A DNA stretch of 64,000 bases from positions 8,169 through 72,168 of the IMG/VR virus record IMGVR_UViG_3300024348_000023. One strand, given 5' to 3'. The translations under genes and the position numbers were made by a program. Shown here in pieces: positions 1-64,000 of the stretch (position 1 is the first letter of the stretch; the number at the start of each line of letters is the position of its first letter). Source of the DNA: a virus. Below the pieces are notes generated by a model. That model ran no database searches and had not been told where the DNA came from. It was given only the letters and a program-made list of their open reading frames with translations.

Positions 1-1128
<1,128 letters not shown>

Positions 1129-1129
<1 letters not shown>

Positions 1130-2505
1130 TGGCAGTTAGAATTCAAGTAAGAAGAGATAGCTCAATAAACTGGACATCAAATAATCCAATTTTACAAGTT
1201 GGTGAATTTGGTTTTGATACAACAGTAAATAGATTTAAGGTTGGCATTGCTTCAAATGACACATCTAGGTGGAACGCACTTCCTTATTTAAATGTTATTC
1301 CAAGCGAATTAGCTGAGCTTGCTCAGGATGCAGTAGAAGCAGCAATTGCGGCAGGAACTGGAATTGCTAAAGTTTATAATGACAACGCTAACACTATTAC
1401 TCTTTCAGTAGATAGCACAATTGCTAATAAGACATATGTAGATACTGCTATTTCAGGATTAGGTAATACGGTGTCAACTGGGTACATCCCCTTATCTCTT
1501 AAGGGTAACGTAGACGGAGTTGCAGAGCTTGATGAAAATGGCTATGTTCCACAAACACAATTAACAAATACATTAAACGATATAACTTATTATGTTGATG
1601 GTGCAGTTGCGGGAATAGTTAATTCCGCTCCAGCAGCCTTAAATACATTAAAAGAATTATCAGATGCTTTAGGAGCAGATGCAAATTTTGCTACTACAAC
1701 AGCCACAGCATTAGGAACAAAAATAACTGCAACAAGCCAAGACACACTTAAAAATAAAATTATTTCTATATCAAATGGAATTACTTCAGTTTCACAGTAT
1801 GATACAACAGCAGGATTTTATGGACAAAATAATATTCCAGTAATTCAAAATGGCGGCTCAGGTGCAGCAATCAATATATCAGGTACAGGTGTAATTACTG
1901 TTGCATCTTCTGGAATTGGATACACTTCTGGTATAGCTATTATTGGCGGTGGAACAAGAATACTAATTGAAATTGGTGGCAATACGCTTACTGGAACAAA
2001 AGCTCAATTTAATGCTGCAATGACAGATGCAGATTTTGCAACCTTAACAGGTACAGAAGAATTGTTAAATAAAACTTTAAACTCTCCAATAATTAATCAG
2101 CCATCTGGACTATTGAAGTCAGATGTTGGCCTCAGCAATGTAGATAATACTTCTGATTCTAATAAGCCAATATCAACTGCAACACAAACTGAGTTAGATA
2201 CTAAATTAAATAAGCTTGTTCAAACAAATGCACAAGCAGGTTCATATCAACTTACAGTAGGAGATGCCTTTAAGTTAATTGAAATGAGCGGCGGCGGATC
2301 CTTAACAATACTAGATTCTGGCCTATTTCCAATAGGATATACTGTAGATATTTTACAAACTGGATCTTCTCAGGTAACAATTCAGGGTAATGGTTTTACT
2401 CCAAATGCTACGCCAGGGCTAAAATTAAGAACACAGTGGAGTTCTGCAACTTTAATTAAAAGAGCATTAAACTCATGGGTTGTTCTTGGCGATTTAACCG
2501 CTTAA
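1129..2505 (+). CDS. Tail/virion fibre protein with Mtd_N-like N-terminus
   Basis: N-terminus RIQVRRD..NW...NPIL..GEFGFDT...FKVG is typical of the Mtd_N/hyaluronidase-type anchor. It also has an APAALNTLKEL..AL..DANF fibre motif and ends LRTQWSSATLIK...WVVLGDL. Confidence 0.75.
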
Positions 2506-2520
2506 AAGAAAGATACATAA

Positions 2521-3414
2521 ATGGCAATTAGGAACTTTGGTAAACATGGCAGGCGCAAAGTGTCTGTCCCAAACGTAACTGGATCAACCAGGTCTAATGC
2601 TCAAATAGCAATTACTTCAGCTCAATTAACATACTCAGAGTCTTCAACAAATACATCCGATATTGGTCTTTCGCAAGTAGTTCAAAGCCAAGGAGTTTCT
2701 TCAGGGTCTGTTGTTTTAATAGGAAGTAATATCCCATTTACTTATTATAACTATGTCGCACCCCCAGTCGTTCCACCAGTGGTTCCACCAGTCAACCCTC
2801 CAGTCAACCCTCCAGTTGTTCCTCCAGTAACCCCACCAGTTGCACCTACAATTAATTCAATTACAGAGTCATCAACATGTACAACTATCTCTATTAATTG
2901 GTCAGGAAGCAATGCTGCTTCATATGCTGTTACAAATTCTACAGGTTGGACTTCTCCTACATCAGGTGAAGGCGGAAATTCTGGATCTTGGACAGGAACT
3001 ATTGGTGCTTGCGGTACTACAAGAACAGCAACCCTTCGACTCTACTCTGGCCCAGGACAAACTGGACTTTCAACATCACAAGCGTTCTCTATAAGTACAA
3101 TATCTTGTGCTACCTGTTTCCCTCCAGTGGTTCCTCCAGTGGTTCCTCCAGTGGTTCCTCCAGTGGTTCCTCCAGTCAACCCTCCAGTCAACCCTCCAGT
3201 CAACCCTCCAGTCAACCCTCCAGTGGTTCCTCCAGTGGTTCCTCCAGTGGTTCCTCCAGTGGTTCCTCCAGTGGTTCCTCCAGTGGTTCCTCCAGTGGTT
3301 CCTCCAGTGGTTCCTCCAGTAACTCCAGCGGTTGATTGTTCTACAGCATCTTGCGCTAACGACCCAGGCAGAGCTTGTTGCTTCTATTTAAGAGGCGTTT
3401 GTCGTGCTTGCTAA
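2521..3414 (+). CDS. PASTA-like domain / polyproline (PPVV/PPVN) / Cys-rich C-terminus protein
   Basis: N-terminal VPNVTG.T...A...I....L...VVQSQ...GSVV..G matches the PASTA pattern. Two PPV[V/N] tracts flank a Ser/Thr-rich beta domain, and the tail has 6 Cys. Confidence 0.7.
   Translation: MAIRNFGKHGRRKVSVPNVTGSTRSNAQIAITSAQLTYSESSTNTSDIGLSQVVQSQGVSSGSVVLIGSNIPFTYYNYVAPPVVPPVVPPVNPPVNPPVVPPVTPPVAPTINSITESSTCTTISINWSGSNAASYAVTNSTGWTSPTSGEGGNSGSWTGTIGACGTTRTATLRLYSGPGQTGLSTSQAFSISTISCATCFPPVVPPVVPPVVPPVVPPVNPPVNPPVNPPVNPPVVPPVVPPVVPPVVPPVVPPVVPPVVPPVVPPVTPAVDCSTASCANDPGRACCFYLRGVCRAC
3121..3320 (+). repeat. Perfect 12-bp coding tandem repeat (16 units plus a partial unit)
   Basis: 4x CCTCCAGTGGTT, 4x CCTCCAGTCAAC, 8x CCTCCAGTGGTT, then CCTCCAGT. 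Confidence 0.95.
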
Positions 3415-3452
3415 AAAATAAGTAATTTACTATTTATTTTTTTTGTTAGATA

Positions 3453-3461
3453 TGCTATACT
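3453..3461 (+). promoter_or_regulatory. Extended -10 promoter
   Basis: TGCTATACT in an AT-rich intergenic gap, followed by SD AAGGAG and ATG at 3487. Confidence 0.6.
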
Positions 3462-3486
3462 AAATATTAAAATCAAGGAGAACATT

Positions 3487-3702
3487 ATGTCTAATAGAAA
3501 AATTGCCATGATTAATAACAATAATATTGTTACTGAAATTATAGTTTTTGATGGAACAGATATTGCTGAACAAGGTGTTATTGCTGGAATGCTTTCTGAT
3601 CCAAAGTGTTTTGAAATAGATTCAAATTCAGGAGCAACAATGGGATGGACTTATGTTAATGGAATAGCATACCCTCCACAAGAAACACTTGAGGTTATAT
3701 AG
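3487..3702 (+). CDS. Small virion-associated protein (paralogue family with 3703, 18185, 18463)
   Basis: Good SD. Pattern is a hydrophobic N-terminal strand followed by GWTYVNG..YPP. Confidence 0.7.
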   Translation: MSNRKIAMINNNNIVTEIIVFDGTDIAEQGVIAGMLSDPKCFEIDSNSGATMGWTYVNGIAYPPQETLEVI

Positions 3703-3894
3703 ATGATAAAAAAATTTATTTTAGTTGTTGATGAAGATGTTGTTACAGAAATGACTATGCCAAATGTAAATAAGTTTAGTGAGCTTATTGATACATTATC
3801 AAATAATCCAAGATTTGTTGAAATACCAATAGATTCTGAAATAGAAAAAGGCTGGGTCTGGGATGGAAATAATTTTTATCCACCACAAAATTAG
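3703..3894 (+). CDS. Small virion-associated protein, paralogue of the preceding gene
   Basis: L..NP.FVEI...S....GWVWDGNNFYPP aligns with the previous ORF. Confidence 0.7.
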   Translation: MIKKFILVVDEDVVTEMTMPNVNKFSELIDTLSNNPRFVEIPIDSEIEKGWVWDGNNFYPPQN

Positions 3895-3905
3895 ATTGGA
3901 AATTG

Positions 3906-4148
3906 ATGTCAGAAAATAAAAAATCTTTATGGCAACAGTATAAAGAAAATCTAGGAGAAACCAGACCTTGGGATTTAATTAATCCAAATTCTGAATGGGC
4001 ATCTGAAGAAGAAGCAGAAAAAAGGTATGCTATTTGTAAGGGATGTCCAGAGCTTATTCAAGCAACAAAACAGTGCAAAAAATGCGGTTGTTTTATGGCA
4101 GCAAAAACTAAATTACAAAAAGCTTTATGCCCATTAGGAAGGTGGTAA
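3906..4148 (+). CDS. DUF6171-like Cys-rich protein
   Basis: R..ICKGCP...QCKKCGCF...K......CPLGRW. Confidence 0.7.
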   Translation: MSENKKSLWQQYKENLGETRPWDLINPNSEWASEEEAEKRYAICKGCPELIQATKQCKKCGCFMAAKTKLQKALCPLGRW

Positions 4149-4149
4149 T

Positions 4150-4716
4150 ATGAAAGAATTAGCAACAGGAATTGTTTTATTTGAAAACGTATTTCCCGAA
4201 TCAATGGAGTATATAAAAAAGATAGAAGAGTCAGGCATTTCTTGGAGAGCCGCAGAGGTACTTGTAAATGAACAAGAGCATGAATCTGGAACAAATACAA
4301 AAGCTAGAGATACAGATTTAATTATGCTTCCACATCATGCTGATCAAGGATACTCCGTTCTTAATGAATTTACAAAAAGGTTTCATGAGCAGATGAAGCC
4401 ATGCTTAGATCAATACATGGCAGCCTATTACGCAAAGATAGAAAAGTTTGAAAGTCCACAATTGCTTAGGTATGGTAAAGAGCAAAAATTCCATGATCAT
4501 ATTGATGACCATCCATTTTTTACTCGTAGAATATCTTTGACTTATTATTTAAATGACGAATATGAGGGTGGAGATGTTGAGTTTAAAAGACACGGCCTTA
4601 GATTTAAAGCAAAAAAGAATGATCTTTTAATATTTCCATCAAACTTTTTATACAACCATGAAGTTCATCCAGTTGTAGATGGATTAAGATATGTGGTGGT
4701 TCAATGGATGGCATAA
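4150..4716 (+). CDS. 2OG-Fe(II) oxygenase, prolyl-4-hydroxylase-like
   Basis: LRY...FHDHID (HxD), YLNDEYEGG, IFPSN...HEV.PV..G.RY supplying the distal His and 2OG-binding Arg. Confidence 0.9.
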   Translation: MKELATGIVLFENVFPESMEYIKKIEESGISWRAAEVLVNEQEHESGTNTKARDTDLIMLPHHADQGYSVLNEFTKRFHEQMKPCLDQYMAAYYAKIEKFESPQLLRYGKEQKFHDHIDDHPFFTRRISLTYYLNDEYEGGDVEFKRHGLRFKAKKNDLLIFPSNFLYNHEVHPVVDGLRYVVVQWMA

Positions 4717-5261
4717 ATAAAGAAGTTGGATTAATTAAAAATGTTTTAAGCTCTACAGACTTTGATAGACTTTGTATGCATTTTAAAAATCATGAAGGCC
4801 TTGATATAGCCCCTACCGATGAATTTGGTAGAAAATTGGCGGGAGATAAATCAGAACCAATATTAAAAGAATTTAGTGAGCTGTTATTGCCAAAGGTACG
4901 AGAGTATTTTGGAAGTCAAACAATGCTTCCTTCATATTCTTTATTTGCAGAATATTCTGATGAGACAATCAGTCTTCATAAGCATAAAGACGCAAATGCT
5001 TGCACATACACACTTGATTTAGTTCTCTATCAAGGAGATCCCTGGGCATTGTATGTAGACGGAAAACCCTACATAGCAAAACCAAACGAAGCAATTCTAT
5101 TTATGGGTGAAGATTACGAGCATTGGAGAGAAACACTTTATAACAATACTGGCAAAATAGGTGTTGTATTTTTCCATTACGTAGAGCCAGATCATTGGTA
5201 TTTTACAAAAGGCCCAGAATACGTGAAAGAAATATGGGCACAGCGACAGACACAGAAATAA
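4704..5261 (+). CDS. 2OG-Fe(II) oxygenase family protein
   Basis: L.KHKD..AC.Y (HxD), W.L, G....HWRE and FFHYV. Confidence 0.75.
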   Translation: MDGINKEVGLIKNVLSSTDFDRLCMHFKNHEGLDIAPTDEFGRKLAGDKSEPILKEFSELLLPKVREYFGSQTMLPSYSLFAEYSDETISLHKHKDANACTYTLDLVLYQGDPWALYVDGKPYIAKPNEAILFMGEDYEHWRETLYNNTGKIGVVFFHYVEPDHWYFTKGPEYVKEIWAQRQTQK

Positions 5262-6196
5262 ATTTTCTTCATCCAGGGGTATCTTACAGTAATGTTAGAT
5301 CTTTTGACCATGAAGAAAATACCGTTTATGAGTTTGATAATGTTAGATATGCTAAAACAAATGAAGAAACAAGAATAAGAAAGCTAAAGGGAACCTATCT
5401 TCCAATAGTCCCAACACCTCATTATTTTCATTTCCTTAAAGAGTACCTAGGATCTTTTTTATATTATCGGGAGCATGTAGATCCTAACGCTAAAGTCTTA
5501 TGGATAAATCTACACTGGGAAGCTCAAGACTATCATGACACGCATGAGCCAATTCAAAAAACATTAGATCTTTTATCAGAAAAAAATATTCCAATTGTCT
5601 TTTTAAGTATAGACTCTATTTTTAATAATAATATAGAATTTGAAAAAGTAGCAGTAATTTATGACACAGCAACATTTTTTGTATCTACGGAATTTCCTTA
5701 TTTTGATCAATTTAAACATACAAATAACGAACAGGTTAGAGATTTTTTTAAAGACTTTATGTTAAAAGACACAGCCTATCCTAAAAAAGTATATGTTTCT
5801 AGAAGAAGTGTAAGTAAGTATTTAGATAACCACGATATGAAAAATCACATATCTAGATATAATGAAAAGCATGTTGAGGATGCACTAGAAGATTTTTTTG
5901 TTCAAAAGGGGTACCATGTAATAGATTTTTCAGGCATGCCAATACAAGAACAAATTATGTATATGTACAATGCCACTCATGTATCTGGCCTAATGGGTGC
6001 AAATACGTGGAATGGAATTTTCTGTGATAATGGAGTGAAACACTATTGCCTACAAACTCATATGTGGTTTAATCACGAATATGATAAAGATATTGAAAAA
6101 GTAATTGATTTTGAATACCAGCTAGTAAAAATACATAATCTTGAGTCTTATGAGTCCGTATTCAAGGATCTCTCTGATCAAATTGTTGATGCGTAA
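5234..6196 (+). CDS. Glycosyltransferase family 61 (DUF563)-like
   Basis: HYFHFL.E, KKVYVSRR, R..NE, F..MPIQEQI..MYNA..V.G..GAN..N.IF. ATG 5234 is preferred over the listed 5195 start. Confidence 0.75.
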   Translation: MGTATDTEINFLHPGVSYSNVRSFDHEENTVYEFDNVRYAKTNEETRIRKLKGTYLPIVPTPHYFHFLKEYLGSFLYYREHVDPNAKVLWINLHWEAQDYHDTHEPIQKTLDLLSEKNIPIVFLSIDSIFNNNIEFEKVAVIYDTATFFVSTEFPYFDQFKHTNNEQVRDFFKDFMLKDTAYPKKVYVSRRSVSKYLDNHDMKNHISRYNEKHVEDALEDFFVQKGYHVIDFSGMPIQEQIMYMYNATHVSGLMGANTWNGIFCDNGVKHYCLQTHMWFNHEYDKDIEKVIDFEYQLVKIHNLESYESVFKDLSDQIVDA

Positions 6197-6801
6197 GAGT
6201 ACAACTCAATATCTTTTTTATTGTATTCTTTAATAGTATCTAAAATTTCTTTGTTGCTATTTATTAGACTCAAAAAAGGATCCTCTATTGGCATAAAGGT
6301 TTGTTCATAATCTTGAGGATAATATGGAAACTCATGGGATATTTCAAGAGCAGATAGCACCTTGTTTCTAAATTTATTTTCATTGCCCTGCAAACCTTCA
6401 ACACGAAGAAGCATATTTATTCTTGAAAGGTTATTACCAATAGTTTGAGATTGATAGTTTCTAACGTGTTTGGTATCAAGCCACACTAAAAGGTTTTCTA
6501 TGGTAAGGGTTGGGCAATCTCTGTCTCTCCCCTTTCCGTGAGTTCTAACCCCATTTTCCCCATAGTTAGACCACCATACAAAATCCGAAAGGGTCCTCCA
6601 AACTGGATCCCTAACTAAACATAATATAAAAGTTTGAGAGTCAAAGTCTTTCCAGTGGTTGTGATCCGCATGGTTTTTATTTAAGCTTATTGCAGATATA
6701 CCTTTTTCTTCAATGGCCTTATATAAGCCATCAAACATCCTAACCCCTGCCGTTTTTGCAGTTATTTTGTCAAGATGTAAAAAATAAAATTGATTATACA
6801 T
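6178..6801 (-). CDS. Sulfotransferase-like protein (Sulfotransfer_2 type); the only convincing minus-strand gene
   Basis: FYFLH..K...KTAG resembles the 5'-PAPS motif but with an insertion. VRDPVWRTLS.F matches the 3'-phosphate motif, and the C-terminus has I.EYN..DIELY. Confidence 0.65.
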   Translation of the reverse strand: MYNQFYFLHLDKITAKTAGVRMFDGLYKAIEEKGISAISLNKNHADHNHWKDFDSQTFILCLVRDPVWRTLSDFVWWSNYGENGVRTHGKGRDRDCPTLTIENLLVWLDTKHVRNYQSQTIGNNLSRINMLLRVEGLQGNENKFRNKVLSALEISHEFPYYPQDYEQTFMPIEDPFLSLINSNKEILDTIKEYNKKDIELYSYASTI

Positions 6802-6807
6802 ACCCTT

Positions 6808-6833
6808 TATAGTATATCAAATGATATACTATA
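6808..6833. promoter_or_regulatory. Palindromic back-to-back extended -10 promoters
   Basis: TATAGTATATCA-AA-TGATATACTATA gives TGATATACT on both strands between the divergent genes 6801(-) and 6860(+). Confidence 0.7.
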
Positions 6834-6859
6834 GGTATCTAGACCAATAGGAGAAAACG

Positions 6860-7576
6860 ATGACAGTTAAAGTTGAAGCAAGATCAATAGTGGATTTTTT
6901 CCCACAAGAGCTTTTTGAAAAAGTTAAAGCTCAGGTTTTATCTTTAAACATGGGTCCAGGCGGACCGCATTTTTATCATCCAGTCGCTGGAAGATGGCTA
7001 ACAGAAATTAATTTTGACGATGAAACAGAGTCTGAAATACTTGAGATAGCAAAAAAGACCTTCGGAGTGGATACTATAAAAAGAGCTGGTTTCCATACTG
7101 CTAGATATCAAAAACAAAATGGAATTAAGCCACAGCTGTGGAAGCATGTAGACCAGTCAGCATGCCAATACTCTTTAGATATTTGTATTGAAAAAACAGT
7201 CGACTGGCAATTAGTAGCAGATGAAAAAACTTTTGACGAAGCTCCAAATCAATGTATAGTTTTTTGTGGTAATGATCACATGCATTATCGCCCAGAATAT
7301 CCAACTGAAGATGAAGACAAGTATGTAACTTTGTTGTTTATGCAATTTGCTGAGCCAGATCACTGGTTCTTTTCAGAAAACAGATCTGAAGGATTTGCAG
7401 AAAATAGCTGGAAAAATGATTTTAAGTTTAGAGCTAAATACGGTTACTGGGCTATGCCAGACTATAGTAACAATAGGCCCATTTGCAAATGCTGCGACTA
7501 CAGGCATGTAGCTAACTTTGAAGAAAAATATCAAAATGAAAAAGAATATTGGGACTCTCAGTACTCCAATTCTTAA
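6860..7576 (+). CDS. 2OG-Fe(II) oxygenase family protein, paralogue of 4704..5261
   Basis: LWKHVD..ACQY, W.L, G....HYRP and F.EPDHWFF; SD GGAG. Confidence 0.75.
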   Translation: MTVKVEARSIVDFFPQELFEKVKAQVLSLNMGPGGPHFYHPVAGRWLTEINFDDETESEILEIAKKTFGVDTIKRAGFHTARYQKQNGIKPQLWKHVDQSACQYSLDICIEKTVDWQLVADEKTFDEAPNQCIVFCGNDHMHYRPEYPTEDEDKYVTLLFMQFAEPDHWFFSENRSEGFAENSWKNDFKFRAKYGYWAMPDYSNNRPICKCCDYRHVANFEEKYQNEKEYWDSQYSNS

Positions 7577-7626
7577 GGTTAGTAGTATAGAATAGCCGTA
7601 AAAGGTTTGGGGGTATAATATAATAT

Positions 7627-10314
7627 ATGGCAACATCATTTCCTACCTCTAAAGACGACTTTGTAAATCCTCAATCAACGGATTCTGTACAAACGGTATC
7701 TCACGCTGCCCAGCATGCTAATGCTAATGATGCTATTGAGGCACTTGAGAATAAGGTTGGTGTTAATAATTCTACCGACCCTAATTCTTTAGATTATAAG
7801 GTAAAACAACTTGAGCTAAATTTCCTAGACGGGGAAGAGGTTCAAGATTTAGCTGCAGCACTTTTAGATCATGCTGATCACTCCAATGTAAATGTAACCT
7901 ATAACGACATAGCCAATAAGCTAATATTAACCGTTTCAAATGCCCCATCTGCTGGGTATACATCTATTGTAAAGCATACAGTAAGAGCTGGCGAAGGAAT
8001 GGTTGCGGGTACCCCAGTTTATGTAACTTCAGCAAATGGAACAAACATGATTGTTTCAAAAGCTAGCAATGCTGGAGAAGCAACATCTTCAAAAACTTTA
8101 GGACTACTCGCTCAAAATTTAAACGTAAATACAAATGGTTTTGTTATTACAGAAGGACTACTTGCAGGATTAAATACAAGTGCTGCTGCAGCAGGAGATC
8201 CAGTATGGCTTGGACCCACAGGCACACTAATCTATGGATTAACAAATAAACCAAAAGCGCCAAATCATTTAGTTTTTATAGGTATAGTAACAAGATCCAA
8301 TCAAAATAATGGTGAGATATTTGTTAGAGTACAAAATGGATTTGAGCTTGAAGAACTTCATAATGTTAACATAACTGCTCCAGCAACAGGCGAAGTTTTA
8401 ATATATAATGCAACCACAGGGCTATGGACCAATACAAATACAATTGCCTCAAAGTCATATGTGGACACAGCGATTTCTGGATTAAGCAATACAGCATCAA
8501 CAACATATGTGCCACTTTCCTTACTTGGAAATGCAGATGGAGTTGCAGAACTTGATGAAAATGGATATGTTCCGCAAGCACAGCTTAACATAGATGAAAG
8601 AATTCAAGATGTAGCTGCAAAGCTAATAACAGACGGAACTCACTATAATATATCTGTCTCATATAATGATACAAACGCAACACTAAGTTTAAGTGCAAAT
8701 TATGACGATGAAGAAGTAATGGATGCAATTGCTACGTCATTAACGGCGGGCAATGGAATAACAAAGACTTACAATGATGCTGAAAATACAATAACCCTTG
8801 CAGTAGATACTTCCGTTATAGCAGATAGAGCATATGTAAATACAGCAATATCAAACCTTATTGATGGTGCACCCGCACTTCTTGATACATTAAATGAAAT
8901 TGCAGCAGCAATTGGCGATGATTCAAATTTTGTAACAACAATAACAAATGCTCTTGCCACTAAATTAAATATAGATACTGCTGCAAGCACCTACCTGGCT
9001 ATTGCTAATGCCGACGAAATAATTCAAGACACCGTTGGCGGTATGGTATCTGGAAATACAGAACCAACAGGGCTTTCAGTTACATATGATGATCCAACTG
9101 GAAAACTTAATTTTGCAGTAACTACAGCAGACCTACCAGGCTTTACAGAAGCAGCACAAGATTCCGCTGCAAGCTTATTTACTCATTCAGGACACTCAAA
9201 TGTTACGGCAACTTATGATGATGTAGCAAATAGAATTAATCTTGCGGTAACTGCACAGTTAACTCAAGAACAAGCTCAGGACTATATTGCGCCACTTTTT
9301 ACACACGGCTTAAACCCTAATATCAGTGCTACATATGATGATCAAAACAATCGTTTAATTCTAGAAACAATTATTCCGCCATCAAAAGCAATTGTCTCAG
9401 CATTTGCTCCCTCAAACCCAGCAGATGGAGCATTCTGGTTTGATTCAGACGAATATAGAACTGGAACCACTAAAGCACTAAAGGTTTGGCAAGCATCTAC
9501 AAGCACATGGGAGTATGTTGCCTCAGATCTTTCGTTGTCAACAACAAATACATGGACTTCTAAGAACACATATACAAATGGTGTAATTATTGGATTAGAT
9601 GCCGCACCAGCATCACCAGTACACGGACAAATATATTACAATAAACCATTAAACAAACTTAAGGTTTGGGATGGCATCCTCTGGCAAGATATTCAAGGCG
9701 CTGGCGGCGGCGGAGGACTTACATTAATTCCAACAGATGATACAGCCCCACCAAGCACATTCTTTGTTGGCCTAATTGCACCACCATCAGGAGCAACTAC
9801 AACAGGTGATCTTTGGATTGATGTTGATGATATTGATACTCCATTCAATCAATTTTATACAGGCGGAGTAGCACCAGATCCAGCTCAATATGAATTTTGG
9901 GTTGATAATGTTGAACCAATTCAAGAATTAATCTATAGCGCAAATGAGCCAGGAACACCAAGTTACCCTGGAGAACTTTGGATTGACACAGATGATTATG
10001 ATGGAGCAATTGTAGAATTTGGAGCTACTCCACCAAATCCAAATAACGTTCAGCTATGGGTGGATATAAATGAAAATGAAAGCCCAAGCTATTATAAAGA
10101 TTTAACATTTACTAACTATGCAACAGTTGCAGATTTTCCATCTAATGCTCCAAATGGATATGTTGCTTCTGATGCATCAAGTGGGTTGGCATATGTAAGA
10201 AGCCAAGGTCAATGGTTGGCTATAGTAACTTCAGCAAATATAAATACGATTATTTCTTCAAACTCAACAGTATTTGAAGATTTGAAAGCCCTAACCTGGA
10301 TGGGATTTGAATAA
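7627..10314 (+). CDS. Large repetitive virion fibre/decoration protein
   Basis: Six E..QD...YnD...L.L repeats, a G.PVY...G.VITEG.L...GDPVWL beta domain, and five acidic P..P...W.D repeats. TATAAT lies 7 nt upstream of the ATG. Confidence 0.7.
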   Translation: MATSFPTSKDDFVNPQSTDSVQTVSHAAQHANANDAIEALENKVGVNNSTDPNSLDYKVKQLELNFLDGEEVQDLAAALLDHADHSNVNVTYNDIANKLILTVSNAPSAGYTSIVKHTVRAGEGMVAGTPVYVTSANGTNMIVSKASNAGEATSSKTLGLLAQNLNVNTNGFVITEGLLAGLNTSAAAAGDPVWLGPTGTLIYGLTNKPKAPNHLVFIGIVTRSNQNNGEIFVRVQNGFELEELHNVNITAPATGEVLIYNATTGLWTNTNTIASKSYVDTAISGLSNTASTTYVPLSLLGNADGVAELDENGYVPQAQLNIDERIQDVAAKLITDGTHYNISVSYNDTNATLSLSANYDDEEVMDAIATSLTAGNGITKTYNDAENTITLAVDTSVIADRAYVNTAISNLIDGAPALLDTLNEIAAAIGDDSNFVTTITNALATKLNIDTAASTYLAIANADEIIQDTVGGMVSGNTEPTGLSVTYDDPTGKLNFAVTTADLPGFTEAAQDSAASLFTHSGHSNVTATYDDVANRINLAVTAQLTQEQAQDYIAPLFTHGLNPNISATYDDQNNRLILETIIPPSKAIVSAFAPSNPADGAFWFDSDEYRTGTTKALKVWQASTSTWEYVASDLSLSTTNTWTSKNTYTNGVIIGLDAAPASPVHGQIYYNKPLNKLKVWDGILWQDIQGAGGGGGLTLIPTDDTAPPSTFFVGLIAPPSGATTTGDLWIDVDDIDTPFNQFYTGGVAPDPAQYEFWVDNVEPIQELIYSANEPGTPSYPGELWIDTDDYDGAIVEFGATPPNPNNVQLWVDINENESPSYYKDLTFTNYATVADFPSNAPNGYVASDASSGLAYVRSQGQWLAIVTSANINTIISSNSTVFEDLKALTWMGFE

Positions 10315-10320
10315 GCATTC

Positions 10321-10329
10321 TGGTATACT
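10321..10329 (+). promoter_or_regulatory. Extended -10 promoter
   Basis: Intergenic TGGTATACT followed by SD AGGAGG. Confidence 0.55.
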
Positions 10330-10350
10330 TTAGGGTAGGAGGGTCATAAC

Positions 10351-10971
10351 ATGTCACTAAAAAGATGGAATGGTAGCTCATGGGTTACCGTCGCTGGTTC
10401 AAGACCAGGACCCCAAGGTGCTACAGGACCTACAGGTCCAGCAGCAACTATTTCTGTAGGAACAGTAACAACTGTATCAGCAGGAACTTCAGCAGCAATT
10501 ACAAATGGTGGAACATCATCAGCTGCAATATTTAACTTTCAAATTCCAGCAGGACCAACTGGTGCAGCAGGTGCTGCAGGATCACAAGGTGTGGCGGGAC
10601 AAAGAGGTTCTTATACTTTTACAGGAATCAATAATCCAACATCACAGAATCCAGCAAGTAAGCTAGGGCTAGACACATATTTAAATACAACAACTGGAGA
10701 TTATTTCCAATATAATTCTTCAAACTCTACTTGGGTACTTCAAGGAAACTTAAAGGGCCCAGTGGGAACAGCTGGCACACAAGGTATTACTGGCCCAACT
10801 GGAGCAACAGGGCCAGCTGGAGAGACAGCAGTAAATAATGTTATAGCAGAATTAAATAGTTGGAAGGCAGACCAGATACTTAATCTTGGTGTATACTATC
10901 CAAAGTATGAATTCTTAACAAATACGTCACAAAACAATGCAACAATTTTAGCAACAAGCATGATATTCTAG
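10351..10971 (+). CDS. Collagen-like virion protein
   Basis: Gly-X-Y tracts interrupted by TISVGTVTT...FNFQIP and D.YLN..TGD.F modules. Confidence 0.8.
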   Translation: MSLKRWNGSSWVTVAGSRPGPQGATGPTGPAATISVGTVTTVSAGTSAAITNGGTSSAAIFNFQIPAGPTGAAGAAGSQGVAGQRGSYTFTGINNPTSQNPASKLGLDTYLNTTTGDYFQYNSSNSTWVLQGNLKGPVGTAGTQGITGPTGATGPAGETAVNNVIAELNSWKADQILNLGVYYPKYEFLTNTSQNNATILATSMIF

Positions 10972-10983
10972 GAGACAAAAACT

Positions 10984-13900
10984 ATGGCAAGAAAAATTCT
11001 AAACGCAACAGACATTGAGTTTGAACCACTAACAGGAACTTTAAAGATTCCTCAACTCATTCATAGAAGCAAGTTGTTGCTAATTACTAACGTAACAGTA
11101 AACAAAATTGTTTATAATTTTGCAGATCCTGCCCTAGGTTTATATGACCACATTCTAGATAATACAACAAATCCAGCACGTGGTTCTACAACTCTTGTCT
11201 TACAGTACAATACAGCAAACATGCTTTCAACAGATAAGTTCCAAATTGTATATGATGAGAATAATGAAAGATTTGAGCCAGCAGACTATATGGTTGATGC
11301 TGTAGGTAAGCTTCGTACATCTAACCCTAAGTCTCTTATTGATACTGACTTTGAATACGGTATCCAGAACTCTAAGTGGGAAACACTTACAATGATTCAA
11401 AATTACCCAGGTTTCTACGGAAGATCCTCTGGAGGAAATGCTCTTGATCTTCAGATTGTAGTTGGAGATGGAACAGCAACATCATCAAGATTTTCAAAGA
11501 TTACAGTAACATGTAATTCACCACACGGACTTTCTGCAGGAGATGTTATTTCTGTTCAAGAAACAACAACAGATAATGCAGACGGAACATTTTTATGTAC
11601 TCCAACAGGAGCAAATACATTTGAATACACAGCAAAAGGTATTGTTACTGGAAATATTCTTGATGGAACTTTGACATCTATTTATGGTGGAGGCATTTTT
11701 GATAATGCTCACATTATGGGTGGAGTTGTTGGAAACCTAGGAGCTTTTTCTGCAGTATCAGATCAAGCAACTCCTTCAAGAATTACAGTAGTTTCACCAA
11801 AGCCTCATGGACTTCTTCCAGGCACACCAATTCTTATTACACAAAAAGAAGGAAGCAATTTTTACGGAAGCTTCTTTATTGATACAGTAGACACACCAAA
11901 CTCAATGTCATTTATGGCAGCAGGACAAATTAATAATCCAATTAATACAACTGCACAAGGTTTGTATGCAAAGCCAGAAGGCTATGTAAATCACAGACCA
12001 CATGATGGTGGAGTTATTCTTTCAACAGGAAATAACGTTTGCGGAACACAGACAATGCGCCAAACACGTAGATTCTTTAGATACCAGTCGGGTAAGTCAA
12101 TTCAGTTCTCAACAGGAACAAAGTTCACACCAACATTCCAGGCTGAATATATTGCATCAACAGGACTTGTTCCAGGATCACAAAACATTACAGTTACAAC
12201 AAATGCTTCTCACAATTTACAGCCAGGAGCTTTTGTAAAAATTGAAGGTGTTGAAGTTTCAGGAACATATAACCCATTCAATGGTATCCACCTAGTAACA
12301 GCAATTATTGACGCAACAACATTTAGATATACAGTAGTATTTACAAGTACATTATCAGCAATTGATCAAATCCCAGGTGGAGTTAACGTATTCGTTACAG
12401 CCTACCGCTGGAAGGGTGCATCAACTAGAGCAGGCCTATATTCAGAGCAGGATGGTTTCTTCTTTGAGTATGACGGATCTGGAATTTTTGCTTGCCGTCA
12501 ATGGTCAACATCAACACTTAGAGGTAATATTGCGGTAACAAGATATAACTCTACAGTCACGGGAACAGATACAATATTTAGAAAGCAGTTAGTCTCAGGA
12601 GATAAAATTGTTATCCGTGGACAAACATATAGAATTCTACAAATTGCATCAGATACATCTATGACAATTGCACCAGCTTACCGTGGAGCATCGCAGCCGA
12701 ATGTTAAGGTTAGAAAGGTTCAAATTATTAAGGTTCCTCAATCACAGTGGAATTTGGATAAGTTTGATGGCACTGGACCTTCAGGACACTTATTTGATCC
12801 TTCAAAGATGCAGATGACATACATTGATTACTCATGGTATGGAGCTGGAACCATTAGATATGGATTTAGAGGACAAAGTGGAAAGATTACCTGGTGCCAT
12901 GAAATTTCAAATAACAATACTAACTTAGCAGCATATCAAAGATCAGGTAACCTACCTGCTAGATATGAAGCAATTAATGAGCCAACAAAGTTCTCAAAGC
13001 TAGTAGCTGGAGGAACTGCGGTAAGAGGGTCAAATCTTCTTCCACAAGATACAGTTATGTATGTTGATAATGTTGATTACTGGCCAGCAAATGGATACAT
13101 TAGAATTCAAGATGAAAACTATGTAGAAATTGCACGTTATACATCAATTGGTGCTTATAATAATACAGCAAAGGGCTTCGCTATGAATCTTATTCGTAGA
13201 CAGCCTTATGTTACATATTATTCTGGAGCAGCATATAGTCTTAATGGAACATATGTAGCAGCAACATTTAGACCAGATGCAACAATTCCTGGTGGTTCAG
13301 GTTCTGCTCAGGTTTCAGTACAGGTTATCTCTCAGGAATGTGCTCCAGTTATGAGCCACTGGGGATCTTCAGTAATTATGGATGGAGGCTTCGATGATGA
13401 TGCTTCGTTCATCTTTACAGCTGGTATGCAGCGTTACTTACAGGTCGGTGGTTCTGGATCTGTTTCAGCAACAATCGTATCTAGAGTAAGAACATCAGGA
13501 GTTGCAACAGTAACAACATCTGCACCACACTCATTGCTTGCAGGATACAATGCAACAATTTCAGGTATTGATGATATATCTGTAATTACATATAAGCAGC
13601 TAACTTCAAATACAGCAAGCTTGACAACATCTGTTGCTCACAAGCATAGAGTTGGACAAACAGTTGTTGTATCTGGTGTAGACTCAGTATTTAACGGAAC
13701 ATGGACAATTACTGGTGTTACATCTACAACAATTTTGTATGCTAGAACTGCAACAAATATACCATTCCAAGCAGCAACTGGATCAGCAATTACATCAAGT
13801 TATTACAATGGAACATTCCTTATCAATAACGTAACTACAAATACAATTTCATATGCAGTTGCACAAGCTGATGAAGCTTCACAATCTGTTAATCCAAATG

Positions 13901-14472
13901 GTGCTGTTGTTCAAACATTCGGTGCTACACAGCAAGCACGTCCTCTAATTTCTCTTAGAGTGGCACCTTCTGTAGATAATGGTACTGGACGTAACTTTGG
14001 TCTTCGTGAATTATCAAATAATATGCAGCTAAAACTCTTTAACATTAACATTCTTTCACAGGGTCAGTTCCTTATAGAAGGAATTCTTAATGCACAGTCA
14101 CTTAACGGTGTAGTAGTTCCAGATGCATGGGCAAGTAATAGAGTGGGTTCAGGATCACTTGCTCAAATTATTTATCACGATGGAACAGGAACAACTGGTT
14201 CACCAGTTCTTTCTCCTACAAATACCGTTTCTGGAGGTGACCGTGTGTTTGCATTCTACACAGATAACGCTGGTGGTACTAACTACTCAGTTACTCGTGT
14301 AGATCTTACAAAGGCTCGTGACCTAGGAAACTCAATTCTTAATGGAGACGGCAGCACGGCTTGCCCAGGCTTCCCGAATGCTCCAGATATCTTGACAATT
14401 CTTGCAACCAACCTTGGTTCATCAGCGGCTAATATTTCAGCTACGCTGTCATGGACAGAAGCGCAGGCGTAA
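10984..14472 (+). CDS. Large virion structural protein with repeated beta modules
   Basis: 1162 aa with several T...PH.L..G..V.I.G modules; SD GGAG. Confidence 0.7.
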   Translation: MARKILNATDIEFEPLTGTLKIPQLIHRSKLLLITNVTVNKIVYNFADPALGLYDHILDNTTNPARGSTTLVLQYNTANMLSTDKFQIVYDENNERFEPADYMVDAVGKLRTSNPKSLIDTDFEYGIQNSKWETLTMIQNYPGFYGRSSGGNALDLQIVVGDGTATSSRFSKITVTCNSPHGLSAGDVISVQETTTDNADGTFLCTPTGANTFEYTAKGIVTGNILDGTLTSIYGGGIFDNAHIMGGVVGNLGAFSAVSDQATPSRITVVSPKPHGLLPGTPILITQKEGSNFYGSFFIDTVDTPNSMSFMAAGQINNPINTTAQGLYAKPEGYVNHRPHDGGVILSTGNNVCGTQTMRQTRRFFRYQSGKSIQFSTGTKFTPTFQAEYIASTGLVPGSQNITVTTNASHNLQPGAFVKIEGVEVSGTYNPFNGIHLVTAIIDATTFRYTVVFTSTLSAIDQIPGGVNVFVTAYRWKGASTRAGLYSEQDGFFFEYDGSGIFACRQWSTSTLRGNIAVTRYNSTVTGTDTIFRKQLVSGDKIVIRGQTYRILQIASDTSMTIAPAYRGASQPNVKVRKVQIIKVPQSQWNLDKFDGTGPSGHLFDPSKMQMTYIDYSWYGAGTIRYGFRGQSGKITWCHEISNNNTNLAAYQRSGNLPARYEAINEPTKFSKLVAGGTAVRGSNLLPQDTVMYVDNVDYWPANGYIRIQDENYVEIARYTSIGAYNNTAKGFAMNLIRRQPYVTYYSGAAYSLNGTYVAATFRPDATIPGGSGSAQVSVQVISQECAPVMSHWGSSVIMDGGFDDDASFIFTAGMQRYLQVGGSGSVSATIVSRVRTSGVATVTTSAPHSLLAGYNATISGIDDISVITYKQLTSNTASLTTSVAHKHRVGQTVVVSGVDSVFNGTWTITGVTSTTILYARTATNIPFQAATGSAITSSYYNGTFLINNVTTNTISYAVAQADEASQSVNPNGAVVQTFGATQQARPLISLRVAPSVDNGTGRNFGLRELSNNMQLKLFNINILSQGQFLIEGILNAQSLNGVVVPDAWASNRVGSGSLAQIIYHDGTGTTGSPVLSPTNTVSGGDRVFAFYTDNAGGTNYSVTRVDLTKARDLGNSILNGDGSTACPGFPNAPDILTILATNLGSSAANISATLSWTEAQA

Positions 14473-14475
14473 AAA

Positions 14476-15138
14476 ATGCCAGATTACTCATCATTAAGTA
14501 CTCAGATAGATAAGTTTAAAACAGCAGCAACTGCTTTAATGAATAGCGGAACTTTATCTGCAAATGATCTCCAACTTGTTGGAGCGGCATTGAATCAAAT
14601 GGGTAATACTTTGGGTGTTGCTGATATAAATAACTCTGTTGTAGATGGAATTGCAACAATAAACTTTTATAAAGATTCAGCAATAACAGCCTTTAATTCA
14701 GGTACAAATGGTACAAGATTAACAACAGCAGAATCAAACATTACTAATTTGCAGGGCAGAGTTACAAATGCTGAAGGATTTATTTCTACAAATGGTGCTC
14801 AATACACAACACTTCAGTCCACAGTTTCTGCTCTTCAAACATCTTTATCCACAGTTCCTTCCTCATGGAAGATTATTACAGCTAACTATACTGCCTTAAA
14901 TAACGAAAGAATATTTGTTAACCAGGGCGGAATTACAATAACTCTTCCACTAAATCCAACACTAGGATGGCAGGTTCAGCTCGTAGATATGACTGGAGCA
15001 GCAGGAACAACAAACTGGACTGTTGCAAGAAATTCACAAAGAATACAAGGAACTCAAGAAAACCTTGTAGTTAATATTAGCGGAGCTAGAATGACGCTAG
15101 TCTACACAGATGCCGTGAGAGGATGGACACTAACCTAA
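14476..15138 (+). CDS. Fibre-like coiled-coil virion protein
   Basis: Heptad region followed by an ITITLP..P..G..V...D...TVARN...I...L.Y.....GW C-terminal domain. The N-terminus is paralogous to 16518. Confidence 0.65.
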   Translation: MPDYSSLSTQIDKFKTAATALMNSGTLSANDLQLVGAALNQMGNTLGVADINNSVVDGIATINFYKDSAITAFNSGTNGTRLTTAESNITNLQGRVTNAEGFISTNGAQYTTLQSTVSALQTSLSTVPSSWKIITANYTALNNERIFVNQGGITITLPLNPTLGWQVQLVDMTGAAGTTNWTVARNSQRIQGTQENLVVNISGARMTLVYTDAVRGWTLT

Positions 15139-16073
15139 TGCCAAATTTTTCAGATGTATATATTCCAACAACGGGGGTAACCCAGACATCCCTAGGTATT
15201 ACAGCGCAAACGCTTGGAATTCAAAGTGGTCTTAATTCAGTATATCCAGAAGTAACGGACGGATCAAGAAGACCATATCAAATACCATCTATATACTCAG
15301 TTAACATGCGTGGAAATGCAATGTTTAACAACTACTCATGGGATAACTCAGATGACTGGACAAACTTCTATACTTATTTAACAGGCACACAGCCATGGGA
15401 TGCCGAGAGAGCATTCTGGTATGCACTTGGTGGATATAGAAATATGAATGAAAATCGAAAGTCATTCTGGTCAGCAGCATATAAGCGTATGGATTTTGCT
15501 ACAAATAATATGTGTGGAATCTCAAATTCACGCTTGCATACTTGGCCTAGAACTACATGCTACGGTCCATTTGGTTCTCGTGTAATGTTTATCAGAAACT
15601 TTGGCTCTACAGCACAAACTGTATCAGTTTGGGGATTAGTCGGAACATACTGGTGCAGCGGATACGATGGGGCGGGACTTCAAGTTGGAAGACCAACATA
15701 TTCAACAGGAACTAAATATTCGGCAGCAAATGGAATGTCTTGGACAAACCTTGCAACTTTAACAGGATCAAGCTCATCTAACGCTGGAATTTCAGGTTCA
15801 TTTACATTAAACGCAGGAGAATCTTGCGTAGTCCTACTATGTAATACATTTACATTTTGGACAGACACATCAAACAACTATCACTGGAATGAGAATAATG
15901 CATTCTATAACTTACAGGGTACATTTACTGGATCAAACAACTTTATCCAACCAGATATGAGATTAACTCAAGCAGCACAAATATTTAATGAAGTAAATAA
16001 TGCTAACTATACATCAACAATCGATTCCCATAAAATTTGGAATTTTGCAGCTACAGTATATGGAGACAGATAA
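15138..16073 (+). CDS. Putative receptor-binding/adhesin protein
   Basis: TAATG overlap start; aromatic/Asn/Ser-rich; followed by a fibre chaperone. Confidence 0.55.
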   Translation: MPNFSDVYIPTTGVTQTSLGITAQTLGIQSGLNSVYPEVTDGSRRPYQIPSIYSVNMRGNAMFNNYSWDNSDDWTNFYTYLTGTQPWDAERAFWYALGGYRNMNENRKSFWSAAYKRMDFATNNMCGISNSRLHTWPRTTCYGPFGSRVMFIRNFGSTAQTVSVWGLVGTYWCSGYDGAGLQVGRPTYSTGTKYSAANGMSWTNLATLTGSSSSNAGISGSFTLNAGESCVVLLCNTFTFWTDTSNNYHWNENNAFYNLQGTFTGSNNFIQPDMRLTQAAQIFNEVNNANYTSTIDSHKIWNFAATVYGDR

Positions 16074-16480
16074 TGACTGAATTTAAAAAATATGCTAGAT
16101 TTAGCTCAAGCCACGACATTCAAGTTGAAACAAGAACATGGCATGAGTTACCAACTGACAACACAGAAGATGGGTCAGAGTGGTTTGAAGTTGATGAGTC
16201 GTTTACTGGTGAAAGACATATGGTTTATAACAATGGTTCACCAAGATTGATGACAGATGAAGAACACGAAGACTGGCAGGCTGGAATTAATTTAAGCGGT
16301 GCCCTAAATGTTGGAAGAACAAAAAGAAACCAACTATTAAAATTATCAGACTGGGTTGAAACATCCTCAATGTCTGATGAGAAGAAGGAAGAGTGGAGAG
16401 TCTATCGACAAGCCCTCAGAGATCTTCCAGAAACCATAACAGATTATAATATTGTGTATCCTACGGAGCCTACATTATAA
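16073..16480 (+). CDS. Tail fibre assembly chaperone
   Basis: R..RNQLL..SDW.......EW..YRQALRDLP......YP..P motif; TAATG start. Confidence 0.8.
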   Translation: MTEFKKYARFSSSHDIQVETRTWHELPTDNTEDGSEWFEVDESFTGERHMVYNNGSPRLMTDEEHEDWQAGINLSGALNVGRTKRNQLLKLSDWVETSSMSDEKKEEWRVYRQALRDLPETITDYNIVYPTEPTL

Positions 16481-16488
16481 TGCTATTA

Positions 16489-16497
16489 TGCTATACT
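16489..16497 (+). promoter_or_regulatory. Extended -10 promoter
   Basis: TGCTATACT followed by SD GAGGTG. Confidence 0.55.
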
Positions 16498-16517
16498 ATA
16501 CAAAGAGGTGATCAATA

Positions 16518-16850
16518 ATGCCAGATTATGCAAGCTTAACCGCTCAAGTAGATCTATTTAAGACTAAGGTAGCAGCCCTTAGCGGATCTTCCCTGGGCGC
16601 ACAAGAATTGGTTTATTTAGCAAAAGCTATTGAGTCAATGGGAAATCTTTTGGGAGTCAACGATGTTTTGGCAGCTACAAACACAAAGCTCAATGATATC
16701 TCAACTGCAGTAACTGGCGCTGTAACAACAGTTGCGTCTGCAGGAAGTACACAAGTAGCAGCGGTAGCTGCAGCAGGAGCAACACAGGTAGCAGCTGTTG
16801 CAAATGAATTAAATAACTTTACAATTTATCAGAATATGGGAGTAATATAA
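16518..16850 (+). CDS. Hypothetical virion protein
   Basis: The MPDYASL..QVD.FKT start is shared with 14476. Confidence 0.7.
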   Translation: MPDYASLTAQVDLFKTKVAALSGSSLGAQELVYLAKAIESMGNLLGVNDVLAATNTKLNDISTAVTGAVTTVASAGSTQVAAVAAAGATQVAAVANELNNFTIYQNMGVI

Positions 16851-16851
16851 T

Positions 16852-17172
16852 ATGCCAACAACAGTTAGTTTACCAGCACGTTTCTATGCAGGAACACTTA
16901 CAAACGCAGAAGTAGGAGTTTGGACAGTACCAGCAGCAGAGACAGATGTAATTACATCAATTACAGTACAAAACATCACACTTGCTGCACAGACATTTGA
17001 TGTTAAGATGGCAGGAACATTCTTAGCTTACCAGCTAAGTCTTCCACCACAAACATTTATGACATTAGATATTAAGCAAGTTCTTAACACAGCTGAGAGT
17101 ATTTTAGTAAAGGCTTCAAATAACAATGCCGTTACAATGTTTATCTCAGGCGTAAAAATAACATCATCTTGA
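16852..17172 (+). CDS. Small beta-sandwich virion protein
   Basis: Paralogous to the N-terminus of 21300 (P.RF.AG...TV.N...LN..ESI...ISGV). Confidence 0.7.
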   Translation: MPTTVSLPARFYAGTLTNAEVGVWTVPAAETDVITSITVQNITLAAQTFDVKMAGTFLAYQLSLPPQTFMTLDIKQVLNTAESILVKASNNNAVTMFISGVKITSS

Positions 17173-17189
17173 TTTAAGGAGTAATAAGA

Positions 17190-18182
17190 ATGCCATCATC
17201 ATCAACCTCGCAGTCCGTTTATTTACCAGGACTTACGACAACAATTAATACAGCTATCACTGCAGGGCTTAATGCTGGTATTACCGCAGAAGCAATTGCA
17301 GCAGGTGGAGTAAGCTCTATGTACTTGCCACTAGAAAGCAGAATTTATAACTCTGGTAACTGGACACGTCCAGCCAACTCAGGACCAGTTGTAAAGCTTA
17401 TCCTCATTGGTGGAGGCGGAGCAGGTGGATGTGGTGTTTCATGGTCACATAATGGCTCAGGTGGCGGAGGAGCTGGACAGCTTGTTGAAAGATGGTTAGA
17501 TATTTCTTCAGTAGCAATTGGAGGAACAATTCCAGTTACAATTGGTGCAGGCGGACCAGCAGTTGGTGGAAACTCTAATGGTAACAATGGAGGTAACTCT
17601 TCATTCGGTGTTAACGGAAACTCATTTTATGTAATTGCATACGGTGGCGGTGGCGGTGGCTATCCTTACGGTTCTGGCAATAACGGAAACTCTGGCTCAA
17701 TGGGTCAGGGTATGTCAAATCAAAACGGTGGAGGCTCAGGCGGAGGCGGAGGAGCTGGCGGAGATTGGCAGTACGGAGCAGCAGGCGGAGGCGGAGGCGC
17801 TGGCGGAGCAGGTGGCGCTGGAAGAAATACAACATCTAGCAACGGAACTGGATCACCAGGCTATGCTGGTGGATTTGGTTGGGGACCAGGAGCATCTGGT
17901 GGTGCTGCAGGATCAAATCACAGCTGGACATCATGGATTGGTGTCGGAGGATTTGGCGGAGAAGGAATGTACGGACTCGCAGGCGGTGGTGGCGGTGGCG
18001 GAGGAGCTGGTGGCGGAGGTTCGTGTGGCGGAGGAGCTGGTGGATCACAGACTACTGATAACTCAGGCGGAGCAGGTAGAGATGGAACAGGCTCAGGTGG
18101 CGGAGGAAATAATCACACAGGTGGTAATGGTGCAAAGGGAGGAAACGGCGTAGCTATTATTACATACTACGTTAAGGCATAA
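17190..18182 (+). CDS. Glycine-rich domain virion protein
   Basis: SG.W.RP...V...LIGGGG.GG...GGGGAG...GG.GV.II.Y. Confidence 0.8.
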   Translation: MPSSSTSQSVYLPGLTTTINTAITAGLNAGITAEAIAAGGVSSMYLPLESRIYNSGNWTRPANSGPVVKLILIGGGGAGGCGVSWSHNGSGGGGAGQLVERWLDISSVAIGGTIPVTIGAGGPAVGGNSNGNNGGNSSFGVNGNSFYVIAYGGGGGGYPYGSGNNGNSGSMGQGMSNQNGGGSGGGGGAGGDWQYGAAGGGGGAGGAGGAGRNTTSSNGTGSPGYAGGFGWGPGASGGAAGSNHSWTSWIGVGGFGGEGMYGLAGGGGGGGGAGGGGSCGGGAGGSQTTDNSGGAGRDGTGSGGGGNNHTGGNGAKGGNGVAIITYYVKA

Positions 18183-18184
18183 TT

Positions 18185-18463
18185 ATGAGAAATTACGTAT
18201 TTATTAATGAAGACGGTACAGTTCATAACATATTAAACCTAGTTGGCCCAGAAGCAATTGCTGCAAATGATGATTTAAAGGATTTGCTACATTTTGATTA
18301 CACAGATTGGGCAGAAGAAGACAAGCCAGCCCCAAGCTGGACATATAACAGAGAAACAGAACAATGGAATAAGATTTTGCCATTTACTGCACCAATTCCA
18401 ACAACACATCTTGTAGAGATTACAGAGCCAGCAGCGGATGAATTAGCAGGAGGTAATGAATAA
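18185..18463 (+). CDS. Small partner protein of the glycine-rich protein
   Basis: YVFI..DG.V.NI ... P.PSWTY. Confidence 0.7.
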   Translation: MRNYVFINEDGTVHNILNLVGPEAIAANDDLKDLLHFDYTDWAEEDKPAPSWTYNRETEQWNKILPFTAPIPTTHLVEITEPAADELAGGNE

Positions 18464-18708
18464 TGTCAAAGACATGGGCAATTTTAGTAGATAATGTTAT
18501 TGGAAATGTTGTAGTTGCAGACCAGGAGTTTATTGAGTCTCATCCAGATTTTTCACAGTTAGATAAAATTGATATTACTGATTATGATCCAATGCCAGGA
18601 GTAGCATGGAAATTAGAAGATAATAAATTTATTGCACCAGAGCATGTAAAGCCAAAAGCAGATCATGTTCTAGATGACGGACTTCATGAAATCGAGGTAA
18701 AAGCATAA
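18463..18708 (+). CDS. Small partner protein
   Basis: WAILVDNV..NVVVA ... P.PG.AW....KFIAP; SD GGAGG. Confidence 0.7.
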   Translation: MSKTWAILVDNVIGNVVVADQEFIESHPDFSQLDKIDITDYDPMPGVAWKLEDNKFIAPEHVKPKADHVLDDGLHEIEVKA

Positions 18709-19643
18709 TGGCAACATACGGAACAATTAATCAAATTTATGTACCAGGATTAGATACAGCAATTCAATCTGCAACAACAACTCTTTCAACATCAGTTGCT
18801 GTTCCGCTAATTGCTGCAAATCTTGCAGGGTTTTATAATGCTTATGAAGTAACAATTCTAAGCGGAGGATCATGGGTGAGACCAGTAAACAGCGCACCAA
18901 TGGTAGAAGTAACACTCGTTGGCGGTGGCGGTGGCGGAGGCTGCACAAATGGATCTGTTAATCATGGTGGCGGTGGAGCAGGACAACTTTTAAAAAGAAT
19001 TGTGAGCATTGCTTCAGTACCAGTTGGACAAGGAATTTCAATTGGAATTGCAGGAGGCGGAACTTGTAATGCACAGGGTGGAAACTCAACATTTGGAACT
19101 TCAGGACAGCCATTCTATATGGTTGCATATGGTGGAGGATCAACACAAGGTAATGGTCAATCTGGTTCATGTGGTCCAGGAGCAGATAATATTACAGGAA
19201 TTGGCTCAGGTGGCGGAGGTCAAGGAGAATGGGTAAACTCATGGGGAGCAGGCGGTGGCGGTGGCGGAGCAGGCGGTGCTGGACATCAGCCTAACGTTCA
19301 CTTTACAAGCTCAGGAGGATACTCAGGATACTTTGGTGGATCAAGAGCATCATCAGAAGGATCTTCAGGCGGTGGCCCAGGATGGGCAAACTCAAATGAT
19401 TCTGGAAGACGTGCACAAGGTGGACAAGGTGGTTCAGGACTTTATGGACTTGCTGGCGGTGGCGGAGGATCAGGAAGAGGCACAGGTGGCGGAGGATCAA
19501 ATGGCGGAGGCCAAGGTTATGGAGACTACATTGGAACACCAAGAGCAGATGCACAACCAAATACAGGTTCTGGTGGCGGTGGCGGTGGAGGAAACACTGG
19601 TGGTTCAGGAGTCTGCAAGATTACCTATTGGGTAAAAGCTTAA
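18708..19643 (+). CDS. Glycine-rich domain virion protein, paralogue of 17190
   Basis: Shares the Q.Y.PGL.T.I start, W.RP.NS.P.V and the Y.VKA end. Confidence 0.8.
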   Translation: MATYGTINQIYVPGLDTAIQSATTTLSTSVAVPLIAANLAGFYNAYEVTILSGGSWVRPVNSAPMVEVTLVGGGGGGGCTNGSVNHGGGGAGQLLKRIVSIASVPVGQGISIGIAGGGTCNAQGGNSTFGTSGQPFYMVAYGGGSTQGNGQSGSCGPGADNITGIGSGGGGQGEWVNSWGAGGGGGGAGGAGHQPNVHFTSSGGYSGYFGGSRASSEGSSGGGPGWANSNDSGRRAQGGQGGSGLYGLAGGGGGSGRGTGGGGSNGGGQGYGDYIGTPRADAQPNTGSGGGGGGGNTGGSGVCKITYWVKA

Positions 19644-19670
19644 TAATTAAAGAAATAAAAGGAGAATAAA

Positions 19671-20108
19671 ATGCCAGTATCAATGACCCCACAGGCTGTT
19701 ACACCATCTTTGTGGACATACACATACCTTCAAGCACCAATTAATGGTCAAGGGTTTACATACTTTAACATTCCAGTAGAGTTTTCTGATTTGGGAACAA
19801 GAAACGCTGGAGGAACAGCAACCTGCGATTTATCAGCAGCTGGGGTATTCAAGGTGATTGCAAACGGAAATATGACTGTAGCATTCACAAACTTTCCATC
19901 AACAGCAAAAGCTGCTTTTTGGCAAGTTGAAATCAAGGCTGGTGGATCATACACAATTACATGGCCAGGAGTCGTTAAGTGGGATGGTGGCGGAGCTGCA
20001 AACGTAGCACCACTTCTATCAACAAATACAACACTTTTGAACTTCTACACAAAAGACGGTGGAGCAACTGTCTACGGCGGATACGCATTCGCTGATCTAT
20101 TTATTTAA
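19671..20108 (+). CDS. Fibre C-terminal-type beta domain protein
   Basis: F.N.P....ITWP..VKW.GG..P.L......F.T.DGG.T.YG motif. Confidence 0.65.
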   Translation: MPVSMTPQAVTPSLWTYTYLQAPINGQGFTYFNIPVEFSDLGTRNAGGTATCDLSAAGVFKVIANGNMTVAFTNFPSTAKAAFWQVEIKAGGSYTITWPGVVKWDGGGAANVAPLLSTNTTLLNFYTKDGGATVYGGYAFADLFI

Positions 20109-20125
20109 TATTAAAAGGGGAATCC

Positions 20126-20569
20126 ATGTACGCAATAGTTAAGGATAAAGAAATCATCAACGTTGGTGAAATAACAGTATTATTTCCAAATACTTCATTT
20201 CCTGCTAGTGGCGACTATGGAGACTTTATAAAAGAAAATGATCTATATCCAGTTGTTACTGATTTAGATTATGATTCAAATACTGAAAAGCTAGTACCAT
20301 GTGCTCCTTACATTAAAAGCAAAAAGGTTTATAATGTTGAAGTTCAACCAATTTCTGCAGAAGATCAAAAAGATATTTTGCTGGCGCATATCGACTTTGA
20401 ACTTATTTCTACAGAAGGCTTGGAAACAAAATCTGATTTATCTGCAAAAGATAAGCAGGCGTGGGTAAAGTATAGAGAAAAGCTTAACTTATTAAAAGAA
20501 TATTCAAATGTATCAGAGATTACATGGCCAGAAAAGCCTGTAGTTTATGGTGGAACAGAGGAAAACTAA
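20126..20569 (+). CDS. Tail fibre assembly chaperone-like protein
   Basis: LFPNTSFP N-terminus and W..YR..L.......I.WP.KP C-terminus. Confidence 0.65.
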   Translation: MYAIVKDKEIINVGEITVLFPNTSFPASGDYGDFIKENDLYPVVTDLDYDSNTEKLVPCAPYIKSKKVYNVEVQPISAEDQKDILLAHIDFELISTEGLETKSDLSAKDKQAWVKYREKLNLLKEYSNVSEITWPEKPVVYGGTEEN

Positions 20570-21286
20570 TTGCTACCTAATCAGCGTTCAAATTTTCGTA
20601 GAGCTAGATTTACAACATTAGGTCTAAGACTGCATTTAGATGCTTCTCTTCCAGCGACAGTCATTAGAGACGGATCTAACTTTGTTTCAGCATGGAACGA
20701 TAAGTCTGGCGCAGGAAGACACATGGTACAAGCAACACAGGCGAATAAGCCACAATTTCAAGTAACAGGACTAGGTGGACTCGGTGCCATTCAGTTTGAT
20801 GGTGTGGATGATTTTATGACTTTCTCAGATCAAACCCTGGCATATATTGCTGGAAGATCTTTTACAATTTTTTATGTTGCATCAAAACCAGCAAATAATA
20901 ATACATGGGTTTTTGGTGGAACAAATACAGGAACAAGAACAAATCTTTATGCAGGCAACTTGACAGCTAATACACACAGAGTTGGATTTTATAATGACGA
21001 TCAAGGATCTATTGTCACAGCAGCTGCTTCAGGAATAACAGAAATTTATACAATTATTTATGATTCATCAAATAACCAGAGAACTATAAGAAGAAATAGG
21101 GTTGAAGTATCTCGTGCCGTAACTAGTGGATCAGTTGCTTCAATGACTGGCCAAGCAATTGGTAGATATGTGTCATCTTATGGCAACTTTAAAATTGGAG
21201 AATTCTTAATTTACGATAGAGCTTTACAGTTTGCAGAACAAGAAACTGTTGAAAAAGATCTAATATCTAAGTGGTCTATAGTCTAA
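20570..21286 (+). CDS. LamG/concanavalin A-like virion protein
   Basis: GL.LHLDAS...VS.W.DKSG.G.H...FDGVDD...IGE.LIY.RAL...E...L..KW. Confidence 0.7.
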   Translation: MLPNQRSNFRRARFTTLGLRLHLDASLPATVIRDGSNFVSAWNDKSGAGRHMVQATQANKPQFQVTGLGGLGAIQFDGVDDFMTFSDQTLAYIAGRSFTIFYVASKPANNNTWVFGGTNTGTRTNLYAGNLTANTHRVGFYNDDQGSIVTAAASGITEIYTIIYDSSNNQRTIRRNRVEVSRAVTSGSVASMTGQAIGRYVSSYGNFKIGEFLIYDRALQFAEQETVEKDLISKWSIV

Positions 21287-21299
21287 GGGGGATTAAAGT

Positions 21300-23669
21300 A
21301 TGTCATATGCTCCAATTAGATTTGCAGGACCTTCTTTAATCCCAGCATCTCCAGCTAAAATTTACACAGCTGTATCTACAATAATCATTAAAGAATTTAC
21401 CGTAACAAATTTTAGCGGTTCAACTTTGCCGTTCAGCATATTTTTATTAGGTGAAAATGGCGATCAAGTAATTAATCTTTATGGTGTAAATAGATCTAGT
21501 TTGGATCCCTATACACTTTATGGAAATGTAAATGTACAAAATAACACAACACTTAAACTAGAACATTCATTAATTTTAAATGCTGGAGAGTCAATTGCAG
21601 CAGTTACAACAACACCAAATTGCTACTCATTAACAATATCTGGAGTTGATCTTTCAGGTACACTTTCAGGTGGAGGATCAGGCGGAGGAACAACAGGAGC
21701 ATCAGGAGCAGGTTATTCAGATATTACTTCAATAACAACAAATGCTGTAACAACAGGATCAAAAGTATTTTATGTAAATAATAGCGGGGCTTATACTGCA
21801 GGACAACGTGTGCGTGTAATTAATCCACTTGCACTAACAACTTATGTTGAGGGTACAATTACACAAGTTGTAAAAAATGTAAGTATAACTGTAGCAGTAG
21901 ATGCAAAAAATGGAACAGGTACTTATTCTGATTGGGTATTTGCTGTAACTGGAAATCCAGGAGTTAATGGCACAATTGGAGTTAATGGTGCAGCTGGCCC
22001 AACTGGTCCAACTGGAGCAGCGGGAGCAACAGGCCCAACTGGTTCTACAGGCGCAACTGGACAAGGACTGACACTTCAAAATGTTGTTGCTAACGTTGGA
22101 GCACTACCAACAACAGCACCACTTGGCGCAGCATATATAATTTCATCAACTCAAGAAATTTATATTTATAGTGGGCTTGCCTGGGTAAATGGTGGTACAT
22201 ACAAGGGGCCAACAGGTTCTACTGGGCCAACAGGTTCTACTGGGCCAACAGGATCAACAGGAGCAACTGGCGCAGCTGGAAGATCAATTAATGTTAAAGG
22301 CACAAAAGCCAATGTTGCAGCTTTACCATCTTCAGGAAATGTTTCTGGAGATTCATGGATTGTTTTAACAGACTTACACTTGTATGTTTGGGATGGAACA
22401 GCTTGGTTAGATGCTGGGCAGTTCCAGGGCCCAACAGGTGCAACTGGACCAGCAACGATATCTATTGGAACAGTTACCACTACAGGACCAACAGGCGTTG
22501 CATCTATAACAAATTCTGGTTCAGGCACAGTTGGAGTTTTTGATTTTGTTTTACCACAAGGACCAGTAGGAGCAACTGGAGCAACTGGAAATGCTGCAAC
22601 TGTCGCAATAGGAACTATAACATCTACTGGGCCAACTGGAATTCCTTCTGTTACAAATGTTGGAACACCAACAGCAGCACTTCTAGACTTTTTATTAAAA
22701 CAAGGTCCAACAGGCCCAACAGGTCCAGCAGGTCCAACAACCATAACAATTGGATCGGTAACCCCAACAGGCCCAACAGGTGTTCCAGGGATAACAAATT
22801 CAGGTACTACAACAGATCTTGTTTTAAATTTCACACTAGCACAAGGTCCAACAGGTGCAGTAGGAGCTACAGGACCTACAGGTGCAGCAAGCACAGCAGT
22901 AGGCCCAACTGGCCCAGCAGGTGTCACAGGTCCTACAGGTGCAACAGGAACAGCTGGGGCTGATGGAACATCAGTAAGAATATTAGGCACCTATGCATCA
23001 GAAGCTGCACTTAACGCAGCACGTCCAACAGGAACATTGGGTGACGGATACTTAATTACTGGACAACTTTATGTTTGGACGGGATCTGCTTGGGTAAATG
23101 TTGGAAGCATTCAAGGCCCAACAGGCTCAACAGGGCCAACAGGTGCATCTATTACAGGGCCAACAGGCCCAGCAGGCGCAACAGGTGCAACTGGCTCAAA
23201 CGGCTCTAGCATTCAGGGACCAACAGGTCCAGCAGGTGCAACGGGCCCAGCGGGACCAACAGGTGCAACAGGTGCAACTGGGTCAGGCTTACAGGGACCA
23301 ACAGGTCCTACAGGCGCAACAGGGCCTTCTGGAGGACCAACTGGCCCTACTGGAGTAAGTATTGTACAGAATTTCCAGGTAACAAATAGCGGTTCAAGCG
23401 GATATTCTGTTGATGGAACAAACAATAAAGCTTTAACATTAGTAAGAGGCCAAACATATTTCTTTACTATAAATGCTGCAGGACACCCGTTCTGGATTAA
23501 AACAACACAATCTACAGGCACAGGTAACCAGTATAATACTGGAGTAACTAATAACGGATCTGAAGTTGGTGGAATTACATTTACTGTTGACGCAACTGCC
23601 CCAAATACGTTATACTATATTTGTCAGTTCCACTCTTCAATGACAGGTGCCATAAATATAATTGGCTAA
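21300..23669 (+). CDS. Collagen-like fibre with C-terminal cupredoxin-like domain
   Basis: Many GPT/GAT tracts and LP..G..GD....LYVW.G..W modules. C-terminus has L.RGQTY.F...GHPF.I...[16 protein letters not shown]. Confidence 0.8.
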
Positions 23670-23687
23670 ATAAAAGTCAGGATGTAA

Positions 23688-24749
23688 ATGAAAATAGCAG
23701 TATACACAATTGCTTTAAATGAAGAGCAATTTGTTGAGCGTTGGTACGAGTCTGCAAAATATGCTGACTGTTTATTAATTGCAGACACAGGCTCTACAGA
23801 TAAAACAAAAGAAATAGCATCAAAACTTGGTATAGAAGTTCATTCTATATCCGTGGCTCCCTGGCGATTTGATGATGCTAGAAATGCAGCACTTGCATTA
23901 ATTCCTTCAGATATAGATTACTGCATATCTTTAGATATGGATGAGATATTATCAGAAGGTTGGCGGGAAGAATTAGAAAAACTGCCATCTACAGTAACAA
24001 GACCAATACATAGGCTTGTAACATCATTTGATGAAAATGGAATTCCAGGCGTTGAGTTTGATGCATTAAGAATTCACTCAAGACATGGACATCGGTGGAA
24101 ATATCCAATTCATGAATCTGTTGCATTTTATGGCATAGATGAAGTAAGACAGGATGTGGATATTAAAATATTTCACCATCCAGATAATAATAAATCTAGA
24201 GGACAGTACTTGCCTTTGCTGCAAATGGCAGCACAAGAAGATCCAACAAGCGATAGATGTGCTCATTATTATGCAAGAGAATTGTACTACTATGCCAGGT
24301 ATGAAGATGCAGCAGCAGAATTTAAAAGACATTTATCGCTGCCTTCCGCATTCTGGAAACCAGAAAGATGTGAGTCAATGCGCTACATTGCAAAGTGTGA
24401 GCCTAACGATAGAGAGTATTGGCTTAGACTGGCTATTGCAGAGTGTCCAGAAAGAAGAGAGCCTTTTGTAGATCTTGCTCAATATTTTTATGAGCTTAAA
24501 GAGTGGGATAGAGTAAAAGAGTACTCACAGCTTGCCTTGAATATAAAAGAAAAATTCTTGGGTTATTTTTGTGAAACAGATGCTTGGGGCTGGAAGCCTC
24601 ATGATCTAATGGCTTTGGCCAACTACAATTTAGGGCTAGATGAAGAGGCATTACTTCATGGTAAAATTGCATTAGATCTTAATAATGATGATAGGCTAAA
24701 AAAGAATGTAGAATTCTACGAGCTAGCCTTGTCAAACAATGGAGAGTAA
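23688..24749 (+). CDS. GT2 glycosyltransferase with TPR C-terminus
   Basis: IA.NEE, DTGSTD.T, F..ARN.AL, LDMDE (DxD) and IHE, followed by helical TPR-like repeats. Confidence 0.9.
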   Translation: MKIAVYTIALNEEQFVERWYESAKYADCLLIADTGSTDKTKEIASKLGIEVHSISVAPWRFDDARNAALALIPSDIDYCISLDMDEILSEGWREELEKLPSTVTRPIHRLVTSFDENGIPGVEFDALRIHSRHGHRWKYPIHESVAFYGIDEVRQDVDIKIFHHPDNNKSRGQYLPLLQMAAQEDPTSDRCAHYYARELYYYARYEDAAAEFKRHLSLPSAFWKPERCESMRYIAKCEPNDREYWLRLAIAECPERREPFVDLAQYFYELKEWDRVKEYSQLALNIKEKFLGYFCETDAWGWKPHDLMALANYNLGLDEEALLHGKIALDLNNDDRLKKNVEFYELALSNNGE

Positions 24750-26509
24750 TGTCATATCGCTTAAAGGTAATAAAAGATAGCCCTATTGGTTTCTGGATGC
24801 TTGATGAATCATCAAGCAGTACAGTGGCTATGGATTATTCTGGTTGCAATAATAATGGATCGTATACAGGTTCTCCTGCAACAAACATGTTGCCTTTAGT
24901 AACAGGCGGAGGATCAGGTACAAAAATTACTAACTCAGCATATGTAACTTTTCCATTAACAAACAACTATTATACAAGCACAACAACACCTGGGATGGCA
25001 ACTAAATACTCATCCGATAACGATTTTACTATTGAATGCTGGATTAATCAATCAATTAAGTCTAGCTCAAAAACAATATTGTTTGCTGACGATACAAACA
25101 AGATTGGTCTGTATTGGGATAACGGAGATATTGTTTTTAACATTTCTCAAAATGATGAAATTAGATACCCAGTCACTTACTCAAAAAGATCAATGCATAT
25201 AGTAGGAGTTTATTCTATATCTTCATTTTCCTTATATGTTGATGCAAGGCTTGTTGCAACAAAAGCATTATCTCCAGAATTTAAATTTACAAATACATCA
25301 ATATCTTTGACATCAGGACCTACATCTAGCGCATTAGATTCTTTTGTGTTTGATGCTCCAGCAGTATATAGATATTCTTTATCTCCTCAGTCTATATTAA
25401 ATCATTACAATGCAGGAAGCGTTTCTGCCTCAGCAATACAAATTGTAGCTCCAGACGAAGGCGTACTATTTTCTGGAACAGACGCATCTATAAGAGCTCA
25501 GTTTCAATACTCCTATCCTATAAATAGAAGGTGGACTGAGTTTCTGGATGAAAATACTTATTATGATGAAAATGCAGGTTATATTTCTTTTTACAAAACA
25601 GATACCTCTACATCAAGAACTTTTGTAATTAATGATTTTCTTATGGTTCCAAGCGGTATACCTTATACAACTTCTAAGGTGGAGTGGAGAAATGATTTAA
25701 ATATTTCTGTTGAGTCCAGCGTAGATGGAACGTCCTGGTCAAATTGCACAAATGGAATGCCTCTGCCTCAGTATACAAAAGATTCGTTTAGCACAACAGG
25801 CTTAGTCTATATTAGAATAACAATGACAACACCTGATGCAAGCAAGTATCTTCCAAGGCTTGCTTATTTTGCTATTAGTTTTTATACAAACAAAGACGTA
25901 TATGCAGATAATGGGGGATACAAAATAACCTCTCCCACAGAATACTATATAGGCTCATTAAATTATCCTGTGCTTTCAAGACATTACGATAATGGAATTA
26001 GAACAAAGCCAGGGTCTGGATTTAACCTGTCCGCTTCTTCTAACGTGCATGCCATAGAAATGCTTTTTACGCCCTCTACAAGCGCCGCTAACACCCTTAT
26101 ATATATTCCCGCAAGTGGATCTGTGGCAGAAACAAAGTATGCCTGGAATGGCTCAGGAACGGTTTCTAAGGCCAATGTGCTAGAAGTATTTGTAAATGGT
26201 GTAGACAGGACGGCAGCAACAAATATAAGCTCATTCCTAGTTCCAGAAGAAATTCACCATATTGTAATTACTTTAGCTAGCCCAATAAAGGGAGATATAC
26301 AGTTTAATTATTTAGTATCTGGTGGACCAACGTGTCTATATAACAATATAGCTGTATATCCAGACGATATAACTCAGCAGATTGCAATAAACCACTACAA
26401 CCTATATATCGGAAAAATAATAACATCAGTATCCGATCCGTCCATTGTTGTAACAGAAAAGCCATTCAAGGCTTACAATAATGACTGGATAGTGTTACAA
26501 AGTATATAA
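24749..26509 (+). CDS. LamG-domain structural protein
   Basis: P.GFW.LDE...D.SG..N.G.Y, FTIECW, HIVGVY...LYVD and AVYRY.L...I..HY. Confidence 0.7.
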   Translation: MSYRLKVIKDSPIGFWMLDESSSSTVAMDYSGCNNNGSYTGSPATNMLPLVTGGGSGTKITNSAYVTFPLTNNYYTSTTTPGMATKYSSDNDFTIECWINQSIKSSSKTILFADDTNKIGLYWDNGDIVFNISQNDEIRYPVTYSKRSMHIVGVYSISSFSLYVDARLVATKALSPEFKFTNTSISLTSGPTSSALDSFVFDAPAVYRYSLSPQSILNHYNAGSVSASAIQIVAPDEGVLFSGTDASIRAQFQYSYPINRRWTEFLDENTYYDENAGYISFYKTDTSTSRTFVINDFLMVPSGIPYTTSKVEWRNDLNISVESSVDGTSWSNCTNGMPLPQYTKDSFSTTGLVYIRITMTTPDASKYLPRLAYFAISFYTNKDVYADNGGYKITSPTEYYIGSLNYPVLSRHYDNGIRTKPGSGFNLSASSNVHAIEMLFTPSTSAANTLIYIPASGSVAETKYAWNGSGTVSKANVLEVFVNGVDRTAATNISSFLVPEEIHHIVITLASPIKGDIQFNYLVSGGPTCLYNNIAVYPDDITQQIAINHYNLYIGKIITSVSDPSIVVTEKPFKAYNNDWIVLQSI

Positions 26510-26535
26510 TTCTGTCACACTAGTTGACAAAAAGC

Positions 26536-26564
26536 TGGACTTGAGTAGATAATAATGGTAAAAT
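26536..26564 (+). promoter_or_regulatory. Sigma70-type promoter of the portal operon (probably leaderless)
   Basis: TGGACT-N17-TAAAAT with a TG extension. The ATG is 8 nt downstream and there is no SD. Confidence 0.55.
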
Positions 26565-26572
26565 AAAGACCT

Positions 26573-26914
26573 ATGGATATTAATAACACTAAGTATAAAG
26601 TACTTGATGAAGAGAGCACACTAGGCATCTATGTCTGGGAGATGCCAGACGGACGTTGGATTGGAGACGATGATGGGAATTTTCTTTCAGTCACGTCAAA
26701 AAAGAACAACCGATCAAGAATGGATGCTTTGGCTAGAGAAGTTCGCTCATACGGTATTTATGAGGGCCAACCTAAATTCCTTTCTGCAAGAAGAAAAATT
26801 GATGACGAAGAATTTGAATACCAAAAACAAAGACTAAACTGGGGATTAATTCCAGACCCTATGGATATTGGTAATTACAAAGATGAAATGAAAAAGATGG
26901 GTGGCATGAGATGA
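26573..26914 (+). CDS. Hypothetical protein upstream of portal
   Basis: ORF with an ATGA overlap to the portal gene. Confidence 0.75.
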   Translation: MDINNTKYKVLDEESTLGIYVWEMPDGRWIGDDDGNFLSVTSKKNNRSRMDALAREVRSYGIYEGQPKFLSARRKIDDEEFEYQKQRLNWGLIPDPMDIGNYKDEMKKMGGMR

Positions 26915-28485
26915 TTGAATTTCAAGAAGAAGACGGAAGCACAATTGATATATCAAACACAGCAGACTGGTTTTCTTTTAAAAAAGAGCAACCAACAAAT
27001 GACCCATTTTCTATAAGCGGAGATGACCTAAGAAAAGTCAGAGGTTTGGGAGCATCTTTTAAGAGAAAGATTAATCGAGAATTCTCAAAATCATTTACAG
27101 GAATTGAAGGCGTAGGCACACAACAAAATCTTCTTGCACAAGCTATTAGCGGCTATGCAATGTTTGATCTTATTGAACCACCATACAATCAAGAATATCT
27201 GTCTAAAATCTATGAGGTCTCAACATATAATTATGCAGCAATCAATGCAAAGGTTGCTAACATTGTTGGATTAGGCTATGACTTTATTGAAACAAAAAAG
27301 ACAAACGATGCATTTGATTCAATTACAGATGAAAAGCAATTAGAAAGAGCCCGTAAGAAGCTTAACAAGCTGCGTCAAGATTTGCACTCATGGCTTGATA
27401 CAACAAATGAAGAGGATACCTTTACTCAAACACTAATTAAGGTTTATACAGATTTAGAAGCAACAGGCAATGGCTACATTGAAATAGGAAGAACAACAGG
27501 CGGAAACATTGGATATATTGGGCATATTCCCGCAAAGACAATGCGTGTTCGCAGATTAAGAGATGGTTTTATTCAATTGCTTTATGGTAAGGCAGTTTTC
27601 TTTAATAATTTTGGTGATTCAGAAACAGAAAATCCTATTGCTGGACAAGAAGACCGACCAAATGAAATTATTCATTTAAAGAAATATACACCAATGAACA
27701 ATTACTATGGCGTTCCAGATATTGTAGCAGCACAAGTCGCCCTAACTGGTAATGAATTTTCTGGAAGATACAACCTAGACTATTTTGAAAACAAGGCGGT
27801 CCCAAGATATATCATTACAGTAAAGGGAGCAAAGCTTTCACCAGAGTCAGAAAGAAAGCTTCTTGAGTTTTTCCAAGTTGGCCTTAAGGGCAAAAATCAT
27901 AGATCCCTCTATGTACCACTGCCATCAGATACTCCAGACTCAAAGGTTGAGTTTAAGATGGAGCCAATTGAAGCGGGCAATCAAGAAGGCTCATTTGAAA
28001 AGTATCGTAAATCAAATAGAGATGAAATACTTCTTGCTCACCGTGTACCAATTAATAAGATTGGAACCCCAGAAGGAGTTAATTTAGCAGTTGCTCGTGA
28101 TGCAGATAAGACATTTAAAGAGCAGGTTTGCCGTCCAGCACAAATGATTTTAGAAAAGAAAATCAATAAAATATTTGACGAGAAGACAGATGCCTTAATA
28201 TTAAAGTTTAATGAGCTGACATTGACCGATGAAGATACTCAGTCTAAAATTGATGAGAGATATTTACGCATGCAGGTTATTACGCCTAATGAGGTTAGAA
28301 TCAGAAAGGGCATGATTCCAATTGATGGTGGAGACCAGGTTGTTGAATTAAAGCCACAAGCAGCAGCAGAAGCAAAAGCCCAAGCTGGAAATACCAGACA
28401 AAGATCACAAGATCGCCAAGCAACCGCTCCAGATGTCTCTGGAGAAGGCAGAAATGCCAAGGGTGATGGCAGACAAGTTGACTAA
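26911..28485 (+). CDS. Portal protein
   Basis: D.EATGNGY.E, NEIIH.K...YYG.P, YFEN.A.P, EIL.AHRVP and ITPNE.R; lies directly before the protease and capsid genes. Confidence 0.9.
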   Translation: MIEFQEEDGSTIDISNTADWFSFKKEQPTNDPFSISGDDLRKVRGLGASFKRKINREFSKSFTGIEGVGTQQNLLAQAISGYAMFDLIEPPYNQEYLSKIYEVSTYNYAAINAKVANIVGLGYDFIETKKTNDAFDSITDEKQLERARKKLNKLRQDLHSWLDTTNEEDTFTQTLIKVYTDLEATGNGYIEIGRTTGGNIGYIGHIPAKTMRVRRLRDGFIQLLYGKAVFFNNFGDSETENPIAGQEDRPNEIIHLKKYTPMNNYYGVPDIVAAQVALTGNEFSGRYNLDYFENKAVPRYIITVKGAKLSPESERKLLEFFQVGLKGKNHRSLYVPLPSDTPDSKVEFKMEPIEAGNQEGSFEKYRKSNRDEILLAHRVPINKIGTPEGVNLAVARDADKTFKEQVCRPAQMILEKKINKIFDEKTDALILKFNELTLTDEDTQSKIDERYLRMQVITPNEVRIRKGMIPIDGGDQVVELKPQAAAEAKAQAGNTRQRSQDRQATAPDVSGEGRNAKGDGRQVD

Positions 28486-28502
28486 CTTTACTCAACTGTT
28501 AT

Positions 28503-28531
28503 TTGCCTTTTTATATATAAGTCGCTAAAAT
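28503..28531 (+). promoter_or_regulatory. Promoter of the protease/capsid operon (probably leaderless)
   Basis: TTGCCT-N17-TAAAAT, with the ATG 7 nt after the -10 and no SD. Confidence 0.65.
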
Positions 28532-28538
28532 TAAGCAT

Positions 28539-29894
28539 ATGAATATTGAAAAGTCTTTGTGGTCCAGTCATGGCGACAACATCAGTCTATCGGTTCCCTT
28601 TACTAAGGTTAACCGTGAAAAAAGAACGGTGTCTGGATTTGCCACATTAGATAACGTTGACCAAACAGGTGACGTTGTTACAGCAGAAGCAAGCATGAAA
28701 GCTTTTGAAAATTTCAGAGGGAACCTTCGTGAGATGCATAATTCTGTTGCTGTTGGAAAAGTTGTTTCTTTTAAACCAGAAACTTATTATGATCCAACTA
28801 CAAAAAAGTTTTATAATGGCGTTTATGTAGATGCTTATATTTCAAAGGGTGCACAAGATACATGGGAAAAGGTTCTTGACGGAACTCTTTCAGGTTTTTC
28901 AATTGGCGGAAAGATTAATGATTCAGATAAAGAAGTTAATAAGTCAAACGGTCAAACAGTAAGATTTATTAAGGATTACGATCTAATTGAACTTTCTATT
29001 GTTGATTCACCAGCAAACGAACTATGCAATATCATTTCTATTCAAAAAGTAAATGGTGCATTGATGTTTAAAGGAATTGCAACTGAAGTTACAACTGAAA
29101 ATATTTTTTATTGTGAAGATAGTAATTCTGTTTTTATCTCAACAGAAAAAACATATGACTCACCAGTATCTGGAAAGCCAGCTCAACTAATTGGTTGGGT
29201 TGAAAGTTCAGATATTAATAAGTCAAAAGAGATTGATAAGATTCTTGATGCATATAAGCACTCAAGATTTACGTTGCCTGATACACAAATAGCAAAACAG
29301 GCAAACGCAGAAGGAGGTAATGAAGTGTCAGAAAATACAGAAAACGTAGTTGTCGAAGATGCAGCAGTCGAAGCAGCAGCTGAAGCAGTAGCACCAGAAG
29401 CAACCGTAGAAGAGACAGCAGTAGTTGCAGATGATGCAGCACCTGCAGTCGAAGATGCTCCTGCAGAAGAAGCAGCAGCAGAAGACACAACTGCCGAGAC
29501 TCTGGAAAAAGCAGCCGACGTATCAGAAGATAAGGTTGATGAACCTGATTTTGCAAAGATGTTAGGCGATCTAAAAGGCTTTTTTTCAGAAACTCTAAAC
29601 AAGGCATCAGAAGTTAATGCAGCACAAGTAACAACAATCCAAGAGACTGTTGAAGCTTTTAGCAAGAGCGTAGATGCTAGAATTTCAGAGTTGGCAGAAC
29701 AACACACAGTGCTTTCAAGCGCTGTAAAAGATATCAAGAGCACGATTGATGGTGTACAAAAGCGTGTCGATGCAGTAGAGTCCGAGACTGCAATTAAGAA
29801 GTCTTCTGATCTTGGCCGATCAGAGGAAGTAACAATCAAGAAATCTAAATGGAACGGTTCTTTCCTCGGTTCCGTGAACGAAATATTTAACTAA
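28539..29894 (+). CDS. Prohead protease (HK97-like) fused to a scaffold domain
   Basis: V.GFA...VD..GD, REMH, GFSIGG and ELS.VD.PAN, then an acidic Ala/Glu-rich and coiled-coil C-terminus. Confidence 0.9.
   Translation: MNIEKSLWSSHGDNISLSVPFTKVNREKRTVSGFATLDNVDQTGDVVTAEASMKAFENFRGNLREMHNSVAVGKVVSFKPETYYDPTTKKFYNGVYVDAYISKGAQDTWEKVLDGTLSGFSIGGKINDSDKEVNKSNGQTVRFIKDYDLIELSIVDSPANELCNIISIQKVNGALMFKGIATEVTTENIFYCEDSNSVFISTEKTYDSPVSGKPAQLIGWVESSDINKSKEIDKILDAYKHSRFTLPDTQIAKQANAEGGNEVSENTENVVVEDAAVEAAAEAVAPEATVEETAVVADDAAPAVEDAPAEEAAAEDTTAETLEKAADVSEDKVDEPDFAKMLGDLKGFFSETLNKASEVNAAQVTTIQETVEAFSKSVDARISELAEQHTVLSSAVKDIKSTIDGVQKRVDAVESETAIKKSSDLGRSEEVTIKKSKWNGSFLGSVNEIFN
29325..29894 (+). CDS. Nested scaffolding protein (internal in-frame start)
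   Basis: AAGGAGGT at 29311-29318, 6 nt before an in-frame GTG at 29325. Confidence 0.65.
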   Translation: MSENTENVVVEDAAVEAAAEAVAPEATVEETAVVADDAAPAVEDAPAEEAAAEDTTAETLEKAADVSEDKVDEPDFAKMLGDLKGFFSETLNKASEVNAAQVTTIQETVEAFSKSVDARISELAEQHTVLSSAVKDIKSTIDGVQKRVDAVESETAIKKSSDLGRSEEVTIKKSKWNGSFLGSVNEIFN

Positions 29895-29909
29895 GGTAGG
29901 TAAAATAAT

Positions 29910-30959
29910 ATGAGCAATGAACTATTAGAAAAAGCAGCCGCAGCTGGTGCAACAGTATCAACTGGATTTGGCTCAACAACTGGTGGAACAGGAGTACACA
30001 GAGCTTCCGAAAACGGAAACGGTGGACTACTTAACCCAGAACAATCTGCTCGCTTCCTAGACTATATGTTCGACGCAACCGTAATCGGTAAGGTTGCCCG
30101 CACAGTTAGACTTAAGGCAGACACAGCAGAGATTGACCGCATGTCAATTGGCGAGAAGCTTATGCGCCTCGCATCAGAAGGAGAAAACACTGGTGAAAAC
30201 AGTGCAGTAACTTTCTCAAAGATCTCTTTGACAACAAAGAAGCTTCGTATGGACTGGGAGCTTTCAACAGAGTCTCTAGAAGACAACATTGAAGGTGCAG
30301 ACCTTGAAGATCACATTGCCCGCTTGATGGCAACACAAGCAGGAAATGACATCGAAGATGTTATCCTTAACGGAAACACAGCTCTAACAGGAGATGCTCT
30401 TTACAAGTCATTTGATGGCGTTGTAAAGAAGGCAAAGGCATCAGGACGTGTCGTAGACGCAAACGGTGCTGGAGTTTCTCGTGAAGTATTCAACAAGGCA
30501 CTTAAGGCTATGCCACGTAAGTACAAGCAGCGTCGTGGAGACCTTCGCTTCCTTGCTGGATCAAACTTGATTCAAGACTTCCTATATGCTAACAGCATTG
30601 GAACAAATCAGACAATTCCACAAGATATCGCTTCAAGCGTTATCCGTGGAGGAGTTGCACCACTAGGTGGACCTGCAGGATATGTGGCACCATTCGCATT
30701 TGGTATTCCAATTGTTGAAGTTCCACTTCTTCCAGAGACACAAGCTGGAGATTACTCAGGACAAACTGGTTCACACGGAGATATCCACTTGACATTCCCA
30801 AATAACGTAGTTATTGGTATCAAGCGTGATGTAACTGTTTACCGTTTCTTCTGGCCACGTAAGGACTCAATCGAGTACACAATGTACACACGTGTTGGCG
30901 TCCAGATCGAACAAGCTGATGCTTGGGTAGTCGTAAAGAACGTTAAGGTTGCTTCTTAA
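29910..30959 (+). CDS. Major capsid protein (HK97 fold)
   Basis: GGLLNPEQ..F, ELS.E.LEDNIEG, D.E...LNG and FDG..K; strongly biased codons; terminator follows. Confidence 0.9.
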   Translation: MSNELLEKAAAAGATVSTGFGSTTGGTGVHRASENGNGGLLNPEQSARFLDYMFDATVIGKVARTVRLKADTAEIDRMSIGEKLMRLASEGENTGENSAVTFSKISLTTKKLRMDWELSTESLEDNIEGADLEDHIARLMATQAGNDIEDVILNGNTALTGDALYKSFDGVVKKAKASGRVVDANGAGVSREVFNKALKAMPRKYKQRRGDLRFLAGSNLIQDFLYANSIGTNQTIPQDIASSVIRGGVAPLGGPAGYVAPFAFGIPIVEVPLLPETQAGDYSGQTGSHGDIHLTFPNNVVIGIKRDVTVYRFFWPRKDSIEYTMYTRVGVQIEQADAWVVVKNVKVAS

Positions 30960-30975
30960 TTAGAATTAACCCTAG

Positions 30976-31005
30976 AAAGGCCCCCAATTAATTTTGGGGG
31001 CTTTT
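30976..31005 (+). terminator. Intrinsic terminator after the major capsid gene
   Basis: AAAGGCCCCCAA-ttaatt-TTGGGGGCTTTT. Confidence 0.85.
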
Positions 31006-31021
31006 CATTTTAATTTAACAA

Positions 31022-31030
31022 TGCTATAAT
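31022..31030 (+). promoter_or_regulatory. Extended -10 promoter
   Basis: TGCTATAAT. Confidence 0.65.
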
Positions 31031-31055
31031 TGAAGAACCTAACAAAGGAGAATAT

Positions 31056-31463
31056 ATGTCATTTGAGACATTAAAAGTTGCAGAACTCAGAAAAATTGCA
31101 GAGGACTTTGCAGTTGATACTGATGGAATTAAGAACAAGGCAGACGTTATTGCCGCACTTGCCGAAGAGGGCGTAACATGGTCTGTATATCAAAAGACAA
31201 TTAAAGATGTTGAAGAGGCGGCTGAAGAGTTTGCTGAAACAGAAGAAATCCTTCCTAGATTTGATCCAAAGTCAGATAAGCCAGAGGACACAGTTCTAGT
31301 TAGAATGACTAGAGAAAATTATAGATACGATATAGTTGGATACACTTTTACAAAGGAGCACCCTTTTGTTGCAATGACAGAAGAAGATGCTCAGAAAATT
31401 TTTGACAAGGAGGAAGGTTTCCGCATAGCAACCCCTAAAGAAGTTCAGGATTACTACGCTTAA
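31056..31463 (+). CDS. Rho-N/HeH-like domain protein
   Basis: LKVAELRKIA......KADVIAAL; the position after the major capsid gene is typical. Confidence 0.65.
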   Translation: MSFETLKVAELRKIAEDFAVDTDGIKNKADVIAALAEEGVTWSVYQKTIKDVEEAAEEFAETEEILPRFDPKSDKPEDTVLVRMTRENYRYDIVGYTFTKEHPFVAMTEEDAQKIFDKEEGFRIATPKEVQDYYA

Positions 31464-31473
31464 CCTTTATTAA

Positions 31474-32454
31474 ATGGAGATATTAGTAGGTACAAACTCA
31501 CCAGTAAAGCACAAGGTTTATTGGAAGGGCTCTCCAAGAGATGCTGATAGTCTTCCTGTTGTTAGAGTTTATGACATAACGGAAGACCCAGCAATAACTC
31601 CTGCTATAAATCCAGGAACACTTCTTACAACATTAACTCCAACAAAAATGGAAACAGATATTGGTGTTTATGAGGTGTATCCACCACACTCACTAACAGA
31701 TAGAAATAAACAGTTAAAGCTTGTTTGGCAATATAGCGTAGATGGAACTACTATTACAAAAGAGCATAAGCTTTTTGTTGTAACTCCTTATGTTGATATT
31801 ACTCAAGCAGGAGATGTCTTAAAGTTGGGGTCGGATCCTTCTGACCCAAACTACAAGTCTTATTTTGAAATTGCAGAAGCTGAAAGATATGCAAGAAAGA
31901 TAATTGAAAATTATACTGGACAAACATTTAGTCTCTACGACGATGTCCATACCGTATACGGTGCAGGAGCAGATGTATTGCCTTTGCCATTTAAGCTTGC
32001 AGATTTACATGAGCTTTATCAAAATGACGTGTTGCTAGTTGACACTATTAACAATGTAAATAACTGGAACTACAGCACTATTATTTCTGAAAGCGGTTTT
32101 GGGCTAAGAATTAATCGTGTAGATATGATTGACAACACAGTCTATGTGGCAAATGGTATGATTCCTCCATCTATAAATGACATGGGTAACGGAGCATTTG
32201 CAAAAGATAGCGTATATCGTGTTGCAGGTAGATACGGTTGGGATCAAGTTCCAGATGAAGTTGAGCTTGCAGCAATTGAGCTTATGAAAGATTATTTCTC
32301 AAAGGATAAGGTCTGGAGAGACAAGTATATGAAGAGCATATCAACATTTGACTGGAAGTTTGAATATAATTCTGAGACATACAGGGGCACTGGAAACGTT
32401 TATGTTGACCAAATTCTATTGCCTTATGTAATCAATCAGATGGTAGTTATCTAA
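31474..32454 (+). CDS. Head-tail connector/adaptor
   Basis: AR.IIE.YTGQ.F, G.YGW..VP..V..AA..L and TG...VD..L..Y. Confidence 0.75.
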   Translation: MEILVGTNSPVKHKVYWKGSPRDADSLPVVRVYDITEDPAITPAINPGTLLTTLTPTKMETDIGVYEVYPPHSLTDRNKQLKLVWQYSVDGTTITKEHKLFVVTPYVDITQAGDVLKLGSDPSDPNYKSYFEIAEAERYARKIIENYTGQTFSLYDDVHTVYGAGADVLPLPFKLADLHELYQNDVLLVDTINNVNNWNYSTIISESGFGLRINRVDMIDNTVYVANGMIPPSINDMGNGAFAKDSVYRVAGRYGWDQVPDEVELAAIELMKDYFSKDKVWRDKYMKSISTFDWKFEYNSETYRGTGNVYVDQILLPYVINQMVVI

Positions 32455-32882
32455 TGTTTAATATTATAGATTCAGTATTAAGCATGAAGATGGATGTTTA
32501 CAAGCAAGTAGACTACCAAGACTCAAATACTGGTGCTCTTAAAAGAGAGTGGCAATATGACAGAAGTATGGCATGTCATGCAAAAGGCGTCATATCAAAC
32601 TCTGCTTCAACAAGAACTGGTGATAAGCAGGTCTTAAGTAATAGATATACAAATGATCAGATTCTTCAAATTAGAACAACAGAAAAAGTAAGCCTTCGTG
32701 AAAAGATTACAAACATACTTGGCTCAGATGGCACAAGCATCTGGGTAGAGGCAAACTTTCCAACAGACACCCCAACAGTTTTTGAGGTTATGGGATCAAC
32801 ACCAATGACAGATCCTTTCGGAACTGTTGTTGGCTACAATACTACTGTGAAAAGATCGGAAAATCAAACAATTGGATACTAG
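32454..32882 (+). CDS. Head closure (stopper) protein
   Basis: Synteny and size. Confidence 0.55.
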   Translation: MFNIIDSVLSMKMDVYKQVDYQDSNTGALKREWQYDRSMACHAKGVISNSASTRTGDKQVLSNRYTNDQILQIRTTEKVSLREKITNILGSDGTSIWVEANFPTDTPTVFEVMGSTPMTDPFGTVVGYNTTVKRSENQTIGY

Positions 32883-33666
32883 TGCCGTATTAGTAAAAGC
32901 AGCCAGTGGTTTACAGAAAACCATGGGTGGAACTAAGGGCACAATTTTACAAGATAGCACAGTAGCTCAAATATCTGCAGCTATATATTATCAAGCATCT
33001 GTTGTTTCAAAGATAATAACTAATAAACAATTTCAGTCAAAATTTCAAAGCATTTTGTTTTCACAGATTAAAAAAGATTTTGGAAACTATGTAGACTCTC
33101 AAGCTAGAACAAACCCTAAAAGTTTGCATCATGTCTACGAATGGAAAAAGGTTGGAACCCCATCAGCAAGACTATTTGATTTAAAGATAGCTGGAACAGA
33201 GGGACTTTCTTTTAAAATTGTTTCTGAATTCAAGCCATCTAAATCAATGGTTCCAACAAACTTTGGTAAAGCAAGACATGTATTTACAAACAAAGCTTCC
33301 GTGATGGAGGCTGGAAATCCAGTAACGATTAGACCTAAAAATGCAGAAAGACTTGTTTTTGAAATGGATGGCGTTGTTATTAGAATGCCTAAAGGTATGC
33401 CAGTTGTAGTTAAAAGACCAGGCGGCGGAAAAGCTACTGGAAGATATAAGATAGAGTACGCTAGATTCTTTACTGGTAATCTTGTAAACCTATCAATCAA
33501 AAATTCAAAGTTTCAGCAAATATTTAATTCATCTGTAAGCAAGGCAATAAAATTGCCAGCAGATATTAAAAAGGTTAAATATTCTTTTTCACCAAATACA
33601 GTCAACATGCAGGCTGAGACAGCCCTTGCACTAGCTTTTGGAGGCTCAAATGACAACGGATTATAA
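32872..33666 (+). CDS. Neck/tail completion protein
   Basis: Synteny; basic composition; I.PK....L.F motif. Confidence 0.5.
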   Translation: MDTSAVLVKAASGLQKTMGGTKGTILQDSTVAQISAAIYYQASVVSKIITNKQFQSKFQSILFSQIKKDFGNYVDSQARTNPKSLHHVYEWKKVGTPSARLFDLKIAGTEGLSFKIVSEFKPSKSMVPTNFGKARHVFTNKASVMEAGNPVTIRPKNAERLVFEMDGVVIRMPKGMPVVVKRPGGGKATGRYKIEYARFFTGNLVNLSIKNSKFQQIFNSSVSKAIKLPADIKKVKYSFSPNTVNMQAETALALAFGGSNDNGL

Positions 33667-34162
33667 TTATGATGTAATGCTAGATCTTCGTAAGCATTTA
33701 TGGAGTCAGCTTAAGTCTAATGACCTATTTGAGGCATCAGATTACTATAGCGATAATCTGGGCGAAGAGCTTATTCCAATTATTCCAGTTCAACAGCAAC
33801 CAGAAATGAATCAGTTTTTGAGCGGAAAAAAGCATATAGTATACGATAAGATAGGCATGTCTTACGAGGATAACTGGGTCATATGCTGTGAACAAATCCT
33901 ATTTACCATATATTCAACAGATATATCTGAGATCAACCAAATTAGAAACCTAATGACAGATCTATATAGAAGAATGGATGAGTCTGCAAGGGATGCTAAT
34001 CGGTATAGCGGAATATCTCAAAAGTTTAAATTTTACAGCATATTTGTAGCAGACATATCCCCTACGGCCCCTTCAGAGGAGCTAGCAGGCTTTTTATCAG
34101 CAGATGTAATACTTGAAGTAAAGTATGCAAGGCACGTAGGCACAGACGGCAGATTCCTATAG
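33650..34162 (+). CDS. Tail terminator-like protein
   Basis: SD GGAGG before ATG 33650; directly precedes the tail tube gene. Confidence 0.55.
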   Translation: MTTDYNYDVMLDLRKHLWSQLKSNDLFEASDYYSDNLGEELIPIIPVQQQPEMNQFLSGKKHIVYDKIGMSYEDNWVICCEQILFTIYSTDISEINQIRNLMTDLYRRMDESARDANRYSGISQKFKFYSIFVADISPTAPSEELAGFLSADVILEVKYARHVGTDGRFL

Positions 34163-34163
34163 T

Positions 34164-34192
34164 TTGCCTTTTGGGGCATTATACACTAAAAT
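34164..34192 (+). promoter_or_regulatory. Promoter of the major tail gene
   Basis: TTGCCT-N17-TAAAAT, with the same boxes as the promoter at 28503. Confidence 0.65.
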
Positions 34193-34279
34193 TGGATATA
34201 GAGGAAAGGGCCTAGCCAGCCACGATTTCAAAAAAGTTTAACAATATATATATATTTTTAAAACAGGAGGTAAGACACA

Positions 34280-34966
34280 ATGGCATTTAACTCAGCCAAA
34301 AATATTCTTGTGGGAGCTTCACCGCTTTACATCTCGAATTCAGATTCATCAGTAACAGGTTATGTTGAAAACCAAGAGCCAGGTGTTGCAAAGGTTGCAA
34401 CAGCTGGAAAGAAAGACGGAGTACCAGCATATTCATCATCTGCTTCATACCGTACAACTCTTGATGCAGCACAAACTACAGCAGATAATGCTTACCGTAA
34501 CGTAGGTTATACAAACAATGGTCTTCAGATCACTTATAACCCAACTTACGATTCAGTAACTGTTGACCAGTTGCTTGATACAGCAAAGCTTTTCAAGTCT
34601 GCGATGGAAGTTATGATCGCAACAGAAATGGCAGAAGGAACACTAGAGAACGTTCTAGTTGTTTTCGGACAAGGACAATCAACTCTTACAAATTCAGGTA
34701 AGACACTTGGATTGGAAGCAGGTGCTCTTGGAGTTGCTCCAACAGAACGTCAGCTAATCGCAATTGGACAAGCTCCAACTGAGACTTCAGCTACAACAGA
34801 GCGTATTTACTATGCACGTCGTGTATTGTCTGTACAACAGACACAATTCTCGCTTGCACGTAATACTCCAACATCATTCCCAGTAACATTCCGTCTGCTA
34901 CCAGACGCAGGTTACACTGGTTCAGAATACGGAAAGATTATTGACCGTACTTGGACAGTAGCTTAA
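34280..34966 (+). CDS. Major tail tube protein
   Basis: NILVGA, VGYT..G......P....V.VDQ, T.MAE.TLEN and FPVTF..LPD; strong SD; followed by a terminator. Confidence 0.85.
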   Translation: MAFNSAKNILVGASPLYISNSDSSVTGYVENQEPGVAKVATAGKKDGVPAYSSSASYRTTLDAAQTTADNAYRNVGYTNNGLQITYNPTYDSVTVDQLLDTAKLFKSAMEVMIATEMAEGTLENVLVVFGQGQSTLTNSGKTLGLEAGALGVAPTERQLIAIGQAPTETSATTERIYYARRVLSVQQTQFSLARNTPTSFPVTFRLLPDAGYTGSEYGKIIDRTWTVA

Positions 34967-34979
34967 TTAAATTTAAGTA

Positions 34980-35009
34980 AATAAAGCCCCCAGAAATGGG
35001 GGCTTTATT
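34980..35009 (+). terminator. Intrinsic terminator, possibly bidirectional
   Basis: AATAAAGCCCCCA-GAAA-TGGGGGCTTTATT. Confidence 0.85.
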
Positions 35010-35010
35010 G

Positions 35011-35039
35011 TTGTACTGTTAACTGCAATATGTTATAAT
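35011..35039 (+). promoter_or_regulatory. Promoter for the tail chaperone and tape measure genes
   Basis: TTGTAC-N17-TATAAT with a TG extension. Confidence 0.65.
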
Positions 35040-35066
35040 AATTAAGACGATCCTAGGAGGATTAAA

Positions 35067-35399
35067 TTGGCAACTACAGTATATAGTGTAGAAGAAATTA
35101 CACTACAAGATGGCTCAACAGCTAAGCTAAAGCCCCTAAGCATTAAAGAGCTTAGAGAGTTTATGAAGGCACTACAAGGTGCAGCAGATTCAACATCAGA
35201 AACAGAAACACTAAATGTTTTAATTGATGCAGTAGCAGTAGCACTGAAAAAGCAACTACCAGATTTGGTAGCAGATAGAGATGCACTTGAAGATGCACTT
35301 GACGTACCCACAATTAATCGCATCCTTGAGGTATGCGGTGGGATTAAGATGGATGACCCAAACCTACTAGCGGCAGCGGTTCTGGCTGGTCAGAACTAG
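35067..35399 (+). CDS. Tail assembly chaperone (gpG-like)
   Basis: Lies between the tail tube and tape measure genes; SD AGGAGG with a TTG start. Confidence 0.85.
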   Translation: MATTVYSVEEITLQDGSTAKLKPLSIKELREFMKALQGAADSTSETETLNVLIDAVAVALKKQLPDLVADRDALEDALDVPTINRILEVCGGIKMDDPNLLAAAVLAGQN

Positions 35400-35737
35400 A
35401 TCTTGCCGCTTTAGAGGGTGAAGTATTTCTTTTAGGAAACTGGAGGAACTACGAAGAACTAGAAGAAAATCTTTCAATGCCAGAGCTTATTCAAACATTG
35501 AAATCTTTTAAGAAGCAAAAGTCGGAAGACAGAAAATTTGCTGCAGGACTTAAAGGAATAGAACTTAATATAGATGAAGATGAAGAAGAAGTTCCGCAAG
35601 GAAAAACCTTTGAAGATATTCGAAGAAAAGCATTAGGTATTAATGCATCAGGTGATGATATACTTTCATTACAAGGTCCATTAGCATCAGATGCAGGATT
35701 TGGAATCGGAGCTGGTTTAGGTTATTCAAGGGAGTAG
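35067..35737 (+). CDS. Tail assembly chaperone gpGT-like, via -1 frameshift at 35357-35363
   Basis: In-frame C CCA AAC slippery heptamer. The -1 frame is open from there into the 35477..35737 ORF. Confidence 0.8.
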
Positions 35738-35748
35738 TATATAGATAA

Positions 35749-38700
35749 ATGGCTGATGAAAATATTGTAACTAATATAGTTGCCAATGCTGATTTTTCAG
35801 GTCTTATTGCAGATGTCAATAAGGTCACAGCATCACTATCTAAGTTACAAAGCCAGTTAATTGCTTCAGATGCCAAGCTTGCAAATCAAGTTGCGGTAAT
35901 GAACAGATCTTTCTCAGAAAACTTGAGAAGAACTGGACAATTTTCTACACATTTTGTTACACTAACTTCAGATACTGAAAAGTTTGGTAAAAGCCTCGAT
36001 GGTGGGAAGCTTAAGCTAAGAGACTACTTTAGAACTTTTCAAGAGCATACAAAAACTTCAGGCGGAATAATTAGAGATCTCGCTAAGCAGCAGGTAGCTC
36101 TACAAAATGCAATTATACAACCCCTGGGCAAAAATGCCCAGGGGCTTATGCAGTTTAACGTACAGGTTCCACAAGGCCTAGATAACATTAAAAACAAAAC
36201 TGCTATTGCAAGACAAGAACTTCAGATATTAAATAAAGTAGTTCAAGATGGCGGAGTTCAACTGATTAACTGGGGTAAGAATACACAGTGGGCAGGACGC
36301 CAGCTTACAGTTGGTCTTACAGTACCTCTTGCTGCATTTGGTAAAGCGGCAGCAGATGCATTTAGAATGGCTGATGCAGAACTTACAAGATTAACAAAGG
36401 TGTATGGTGGAGTAGCCGCTACATCCGCAACAGAACTTTCTAAAATAAGAAATGAAGTTTCTTCAACCGCAGCGGAGTTGTCAAAGGGTTACGGAGTATC
36501 TTTTAAAGAAACTATTGCGTTAGCAGCAGACATAGCAGCAACTGGAAAAACAGGAAACGAATTGCTTTCTTCTGTTAAAGAAACAAGTAGACTTGCAGTT
36601 CTGGGTGAAGTTGATAGACAAGAGGCGATGAAAGCAACTCTTGCAATTCAAAGTACTTTTAAACAAAATACAGAACAGCTTGCAGAATCAATTAACTTTT
36701 TAAACTCTGTTGAAAACCAAACTTCAACAAGTCTTGCAGATTTAGTAGAAGCTATTCCAAAAGCAGGTCCAGTAATTCAGGGAATGGGTGGAAGCGTTAA
36801 AGATCTTGCTCTGTACTTAACTGCAATGAAAGAAGGCGGAATTAATGCATCAGAAGGCGCTAATGCACTAAAGTCTGCTCTTGCATCTTTAATTAATCCA
36901 ACTAAGGTTGCTAAAGAAAAATTTGCAGAGATGGGTATTGATCTAGGTGGAATCGTTGCACAAAATGCAGGAAATCTAACAGGAACAATACTTGCTCTTC
37001 AATCAGCACTAGATGAGCTGGACCCATTAAAAAAGCAACAAGCAATCGAGCAGTTGTTTGGAAAGTTTCAGTTTGCAAGACTAAATGCTTTGTTTGCTAA
37101 CTTAGGAAAACAAGGAAGCCAGACCCTTCAAGTTATGGATTTAATGAAGACCAGCTCTCAAGATCTTGCAAATGTTGCAGGACGAGAATTAAGTATGGTA
37201 ACAGAGTCTGCATCTGGTAAATACAACAGAGCAATAGAAGGCCTAAAGGCAGATCTTGCGGGTATTGGCGAAGAATTCCTTAAGGTTCAAACATTTTTTA
37301 TAAACGTTGTAGATGGAATTATTGACTTTACAACTAGCTTGCCAAAACCTATTAAGCAAATTTTAACTTTTGCAGGAGGCCTAACAGCAGTTATTGGTCC
37401 AGTTATTATGTTAACTGGTGTGCTTGCAAACTTCTTTGGATATGTAATTAAAGGTGTATCTCACTTTAAAGCATTATTTAAAGGCGGAGAAGGCTGGAAG
37501 ATGCTTACTCCAGAAATCCTTGCTGCTCAAAAAGCAGGAAGCCTTGTGGAGAAAACATTTTATAGCGATGCTGCAGCAGCAACAGTATTAAAAACTGCAA
37601 TAGAAGGACTAGTTGCAGAATTTACTATATTGCAATCAAAGGCTCAATCTGGAGCAATTTCAGTTGCACCAGCACTAAAGGGTATGGTTGCAAATGCAAC
37701 AATGCAAAGAGTTGTAAATCCAGATCACCCATTATTGAGTCCTCAAGATACAAGATCAATGTCACATATGAATCCAGTTGGAAGAATGACTGCGGATCAA
37801 AAAGAAGGACAAACAATATTTGGAGTTGTACCTGGAGCACCTAAAGTAAATCAAGTAATAGGTAACAACCCACAAATTTATGCTAATGCCGATTTGCCAG
37901 ATGTTCCAGGACTAACTAGAATTGGAAAAGCTTCCACTGGAGTTGTTGCTAGCGAAGCAGCTAAGTGGCATGCAATGACTGGTGCTCTTGCAATGCAATC
38001 AGAAGCAGAAATAAAAGCATTAAAGACAGAAGTTTCTAGAACAGGATTAATTACACACGAACTTTCTGCTTCGTATCAAGCTCTTTTACCAGAAATGACA
38101 AAGCTAACACAAAAAGCAGCAGCAGAGTCTGCAGAAATTGTTGCAGAGCTTCAAGCAAGCAAAATAACAGTAGATCAAGCAAGAGCAAAAATTATTGCAT
38201 TAAATGCACAAATAGAAGCAGCAATGGGTGCAGCTGCTACAGATATTGCAGGACAACAGGGTAGATCTATTTCTTTAACTTCGGTTCCATTGTTAAGTCA
38301 ACCAGTTGTAGATAAATCTGGAAAATCTAACATGAAGGAGCTTGCTCGTCCAGGAAGAACAAGAGGTCTTCTTAATCAAATTGCACGAGGACTTGGCGTT
38401 AAAACATTTGGTGCACCATACAGCATAGAAACTACAAGACCAAAGAGATTTGCAACAGGCAATCTAGTTCCTGGAAGCGGAAATTCAGATACAGTTCCAG
38501 CACTCCTAACACCTGGCGAATTTGTTATTAATAAAAAAGCAACAGCCGCAAATCTTCCACTACTTGAAGCAATTAATAACGGTGGTCAGGCAAATGGAAT
38601 GGGAATGGAGTATGGAGGATTCCCAGAAGACAGATATATATCTGCAGAACAATCTAATGTTGTTCTAAGTAAGTTTGGAATTGCAAGCAAGAGTGACAAA

Positions 38701-41700
38701 GAAGCAAAGCTGCTAGGAAGATGGGGCATGATACTTCCAGGCGGAGTAAATTCAAATCTTGCTAGACATGGTGTTGATGGGGCAAATCTTAGACAGTATT
38801 TTGATGAGCCAGGTAGACTTATTGATCTTGATGACTTTTTAACTCACAACGGTATTGCTGAAAAAGATAAGCATTCAATACTTTCTTCAGTTGCTTCTCA
38901 GATGCAAGGAGAATTAAAAGACGGAGTTGTTTATAAAGATAAAGAGCTTGGAGACATTGCTTTTAGAACTATAGATAAAGAAATTAAAGCTCTTGAATCA
39001 AAATATCCAGGAATAAGCTTAAAGTATCAAAAAGATAGAATGACTCCAGGAAGAAGAGATACCAGAAAGAGACGTAGGCCTGGAGAAACACAAGCTGAGG
39101 CAAATAGAAGAGGTGGCGGAAGTCCTACAGCAACTAATGTTCGAGGTGGAAGACCAAGTAACTATAGAACAGAAAGAGCAAAAGCATTTGGAGAAGGCCA
39201 AGTATGGGCTCACTTTGATGATCAAATTTTTAATGAAAATGTAGAGCAGTTAGCTGGCTATCACGGTGTACCATTTGGTTCACTTCCAACAATGACTGGA
39301 AGAAATCCTAATGCTGCAAAGTTTCCAGATGCGTACTTATCTCAAGCTCATTCAAAATCATTTGTTGGAATGCCATTAGTTAGAAGAGGCACAGGATTTG
39401 GAAGATTAATGGATACCATTAATACTCTTAATGCTAATAGTCCAAAGCCTTTCTTACCAAGAGGAACATATACTCCAGGAGCATATAAAGGATTTAATAG
39501 AAGAAATAAGGGCGGCATAATTGGATTAAACGCTGGAGGTATGGTTCCAAGATATCACGGTGGTGGTTTTGTTGGAGGATTTAACTCACAAGCAGATAAG
39601 GGTTTCATTGGAAAAGGAATGCTAAAGCGTCCTGAAGGCGGCGGGATGAGCATGGGAGCCCAAATGGGAATGATGATGGGCGGATCAATGGCAGGCCAAG
39701 CAATAGGTGGAAACCTTGGTACTGGAATAACAATGGCTGCAAATATTCTTCCATGGCTTCCTTTACAAAAAATTATGCCATTAATTGGCAAGCTTATGAC
39801 AAACCTAAGAACCCTTTCTGGAATAGCAAATATTGCTGGCAAGGCAATGGGTCTATTATTTAGAGTTGGTCCAGTTGGTGCAGTTGTTACTGCAGTTGGA
39901 CTTGCTGTACTTGCTTATAGAAAATACACTAAAGAGCTAGAAGAAACTCGTAGAGAACATATAATGCTAAATGGCATTACCGAAAAGGGTGCTAAAGAAG
40001 CAGGAATTAGCTATAAGAATGTAGCTAACTCAATTAAGGGTGTAAGAGAGCAGTTCAAGCTTCAACAACAACAAGGTTTATCCGCATACGAATCAATGAC
40101 TGGCTCTGGTGTACAGGGCCTTACATTGACAATTGCACAGCTAAAAGAATTAAAGAAAACTGCAAAAGATACAATGCCAGAGCTGGTTGGAACTTTTAAT
40201 ACTATAGATACAAGCAAAGTAAATGATCTTGCAGCAAATCTAAAAGCACAGTTTGTGTCTGCAGGAATGTCTGCTCAAGATGCAACAAATAAAATTTATG
40301 CAATTATAGAAGCATCAAATAAAGCTGGAGCAGGACTTGGTGCTATAACTAGTACAGGGTTTACTGCAATAACAGATAAGGGAAGCGCTGCTTCTACTAT
40401 TGTTAAAAACTTAATTGATAGTCTTGCAGACATTGAAAATATTGATCCAAAAGCATTTGCATCAAATATTGACACTGTGATATCAAGCCTAGATGCAGCA
40501 ACTGCTGCGCTTGTTGGAACAAAAGATGCACAGGGTAACACAATTACTGAGTCTATGGCAATGACAATGCAATGGGAAAAGCTTGTAAAGCTTGGTGCTG
40601 ACTATACTCAAATTGGAGAAAAGGCTCTTGCTAACCTAAAGAAAGAAAGACCTGAGCTTGCTGCAATATTAAAGAGTACAGACACTGTTGCAGGAATGTA
40701 TGCTAAGTGGCGAGTATTACTAGCTGGAGTTAATATTGATCTTAAGAATATAACATCTCAACAAGCAATGGGAATTGCAGCTTATGAGCAGGCTTTAACA
40801 ATGGCAGCAGATTCTGCTAAGGCAAATACTAATACATCTGGAGCCCTGGGAACTGCCAATGCTGCTACAAATAAACTAACAGAGTCTATCAAAAAGGGTG
40901 AAAACGCAGTAAAGAAGTATTCAAATACAGAAGCTGGGTTAAGTAAAGCTAGAATAAAAGCAATTCAAGACGAGATCAAGGCTATCCGTGATCGTGCTGA
41001 TGAAAAGAAGAAGGCATTAAGAGCAACTGTAGAAACAGAAAATACAGAACTTGAATTGCAAAAGCTTAAGCTTGAAGCTCAAGGAGCTTTAGCTCGAGGA
41101 GATAGAGATGCTTATGAAGCTGCAAATATTGCAATTGCTCAACTTACAAAAGAAACTCAACTAAAGAAAGCTGAAGATAAGATTGATGCAAATGCTAAGA
41201 AAGAAGAGGCTAAGCTTCAGGCACAACTTGATGCAGATCAGGCAAAGAAAGATGCAGCAGCGGCACTAGTTGCTGGCGCACAACGTCAAGGCGCTTCAGC
41301 TACAGAGACACTTGGAGAAATAAATAGCATTAAGTCTTTGCTAGCACAACTAGCTATAGACAAAATTGAAAATGATAAACTTAAGGATCCAACTAAGAAA
41401 GCAGACGGGCAGAAAGCTCTTGACGGAAGGCTTCAAACTATAGTTGCAACACTTGAAAAGTCTTCAGATGCAGTTCAAAAAGCATTCCCAGAATATGTTG
41501 ATGCAAAAACAAATAAAGGAAAGCTCGGTGGCGGAGGGGGAAGCTACGTTGGTTCTATGTTTGTTCCAAATGCACAAGGAGAAGGTAATCAAGCTTTTTC
41601 TAAATTAGTTAGCGAAATATCAGTTGGAGCAAAAGCAAATTTTGAAAAGTTAGGAAAAGAAATTACAGGCGGAGCAAACCTTAAAATGGTTGTAGAGGCA

Positions 41701-42294
41701 ATGGGTGGCAAGGTAGACAAGAGCAAAACTCTTAATCAGGAAGATATTACTGCCGCAATTATATCTAATCAGGGTAATTCTTCTGGATTCTTAAAAGATC
41801 AAACAAAAGATGATGGTTCTCTTGAAGAAGGTGTAAGACAGGCTATTATACAAAAATATAACTTTAAAGAAGGAGACTCTTTTAAGTTTGGAACCATCAC
41901 ATACAATGTTAAAAAAGGAATGTTTGGCAAAGGACTTCAGGCTGTTAGAAAAGCACTTGGAGGCGCTGTAGCCGCTGGACAAACCTATACTGTAAATGAT
42001 AGAATTAACTCATTAGGAGTACAACAAGAAGGCTTTATGCCATTTACTCCAAAGGTAAGCGGAATGATTTATCCAAATGCAGATACCATGCCTAGATATG
42101 ATATTGCAAGCGGTGCTGTAACAGGTATGCGTGGAGGAGTTAATAGCTCTTATAACAATAACTCATACGCAATTAATATTGCATTAAACGGAACCAACGT
42201 AACAGCAGATGATGTAGTAAGAAGATTTAAGGCAGAGATGGCATTAGTTCATGCAAAAGAAGGAAGATCGAGATCGGTTGGGGGACAAGTTTAA
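35749..42294 (+). CDS. Tape measure protein
   Basis: 2181 aa, Ala-rich and helical, with a TP901-like TMP core, hydrophobic segments and D.VPALLTPGEFV. Confidence 0.95.
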   Translation: MADENIVTNIVANADFSGLIADVNKVTASLSKLQSQLIASDAKLANQVAVMNRSFSENLRRTGQFSTHFVTLTSDTEKFGKSLDGGKLKLRDYFRTFQEHTKTSGGIIRDLAKQQVALQNAIIQPLGKNAQGLMQFNVQVPQGLDNIKNKTAIARQELQILNKVVQDGGVQLINWGKNTQWAGRQLTVGLTVPLAAFGKAAADAFRMADAELTRLTKVYGGVAATSATELSKIRNEVSSTAAELSKGYGVSFKETIALAADIAATGKTGNELLSSVKETSRLAVLGEVDRQEAMKATLAIQSTFKQNTEQLAESINFLNSVENQTSTSLADLVEAIPKAGPVIQGMGGSVKDLALYLTAMKEGGINASEGANALKSALASLINPTKVAKEKFAEMGIDLGGIVAQNAGNLTGTILALQSALDELDPLKKQQAIEQLFGKFQFARLNALFANLGKQGSQTLQVMDLMKTSSQDLANVAGRELSMVTESASGKYNRAIEGLKADLAGIGEEFLKVQTFFINVVDGIIDFTTSLPKPIKQILTFAGGLTAVIGPVIMLTGVLANFFGYVIKGVSHFKALFKGGEGWKMLTPEILAAQKAGSLVEKTFYSDAAAATVLKTAIEGLVAEFTILQSKAQSGAISVAPALKGMVANATMQRVVNPDHPLLSPQDTRSMSHMNPVGRMTADQKEGQTIFGVVPGAPKVNQVIGNNPQIYANADLPDVPGLTRIGKASTGVVASEAAKWHAMTGALAMQSEAEIKALKTEVSRTGLITHELSASYQALLPEMTKLTQKAAAESAEIVAELQASKITVDQARAKIIALNAQIEAAMGAAATDIAGQQGRSISLTSVPLLSQPVVDKSGKSNMKELARPGRTRGLLNQIARGLGVKTFGAPYSIETTRPKRFATGNLVPGSGNSDTVPALLTPGEFVINKKATAANLPLLEAINNGGQANGMGMEYGGFPEDRYISAEQSNVVLSKFGIASKSDKEAKLLGRWGMILPGGVNSNLARHGVDGANLRQYFDEPGRLIDLDDFLTHNGIAEKDKHSILSSVASQMQGELKDGVVYKDKELGDIAFRTIDKEIKALESKYPGISLKYQKDRMTPGRRDTRKRRRPGETQAEANRRGGGSPTATNVRGGRPSNYRTERAKAFGEGQVWAHFDDQIFNENVEQLAGYHGVPFGSLPTMTGRNPNAAKFPDAYLSQAHSKSFVGMPLVRRGTGFGRLMDTINTLNANSPKPFLPRGTYTPGAYKGFNRRNKGGIIGLNAGGMVPRYHGGGFVGGFNSQADKGFIGKGMLKRPEGGGMSMGAQMGMMMGGSMAGQAIGGNLGTGITMAANILPWLPLQKIMPLIGKLMTNLRTLSGIANIAGKAMGLLFRVGPVGAVVTAVGLAVLAYRKYTKELEETRREHIMLNGITEKGAKEAGISYKNVANSIKGVREQFKLQQQQGLSAYESMTGSGVQGLTLTIAQLKELKKTAKDTMPELVGTFNTIDTSKVNDLAANLKAQFVSAGMSAQDATNKIYAIIEASNKAGAGLGAITSTGFTAITDKGSAASTIVKNLIDSLADIENIDPKAFASNIDTVISSLDAATAALVGTKDAQGNTITESMAMTMQWEKLVKLGADYTQIGEKALANLKKERPELAAILKSTDTVAGMYAKWRVLLAGVNIDLKNITSQQAMGIAAYEQALTMAADSAKANTNTSGALGTANAATNKLTESIKKGENAVKKYSNTEAGLSKARIKAIQDEIKAIRDRADEKKKALRATVETENTELELQKLKLEAQGALARGDRDAYEAANIAIAQLTKETQLKKAEDKIDANAKKEEAKLQAQLDADQAKKDAAAALVAGAQRQGASATETLGEINSIKSLLAQLAIDKIENDKLKDPTKKADGQKALDGRLQTIVATLEKSSDAVQKAFPEYVDAKTNKGKLGGGGGSYVGSMFVPNAQGEGNQAFSKLVSEISVGAKANFEKLGKEITGGANLKMVVEAMGGKVDKSKTLNQEDITAAIISNQGNSSGFLKDQTKDDGSLEEGVRQAIIQKYNFKEGDSFKFGTITYNVKKGMFGKGLQAVRKALGGAVAAGQTYTVNDRINSLGVQQEGFMPFTPKVSGMIYPNADTMPRYDIASGAVTGMRGGVNSSYNNNSYAINIALNGTNVTADDVVRRFKAEMALVHAKEGRSRSVGGQV

Positions 42295-42764
42295 TGGCAT
42301 TAACATTACCTAGAGGTTCAATTTTTAGCATAGAGGCTAAAGATCTTTTGGCAACTCCAGCAGGAACAACCAACCAGTGGAATAAGGTTACAGAGCATAA
42401 CCGTACAGACTTTAGCATTAATGTTGAAAGAATTGAAAAAGTAGTAAGAACTTCAAATGGAACTCTAAGAAAGAATTTTATTAAAGACAAGCGCAAATTC
42501 TCAACATCTTGGGACATGCTTCCATCATATAGAACCTTAACAGTAGACGGTGCATGGGGAGCAGAAGACTTAAGATCATTCTACCTAGGAGAACAGGGAC
42601 AGGGTAGTTTTAAAATTAGATTAAATATAGCAAAAAATGGAGTCTCACAGGAGTCATCTGGTTACGAAGAGTATACAGTTGTTATTACAGACTGCAGTTT
42701 TGCAATTGCCAAACGAGGCTTACAGCCCCACTGGAATGTATCCCTGAGCATGGATGAAGTATAA
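42294..42764 (+). CDS. Distal tail protein-like
   Basis: Immediately after the TMP; R..NGTLR......K..F..SW..L. Confidence 0.6.
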   Translation: MALTLPRGSIFSIEAKDLLATPAGTTNQWNKVTEHNRTDFSINVERIEKVVRTSNGTLRKNFIKDKRKFSTSWDMLPSYRTLTVDGAWGAEDLRSFYLGEQGQGSFKIRLNIAKNGVSQESSGYEEYTVVITDCSFAIAKRGLQPHWNVSLSMDEV

Positions 42765-44632
42765 TGCCAGTATATGCAAGCCCATCAGCCAAAACAAAGC
42801 TTGAGCAAAGTACATCTTTAAATCTTAACGTAGGTTGTACTATTGAATATAATATGAATAGACTTGTAGACAACATAACAGTAACGGGTGCAGATATTGT
42901 TAAGCCAGATGGTAGCAAGCCTTTTAAGAAGTTATTTCCTGTAGACTCAATAATTAAGGCCAACCGCCCAAATGGAGCGGGAGTTAAGTATGGAATTACT
43001 GGAGATGTCTCCGCTGGAACATATAGAGATCCAAGAGCTAGTACATACCCATTAAGTTATAGAACATACTACCCAGGTGCAGATACATACTACAAGTACT
43101 GGCTAAGTGCAATTAGCACAGGTGTAGATTTAACTATTACATATCCAAAAGCAATACTAACAAATAAGGTAGTTGCAAAATTTGAAATATCACATTCAAC
43201 TCCAGGAACCTGGAATATATTTTTAAATGGATCTTCTGTTGCAAATGGAACAAGTGCACAAATAAAGGCCTTTGGTGCTGGCACATATGATGCTGGTACT
43301 CTAACTATTTATTATAATGGAACTTCATGGGTAACTACAGAGCCAGCAGTTTTAGGTGCTCCAGTAAGCATAACTACATTAAAGCTAACTACAGCAGGAG
43401 TTGCAGGGAAGTATATTGGTGTTATTGAGCTTTCTCCTAAATGGGTAGTAGATATATCAGAAGCAATTACAGATATGTCTATATCAAAAGAATCTTCTAC
43501 TAGCTCAGAAGACATACTTCCAATTGGAAAAGTTTCAGCAAACTCTCTATCTTTAGGTCTTGTATCTTATGAAGCTACACGTAAAATAATTTCTTTTGAC
43601 AAAACATTTGCATTTGATGCTTCTAAGATTTACCTATATAAGCAGATTGAAATAAATCCATACTATAAGCTATACAATTCTGATCAAACTTACGAAAAGA
43701 TTAATCAAGGAGTTTTCTATCTGGACAATTGGTCTTCTTCAGAGTTTGGAGATATATCATTAACAGCTCTTGATGGAGCAAAAATTTTACAAGAAATAAT
43801 TGCGCCAAGTATTATTTGTGAAGGATACTCAACTACTGCAATCTTAAGAAGATTACTTGATACAGTAGGATTTGTAAACTATAAGTTTAATATGTCTGAA
43901 ACAGATACTTCAATATTTACACCGAGATTCTGGTGGACAGATGATAGTAAACCAGTATGGAATGCCATACAAGAGCTTTGCAGAGATTCTCAAATGACGG
44001 CTATATTTGATGAAAATAATGTGCTTCAGTTTTATACAAGAGACTACATGTTTTCTTCAACAAAAGGTATAGACTGGGCATTTAGATATGATGCAGATGG
44101 ATCTAATTTGCCTAACATAGTTTCTTTTTCTAAAAACGAACTTGCAAGTGCAAATCAAGTTAAAGTGCTATGGAATAGCGTAACTACATCAGAATATACT
44201 GGAAATTCTCAACCTCTGTGGAAGTCTGGAAATACTTCAATGGGCGCTCTATCTCTTGATCAAGATTTGCCATCATCAATTGGCGCAGGTGGATATATAA
44301 ACCTTTCTCCAATAACCGTAAACAGCTATGAAAGCAAAAGGGTTTTATACGAGTACAGCGGGTACCTAGTAATTGATTCAGAAATTATAGAGTACGATGC
44401 AATACAATATGAATATGTTTCTGGAGGAAATAAGACCCAGGTTTGGATAACAACAGAGTCTGATGTTTTAAAATATCTAGGGCTTTCAAATGTTGGTTCT
44501 GCAAACTACCAACCAACAGGCAAGTATAGAATTAAAACAAGAGGTGCATTTAATACAACACCTGCAAATCATTATGCTGCAGCGTCGACTATATTAAATT
44601 CATGGAGTGGATATGAGGTGAAGTGGGTCTGA
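42764..44632 (+). CDS. Tail tip/hub protein
   Basis: Synteny; G.FY...W, VW..IQELC......FDE...LQF. Confidence 0.65.
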   Translation: MPVYASPSAKTKLEQSTSLNLNVGCTIEYNMNRLVDNITVTGADIVKPDGSKPFKKLFPVDSIIKANRPNGAGVKYGITGDVSAGTYRDPRASTYPLSYRTYYPGADTYYKYWLSAISTGVDLTITYPKAILTNKVVAKFEISHSTPGTWNIFLNGSSVANGTSAQIKAFGAGTYDAGTLTIYYNGTSWVTTEPAVLGAPVSITTLKLTTAGVAGKYIGVIELSPKWVVDISEAITDMSISKESSTSSEDILPIGKVSANSLSLGLVSYEATRKIISFDKTFAFDASKIYLYKQIEINPYYKLYNSDQTYEKINQGVFYLDNWSSSEFGDISLTALDGAKILQEIIAPSIICEGYSTTAILRRLLDTVGFVNYKFNMSETDTSIFTPRFWWTDDSKPVWNAIQELCRDSQMTAIFDENNVLQFYTRDYMFSSTKGIDWAFRYDADGSNLPNIVSFSKNELASANQVKVLWNSVTTSEYTGNSQPLWKSGNTSMGALSLDQDLPSSIGAGGYINLSPITVNSYESKRVLYEYSGYLVIDSEIIEYDAIQYEYVSGGNKTQVWITTESDVLKYLGLSNVGSANYQPTGKYRIKTRGAFNTTPANHYAAASTILNSWSGYEVKWV

Positions 44633-46407
44633 TGTTAGCATATGATTTGATAGACGGAGGCGGCGGAGTCCCAACAGCACCAGTTCCAGCAGACTATAAG
44701 CTGCCATGGATATCTGTTAAGGCAGTATCCCTTACATCAATAGAAATTACACTGGGGTCACCAAACGCTACACCTGGAAGCTATGGAGGATCAATAACTA
44801 CTTTATCTTTTAATGATCCAGATTTTACCTTCACATCTACTTCTCCAGTAATTACAAAAATTGGACTGGTCCCTGGACAAAAATATAATATACGTGCAAG
44901 ATCTTATAGCGGACTAAATGCAACTGGAATGTATGGTGACTACATAACAGATACGTTTACTATGCCAGCATATAATCCGCTTACTGGGATTGTTTCTACA
45001 ACAACTCCAGTCCTCACTCCTCCAGGATCCACTGGAACAAATCCTACAGTATCCTCTGGTAACGGAGTTCAATTAAATAATACTGGATCAGCAGATACTG
45101 GAGAAGATGACGCAGTACCAGTTCAATATGTTACTGGATCCTCATCTGCCGTTAGCGGTAATAGACAGGTTGAAAAGTCTTTATTTAGAGTTACAAATAA
45201 TTCACCTGATCCTACTGCATACTCTATTGCTACTAAAGACTTTGAGATATCTACCTCATACTCACATTATACTTTTGGAACAGGAATGTTTTTTCAAAGT
45301 AGTGTTTCAGATGTTAATGCAGCAGGAGGAATGGGATTCTTTACAGATTCGTTGGGAAAGAACGGATACTACGTATTGCTACAGACTACTTCTAATCTAT
45401 CAAAAACAGATGATAAAGAAGTAAAAATAATTAAAGTTGTAAACGGTAAGAAAAAGATTTTAAATGATACTCAAAAAAATAATGCTAAAACGTTAACAGG
45501 AATTTTAGGAGCTACATCTTATAAGGTTGACATAAAAGTAAAATGTACTGCAACTGTAAGAGTCATTGATGTTTATATTAATAACTTTAAGATTACAGCA
45601 ACAGATACAAATTCTCCTACTAGCACTGATCCAGTAGATAAGGTTTTGCCAATAACTTCTAATGTATCAATGTGTGCAACAACAGGATCAGCTTATTATG
45701 ACTATGTATACGCAATGCCGATAGAAGAAGCTCAATACAATTCTGGCATTATGCAAAATGTATATAACGGCCAATTTAATAATACAATGTTGAGCTTTTT
45801 ATACGGAGAAAAAGTTTTAAGTAATTTTAATAAGACAACTATTTCAAATGGAAAGCTTGAAGAGTTTGGAACTGTAGCAAGAGAGCTTAGAAAAGTAAGC
45901 ATTAAATATGAATCTCGTCCAGGATATCCATTATACCCAAGCTTAGGAATAAATAAATTTGTTAATGTCTTAGGTTCTAGATTGACCTCATTTGGAGCAG
46001 AAGTGTATTTAATTAATAATGCTGGAACTTGGGTGCCTCTAGATGACTCCTCACTGCATTCATTTAGCGTAATCGGTAACTATGTGGTAACTTCGGGTCA
46101 GCATGAATACACTGATAAAACAATTAATGAATATTCAAACCCAGAGCCAGTCATATTTCAATCCTCATGGATTCAAAAAGAAGATGATGCAAAGTCAATA
46201 TCTAAATGGATAAAAGATCTATGGTCAAAACAACAGTCTGTTGTAAATATGCAAGTATTTGGAAACCCGCTGGTATCAGTAGGAGACATTATAACGATTA
46301 ACTATCCGTCAAATAATTTAGACGGAAGCCAAAAGTTTGTTGTAATGAATGTAAATAATTCATTTAATGAGGGATTGGAGACATCAATTACAGCTAGGAC
46401 ATTATAG
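44632..46407 (+). CDS. Tail tip protein with FN3-like segment
   Basis: TGATG overlap start with SD GAGGTG. Contains GL.PG..YNIR.R and a C-terminal S.WIQ...A...GNP...VGD.I hub motif. Confidence 0.65.
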   Translation: MLAYDLIDGGGGVPTAPVPADYKLPWISVKAVSLTSIEITLGSPNATPGSYGGSITTLSFNDPDFTFTSTSPVITKIGLVPGQKYNIRARSYSGLNATGMYGDYITDTFTMPAYNPLTGIVSTTTPVLTPPGSTGTNPTVSSGNGVQLNNTGSADTGEDDAVPVQYVTGSSSAVSGNRQVEKSLFRVTNNSPDPTAYSIATKDFEISTSYSHYTFGTGMFFQSSVSDVNAAGGMGFFTDSLGKNGYYVLLQTTSNLSKTDDKEVKIIKVVNGKKKILNDTQKNNAKTLTGILGATSYKVDIKVKCTATVRVIDVYINNFKITATDTNSPTSTDPVDKVLPITSNVSMCATTGSAYYDYVYAMPIEEAQYNSGIMQNVYNGQFNNTMLSFLYGEKVLSNFNKTTISNGKLEEFGTVARELRKVSIKYESRPGYPLYPSLGINKFVNVLGSRLTSFGAEVYLINNAGTWVPLDDSSLHSFSVIGNYVVTSGQHEYTDKTINEYSNPEPVIFQSSWIQKEDDAKSISKWIKDLWSKQQSVVNMQVFGNPLVSVGDIITINYPSNNLDGSQKFVVMNVNNSFNEGLETSITARTL

Positions 46408-46415
46408 TCTGTAAA

Positions 46416-46424
46416 TGGTATAAT
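46416..46424 (+). promoter_or_regulatory. Extended -10 promoter (probably leaderless)
   Basis: TGGTATAAT 6 nt before ATG 46431, with no SD. Confidence 0.65.
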
Positions 46425-46430
46425 AAAAAA

Positions 46431-46826
46431 ATGGCAACTGAGAGAGTATCAACCACAAGCGTAACAGCAGACGCACCTATTGCCCTATATACAAATTCTC
46501 CAGAAAATGCAGATTTAAGCACGAACTACAAAAAGTTGATACCTGGTAATTCCGTGGGAGCAATGTATCTTGCTTCAAACGATATAGGGTATAATGAAAT
46601 AGACGGAACAACTATTGCCATAGAAGAAAGCTCTGCATCATCAGGAGCAGAAGGTGGTGAGTCTGCAGCAACGGCTGCTGCCCCATCTCTTTCAGATATA
46701 CAGGTAATCTCAAGAGAAGTTGTATATGATTCAGCAGGCAATCCATCTGTTCAAGTCGTATTTAAAATTAAAAATTCAAGTGATAAAAAATTAAAAGGAA
46801 TTAATGCAAGAGTGGAGCTATTATGA
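46431..46826 (+). CDS. Minor tail/hypothetical protein
   Basis: ORF within the tail operon. Confidence 0.65.
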   Translation: MATERVSTTSVTADAPIALYTNSPENADLSTNYKKLIPGNSVGAMYLASNDIGYNEIDGTTIAIEESSASSGAEGGESAATAAAPSLSDIQVISREVVYDSAGNPSVQVVFKIKNSSDKKLKGINARVELL

Positions 46827-47908
46827 TAACAAAGTTTGGTAAAAGATTTTTAACAAGCCACCTAGCTGGATTAGTTGATTTTACAACAAAAGATATAGTT
46901 TTAGGAATAGGTGATACAACTCCTAATCAATATGGCAATGACACAAGATTAGATTTTGAGTTTTATAGGCTACCAGCAACTTTAAGTAGCATAGATATTA
47001 GATCTGCAAACATAACAGGACTATCTACAAATGGATCATCTGTAACATATACAGCAGAAAATAATTTTAGTCCAGGACAGACAGTAAAGATAACTGGAAT
47101 TGTTCCAACTCAATATAATGTTTCATCTGCCGTGGTTACAACAGCAACAAATTCAACATTTACAATATCATCAGCAGCATCAGGATCTTACGTATCTGGT
47201 GGTTACGCCTCTTCATATTCAGCAATATTTTCAGCCACAATACCGCAGGACGTATCTGGAGTTATATCTGAAATTGGATTATATCCAGGTTCAAGAAAAT
47301 CAGCAAATAATTTTGATAGCAAGTTTATAACATCTTTTGATAATAATTTAAACTGGACAGATGGTTCCTATAATCCAGGCATCACATATAACTCTGGAGC
47401 TTTTCAATCTAAAATTGGCGACAACATGATTACTGTAACTGCTTCAGCAAACACATCAAAAGAATATGGAAATTCACAAACCTACTATGATATTTCTGGA
47501 TACAGTATAAATGATAGTATAGCTATTGCTTATAAAAAAGTTGATACAAATGTGTCTAAAATTAGAGTAAAGTTTTACAGTTCACCAACCTCTTATTGCT
47601 GGGTAGATTTTACTCCGCTATCTGGAACAGGTGACAAGATACAGTCTTTAACTTTAAATAATTTGTTTTCAAACACAACAGCAACTCCTCCAGATCTTAC
47701 ATCAATAATTAAGGTAGGTATAGAGGTTACCGCAGGTTCAGGCGGAGCCACAACTGTACACTTTGATGGGATTCGAATTAATGATGAAGACACATTTGAT
47801 CCGTACTACGGTTTAATTAGCAGATCTGTTTTAACTGGATCTGATATATTAACAAAAGTTTCTGGAAGACAAGTGGACATAGAATACAAGCTAGCTCTGG
47901 AGTTCTAA
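46823..47908 (+). CDS. Minor tail protein
   Basis: MIT..G..FL...LAG......GIG....DT.L..E.YR and ISEIGLY, a baseplate/fibre-anchor-like N-terminus. Confidence 0.65.
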   Translation: MITKFGKRFLTSHLAGLVDFTTKDIVLGIGDTTPNQYGNDTRLDFEFYRLPATLSSIDIRSANITGLSTNGSSVTYTAENNFSPGQTVKITGIVPTQYNVSSAVVTTATNSTFTISSAASGSYVSGGYASSYSAIFSATIPQDVSGVISEIGLYPGSRKSANNFDSKFITSFDNNLNWTDGSYNPGITYNSGAFQSKIGDNMITVTASANTSKEYGNSQTYYDISGYSINDSIAIAYKKVDTNVSKIRVKFYSSPTSYCWVDFTPLSGTGDKIQSLTLNNLFSNTTATPPDLTSIIKVGIEVTAGSGGATTVHFDGIRINDEDTFDPYYGLISRSVLTGSDILTKVSGRQVDIEYKLALEF

Positions 47909-50755
47909 ATGGCAGATGCATTAGGCGATTTAGCAATAGTTCCAGTAACGAGTAGTGATACTAATTACTTTTTGCGTAAAGTAACTGGATTAAAAATTGA
48001 TAAAACTTATTCATTTAAATTTCAATGGGTTTTAGAGGATGGAACAGTAAGTGATTGGTCTCCAGGATATCAAATAGTAACTCCTACAGAAAGCATACCC
48101 ACAGCCCCTTCAGCAGTAGTTCCTTCTACTTCAGTTGGTAATATTCCAGTAACACTTTCTGCATTCCCAGCAAATGCTAAGCGTGTAGATATATATGTAA
48201 TAGGTGGAATTTATGGATCAGGTAAAGTTGTTGATTCATTTTTGTCTGCGGGAACAAAAACAATTTCAATTTCAGAGCCAGGGGAATACTTAGTTACATT
48301 AATATCTGTTACTCCATCAGGCATTAATGGAACTCCAACAAATTCATTTGCAATTACAGTTTCAGCAAGCAGCGTTGACACCACAGTTCTACCTGGAGCC
48401 CCTGCATCAGTTGTTGTAACAGGCTTTAATGAACCATCAGACCCATTAAATAGAACTGGGTATGTAAACATAAGCTTTACCGCAGGAAGCTCGGCAAAAG
48501 GACATACGATTGGTTTATGGACATCAAATCCAGGATCAAATGATCCAGTTAAAGTAATAACTGCCGACGGCACATCAACAAAAATTGATGGCTTGTTTGT
48601 AGGTTCAACATACTATTTTAAAGTAAGATCATTTAATCAATTTAATAACACCTCTTCCTGGGTTGCACCTCTTGCAAATTATCCAGTTACTATACCTGGA
48701 ACAATACTGGTGCCTGGCGCAGTTACTATTTCTGGAACAGCTGCACCAAAAAGTATTGTAGTTTCATGGGGAGATCCATCAAGCAATGCATCTCTTGTAA
48801 CAAATGGAGGGTATTATGAAGTAAATTTATATACCAATAGTTCTGGAACAGGATCACCTATTGAAACTAGAAAAGCTTGGAGTAATCAAGCTTCTTTCTC
48901 AGGTTTAACAACAGGAGTTTCATATTGGGTTACAGTTAAACCATATACAGCAGGAAGCACACCTATTGCTGGAACTCTATCATCAGTTTATGGGCCATTA
49001 ATTCCTACAGCAATTGATAACCCAGATTTAAAGGGCGACTTTATATTAGCAAGTAATCAGTTGCAAGTGGGTTCAACAAGCGGGGCAAACGATATACATT
49101 TAAGTGCATATACAAAAACTGTAGATTCACTATCCACAGCTGGAAGAATTTATATTGGTGGTCCAGAAACTAGCGGAAGTGTTGCGGTAGGACTCTATAA
49201 TAATTCGGGTACACCATTCTATGCAGATAACCTAGGAAGATTTTCATTAGGAGATAAACTAACATGGAGTGGTAATTTAGCTACACCAGCACTAAATATA
49301 AAAGGAACAATAGATGTAACTGGGCCAAGCACATTCTCTAGCTATGTACTATCTGGTGCAACTAGCTCATCTTTTGTTGGAATTGGGTATCAGGTTCCAT
49401 ATAGACTTTCTAATACATTGCAAACTGGTGCAAATGGATTAACTGGTCTTGTAATTAATAGCAGTGGAACAGTTGCAAATAGTGATTATATAAAATCAGA
49501 TGGAACATTTAGACTTGCCGCTGGCGCATTAACATTTAGCAGCGGAGTTCTTGCGGTAACTGGAAATATTACAGCAAATGCTATTGCGGCTAATACAGAC
49601 ATTAGTGGAGCAACGGGAACTTTTACTGGGCCTTTGAGCGTAGGAACAACCACTCTTGCAAATATTACAGGGGCATCTTCTGTAACAGTAAATAGCGTTA
49701 CTAGAGTAAGATTTATTGCTGAAAATGCTTTAAGAGCAAATGATTCTGTTACTATAAGTGGTATTGCACAAAACCAAGTCTTTGCTTACTGGGCTGGACC
49801 AGGAAATACTAATCCAGTATATAATTATTTTAATAATCCATTTAATTTAGGAACAGTAACTGTTTATGAAGCAGGTGCAACCTATTTTGATATTCAAAGC
49901 AGTGTAACTGGAACGTATACTTCTGGTGGAACAGCAACTGGAACTGCCTTTAGAGTAAGTTCTACTGGATTAGTTAGAGGCGCAGCAGGACAAATTGGTG
50001 GTTGGGTTATTGATGTAACTAAATTAAGAAGCGCATCAGGCTCAATATCTTTAGATCCAATAACCCCACAGATAACAATACAAGGATCTGGTGGGTACTC
50101 TGGATATAATATAACACTTGCACCTCCAACAGGAATAACAGCAGGATCAACATTTTCTGTAACTCCAGCAGGATATCTTACTTCAACAAGTGGTAGTATT
50201 GCTGGCTGGTCAATTGGATCAAGCGCTATTTCTAAATCTACTACCTATACCGACCCAACCTTTGGTCTAACAACTTTAACAACTACACTCGGATCTTCTG
50301 GAAATATTACTATATCATTAGATACAGGCTCAGACTTCTTAAAAAATTCTTTATTCGTTGTAAAGAGTACAGCAAGCGAAACTCAAATAGGTCCCTCATA
50401 TATAAATATGCAAATTGCAGCAGTTCCTGCTTTTTCAGTTCCATCTGGAAGCATGTACATGGGTGTGTCAGCTTTGTCGCCAAGTTCATATTCAATATAT
50501 TGGCAAGGATCATCACAGTCATCTGGGTATTCATCCTTTAAATGGCAATGGCTTAATTATCAAGGTGCCGAACGAACAGCAAATACTGCAGGAGCACAAG
50601 GATATGATACACTTCCTCAAAACGTAAGACCTTTGGTTGTAGATACGCAAGGTTATCAATGGCTTGGAGCAACAAATTATTTTTCAACAACCCAAACAAC
50701 AACACCGTCAACTGGCACAGGGCAAGATGGCGACTTCTTCTTTAGTACAGCGTGA
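47909..50755 (+). CDS. FN3-repeat tail fibre/central fibre protein
   Basis: GL..G..YYFKVR FN3 motifs and G.IGGW repeats. Confidence 0.7.
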   Translation: MADALGDLAIVPVTSSDTNYFLRKVTGLKIDKTYSFKFQWVLEDGTVSDWSPGYQIVTPTESIPTAPSAVVPSTSVGNIPVTLSAFPANAKRVDIYVIGGIYGSGKVVDSFLSAGTKTISISEPGEYLVTLISVTPSGINGTPTNSFAITVSASSVDTTVLPGAPASVVVTGFNEPSDPLNRTGYVNISFTAGSSAKGHTIGLWTSNPGSNDPVKVITADGTSTKIDGLFVGSTYYFKVRSFNQFNNTSSWVAPLANYPVTIPGTILVPGAVTISGTAAPKSIVVSWGDPSSNASLVTNGGYYEVNLYTNSSGTGSPIETRKAWSNQASFSGLTTGVSYWVTVKPYTAGSTPIAGTLSSVYGPLIPTAIDNPDLKGDFILASNQLQVGSTSGANDIHLSAYTKTVDSLSTAGRIYIGGPETSGSVAVGLYNNSGTPFYADNLGRFSLGDKLTWSGNLATPALNIKGTIDVTGPSTFSSYVLSGATSSSFVGIGYQVPYRLSNTLQTGANGLTGLVINSSGTVANSDYIKSDGTFRLAAGALTFSSGVLAVTGNITANAIAANTDISGATGTFTGPLSVGTTTLANITGASSVTVNSVTRVRFIAENALRANDSVTISGIAQNQVFAYWAGPGNTNPVYNYFNNPFNLGTVTVYEAGATYFDIQSSVTGTYTSGGTATGTAFRVSSTGLVRGAAGQIGGWVIDVTKLRSASGSISLDPITPQITIQGSGGYSGYNITLAPPTGITAGSTFSVTPAGYLTSTSGSIAGWSIGSSAISKSTTYTDPTFGLTTLTTTLGSSGNITISLDTGSDFLKNSLFVVKSTASETQIGPSYINMQIAAVPAFSVPSGSMYMGVSALSPSSYSIYWQGSSQSSGYSSFKWQWLNYQGAERTANTAGAQGYDTLPQNVRPLVVDTQGYQWLGATNYFSTTQTTTPSTGTGQDGDFFFSTA

Positions 50756-50760
50756 TATAA

Positions 50761-52881
50761 ATGCCTAGTATATGGAGAAAAACTGGCGGAAGCTGGGTTA
50801 AACTTAAAACAGTTTATAGAAAAACTGGTGGAAGCTGGCAGTCTGTAAAAAGAGTGTGGAGAAAAACAGCAGGAGCTTGGCAACTTGTTTTTTTGCAAGC
50901 GCTAACTCCATCAATTCAAACTAAAGTTACTATATCAGCTTCAACTTCTGCTACTCAAACCAGAACTCTTGTCGGAAGAGTTTACTTCTGGTCTAATGCT
51001 ACGGGGGTAACTTATCAGTTTGCAAAAAGCATAAACGATATATCTTATACAAACATCACTGGTGCATCAGGAACATCAACAAACCCTTCATCTGGTGGAA
51101 GCAATACCAATGATCAATATTTTTTAAGTCAATCTGATTTAACACCAAATACAACAAATTATTATAAATATATCTCTAAGGCAGTCAATTCAACTTTTGG
51201 AACAGAGCAAACATCTTCTTCGGATTCTATAGCAATAGAAGCCCCAAGAGACTTATCTCTTTCTGCAACAAAGACATCTAAGACCGTAACGGTAAATTTT
51301 ACAAATGACACCTACTCTGGAAGATACGAATATCAATATAAAAAAACTGCAGACACTGCGTGGAGTTCATCTTTTTATGTAGCACCTGGTGCAACTGAAA
51401 CATCTTTTACTGTTAGTTCTTTAGATAGCAGCACTAATTATAGCTTCCAGGTAAGAGGCTGGACTGGAACCGCTAATGGTTACGGATATTATGGAAACTG
51501 GGCTACTGTATCAGCAACAACAAATGCTCCCGCTGTGCCAAATCCGCCAACAAACATTACTTATAATACAATATCAAAAGACTCATATTTTATTCAATGG
51601 ACATCTCCAGTTACTGATGCAACACATGATGCAGCAACAGGATTTGATTTTGGTTCAAGCTCTAGCAATACAACTCAGCCAGCAACAGAGGTAACCGCCG
51701 CTGGAGTTTCAAACACTCAATGGAAAACTATTACAATAGTAGATAGACCAAACAACAATGAACTAATAAGCAGCCTAGCAGCTGGCACAACATACTACGG
51801 TTGGGTTAGATCAAGAAATGCAGGAGGAGTTTCTGCATGGGCAGTAGGAGCAGCTGTTACAACAACTGCATTAAAACCACCAAATAATATAACTGGTCTT
51901 GCAAAAGATACGACTGTAGATTCAGAAACAAGTTTAAAATTTACTTGGACAGCTGGCGCTGCTACGAGTACAAATGGAGCCGCAACAAGCTTTATGTATT
52001 CTTACAACACCTCAAATACTGCCCCTACAGATGGAGGCACATATGAAACATCTGACTCTACAACAAACGTTACTTTAACAGGCTTAACAGCAAATACAAC
52101 CTATTTTATTTTTATTAAAGCAAAAAATGCTGACGGACTATCAAGCACTTGGGTTAGCGCAAGTGGAAAAACAAAAGCAACAGCAAATCCTCCAGGTCCC
52201 GTAGCAACTGCTTCTGCAGGAAATGCATCACAATCAGGATTTAGATTTTCTTGGACACAAGGAACTGGAGGAAATCCTACAACATATTTAATTGCATTAA
52301 GCACATCAACTACAGAGCCAACTAGTGAAAATATTTTTAGCTATGATAATTTTTATTATGAATCAGGGACTGGAACAAACTATACATTTTCAGGTCTTTC
52401 CTCTAGTACAACTTATTATTGTTGGGTAAAAGCTAGAAATGCAGACGGTACATCAACTTCTGTTAGAAGAACGGCAACGACAGCTGCTGCTCCAACTGTA
52501 GGAGCCCCATCATGGACTTCGGCAACAAACTTTCAAAGAGTCACATCTGGCACGGCAAACTTTAGGTGGGGGTGGGGAAATACAGGCACACTATCTCCAA
52601 CAACTGGAACTTATACAACAATGACTAGAAACGGAATGTTTTGGGAATTTTATACATCGCTTACTGGTACAACCCCTTCCAACTCAGGATATAAATCTCA
52701 AACTACAACAAATGACAATAGAGTAGCCGTAAATGGAACTAACTTTCCCTATTTATTGTGGAGTGCGGGTACATCTCCAGATGTTACTTATAGCGCCAAT
52801 CCAAGATATGTTAGAGTTCAAGCTGACTCCTATGATTATGAAGGAAAATTTTGGCAGTCTGCATGGACGGCACGAATATGA
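50761..52881 (+). CDS. FN3-repeat receptor-binding/tail protein
   Basis: Triple RKT.G.W N-terminal repeat and four L...T.Y...VR/KA.N FN3 motifs. Confidence 0.75.
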   Translation: MPSIWRKTGGSWVKLKTVYRKTGGSWQSVKRVWRKTAGAWQLVFLQALTPSIQTKVTISASTSATQTRTLVGRVYFWSNATGVTYQFAKSINDISYTNITGASGTSTNPSSGGSNTNDQYFLSQSDLTPNTTNYYKYISKAVNSTFGTEQTSSSDSIAIEAPRDLSLSATKTSKTVTVNFTNDTYSGRYEYQYKKTADTAWSSSFYVAPGATETSFTVSSLDSSTNYSFQVRGWTGTANGYGYYGNWATVSATTNAPAVPNPPTNITYNTISKDSYFIQWTSPVTDATHDAATGFDFGSSSSNTTQPATEVTAAGVSNTQWKTITIVDRPNNNELISSLAAGTTYYGWVRSRNAGGVSAWAVGAAVTTTALKPPNNITGLAKDTTVDSETSLKFTWTAGAATSTNGAATSFMYSYNTSNTAPTDGGTYETSDSTTNVTLTGLTANTTYFIFIKAKNADGLSSTWVSASGKTKATANPPGPVATASAGNASQSGFRFSWTQGTGGNPTTYLIALSTSTTEPTSENIFSYDNFYYESGTGTNYTFSGLSSSTTYYCWVKARNADGTSTSVRRTATTAAAPTVGAPSWTSATNFQRVTSGTANFRWGWGNTGTLSPTTGTYTTMTRNGMFWEFYTSLTGTTPSNSGYKSQTTTNDNRVAVNGTNFPYLLWSAGTSPDVTYSANPRYVRVQADSYDYEGKFWQSAWTARI

Positions 52882-53123
52882 TGTTTTCTTTATATGATAA
52901 AATAGGTATGGTTGAAGATCGGATAATAACAAAATCCAAAGAAAGAGATTTGCTGTGGGAAAAAATTAATTCAGAGGGTCTTTATTGGGAGGATATCCCA
53001 GACCATGAGTATATGAAGCAGATGGAAGTTTTCAGGGTAGTAATTAATGCTTTAATGGTAGAAAGAAATACCTTGTATGAAACGATAGAGAATGATATAA
53101 TGGGTAAAGGAGGTCCACAATGA
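52878..53123 (+). CDS. Hypothetical protein
   Basis: ATGA overlap with the upstream stop. Confidence 0.55.
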   Translation: MMFSLYDKIGMVEDRIITKSKERDLLWEKINSEGLYWEDIPDHEYMKQMEVFRVVINALMVERNTLYETIENDIMGKGGPQ

Positions 53124-53344
53124 CTTATGAACTAGGAAATGAAGAAAAAATTAATATGGTAAATCAGCATATTAAAAACTTAAGCTACTCTAAGTATGAT
53201 TTAGAGCTATCAAAGCTGGAGGCTTTGGCAGTACACACAGCCGAAGAGGTTGCTGCTATGGCATATCAAAATCAAATAGATGAAGTTACATCTAAAATAC
53301 TAAAATTAGAAGAAATTTTAGACACACTAGCCCCAACAGAATAG
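53120..53344 (+). CDS. Hypothetical coiled-coil protein
   Basis: SD AAGGAGGT; upstream TGATATAAT at 53093-53101. Confidence 0.7.
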   Translation: MTYELGNEEKINMVNQHIKNLSYSKYDLELSKLEALAVHTAEEVAAMAYQNQIDEVTSKILKLEEILDTLAPTE

Positions 53345-53354
53345 GGATATTAAA

Positions 53355-53525
53355 ATGGATAAAGCTGAATTAATTATAACTGCATTACAGCAAAGAATAG
53401 GTGAAATTGTCTCAAACTACGAGACACAGATTGCAATTCTTCGTGCAGATATAACGCAACAAATGCAAGAGTTTGAAGAAAAAGAAAAAGCAGTAAAAGA
53501 ATTTCAAGATTCTTTAGAGGCATAA
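53355..53525 (+). CDS. Small coiled-coil protein (56 aa, not in the ORF track)
   Basis: MDKAELIITALQQRIGEIVSNYETQIAILRADITQQMQEFEEKEKAVKEFQDSLEA fills the gap between its neighbours. Confidence 0.7.
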   Translation: MDKAELIITALQQRIGEIVSNYETQIAILRADITQQMQEFEEKEKAVKEFQDSLEA

Positions 53526-53538
53526 GGAGAAATAAAAA

Positions 53539-53958
53539 ATGGCATTTAATGACGGAGAGCCAATTGACGCAGCCAAACTTGGCGCATTAGAAACATCTCT
53601 TGCAGAAATAAAAGCAAAGGTTCCTCAATTTGGATCCTCTACTACTAATATCTCAATTGACAATTCAAGCATTCAGAATGCTGTTGTTCCACAGATTTTT
53701 GGCGGGGTTAGCGGAGAAGTTTTAATTAATCCAGGACAAACTTCTACATTTACAATTAATTATTCTGCAGCTAAACTAACATCACCACCTAAATCTATTA
53801 TATTAACACCATATAGAAACTCTGGAATTGCACACAATCAGGCTTATGTTGTAAAGGATTCAGTTAGCAATACAACAGCACAGTGCAAAGTTTTTCAAGA
53901 AAAAGGCTATACTGCAGGTAAGACCTTGTTTTATTTCTTAGTAATTCAACACTCCTAG
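53539..53958 (+). CDS. Hypothetical short fibre-like protein
   Basis: SD AAGGAG; F.DG.PI.A..L..L N-terminus and beta-rich C-terminus. Confidence 0.65.
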   Translation: MAFNDGEPIDAAKLGALETSLAEIKAKVPQFGSSTTNISIDNSSIQNAVVPQIFGGVSGEVLINPGQTSTFTINYSAAKLTSPPKSIILTPYRNSGIAHNQAYVVKDSVSNTTAQCKVFQEKGYTAGKTLFYFLVIQHS

Positions 53959-53960
53959 TA

Positions 53961-53988
53961 TTGACAATTTAAACCTATATGTTACAAT
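53961..53988 (+). promoter_or_regulatory. Near-consensus sigma70 promoter
   Basis: TTGACA-N16-TACAAT with a TG extension, overlapped by the palindrome ATGTTACA-N5-TGTAACAT. Confidence 0.65.
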
Positions 53989-54000
53989 TACTGTAACATC

Positions 54001-54025
54001 AAAGTCACGTACCCGTGACTTTTTT
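54001..54025 (+). terminator. Intrinsic terminator-like hairpin
   Basis: AAAGTCACG-TACC-CGTGACTTTTTT. Confidence 0.7.
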
Positions 54026-54041
54026 CGTATTAAGGTAGACA

Positions 54042-54845
54042 ATGAGTAACGATTTAAAATGGATGTTATCATCCGATCAGCAGTTCCCGTATCAAGATGA
54101 TAAGATGATAGCCCTATGGTTTAAGGTCATGAAGTGGTTTAAGCCAGATGTTGTGGACTACCTTGGAGATACAGACGACCAAGCCTGCTATAGCAAGTAT
54201 ACTGAAGGACGATCAGCAGAGTTTTTAGAGCATCATAAGAATGATAGCAAAGATTTAATTGTTCCAATGATGCGCCATGAAGCAAAGGGCGCTAGAGATT
54301 TTTATACAAAAACAAGAGAGATGCTCCCAGACGCACAGCTATTTTCTGCATTAGGAAATCACGACATCCGTATCTTTGATTATGTTGACAAGAAGCTTCC
54401 AGACTATGCAAGCGAAGTAACACCAGAGGCTTTGTGGAGCTTAGACTCTTTGGGGTACGACTATATTTATTATGATAGTCTTCCACGAAAGCGATTCGGA
54501 GATATTCACGTACACCATGGACTTTCAATTGCAGCAGGCGGGGCAGTAAGAAAAGATATGGAAGACATGCAGGTATCTTTAATTAGAGGACACTCTCACA
54601 GAATTGCATCGCATATGGTAACATATGAACTTAGAAACAATGGTGAGGGAGAGACCTTGCGTGGATACGAAATCGGTCACATGTGTGATGAAAAGGGTCC
54701 AGGCATGAAGTATACTCAACACCATGATTGGCAAAAAGGTTTTGCCATTGCACATATTGAAAATGGAGAGTACCCACACGTTCAAATGATTCATGTGTCT
54801 CCTAATTATACTTGTGTAGTTGATGGAAAGATGTTTAGCTTATAA
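54042..54845 (+). CDS. Calcineurin-like metallophosphoesterase
   Basis: SD.Q, LGD..D, GNHD, HG and GHSHR motifs. Confidence 0.85.
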   Translation: MSNDLKWMLSSDQQFPYQDDKMIALWFKVMKWFKPDVVDYLGDTDDQACYSKYTEGRSAEFLEHHKNDSKDLIVPMMRHEAKGARDFYTKTREMLPDAQLFSALGNHDIRIFDYVDKKLPDYASEVTPEALWSLDSLGYDYIYYDSLPRKRFGDIHVHHGLSIAAGGAVRKDMEDMQVSLIRGHSHRIASHMVTYELRNNGEGETLRGYEIGHMCDEKGPGMKYTQHHDWQKGFAIAHIENGEYPHVQMIHVSPNYTCVVDGKMFSL

Positions 54846-55030
54846 TGTGGTGCGGTAAATGTGGAGGAAGAGTTTTTGTTGATAGAGTATTTTCACAAAA
54901 ACTTCATTGTGAGCTTTTCTGCGTTATGTGCGGAAAACGCTGGATGGTTAATAAGGAAACGAGTGTTTTTGGTAAATGGTTAGACGCAAAAGAAACGGCA
55001 ACCTTAAAGAACTACGGTATTTCTTCTTAA
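54845..55030 (+). CDS. Zn-ribbon protein
   Basis: CGKCGG...CVMCGKRW. Confidence 0.75.
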   Translation: MWCGKCGGRVFVDRVFSQKLHCELFCVMCGKRWMVNKETSVFGKWLDAKETATLKNYGISS

Positions 55031-55461
55031 ACGATAAGATACATAAAGTTTTAAGGTCATCTAGATCTAAAGATGAACTTGTTGCTTGGTGCTATCCAGA
55101 CAGCAAAAGAGTTTTATATTCTTATTCTCAGGTGTATAAGCATTTGGGTAAAGCCTACAGCGTAAAGCAAGTAGGATTACTTTTAAATAAACATAGTGTA
55201 ACTATTCATGATTATATAATTGAAGGTAAAATAAAAACTCCATCAAAGATATATCCAATCGGTGATCCTACAAATGAAAACTGGTCTAAGTATTTATTTA
55301 GCGAATCAGACATATTGGACATACATCAATTTATTTTAGACGCTGGGCATTCAAATAATATGCCATCAAGGGCGGAATTATTGGGGCTTCTCAAACACAA
55401 CATTATATTGTATACTAAGAGCTCAGAGGGTAAGTTCATACCTGTATGGAAGGCGGAATAA
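54976..55461 (+). CDS. HTH DNA-binding protein (MerR/excisionase-like HTH)
   Basis: YSVKQV..LLNKH..TI..YI..GKI. Confidence 0.6.
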   Translation: MVRRKRNGNLKELRYFFLNDKIHKVLRSSRSKDELVAWCYPDSKRVLYSYSQVYKHLGKAYSVKQVGLLLNKHSVTIHDYIIEGKIKTPSKIYPIGDPTNENWSKYLFSESDILDIHQFILDAGHSNNMPSRAELLGLLKHNIILYTKSSEGKFIPVWKAE

Positions 55462-55571
55462 TGGCAAGCAGTCGTATAGTTATATGCCCTGAGTGTAATA
55501 AAGAGCTTGAAGTAAGATCTGATTTTGCACACATGACATTATCTAACCATATTAAGAAGGAGCACAGATGA
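55461..55571 (+). CDS. 36-aa C2H2 zinc-finger microprotein (not in the ORF track)
   Basis: MASSRIVICPECNKELEVRSDFAHMTLSNHIKKEHR, with TAATG and ATGA overlaps on either side. Confidence 0.7.
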   Translation: MASSRIVICPECNKELEVRSDFAHMTLSNHIKKEHR

Positions 55572-55768
55572 CAACAAGAGTTAAAGTAGACCTATCATTC
55601 ACACGCAACCTTGGTAACTATGAAAGCATTAAGATTGGCGTAGGGGTTGAAGACGATATCCGTGATGGAGAAAGCGTAGATTCGGCTACTGAAAGAGTTT
55701 ATAAGTTTGTTGAAGACAAGCTTATTGAAAAGACTCGTGAGGTGGAAGAAGAACTAAAGCGTGGCTAA
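55568..55768 (+). CDS. Hypothetical phage protein
   Basis: T.NLGNYES.KI motif. Confidence 0.75.
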   Translation: MTTRVKVDLSFTRNLGNYESIKIGVGVEDDIRDGESVDSATERVYKFVEDKLIEKTREVEEELKRG

Positions 55769-56078
55769 TGAAAAACAGCCATATATTCTTATCGGGTTAT
55801 ATCTTTCTTTATACAAAGAGAAGTATAACAAAACCGTAACTATTAACAAGTTCCGTGAAAAATGGGCTATGCAAGATGTAATTGATAGTGTAGGATATGA
55901 TCGTGCAGTAGAGCTGTTACAGTACTACTTCAAGACGAATAAGTCTGGGCATCCGTTAAACTTCTTTTACAATAACTTTGATAGGATTGACCAGCTAGAA
56001 AAAGAAATTAAAAAGGATAAGGCAGTTCGCAGTATTCTGTTAGAGGAAACTAAAAAGATGGTGGAGGGCAAAGAGTGA
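55761..56078 (+). CDS. Hypothetical protein upstream of the helicase (possible loader/initiator)
   Basis: Coupled to dnaB by a GTGA overlap; function is suggested by position only. Confidence 0.6.
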   Translation: MANEKQPYILIGLYLSLYKEKYNKTVTINKFREKWAMQDVIDSVGYDRAVELLQYYFKTNKSGHPLNFFYNNFDRIDQLEKEIKKDKAVRSILLEETKKMVEGKE

Positions 56079-57319
56079 ATACAGAAGCAACTTTAATTTC
56101 TGCCGTATGTAAGAATAAAGATATCAGTACACTACTTGCAGACAATGTAGATGAGCTATTTACTTCTCACAAAGATATTTGGGAAGGCCTAAAGTCATAC
56201 TACTATAAGTTTAAGGCTGTGCCAGAAGCTGGAATCCTTCAAGAAAAGTTTAAAGACTTTGAGCCAGTAGAAGCCAAGGCAGAGACTGGATATTACTTAG
56301 ACCAACTTAAGAATGAGTTTATATCAAATAAACTGAAGAGCATTATTATTCGTGGTGGCTCAGCATTAAAAGAAGATGCAGCATCTAGAGTGCTTGCACA
56401 AATGCAAAGCGACTTGGCAAACCTAAGTCGTTTTACAAACAATGTCAGAGACTTAGATATTATTGATGTTGAAAATGCAGCACGACATTACGAGGCAGTT
56501 AAAGAGAGATCATCTGTAATGGGTGGCGCACCAGGAATCCTAACTGGCTTCAGTGCAATTGACAAGGCTTATCCTACAGGAATGGCCCCAGGCCACCTTA
56601 TTGTGGCTATTGGCTGGCCAGGACGTGGTAAGACATGGTTTACATCATATCTCGCCTGCAAGGCTTGGGAGCAGGGCTTTAAGCCAATGATTGTATCTCT
56701 TGAAATGTCTCCAGAAAATATGCGTGACCGTATCTTTACAATGCTCGGCTCAGGATTATTCCGTGCAAGTGATTTGTCAAAGGGAGACATTAACATTGAT
56801 GATTTCCGATCATGGGGAAATAAAAAGTTTGAGGGCAAGAACAGCTTTGTACTAATTTCAAATGAAGGTGCTGCAGAAGTTACTCCTGCAACAATTCAAG
56901 GCAAGATTGATCAGCATAAACCAGATCTAGTTATTCTTGATTATCACCAGCTATTTAACGATAACAAGCGAAGCAATTCTGAAGTTGAACGTAACCGAAA
57001 TGTTTCTCGTGAGTTTAAAATGCTTGCAGTTTCAAACAACATTCCTATTATTGATATTACTGCAGCAACTGCAGATGATGTGTCAGACCAAGACAATCCG
57101 CCAATGATGTCTCAGGTTGCATGGTCAAAAGCAATTGAGTACGATGCAGATATGGCTCTTGCTGTACATAGATATCCACAAACTAATATGATTGAGATTG
57201 TGTCTAGAAAAAATAGACATGGTCATGACTTTAATTTCTATCTAGACTGGGATATCAACCGTGGTATCGTCAAAGAGATTTACGAGAACCCATTCCAGAA
57301 TGACGCACAAAAGAATTAA
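56075..57319 (+). CDS. dnaB: DnaB-like replicative helicase
   Basis: Walker A GWPGRGKT, SLEM, ILDY, IE.DAD and KNRHG. Confidence 0.92.
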   Translation: MNTEATLISAVCKNKDISTLLADNVDELFTSHKDIWEGLKSYYYKFKAVPEAGILQEKFKDFEPVEAKAETGYYLDQLKNEFISNKLKSIIIRGGSALKEDAASRVLAQMQSDLANLSRFTNNVRDLDIIDVENAARHYEAVKERSSVMGGAPGILTGFSAIDKAYPTGMAPGHLIVAIGWPGRGKTWFTSYLACKAWEQGFKPMIVSLEMSPENMRDRIFTMLGSGLFRASDLSKGDINIDDFRSWGNKKFEGKNSFVLISNEGAAEVTPATIQGKIDQHKPDLVILDYHQLFNDNKRSNSEVERNRNVSREFKMLAVSNNIPIIDITAATADDVSDQDNPPMMSQVAWSKAIEYDADMALAVHRYPQTNMIEIVSRKNRHGHDFNFYLDWDINRGIVKEIYENPFQNDAQKN

Positions 57320-57599
57320 AAGATTTCAAATTGATGTAGAGTTTCATGATAATGCTCAACTGATTAGCTTAAAGCCACAGTACGAGACACTATTAACTCA
57401 TGACATGAGATCAAAAGGATATGCTAGGGTACTTGACATAGACACTGCATTTTCGGTAGAATTTACAGGAGAGACGTGGAAGTTCTTAATGACACTTCAC
57501 GGAGTATACGTTGGAAAGAAGCAGGCATGGCTATCAGAGGGTATAACGCAAGGAAAGTTGATTCCACGCACTATGCGCCAAACCACATCAAGTCAATAA
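57300..57599 (+). CDS. Hypothetical protein between helicase and primase
   Basis: MTHKRIKRF... overlaps both neighbours. Confidence 0.65.
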   Translation: MTHKRIKRFQIDVEFHDNAQLISLKPQYETLLTHDMRSKGYARVLDIDTAFSVEFTGETWKFLMTLHGVYVGKKQAWLSEGITQGKLIPRTMRQTTSSQ

Positions 57600-58525
57600 T
57601 TAAAGCTTTAGGGCTAGACATTGTTGCTGAACCAGGTAATGAGGTTATGTTCTACTGCCCATTTCATTCTAACCGACATACCGCAAGTTGTTGTATAAAT
57701 AAATCATCAGGTGTTTGGCTTTGCTTTAACCCATCATGCGGAGAGGCTGGCAGTTTAACAGAGCTTGTAAGACGTGTATTGCATAAGAATGATTTTGAGG
57801 CTATTAGATTTATTGCTGCTCAAGAACAACAAGCATTAAATAACTTTGACGAAGTGATAGCAGGTTTGTTTGAAGAGAAGCCAGACTTTGAAGAGTTCTC
57901 ACAAGAAACTCTTGATAGACTACATGCAGATTTAGCAGGCAATAAAAGTGCAAGAGACTACCTTGAGTCCAGAGGAATAAACAAAGACTCAGTAGATTAC
58001 TTTAGATTGGGGTATTCGCCAGGGATGAATATGGTAATTACACCAGTACATAGTCCAGATGGAATGCCAATAGGATTGGTTGGAAGATCAATTGAGGGAA
58101 AGTCATTTAAGAATAGTACTAACTTGCCAAAGAGCAAAACATTATTTAATGTTCACCGTGCTAAGAAAATTGGCGAGCATGTAATTGTTGTTGAATCTAA
58201 TTTTGATGCTGTTAGAATTCATCAGGCTGGGTTTCCTAATGTGGTAGCAGTTTTGGGCGGGGTGCTTTCAACAGAACAGCACAAAATATTAAATAGATAT
58301 TTTAATAAAATAACTATAATGACAGATGCAGATTTGGCTGGCAGAGAGCTAGGCTTGAGCATAGCCAATAGATTGAGGAACAAAGACATCTTGTGGGCTT
58401 CCTATGAATATGGTAGAATATATCCACATGATGCAAAAGATGCTGGCGATATGACAGATGAAGAAATAAAAACATGCATTAAGAATGCAGTTTCTGACAT
58501 AGAGTACAGGTCTTGGACCCCATAA
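57527..58525 (+). CDS. dnaG: DNA primase (CHC2 Zn finger plus TOPRIM)
   Basis: CPFH...CF..SC, YL..RGI, VES.FD, DAD.AG and KD.GD. The start codon is uncertain (57476 or 57527). Confidence 0.9.
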   Translation: MAIRGYNARKVDSTHYAPNHIKSIIKALGLDIVAEPGNEVMFYCPFHSNRHTASCCINKSSGVWLCFNPSCGEAGSLTELVRRVLHKNDFEAIRFIAAQEQQALNNFDEVIAGLFEEKPDFEEFSQETLDRLHADLAGNKSARDYLESRGINKDSVDYFRLGYSPGMNMVITPVHSPDGMPIGLVGRSIEGKSFKNSTNLPKSKTLFNVHRAKKIGEHVIVVESNFDAVRIHQAGFPNVVAVLGGVLSTEQHKILNRYFNKITIMTDADLAGRELGLSIANRLRNKDILWASYEYGRIYPHDAKDAGDMTDEEIKTCIKNAVSDIEYRSWTP

Positions 58526-58574
58526 AGTTAAATATACAGATGGATATATACCATCAACTACAAAGGAGAAATAC

Positions 58575-59240
58575 ATGGGAATAGTAAAAGGGTTGAAAGA
58601 CCTTAACAAGGTAATGGACAAGCCACAGTCTTCAGGTGGAGACGGTACAAAGGCTCGCTGGGTTAAGTTGGAAGATGGAGAAAGCGTTAAGGTTCGTTTT
58701 CTTCAAGAGCTTGATCCAGACTCACCTACATATAATGAAAAGCTAGGTCTAGGATTTATTGCAGTAGAACACACAAATCCAAAGGACTATCGTCGTAAGG
58801 CTCTATGCACAATGGACGATCAAGGAAAGTGCCACGGCTGTGAGCAACATCGTAAGGACTACAAGGCTGGATGGAAGGGTCGTTCAAGACTTTACATTAA
58901 TGTTCTTGTTGATGACGGCAAGGAAGATCCATATGTTGGAATCTTGTCTCAAGGTTCAAGCGGTAAGACAATTACACCTACATTAATTGAGTACGCTGGG
59001 GAAATGGGAAGCATCACAAACTTGATGTGGCGCATTAAGCGTACTGGTACAAAGACAGATACAAGTTACACAATTATCCCATTAGCAAAGGATGAAACTC
59101 CTTTTGATGGTTCCTCTCTTGAGCTTTATAAGCTAGAAGAGACTGCAGTCCGTGATCTTCCATACACCGAACAAGAGTCATTTTTCTCTGGTGAAAACGG
59201 TGGAGAAGAGTCAGCTTCATCAAGCAGCGTAGACTGGTAA
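58575..59240 (+). CDS. Single-stranded DNA-binding protein (gp32-like)
   Basis: KL.DGES..VRFL, H...C...C..C, I.R.G...DT.Y and an acidic tail ending DW. Confidence 0.75.
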   Translation: MGIVKGLKDLNKVMDKPQSSGGDGTKARWVKLEDGESVKVRFLQELDPDSPTYNEKLGLGFIAVEHTNPKDYRRKALCTMDDQGKCHGCEQHRKDYKAGWKGRSRLYINVLVDDGKEDPYVGILSQGSSGKTITPTLIEYAGEMGSITNLMWRIKRTGTKTDTSYTIIPLAKDETPFDGSSLELYKLEETAVRDLPYTEQESFFSGENGGEESASSSSVDW

Positions 59241-59250
59241 TATAAATAGT

Positions 59251-59294
59251 TGCAGGGCTGGTCTATTGACTGGCCCTGCATTATTTGTTAGAAT
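59251..59294 (+). promoter_or_regulatory. GC-rich hairpin overlapping a probably leaderless promoter
   Basis: TGCAGGGC..GTC-TATT-GAC..GCCCTGCA; TTGACT-N17-TAGAAT with a TG extension; ATG 6 nt later. Confidence 0.65.
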
Positions 59295-59300
59295 AACAAC

Positions 59301-59507
59301 ATGATCTCATATGAAATACCAGACCCATTTGATACCTTTGTAGCAAACAAGTACAAGGACTATAAGGGTATGTTATATGATTTCTTTGCAAAGGAATGGC
59401 ATATGAAGGCAGCTTGTTGCGGAGAAGATTTATATGCACCAAATAAAAAAACAATGACTAAGATTAGACTTTATCATACAAGAAACGAATGCATGGGCGG
59501 ATACTAA
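59301..59507 (+). CDS. Small hypothetical protein
   Basis: CCG...H...C; TAATG coupling to dnaE. Confidence 0.7.
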   Translation: MISYEIPDPFDTFVANKYKDYKGMLYDFFAKEWHMKAACCGEDLYAPNKKTMTKIRLYHTRNECMGGY

Positions 59508-62500
59508 TGAGCTTTACACATCTACACGTTCACTCATATTACTCATTAATGGATGGGCTAAACTCACCACTTGAGCTTGTTCAAGCTGCAAAAGCGGCGG
59601 GTCAAAAAGCAATTGCCATTACAGATCATGGAACGCTATCCTCTCATCGTGAAATGCAGATAGCATGTAAAGAAGAAGGCATCAAGCCTATCCTGGGAGT
59701 AGAAGCATACATTTCACCAACAGATAGATTTGATAAATCATCAAAGACGGATAAGTCAATTCAGGCTTATAACCATATTATCTTGCTAGCAAAAAACAAA
59801 AAGGGCTTAGAGAATATTAATATCCTTCAAGAGATTGCTTGGAATGAAGGATTCTATCATAAGCCTAGAATCGATAGGGAGGTCCTAAATGAATACTCTG
59901 AAGGCATCATCGTACTTTCTGGATGTCTTAATGGTCTTATTTCTAAGGCTATCGAAAAGGGCGAATTCTCTGAAGCTAAGATGGTTCTCAAAGATTTTAA
60001 AAAGACTTTCGGTGAAGATTTTTATGTTGAGGTTCAATCTCACAACCCCGCAGAAATAAACTCTAAGTTGCTTGAGCTTGCCGATGAACTAAAAATTAAG
60101 GCGGTGGCAACTGGAGATGCACACTTTGCTAAGGAAGAAGACCGTGTACTAGAAGAGGCAATGCTTATTCTATCAACATCCCCTAAAATGGATAAGGATG
60201 CTGACTTTGAAATGTCTAGACAGATTAAAGATATTAATGAAAGATTAAATTACCTATACCCAGACCGTAGAATTTCATTTCAAGATTACAATTTATTTAT
60301 TCAGTCACAATCTGAAATTGAGTCCGATTTCAAAAAGGCTGGAATTACTCGTACAGATATATATGAGAATACTATTAAAATTGCTGATAAGGTTGAGGAA
60401 TACGACTTTAACAGTGGTTTAGACCTGCTCCCAGTACCTAAGACAGATGCCGACGAGAAACTGGCTCAGATGGCCTCTGAAGGCCTTAAAAGACTAGGTC
60501 TAGCAGAGTCTCAAGTATACATTGATAGGCTTGAGGAAGAGCTATCTGTAATTAAAGATAAGTCATTTGCCTCCTACTTTTTGGTAGTTGCAGATATGAT
60601 TAACTGGGCAAAAGAAAATGATATCAAGGTTGGGCCAGGCCGTGGATCTGCTGCAGGCTCACTGGTATGCTATGCACTTGGAATTACAGATGTAGACCCA
60701 ATTAAGTATGACCTACTATTCTTTCGTTTTATTAATCCAGAACGTAATGACTTTCCAGATATTGATACAGACTTTGAAGACCGCCGTCGTAAAGAAGTTA
60801 AAGACTATTTAAAGAAAAAGTTTAAGCACGTTGCATCTATTTCTACATACACTTACTTTAAGGATAAGGGTGTTATTAGAGATGCTGCTCGTGTATTTAT
60901 GGTGCCACTATCTGATGTTAACCGTGCAATGAAGTCTATTGATACCTTTGAAGATTTTATTGAGTCCCCCAACACAAAAGAATTTAGAACTAAATACCCA
61001 GAAGTTGTTTGGCTTGCAGACAGATTGCGTGGAAGAATTAGATCTGTTGGAGTACACGCAGCAGGAGTTGTTGTTGCAAAAGATGATATTAGAAAGTATG
61101 CTCCAGTTGAATCTAGAGCAGATGCAAGTGATTTAGTTTCTGGAAGAATTCCTGTTGTGGCATACGATATGGATACGGTTGCAGATATAGGTCTTATTAA
61201 GCTAGATGCCCTAGGTCTTAAAACTTTATCTGTGATCTCAGATACTTTATCTTCAATTAAAAAGAGATCAGGTAAAGACATTAATCTTTCTGAATTGCCA
61301 CTAGATGATGCAAACGTATATAAAATATTAAGCGAGGGCTATACAAAGGGAGTGTTTCAGGCAGAAGCAACTCCTTATACAAACTTACTTATAAAAATGG
61401 GTGTAGATAAGTTTGAAGATCTTGCTGCTTCAAATGCGCTTGTTCGTCCAGGAGCAATGAATACTGTGGGTGCTTCTTATATTAAGCGTAAGCATGGTGA
61501 TGAAGCAGTACAGTTTATTCATCCAATCATGAAGCCATTTACAGAAAACACATATGGAGTTATTATTTATCAAGAGCAGGTTATGCAAGCTTGTGTACAC
61601 CTAGGAGGAATGACCTGGTCAGAAGCTGACAAGGTTCGTAAAATTATTGGAAAGAAGAAAGATGCAAAAGAGTTCGACCAGTTCAAGGATCGCTTTATTG
61701 ATGGCGCTTCAAAACACATTTCTAAGAAGCAAGCAGAAACGCTATGGCATACTTTCGAGGCTCATGCTGGGTATTCTTTTAACCGTTCCCATGCTGTTGC
61801 TTACTCTATGCTCTCTTACTATACGGCTTGGCTCAAGACTTATTATCCTTTGGAGTTTATGTTTTCGATCCTTAAAAACGAAAATGACAAAGACGCCAGA
61901 ACAGAATATTTAATTGAAGCAAAAAGATTAAAGCTAAGCATAAAGCTTCCACACATCAATGAGTCAGATGTTTTCTTTTCTTTAAAGGGAGACTCAATTC
62001 GATTCGGTCTCGGAGAAGTAAAGTTTATTTCAGACAGTATTGCAAATAAAATTATTGATCAAAGACCATTTAATTCTTATTCAGAGTTTATTGAAAAGGC
62101 TTCTAAGAAAGGGAGTGGAATCAATAGTCGTGCTATCTCTGCACTAAATGCAATCGGTGGTGCGGCATTTGAAGATAATCCAAGAAATGGTAATGAGAAA
62201 GATAACTACTACGAGTATTTAGGCATACCAACATTTAACTTAGAAGGAATTCCTCCACGTATTAAATCACAGGCTAGACCAATTGAGGAGTTTGAAGACC
62301 TAGGTTCATTTGTAATGTTTGGAATGGTTAAGTCTATTAAGCGTGGCAACGGGTGGGCACGTATTGAGTTAGTAGATGAAACTGGATCTATTGGCTTGTT
62401 CCATACGGAACAAACTCAAATAGAAACTGGACAGATGTATTTTATTCTTGTTGGTGATAATAGAATTGCTCGTTATGTAAAGGTAAGCGATATTGATCCT

Positions 62501-62776
62501 TCAGGCTCTAATTCATTTGTAGATTACCTTTATAAAAAACGATACGACCTTGACGAAGATGAGTATGTTGTAGTAGACTTTACTCCGTATGTAACCAAGG
62601 CGGGCAAAACAATGAGCCATATTATATTGGCAAATTCTGAAAAGGAATTAACTAGAGTAATTGCTTTTCCAACAATGTATAAGATGTCCCTAGCCAAAAT
62701 GCGTGAGGGAATGAAGTGTAAAGTAGTTCTATCAACATTAGATGATGGAACATTAATGGTAAAGGAAATAAAATGA
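59507..62776 (+). CDS. dnaE: DNA polymerase III alpha subunit (C family)
   Basis: PHP domain HLHVHS.YS..DG and ITDHG; GRGSAAGSL, PDIDTD, HAAG, YQEQ and Y.FN.SHA. Confidence 0.96.
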   Translation: MSFTHLHVHSYYSLMDGLNSPLELVQAAKAAGQKAIAITDHGTLSSHREMQIACKEEGIKPILGVEAYISPTDRFDKSSKTDKSIQAYNHIILLAKNKKGLENINILQEIAWNEGFYHKPRIDREVLNEYSEGIIVLSGCLNGLISKAIEKGEFSEAKMVLKDFKKTFGEDFYVEVQSHNPAEINSKLLELADELKIKAVATGDAHFAKEEDRVLEEAMLILSTSPKMDKDADFEMSRQIKDINERLNYLYPDRRISFQDYNLFIQSQSEIESDFKKAGITRTDIYENTIKIADKVEEYDFNSGLDLLPVPKTDADEKLAQMASEGLKRLGLAESQVYIDRLEEELSVIKDKSFASYFLVVADMINWAKENDIKVGPGRGSAAGSLVCYALGITDVDPIKYDLLFFRFINPERNDFPDIDTDFEDRRRKEVKDYLKKKFKHVASISTYTYFKDKGVIRDAARVFMVPLSDVNRAMKSIDTFEDFIESPNTKEFRTKYPEVVWLADRLRGRIRSVGVHAAGVVVAKDDIRKYAPVESRADASDLVSGRIPVVAYDMDTVADIGLIKLDALGLKTLSVISDTLSSIKKRSGKDINLSELPLDDANVYKILSEGYTKGVFQAEATPYTNLLIKMGVDKFEDLAASNALVRPGAMNTVGASYIKRKHGDEAVQFIHPIMKPFTENTYGVIIYQEQVMQACVHLGGMTWSEADKVRKIIGKKKDAKEFDQFKDRFIDGASKHISKKQAETLWHTFEAHAGYSFNRSHAVAYSMLSYYTAWLKTYYPLEFMFSILKNENDKDARTEYLIEAKRLKLSIKLPHINESDVFFSLKGDSIRFGLGEVKFISDSIANKIIDQRPFNSYSEFIEKASKKGSGINSRAISALNAIGGAAFEDNPRNGNEKDNYYEYLGIPTFNLEGIPPRIKSQARPIEEFEDLGSFVMFGMVKSIKRGNGWARIELVDETGSIGLFHTEQTQIETGQMYFILVGDNRIARYVKVSDIDPSGSNSFVDYLYKKRYDLDEDEYVVVDFTPYVTKAGKTMSHIILANSEKELTRVIAFPTMYKMSLAKMREGMKCKVVLSTLDDGTLMVKEIK

Positions 62777-63042
62777 CAGAAGAATATGATATTAATGATG
62801 TTCAAGCTTCATTAACGGCTAGCAAGGTTCTTGTTGCAATTCTTGAAACACTAGGTGAAGTAAGAGTTGAAACAAAAACCCTGGTTGGTGCAGAAAATAA
62901 AGATAAAGAATTAATTGTTGACTATGATGAGACGGGCCCAGCATTCATTTTTAGACTTCCAAAGCCAGGGGATCTTGAGTACAATGCAGAAATTGTTCAA
63001 GATGTTCCAAGCGAAGAGGAATTGATTAATGACTTCGAATAG
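62773..63042 (+). CDS. Hypothetical acidic protein
   Basis: ATGA coupling to dnaE. Confidence 0.7.
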   Translation: MTEEYDINDVQASLTASKVLVAILETLGEVRVETKTLVGAENKDKELIVDYDETGPAFIFRLPKPGDLEYNAEIVQDVPSEEELINDFE

Positions 63043-63376
63043 TATTGTTACAGAATTTGGACTAGATGCACTTTCTGCAGTTCTCCATGAAACTGCTATT
63101 GAAAAGGGTTTCTGGGATGGAACAATTAGTTATGATAAGGTTGGCAACAAGCTAGCTCTTGTTCATTCAGAGGTAACAGAAGTTCTTGAAGCAATTAGAA
63201 AGAATAAAGGATCAGAAGAAGTTGTTGAAGAAATGGCTGACGTAATTATTAGATTATTAGACATTTATGCAGCAATGAGAAATTCAGGAGATTTAATTCA
63301 TAGCCTAGATGACGTTCTAGATAAAAAAATTAATATAAATAAAGAACGACCAAAGCTTCACGGCAATTTATTTTAA
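63029..63376 (+). CDS. MazG-like nucleotide pyrophosphohydrolase
   Basis: L.HSEV.E.LEA.R...EEMADVIIR.LD...N..RP..HG. Confidence 0.85.
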   Translation: MTSNSIVTEFGLDALSAVLHETAIEKGFWDGTISYDKVGNKLALVHSEVTEVLEAIRKNKGSEEVVEEMADVIIRLLDIYAAMRNSGDLIHSLDDVLDKKININKERPKLHGNLF

Positions 63377-63385
63377 TGCTATACT
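63377..63385 (+). promoter_or_regulatory. Extended -10 promoter
   Basis: TGCTATACT upstream of recA. Confidence 0.55.
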
Positions 63386-63405
63386 AAGGGAAAGAAAAGG
63401 TTTAC

Positions 63406-64000
63406 ATGAGTATATTAATAGATGATGTATTAGCAAAATTAGATCCAAAAACAAGAGCAAGAGTCCAATCAGCACAAGATGTTCAAGTTGAAAAACAACT
63501 TACACCAAGCATTGGATTAAACTTTGCTTTACGAGGCGGTTTGGGTTATGGTAGACAGGTTCTTGTCTGGGGAAATAAGTCTGCTGGAAAGTCTTCTTTC
63601 TGTTTGCAGATGATTGCAATGGCACAAAAAGAAGGAAAGACCTGTGCTTGGATTGATGCAGAGGCATCGTATGATCAGTCGTGGGCAGAAAGCTTAGGAG
63701 TAGATTCATCTTCCCTTATCTATTCTCCAGCAAAAACTGTAAACGATATGGTTGATGTTGGCACAAAGCTTATGGACGCAGGTGTAGACTTAATTGTTGT
63801 AGATTCAATCTCTGCACTGCTTCCAGCAATCTATTTTGAAAAAGATGGAAATGAAATGAAAGATTTGCAAGACACAAAGCAAATCGGCGCTGAAGCAAAG
63901 GATATGACCCACGCAGTCAAGATGTTAAACTATGCAAACAAAAACACACTACTTGTTCTCATCTCACAACAACGAAATCAATTTGGATCTATGCATGCTA
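63406..64000 (+). CDS. recA: RecA/UvsX-like recombinase, 3' truncated (not in the ORF track)
   Basis: S.GLN.AL.GG...GR....WG.KSAGKS (Walker A), WIDAE, LGVD and IVVDS. Confidence 0.92.
   Translation, partial: MSILIDDVLAKLDPKTRARVQSAQDVQVEKQLTPSIGLNFALRGGLGYGRQVLVWGNKSAGKSSFCLQMIAMAQKEGKTCAWIDAEASYDQSWAESLGVDSSSLIYSPAKTVNDMVDVGTKLMDAGVDLIVVDSISALLPAIYFEKDGNEMKDLQDTKQIGAEAKDMTHAVKMLNYANKNTLLVLISQQRNQFGSMHA

Follow-up and report, generated by a model that had tools for sequence, protein, structure and literature searches.

The prolyl 4-hydroxylase (P4H) of PBCV-1 is described in a review as hydroxylating viral Pro-Ala-Pro-Lys repeats (PMC3634087). For cyanophage S-SCSM2R, detection of a 2-oxoglutarate (2OG) oxygenase in the virion proteome was reported (PMC12801897). 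This phage also carries three glycosyltransferase genes behind an oxygenase gene, a precedent for the cassette described here. Sullivan et al. (2010) proposed that cyanophage 2OG oxygenases act in DNA repair or in 2OG/NtcA roles, and list genes of 531-732 nt as 'hypothetical with ferrochelatase domain' (PMC3037559). In a study of pelagiphage-related contigs, co-occurring 2OG oxygenase and 'ferrochelatase' genes are regarded as potential auxiliary metabolic genes (PMC11561400).

Our window, the whole 64,000-nucleotide stretch analysed, originates from an uncultured aquatic phage. Pfam and PHROG searches place tail-fibre genes on both sides of positions 2521-7576. Upstream are a collagen-like gene (2-1129; Pfam/PHROG) and, directly 5' of a Pro-rich ORF, an Mtd_N/minor-tail fibre gene (1129-2505, plus strand; Pfam Mtd_N 6.6e-9, PHROG 8780 minor tail over residues 362-456). 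Downstream, a gene for an 895-aa tail-fibre protein closes the slot (7627-10314, plus strand; PHROGs 2631 and 454, tail fiber). Judging from gene context and predicted folds, we give an even chance to the reading that the slot holds a cassette for maturation of a virion appendage, in which oxygenases and sugar- and sulfate-adding enzymes probably decorate the Pro-rich stalk. An ORF check located every gene listed by the earlier note, and all of its enzyme families were confirmed by HMM and/or fold. Gene junctions overlap or abut (4148/4150, 4716/4704, 5261/5234, 6196/6178). The slot is plastic. In the related cluster L004 it likewise lies between fibre genes, but GT61, sulfotransferase and the third oxygenase are replaced by other oxygenase- and cupin-like genes, and the orthologue of 7627-10314 comes after this variable enzyme set.

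The candidate substrate is the 297-aa product of the Pro-rich ORF (2521-3414, plus strand), a predicted fibre appendage protein according to ORF, Pfam and repeat finding. It is composed of a PASTA-like N-terminal domain (about 2560-2733; weak here, E 0.003), a first PPV[VN] tract (2764-2842), a middle beta-rich domain, a second tract (3121-3320) and a C-terminal knob (about 3334-3411) with 6 Cys within the last 26 residues, all on the plus strand. Tandem Repeats Finder reports a 12-nt unit for both tracts, with 5.4 copies at 2764-2828 in the first and 16.7 copies, 95% matching, in the second. The N-terminal architecture is shared with the Pro-rich proteins of L003 and L051, where the PASTA match reaches 2e-9 and 7e-9. 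The L004 orthologue retains the N-terminus, middle domain and knob (26/27 knob residues identical), whereas its repeat unit is TPPIIAV rather than PPVV/PPVN; its enzymes differ too. Stalk and knob also form the C-terminus of long fibre-type proteins (L015, 1212 aa; L082, L088, L090 and L099). PHROG 8780 matches N-terminal parts of the last four as well, and in other contigs a C-terminal module of the 1129-2505 type is fused to the Pro-rich stalk. The earlier label 'extensin-like' does not hold, as the window stalk lacks Ser-Pro(3-5) motifs and is nearly devoid of Ser/Thr. To our knowledge, PPVV and PPVN are not among the target motifs of hydroxylases.

Three small genes follow on the plus strand. 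The first encodes a 71-aa protein with a C-terminal GW.Y.NG..YPP motif (3487-3702; PHROG 14370, 1.2e-6), possibly a helper in fibre assembly, with homologues at the equivalent position in L004-L007 and L045. The second encodes 63 aa (3703-3894), and its homologues sit between the stalk gene and the DUF6171 gene in L014, L029, L034, L038, L071, L080 and L089. Both ORFs proposed as paralogues are thus present, but their resemblance is weak (phmmer cross-match, E about 9e-4). The third product is a six-Cys protein of the DUF6171 type, as had been suggested (3903-4148; CxxC...CxxCxC...CP with W at the end), matching PHROG 13558 at 1.8e-15 and Pfam at 25.7 bits, just below the cut-off of 27. Its six Cys are invariant in 16/16 aligned homologues, and its gene always lies immediately 5' of the first enzyme gene.

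The first enzyme (4150-4716, plus strand) is a P4H-like 2OG-Fe(II) oxygenase of the prolyl/lysyl-hydroxylase clade (PF13640 2OG-FeII_Oxy_3, 61 bits against a cut-off of 27, 2.2e-16), with H117, D119, H170 and R180 invariant in 18 sequences. Its family profile matches PKHD hydroxylase (7e-11), B. anthracis P4H (4e-10) and PBCV-1 vCPH (3e-7), as well as P3H1, EGLN1, LH3 and mimivirus L230. The next gene, OG2 (4704-5261, plus strand), overlaps it by 13 nt and matches PHROG 2954 (1e-13), labelled 'ferrochelatase'. OG2 and OG3 (6860-7576, plus strand) gave no match in a Pfam search and belong to a family without a Pfam model. They are paralogous (phmmer 1e-16), with HxD...H invariant in both, and OG2 faintly matches the Asp/Asn-hydroxylase-type LpxO model (E 0.004). 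The predicted OG3 model (pLDDT 95.4, pTM 0.91) has a 2OG-oxygenase fold with a C-terminal helical extension. Foldseek finds P. putida P4H (2.3e-7) and PHD2, and the VIA-align matches listed are 2OG oxygenases throughout (Z 11.3-13.2). The free-amino-acid hydroxylases/halogenases HalA, HalB, HalD and BesD score Z 12.5-12.9 and prolyl hydroxylases 11.5-11.9. We consider the modelled fold tied between these two groups, and therefore a small molecule could still be the substrate. OG3 is fused to a P4H-like domain in L013, L014, L015, L019, L061, L062 and L065.

The glycosyltransferase gene (5234-6196, plus strand) encodes a GT61 enzyme, in line with the earlier assignment (PF04577, 3.8e-13, 50.3 bits against a cut-off of 27; detected in 12/12 scanned relatives). 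The ORF opens at TTG 5195; homologues begin at the position of ATG 5234, which we take as the probable start. A sequence search of solved structures with the family profile found none. The sulfotransferase gene (6178-6801) scores 19.7 bits with Pfam Sulfotransfer_2, under the cut-off of 22 (E 0.001), and its predicted model (pLDDT 86.5) gave no match at E ≤ 0.001 with Foldseek alone. VIA-align confirms the fold, with heparan-sulfate/glycan sulfotransferases nearest to the model: heparan sulfate 6-O-sulfotransferase (HS6ST) at Z 10.2 (rmsd 3.7 Å over 177 aligned residues), 3-OSTs at 9.6 and NDST at 9.5. Among the matches listed, 50/50 are sulfotransferases. The 3'-PB motif RDPxxRxxS is retained. 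The 5'-PSB loop is degenerate, with DK[IV]TAKT in place of PKTGGT, so that the Lys is kept and the Gly-Gly lost; both PAPS-motif regions align to HS6ST. The family had been named correctly, but the minus-strand orientation had been missed: the gene converges with GT61, and the two overlap by 19 nt at their 3' ends.

A neighbourhood search seeded by the OG2/OG3 family alone gave 466 related IMG/VR stretches, of which 80 were kept. These correspond to 57 de-duplicated oxygenase-anchored clusters, 49 of them evaluable in having enough upstream DNA. DUF6171 is present in 52/57, with the enzymes after it. All evaluable clusters (49/49) have a Pro-rich ORF immediately upstream in the same orientation, and since these were found via the oxygenase alone, the cassette is no chance neighbourhood. 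This bears out the proposal of a single conserved fibre-region module that unites the candidate substrate with the enzymes. From the stalk gene through the small ORF and DUF6171 to the enzymes, gene order is conserved across P4H-like sequences that are only about 30-40% identical; among the cassette genes order varies and linkage stays.

Gene content is nested. Across the 65 clusters tabulated, 10 have OG3, GT61 and sulfotransferase, 6 have OG3 and GT61, 17 have OG3 alone and 29 have none of the three. One has GT61 alone (L009) and two the sulfotransferase alone (28-29% identical outliers). The oxygenase core is found both with and without OG3, GT61 nearly always together with OG3, and the sulfotransferase, those two outliers apart, together with GT61. 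This content is consistent with an ordered route from hydroxylation through glycosylation to sulfation. On the OG3 tree GT61 appears or disappears at least 8 times, so that the nesting does not stem from a single block passed on by descent. The P4H-like enzyme at 4150 is not an obligate first step for glycosylation, as L003, L033 and L045 have GT61, sulfotransferase and OG3 without a P4H-like gene. Because three GT61 clusters lack it, OG3 rather than the P4H-like enzyme is the likely partner of glycosylation. PPVx repeats occur in 30/32 clusters with OG3 and in 1/23 without, raw counts that are confounded by relatedness. On the DUF6171 tree there are 4 independent pairs, 2-3 concordant and 0 opposite (sign test p 0.25-0.5).

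It is possible, if unlikely, that only the oxygenase core serves the stalk, and that GT61 and sulfotransferase are an independent two-gene 'moron' in a plastic fibre-region hot spot. Their target would be a host envelope glycan, altering the cell surface during infection, or another protein of the virion, for example the collagen-like fibres. The two genes travel as a pair: the sulfotransferase adjoins GT61 in 10/10 clusters, and GT61 lies convergent alongside in 6/6 metagenome sulfotransferase loci. The sulfotransferase has its own strong promoter-like site on the opposite strand (6820-6793, 11/12 consensus positions). Gains or losses on the OG3 tree number at least 8 for GT61 and at least 6 for the sulfotransferase. 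The position of either gene relative to OG3 varies between contigs, and L009, four near-identical contigs, carries GT61 without the cassette. Relatives of the window GT61 are fused to the sugar-metabolism domains NTP_transferase, GT2 and NAD_binding_3, not to oxygenases, the nearest sulfotransferase folds have polysaccharide substrates, and two more glycosyltransferases are encoded elsewhere on the contig. However, insertion into a hot spot would not be expected to require OG3, and 16/17 GT61 clusters lie inside the cassette with OG3, across lineages as low as 28-33% identical to the window GT61. In the window the GT61 gene shares 28 nt with OG2, the oxygenase gene before it, and in L013-L015 it is flanked by DUF6171 on one side and by the OG3~P4H fusion on the other.

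We find it very unlikely that the oxygenases are auxiliary metabolic genes for 2OG drawdown, DNA/RNA repair or hydroxylation of free amino acids or small molecules, their adjacency to fibre genes reflecting only where non-essential genes gather. Such a role accords with the metabolic and repair functions given in the cyanophage and pelagiphage reports cited above, and free-lysine/ornithine enzymes are among the best OG3 VIA-align matches. Within 4-6 kb of distant DUF6171/PF13640 homologues, 0/7 isolated-phage regions have a Pro-rich ORF, and in S-MbCM7, S-RIM2 and S-T4 these homologues have DNA-metabolism and capsid genes as neighbours. The co-occurrence expected by the earlier note thus holds for the related clusters and does not extend to these regions. 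Against a metabolic role stand the Pro-rich ORF that precedes all 49 evaluable cassettes, the gene order kept across divergent sequences, the fusions of stalk and fibre proteins in several contigs, and the protein prolyl/lysyl hydroxylases that are the best matches of the P4H-like profile.

A RiPP-like or EGF-like scheme, in which hydroxylation and O-glycosylation tailor or fold the Cys-rich knob or another folded domain and the Pro-rich tract is a spacer, draws on the Cys-rich tail of 43/49 stalk proteins, the Cys-rich DUF6171 protein, the LpxO match of OG2 and the presence in GT61 of EOGT, which glycosylates EGF domains, but we judge it very unlikely because identical knobs accompany three enzyme sets: full in the window, without OG3/GT61/sulfotransferase in L004 and without the P4H-like gene in L045. 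Another type of knob, TTYYW.CC..., accompanies both GT61 and sulfotransferase in L002 and L033, GT61 only in L035, and neither in L043 and L055. Both the sequence and the Cys count of the knobs are hypervariable, whereas the enzymes are conserved. The 6/49 clusters without a Cys-rich tail keep stalk, DUF6171 and oxygenases, three of them (L051, L059, L080) ending in a Hint-like domain, and the multi-domain Pro-rich protein is not a leader-core peptide. Of the earlier reading as a whole, the module and the enzyme families stand; the P4H-first step and the extensin comparison fall, and its RiPP alternative is disfavoured.

The observed families, folds, neighbourhood, fusions and nested content suggest the following model for stalk decoration. 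The 2521-3414 product would be a tail-fibre add-on, with PASTA-like domain and Cys knob spaced by rigid polyproline-II PPV[V/N] stalks. Co-produced with it in the host cytoplasm, the enzymes from the downstream genes would modify the stalk, which we infer to be their substrate. The P4H-like enzyme, OG2 and OG3 may hydroxylate residues of the PPVx repeats using Fe(II), 2-oxoglutarate and O2. GT61 would draw on a nucleotide sugar and attach its sugar most probably to a hydroxyl that OG3 has made; the sulfotransferase would then sulfate this sugar with PAPS as donor. DUF6171 and the small WxWDG-type proteins may be helpers, perhaps an oxygenase accessory and a fibre chaperone. The stalk would become stiff, protease-resistant and negatively charged. 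If the model is true, it would give a concrete role to phage oxygenase genes that were until now classed as metabolic genes.

The gene group analysed here is a genuine cassette: it recurs, is modular in make-up and is tied to a fibre appendage whose stalk is polyproline. It lies at positions 2521-7576 of the window, a stretch of a linear viral contig in IMG/VR (72,168 bases, estimated completeness ~64%). The gene content of the contig resembles that of a long-tailed phage: portal, head protease, 2181-aa tape-measure protein, DnaB-type helicase, primase and large DNA polymerase are all encoded. The nearest relatives of several of its virion proteins are found in marine Synechococcus phages (34-38% identity), and a nucleotide search of the phage collection with the cassette returned no match. 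The genes listed in the earlier note were confirmed, all at the places it gives. The cassette is embedded in a run of fibre genes, with a collagen-like fibre (2-1129) and an Mtd_N/minor-tail fibre (1129-2505) upstream, and an 895-aa fibre (7627-10314) and another collagen-like protein downstream. Counts from a promoter and terminator scan were not above those in shuffled sequence. Elsewhere in the window, two adjacent Gly_rich_2-domain proteins (17190-18182 and 18708-19643) occupy its G+C-richest part (0.43-0.44 vs ~0.38 elsewhere).

IMG/VR was searched with the GT61 glycosyltransferase, the stalk protein, the sulfotransferase and the OG2/OG3 oxygenase family, and ORFs were classified by phmmer and local HMMs. 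Loci sharing k-mers were merged into 65 clusters, the window being one. The OG2/OG3 search, which is blind to Pro-rich genes, gave 57 clusters, and in 52 of these a DUF6171-type gene is followed by the enzymes. A Pro-rich ORF lies directly upstream on the same strand in 49 of the 49 clusters with enough upstream DNA; 3 more are cut by the contig end. At least 4 Cys are present within the last 60 residues of 43 of these 49 ORFs. The co-occurrence of the enzyme set with a Pro-rich ORF in related genomes, proposed as a check in the earlier note, is borne out for the oxygenase cassette in every evaluable cluster. Five of the 57 clusters depart from the arrangement. The contigs of L053 and L087 begin within the enzymes, and L075 holds a lone OG2. 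L083 has the Pro-rich ORF and enzymes without DUF6171, and in L088 the stalk gene and DUF6171 are present with the enzymes 2.6 kb further on.

The enzymes beyond the core vary. OG3, GT61 and the sulfotransferase occur together in 10 of the 65 clusters, OG3 and GT61 without the sulfotransferase in 6 (one cut by the contig end), OG3 without the other two in 17 (three cut by the contig end), and none of the three in 29. Two distant clusters (28-29% identical) have the sulfotransferase without OG3 or GT61, and one, L009, has GT61 without OG3 or the sulfotransferase. OG3 accompanies GT61 in 16 of 17 clusters. The L009 cluster consists of four near-identical contigs of a WhiB-encoding phage, probably actinobacterial. 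Its GT61 gene (L009:7980-8978), the sole relative found outside the cassette, adjoins a ribonucleotide-reductase-like gene; two P4H-like genes lie 3 kb off on the opposite strand. Among metagenome loci with the sulfotransferase, counted without merging with the viral contigs, GT61 lies convergent alongside in 6 of 6. In L092, ORF 5239-6033, which separates a long Pro-rich fibre from DUF6171, is sulfotransferase-like by iterated HMM only, not by single-sequence phmmer; no GT61 is present there.

In L013-L015, where the GT61 lineages are only 28-33% identical to that of the window, GT61 sits at the same location, with DUF6171 on one side and a fused OG3~P4H protein on the other. Over a tree of 33 OG3 sequences, at least 8 changes in the presence of GT61 and at least 6 in that of the sulfotransferase are required, so the association is not one inherited block. 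Gene order varies, with GT61 before or after OG3 and both strands swapped in L019, and linkage is kept throughout. Three loci (L003, L033 and L045) carry GT61, the sulfotransferase and OG3 without the P4H-like gene. The constant partner of the glycosylation gene is OG3, not the gene at 4150.

The candidate substrate is encoded by ORF 2521-3414, in which 12-nt repeats form two tracts, the longer with 16.7 copies at 95% identity. The stalk is built of PPVV (15 units), PPVN (6) and PPVT (1), followed by a 6-Cys tail, the knob. The N-terminus is PASTA-like, with a weak match in the window (E 0.003). It scores above the Pfam cut-off in the Pro-rich proteins of L003 (2e-9) and L051 (7e-9), which have their N-terminal architecture in common with the window stalk protein. 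Across the clusters the stalk proteins are highly diverse. The N-terminus is a short VSPLFRNPSGIG peptide, a PASTA domain, an fn3 domain or a long fibre protein; the stalks are of (PPVV)n, (PPVT)n, (PT)n, (PV)n and (APSPAAPV)n types, and the knobs are hypervariable. In L015 (1212 aa), L082, L088, L090 and L099, stalk and knob form the C-terminus of fibre-type proteins, which match the PHROG that is also hit by the fibre preceding the stalk gene in the window. These fusions tie the module to the virion.

Two further features of the stalk proteins were observed. In L051 (4631-6040), L059 (39-2768) and L080 (4224-5870), the protein ends in a Hint/intein-like domain (C...HN) and not in a Cys knob. 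L051 and L080 combine this end with PASTA and a Pro-rich tract; in L059 the Hint match (Pfam Hom_end_hint, 3e-5) is the only one. Such ends hint at a possible self-cleavage or ligation of the stalk tip. The contigs of L004 and L005 are otherwise near-identical, and their stalk genes (L004:3477-4418 and L005:8001-8921) differ by one 7-residue TPPIIAV unit (313 vs 306 aa), a repeat-number polymorphism in natural populations.

The modification could be directed at the stalk or at the knob. The second reading, RiPP-like tailoring of the Cys-rich C-terminal peptide, had been offered as an alternative. A near-identical knob is common to the window, L004 and L045, and the enzyme sets behind it differ. 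The set is full in the window and lacks the P4H-like gene in L045. In L004, OG3, GT61 and the sulfotransferase are missing, and other oxygenase- and cupin-like genes fill the slot. Compared with the window, L004 retains the PASTA domain, middle domain and knob but has TPPIIAV as its repeat unit in place of PPVV/PPVN. Three different enzyme sets likewise accompany a second knob type. The Cys-rich tail is absent in 6 of 49 clusters that keep DUF6171 and the oxygenases; 3 of the 6 end in a Hint-like domain. Tailoring of the knob is not borne out, as the knob does not co-vary with the enzymes. A RiPP precursor, leaderless or otherwise, was rejected, since the protein is a 297-aa multi-domain one and identical knobs occur with different enzyme sets. 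The collagen-like fibres were set aside as substrate, because their Gly-Pro-Thr/Gly-Ala-Thr triplets contain no Lys and they do not track the cassette, in contrast to the Pro-rich ORF (49 of 49 clusters).

For the stalk as the target, the repeat type provides a further indication. PPVx-type repeats are present in 30 of 32 clusters with OG3 vs 1 of 23 without it (Fisher 5e-12, relatedness ignored). An independent-pairs test of OG3 against PPVx repeats on the DUF6171 tree is underpowered, with only 4 usable pairs, 2-3 concordant and 0 opposite (p 0.25-0.5). The link between OG3 and PPVx repeats is suggestive. Ser and Thr are almost absent from the window stalk, and GT61, if it acts on the stalk, would therefore most likely use an oxygenase-made hydroxyl.

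The stalk gene is followed by two small ORFs, weakly similar to each other, and by the DUF6171-type protein (3903-4148). The latter scores 25.7 bits against DUF6171 (PF19668; cut-off 27) and matches PHROG 13558 at 1.8e-15; its six Cys are conserved without exception in the 16 homologues aligned. The P4H-like gene (4150-4716) matches PF13640 with 61.1 bits (cut-off 27). H117, D119, H170 and R180, corresponding to the HxD...H iron triad and the basic 2OG-binding residue, are invariant in 18 of 18 aligned sequences. The 2OG-binding residue is an Arg located ~10 residues after the distal His, as in PHD/PLOD/PKHD types; in collagen-type P4Hs it is a Lys. Compared with solved structures, the family profile matches B. 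anthracis P4H (4e-10), P3H1, EGLN1, LH3, mimivirus L230 and PBCV-1 vCPH (3e-7). Its nearest solved relatives are prolyl 4-, prolyl 3- and lysyl hydroxylases, and also PKHD/PiuC proteins. On sequence grounds, the 4150-4716 product is a 2OG-Fe(II) oxygenase of the prolyl/lysyl-hydroxylase clade and a candidate peptide prolyl 4-hydroxylase.

OG2 (4704-5261) and OG3 (6860-7576) are paralogues (phmmer 1e-16) and match PHROGs 2954 and 3531, which are labelled 'ferrochelatase'. H96, D98 and H142 are invariant in 43 sequences of the family, and R144 is nearly so, at an unusual +2 position. A profile comparison with the P4H-like family is weak (hhalign probability 6%, E 0.006), with the HxD and His positions aligned; the relation to 2OG oxygenases was decided by fold search instead. 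By sequence, OG2 and OG3 have no match in the PDB, and OG3 has one weak match in the phage collection. The OG3 model, based on a 43-row alignment, has a pLDDT of 95.4 and a pTM of 0.91. Foldseek gave at least 500 matches at E <=0.001, the best being P. putida P4H (2.3e-7), with PHD2 also among the best. The best VIA-align match is a B. pseudomallei 2OG oxygenase (Z 13.2, rmsd 2.4 Å over 154 residues), nearly tied with the free-amino-acid enzymes of the HalA, HalB, HalD and BesD type (Z 12.5-12.9) and with prolyl hydroxylases including vCPH (Z 11.5-11.9). The 2OG-oxygenase fold is present in all 50 VIA-align matches listed. Matches to 2OG and HalD clusters by ESM Atlas features, at 0.90, serve as leads only. 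These matches settle the fold of OG3 as a double-stranded beta-helix 2OG oxygenase, whose substrate may be of the free-amino-acid or of the prolyl class, given the near tie. OG2 would belong to the same family by its kinship with OG3. PF13640 for the 4150 gene and the fold of OG3 bear out the oxygenase assignments of the earlier note; Pfam assigned no family to OG2/OG3.

A ferrochelatase identity of OG2/OG3 would agree with the PHROG label. It is rejected, since none of the 8 members scanned matches a Pfam family, even at E up to 1, and the fold is that of 2OG oxygenases. The OG3 model also matches UniProt E3SI68, the 'Ferrochelatase' of phage S-SM1, at 1e-10, and together with the fold this argues that that label is wrong. 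Studies of phage 'ferrochelatases' as auxiliary metabolic genes (AMGs) may in fact be counting oxygenases.

The gene at 5234-6196 scores 50.3 bits against PF04577 (cut-off 27), which is found in 12 of 12 scanned relatives. By sequence it is a GT61-family glycosyltransferase, putatively one that acts on protein. PDB sequence and profile searches gave nothing at E <=1, the protein had no match in the phage collection, and a pattern scan of the genomes of 185,579 species with the GT61 alignment A1 found no relative. Other glycosyltransferases are encoded on the contig. In the window, a collagen-like tail fibre (21300-23669), a GT2-family glycosyltransferase (23688-24749) and a Laminin_G_3 lectin-like protein (24749-26509) lie in succession, possibly a second fibre and glycosyltransferase pairing in the same phage. 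A third glycosyltransferase (L113:1957-2958, in the contig part upstream of the window; PHROG 2170, 2e-64) adjoins a ribonucleotide reductase, outside the fibre region.

The minus-strand gene at 6178-6801 scores 19.7 bits against Sulfotransfer_2 (PF03567), under the cut-off of 22 (E 0.001), and its best PDB match by sequence is non-significant. Its model has a pLDDT of 86.5, and Foldseek matches are weak (best E 0.008). VIA-align places it with the heparan-sulfate 6-O-, 3-O-, N- and 2-O-sulfotransferases (Z 10.2-9.2, 177-186 of 207 residues), led by HS6ST (5t03; Z 10.2, rmsd 3.7 Å, 177 of 207 residues aligned), and 50 of the 50 matches listed are sulfotransferases. The 3'-phosphate motif RDPxxRxxS is kept and aligns to that of HS6ST, with R64 nearly invariant and S72 invariant in 25 sequences. 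In the 5'-phosphosulfate loop (PKxGGT), K12 is kept and Gly-Gly is lost, so that it reads DK[IV]TAKT; HIPKTGG occurs only in the two most distant homologues. ESM Atlas features give leads only, to viral Sulfotransfer_2 clusters at 0.95. The gene had been described as sulfotransferase-like, and the predicted fold supports this despite the sub-cut-off Pfam score.

The arrangement does not extend to distant homologues in isolated phages. No Pro-rich ORF was found within 4-6 kb in any of 7 regions with DUF6171 or PF13640 homologues. The DUF6171 of Stenotrophomonas phage Moby lies among small genes without known function, and that of Sf-FS3 precedes P4H and sugar-nucleotide genes. The PF13640 homologues of S-MbCM7, S-RIM2 and S-T4 are located among DNA-metabolism and capsid genes. 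Our reading is thus limited to the DUF6171 - P4H-like - OG2/OG3 cassette and does not cover every phage 2OG oxygenase. In Synechococcus phage S-SRM01 (L103:1390-4336), a flavin-dependent halogenase, a gp37-gp38 adhesin tip complex gene and a DUF6171 homologue follow one another; the halogenase is a different candidate tailoring enzyme for the fibre tip. In Synechococcus phage S-SCSM2R (L112:4275-7838), three glycosyltransferase genes, one annotated as family 25, come directly behind the gene of a 427-aa 2OG oxygenase. Beyond them are a radical SAM gene, another glycosyltransferase and another oxygenase, forming an oxygenase-glycosyltransferase island. According to the available text of PMC12801897, a 2OG oxygenase was detected in purified S-SCSM2R virions, which with this arrangement is suggestive.

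Several known systems resemble parts of the cassette. PBCV-1 also encodes a P4H-clade 2OG oxygenase (vCPH, PDB 5c5t) and Pro-rich repeat proteins, and its enzyme hydroxylates Pro-Ala-Pro-Lys repeats, as stated in the accessible part of a review (PMC3634087). The P4H-like profile matches 5c5t at 3e-7, and alignment of the OG3 model to this structure gives Z 11.8 and rmsd 2.9 Å. PBCV-1 is a eukaryotic algal virus, whereas the host of the cassette phage is bacterial. Unlike in PBCV-1, enzyme and candidate substrate are adjacent in the cassette, the repeat is PPV[VN], and up to three oxygenases are joined by GT61 and the sulfotransferase.

In the systems of mimivirus L230, a virus-encoded collagen lysyl hydroxylase/glucosyltransferase, and animal LH3, a structural repeat protein is hydroxylated and the new hydroxyl is then glycosylated. 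There, Lys in Gly-X-Y collagen is modified, and a single polypeptide combines the hydroxylase with a glycosyltransferase of a different GT family. We know of no sulfation in this system. L230 (6ax6) and LH3 match the P4H-like profile at 8e-6 and 1e-6. The window stalk contains neither Lys nor Gly-X-Y. Plant and algal extensins and AGPs are polyproline-II rods on which P4H hydroxylation is followed by O-glycosylation, stiffening and protecting the rod. Their defining Ser-Pro(3-5) and Tyr cross-link motifs are absent from the window stalk, which also lacks SPPP, and the description 'extensin-like' did not hold. Plant Hyp-glycosyltransferases belong to GT95, GT77, GT47 and GT31, not GT61. The plant HRGP route runs through the ER and Golgi, whereas that of the cassette would take place in the bacterial cytoplasm. 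Freeman et al. are said to have found in 2023 that mycobacteriophage-encoded glycosyltransferases glycosylate the phages' own virion proteins, targeting capsid and tail-tube C-termini. Unlike the cassette, that system has no oxygenases and no sulfotransferase, and uses other GT families.

Searches of the literature on phage prolyl hydroxylases, hydroxyproline or glycosylated virions, and phage sulfotransferases with tail fibres found no such cassette. For cyanophage 2OG oxygenases, the accessible text of Sullivan et al. 2010 (PMC3037559) considers possible roles in DNA repair or related to 2OG/NtcA, and it lists 'hypothetical with ferrochelatase domain' genes. In that of a 2024 time-series study (PMC11561400), 2OG oxygenases and 'ferrochelatases' that occur together in pelagiphage-related contigs are regarded as potential AMGs. 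As far as these texts extend, they give no substrate and mention no Pro-rich neighbour, whereas here the pair belongs to a fibre-appendage cassette.

That the cassette serves the appendage is, in our judgement, likely. Its most probable function is to decorate the polyproline stalk enzymatically; OG3 would be needed for glycosylation, and glycosylation would in turn be needed for sulfation. We consider the case for this whole chain of predicted chemistry to be about evenly balanced. It is possible, though we lean against it, that aquatic tailed phages use a eukaryote-like cytoplasmic route, in which polyproline hydroxylation, GT61 O-glycosylation of the new hydroxyl and sulfation of the sugar would give a tail-fibre appendage a rod that is sulfated and resembles a proteoglycan. 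The '2OG-Fe(II) oxygenase' and 'ferrochelatase' genes that are counted as AMGs, at least those within the cassette, would then be virion-maturation enzymes.

Phage 2OG-Fe(II) oxygenases and 'ferrochelatases' have appeared in gene lists of cyanophage and pelagiphage-related genomes from at least 2010 onwards, with no known substrate in the available text of PMC3037559 and PMC11561400. The cassette provides a candidate substrate encoded next door, making the question of oxygenase function testable. A widespread 'ferrochelatase' annotation would be corrected, since the family has the 2OG-oxygenase fold. If the proposed route is true, no phage virion protein before the stalk protein would have been known to be hydroxylated, and none to be sulfated, as far as the literature searched shows. 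Extensin- or proteoglycan-like rods would then be assembled by bacteria-infecting viruses without a secretory pathway, which would bear on the protease resistance and adhesion tuning of phage receptor-binding appendages in water.
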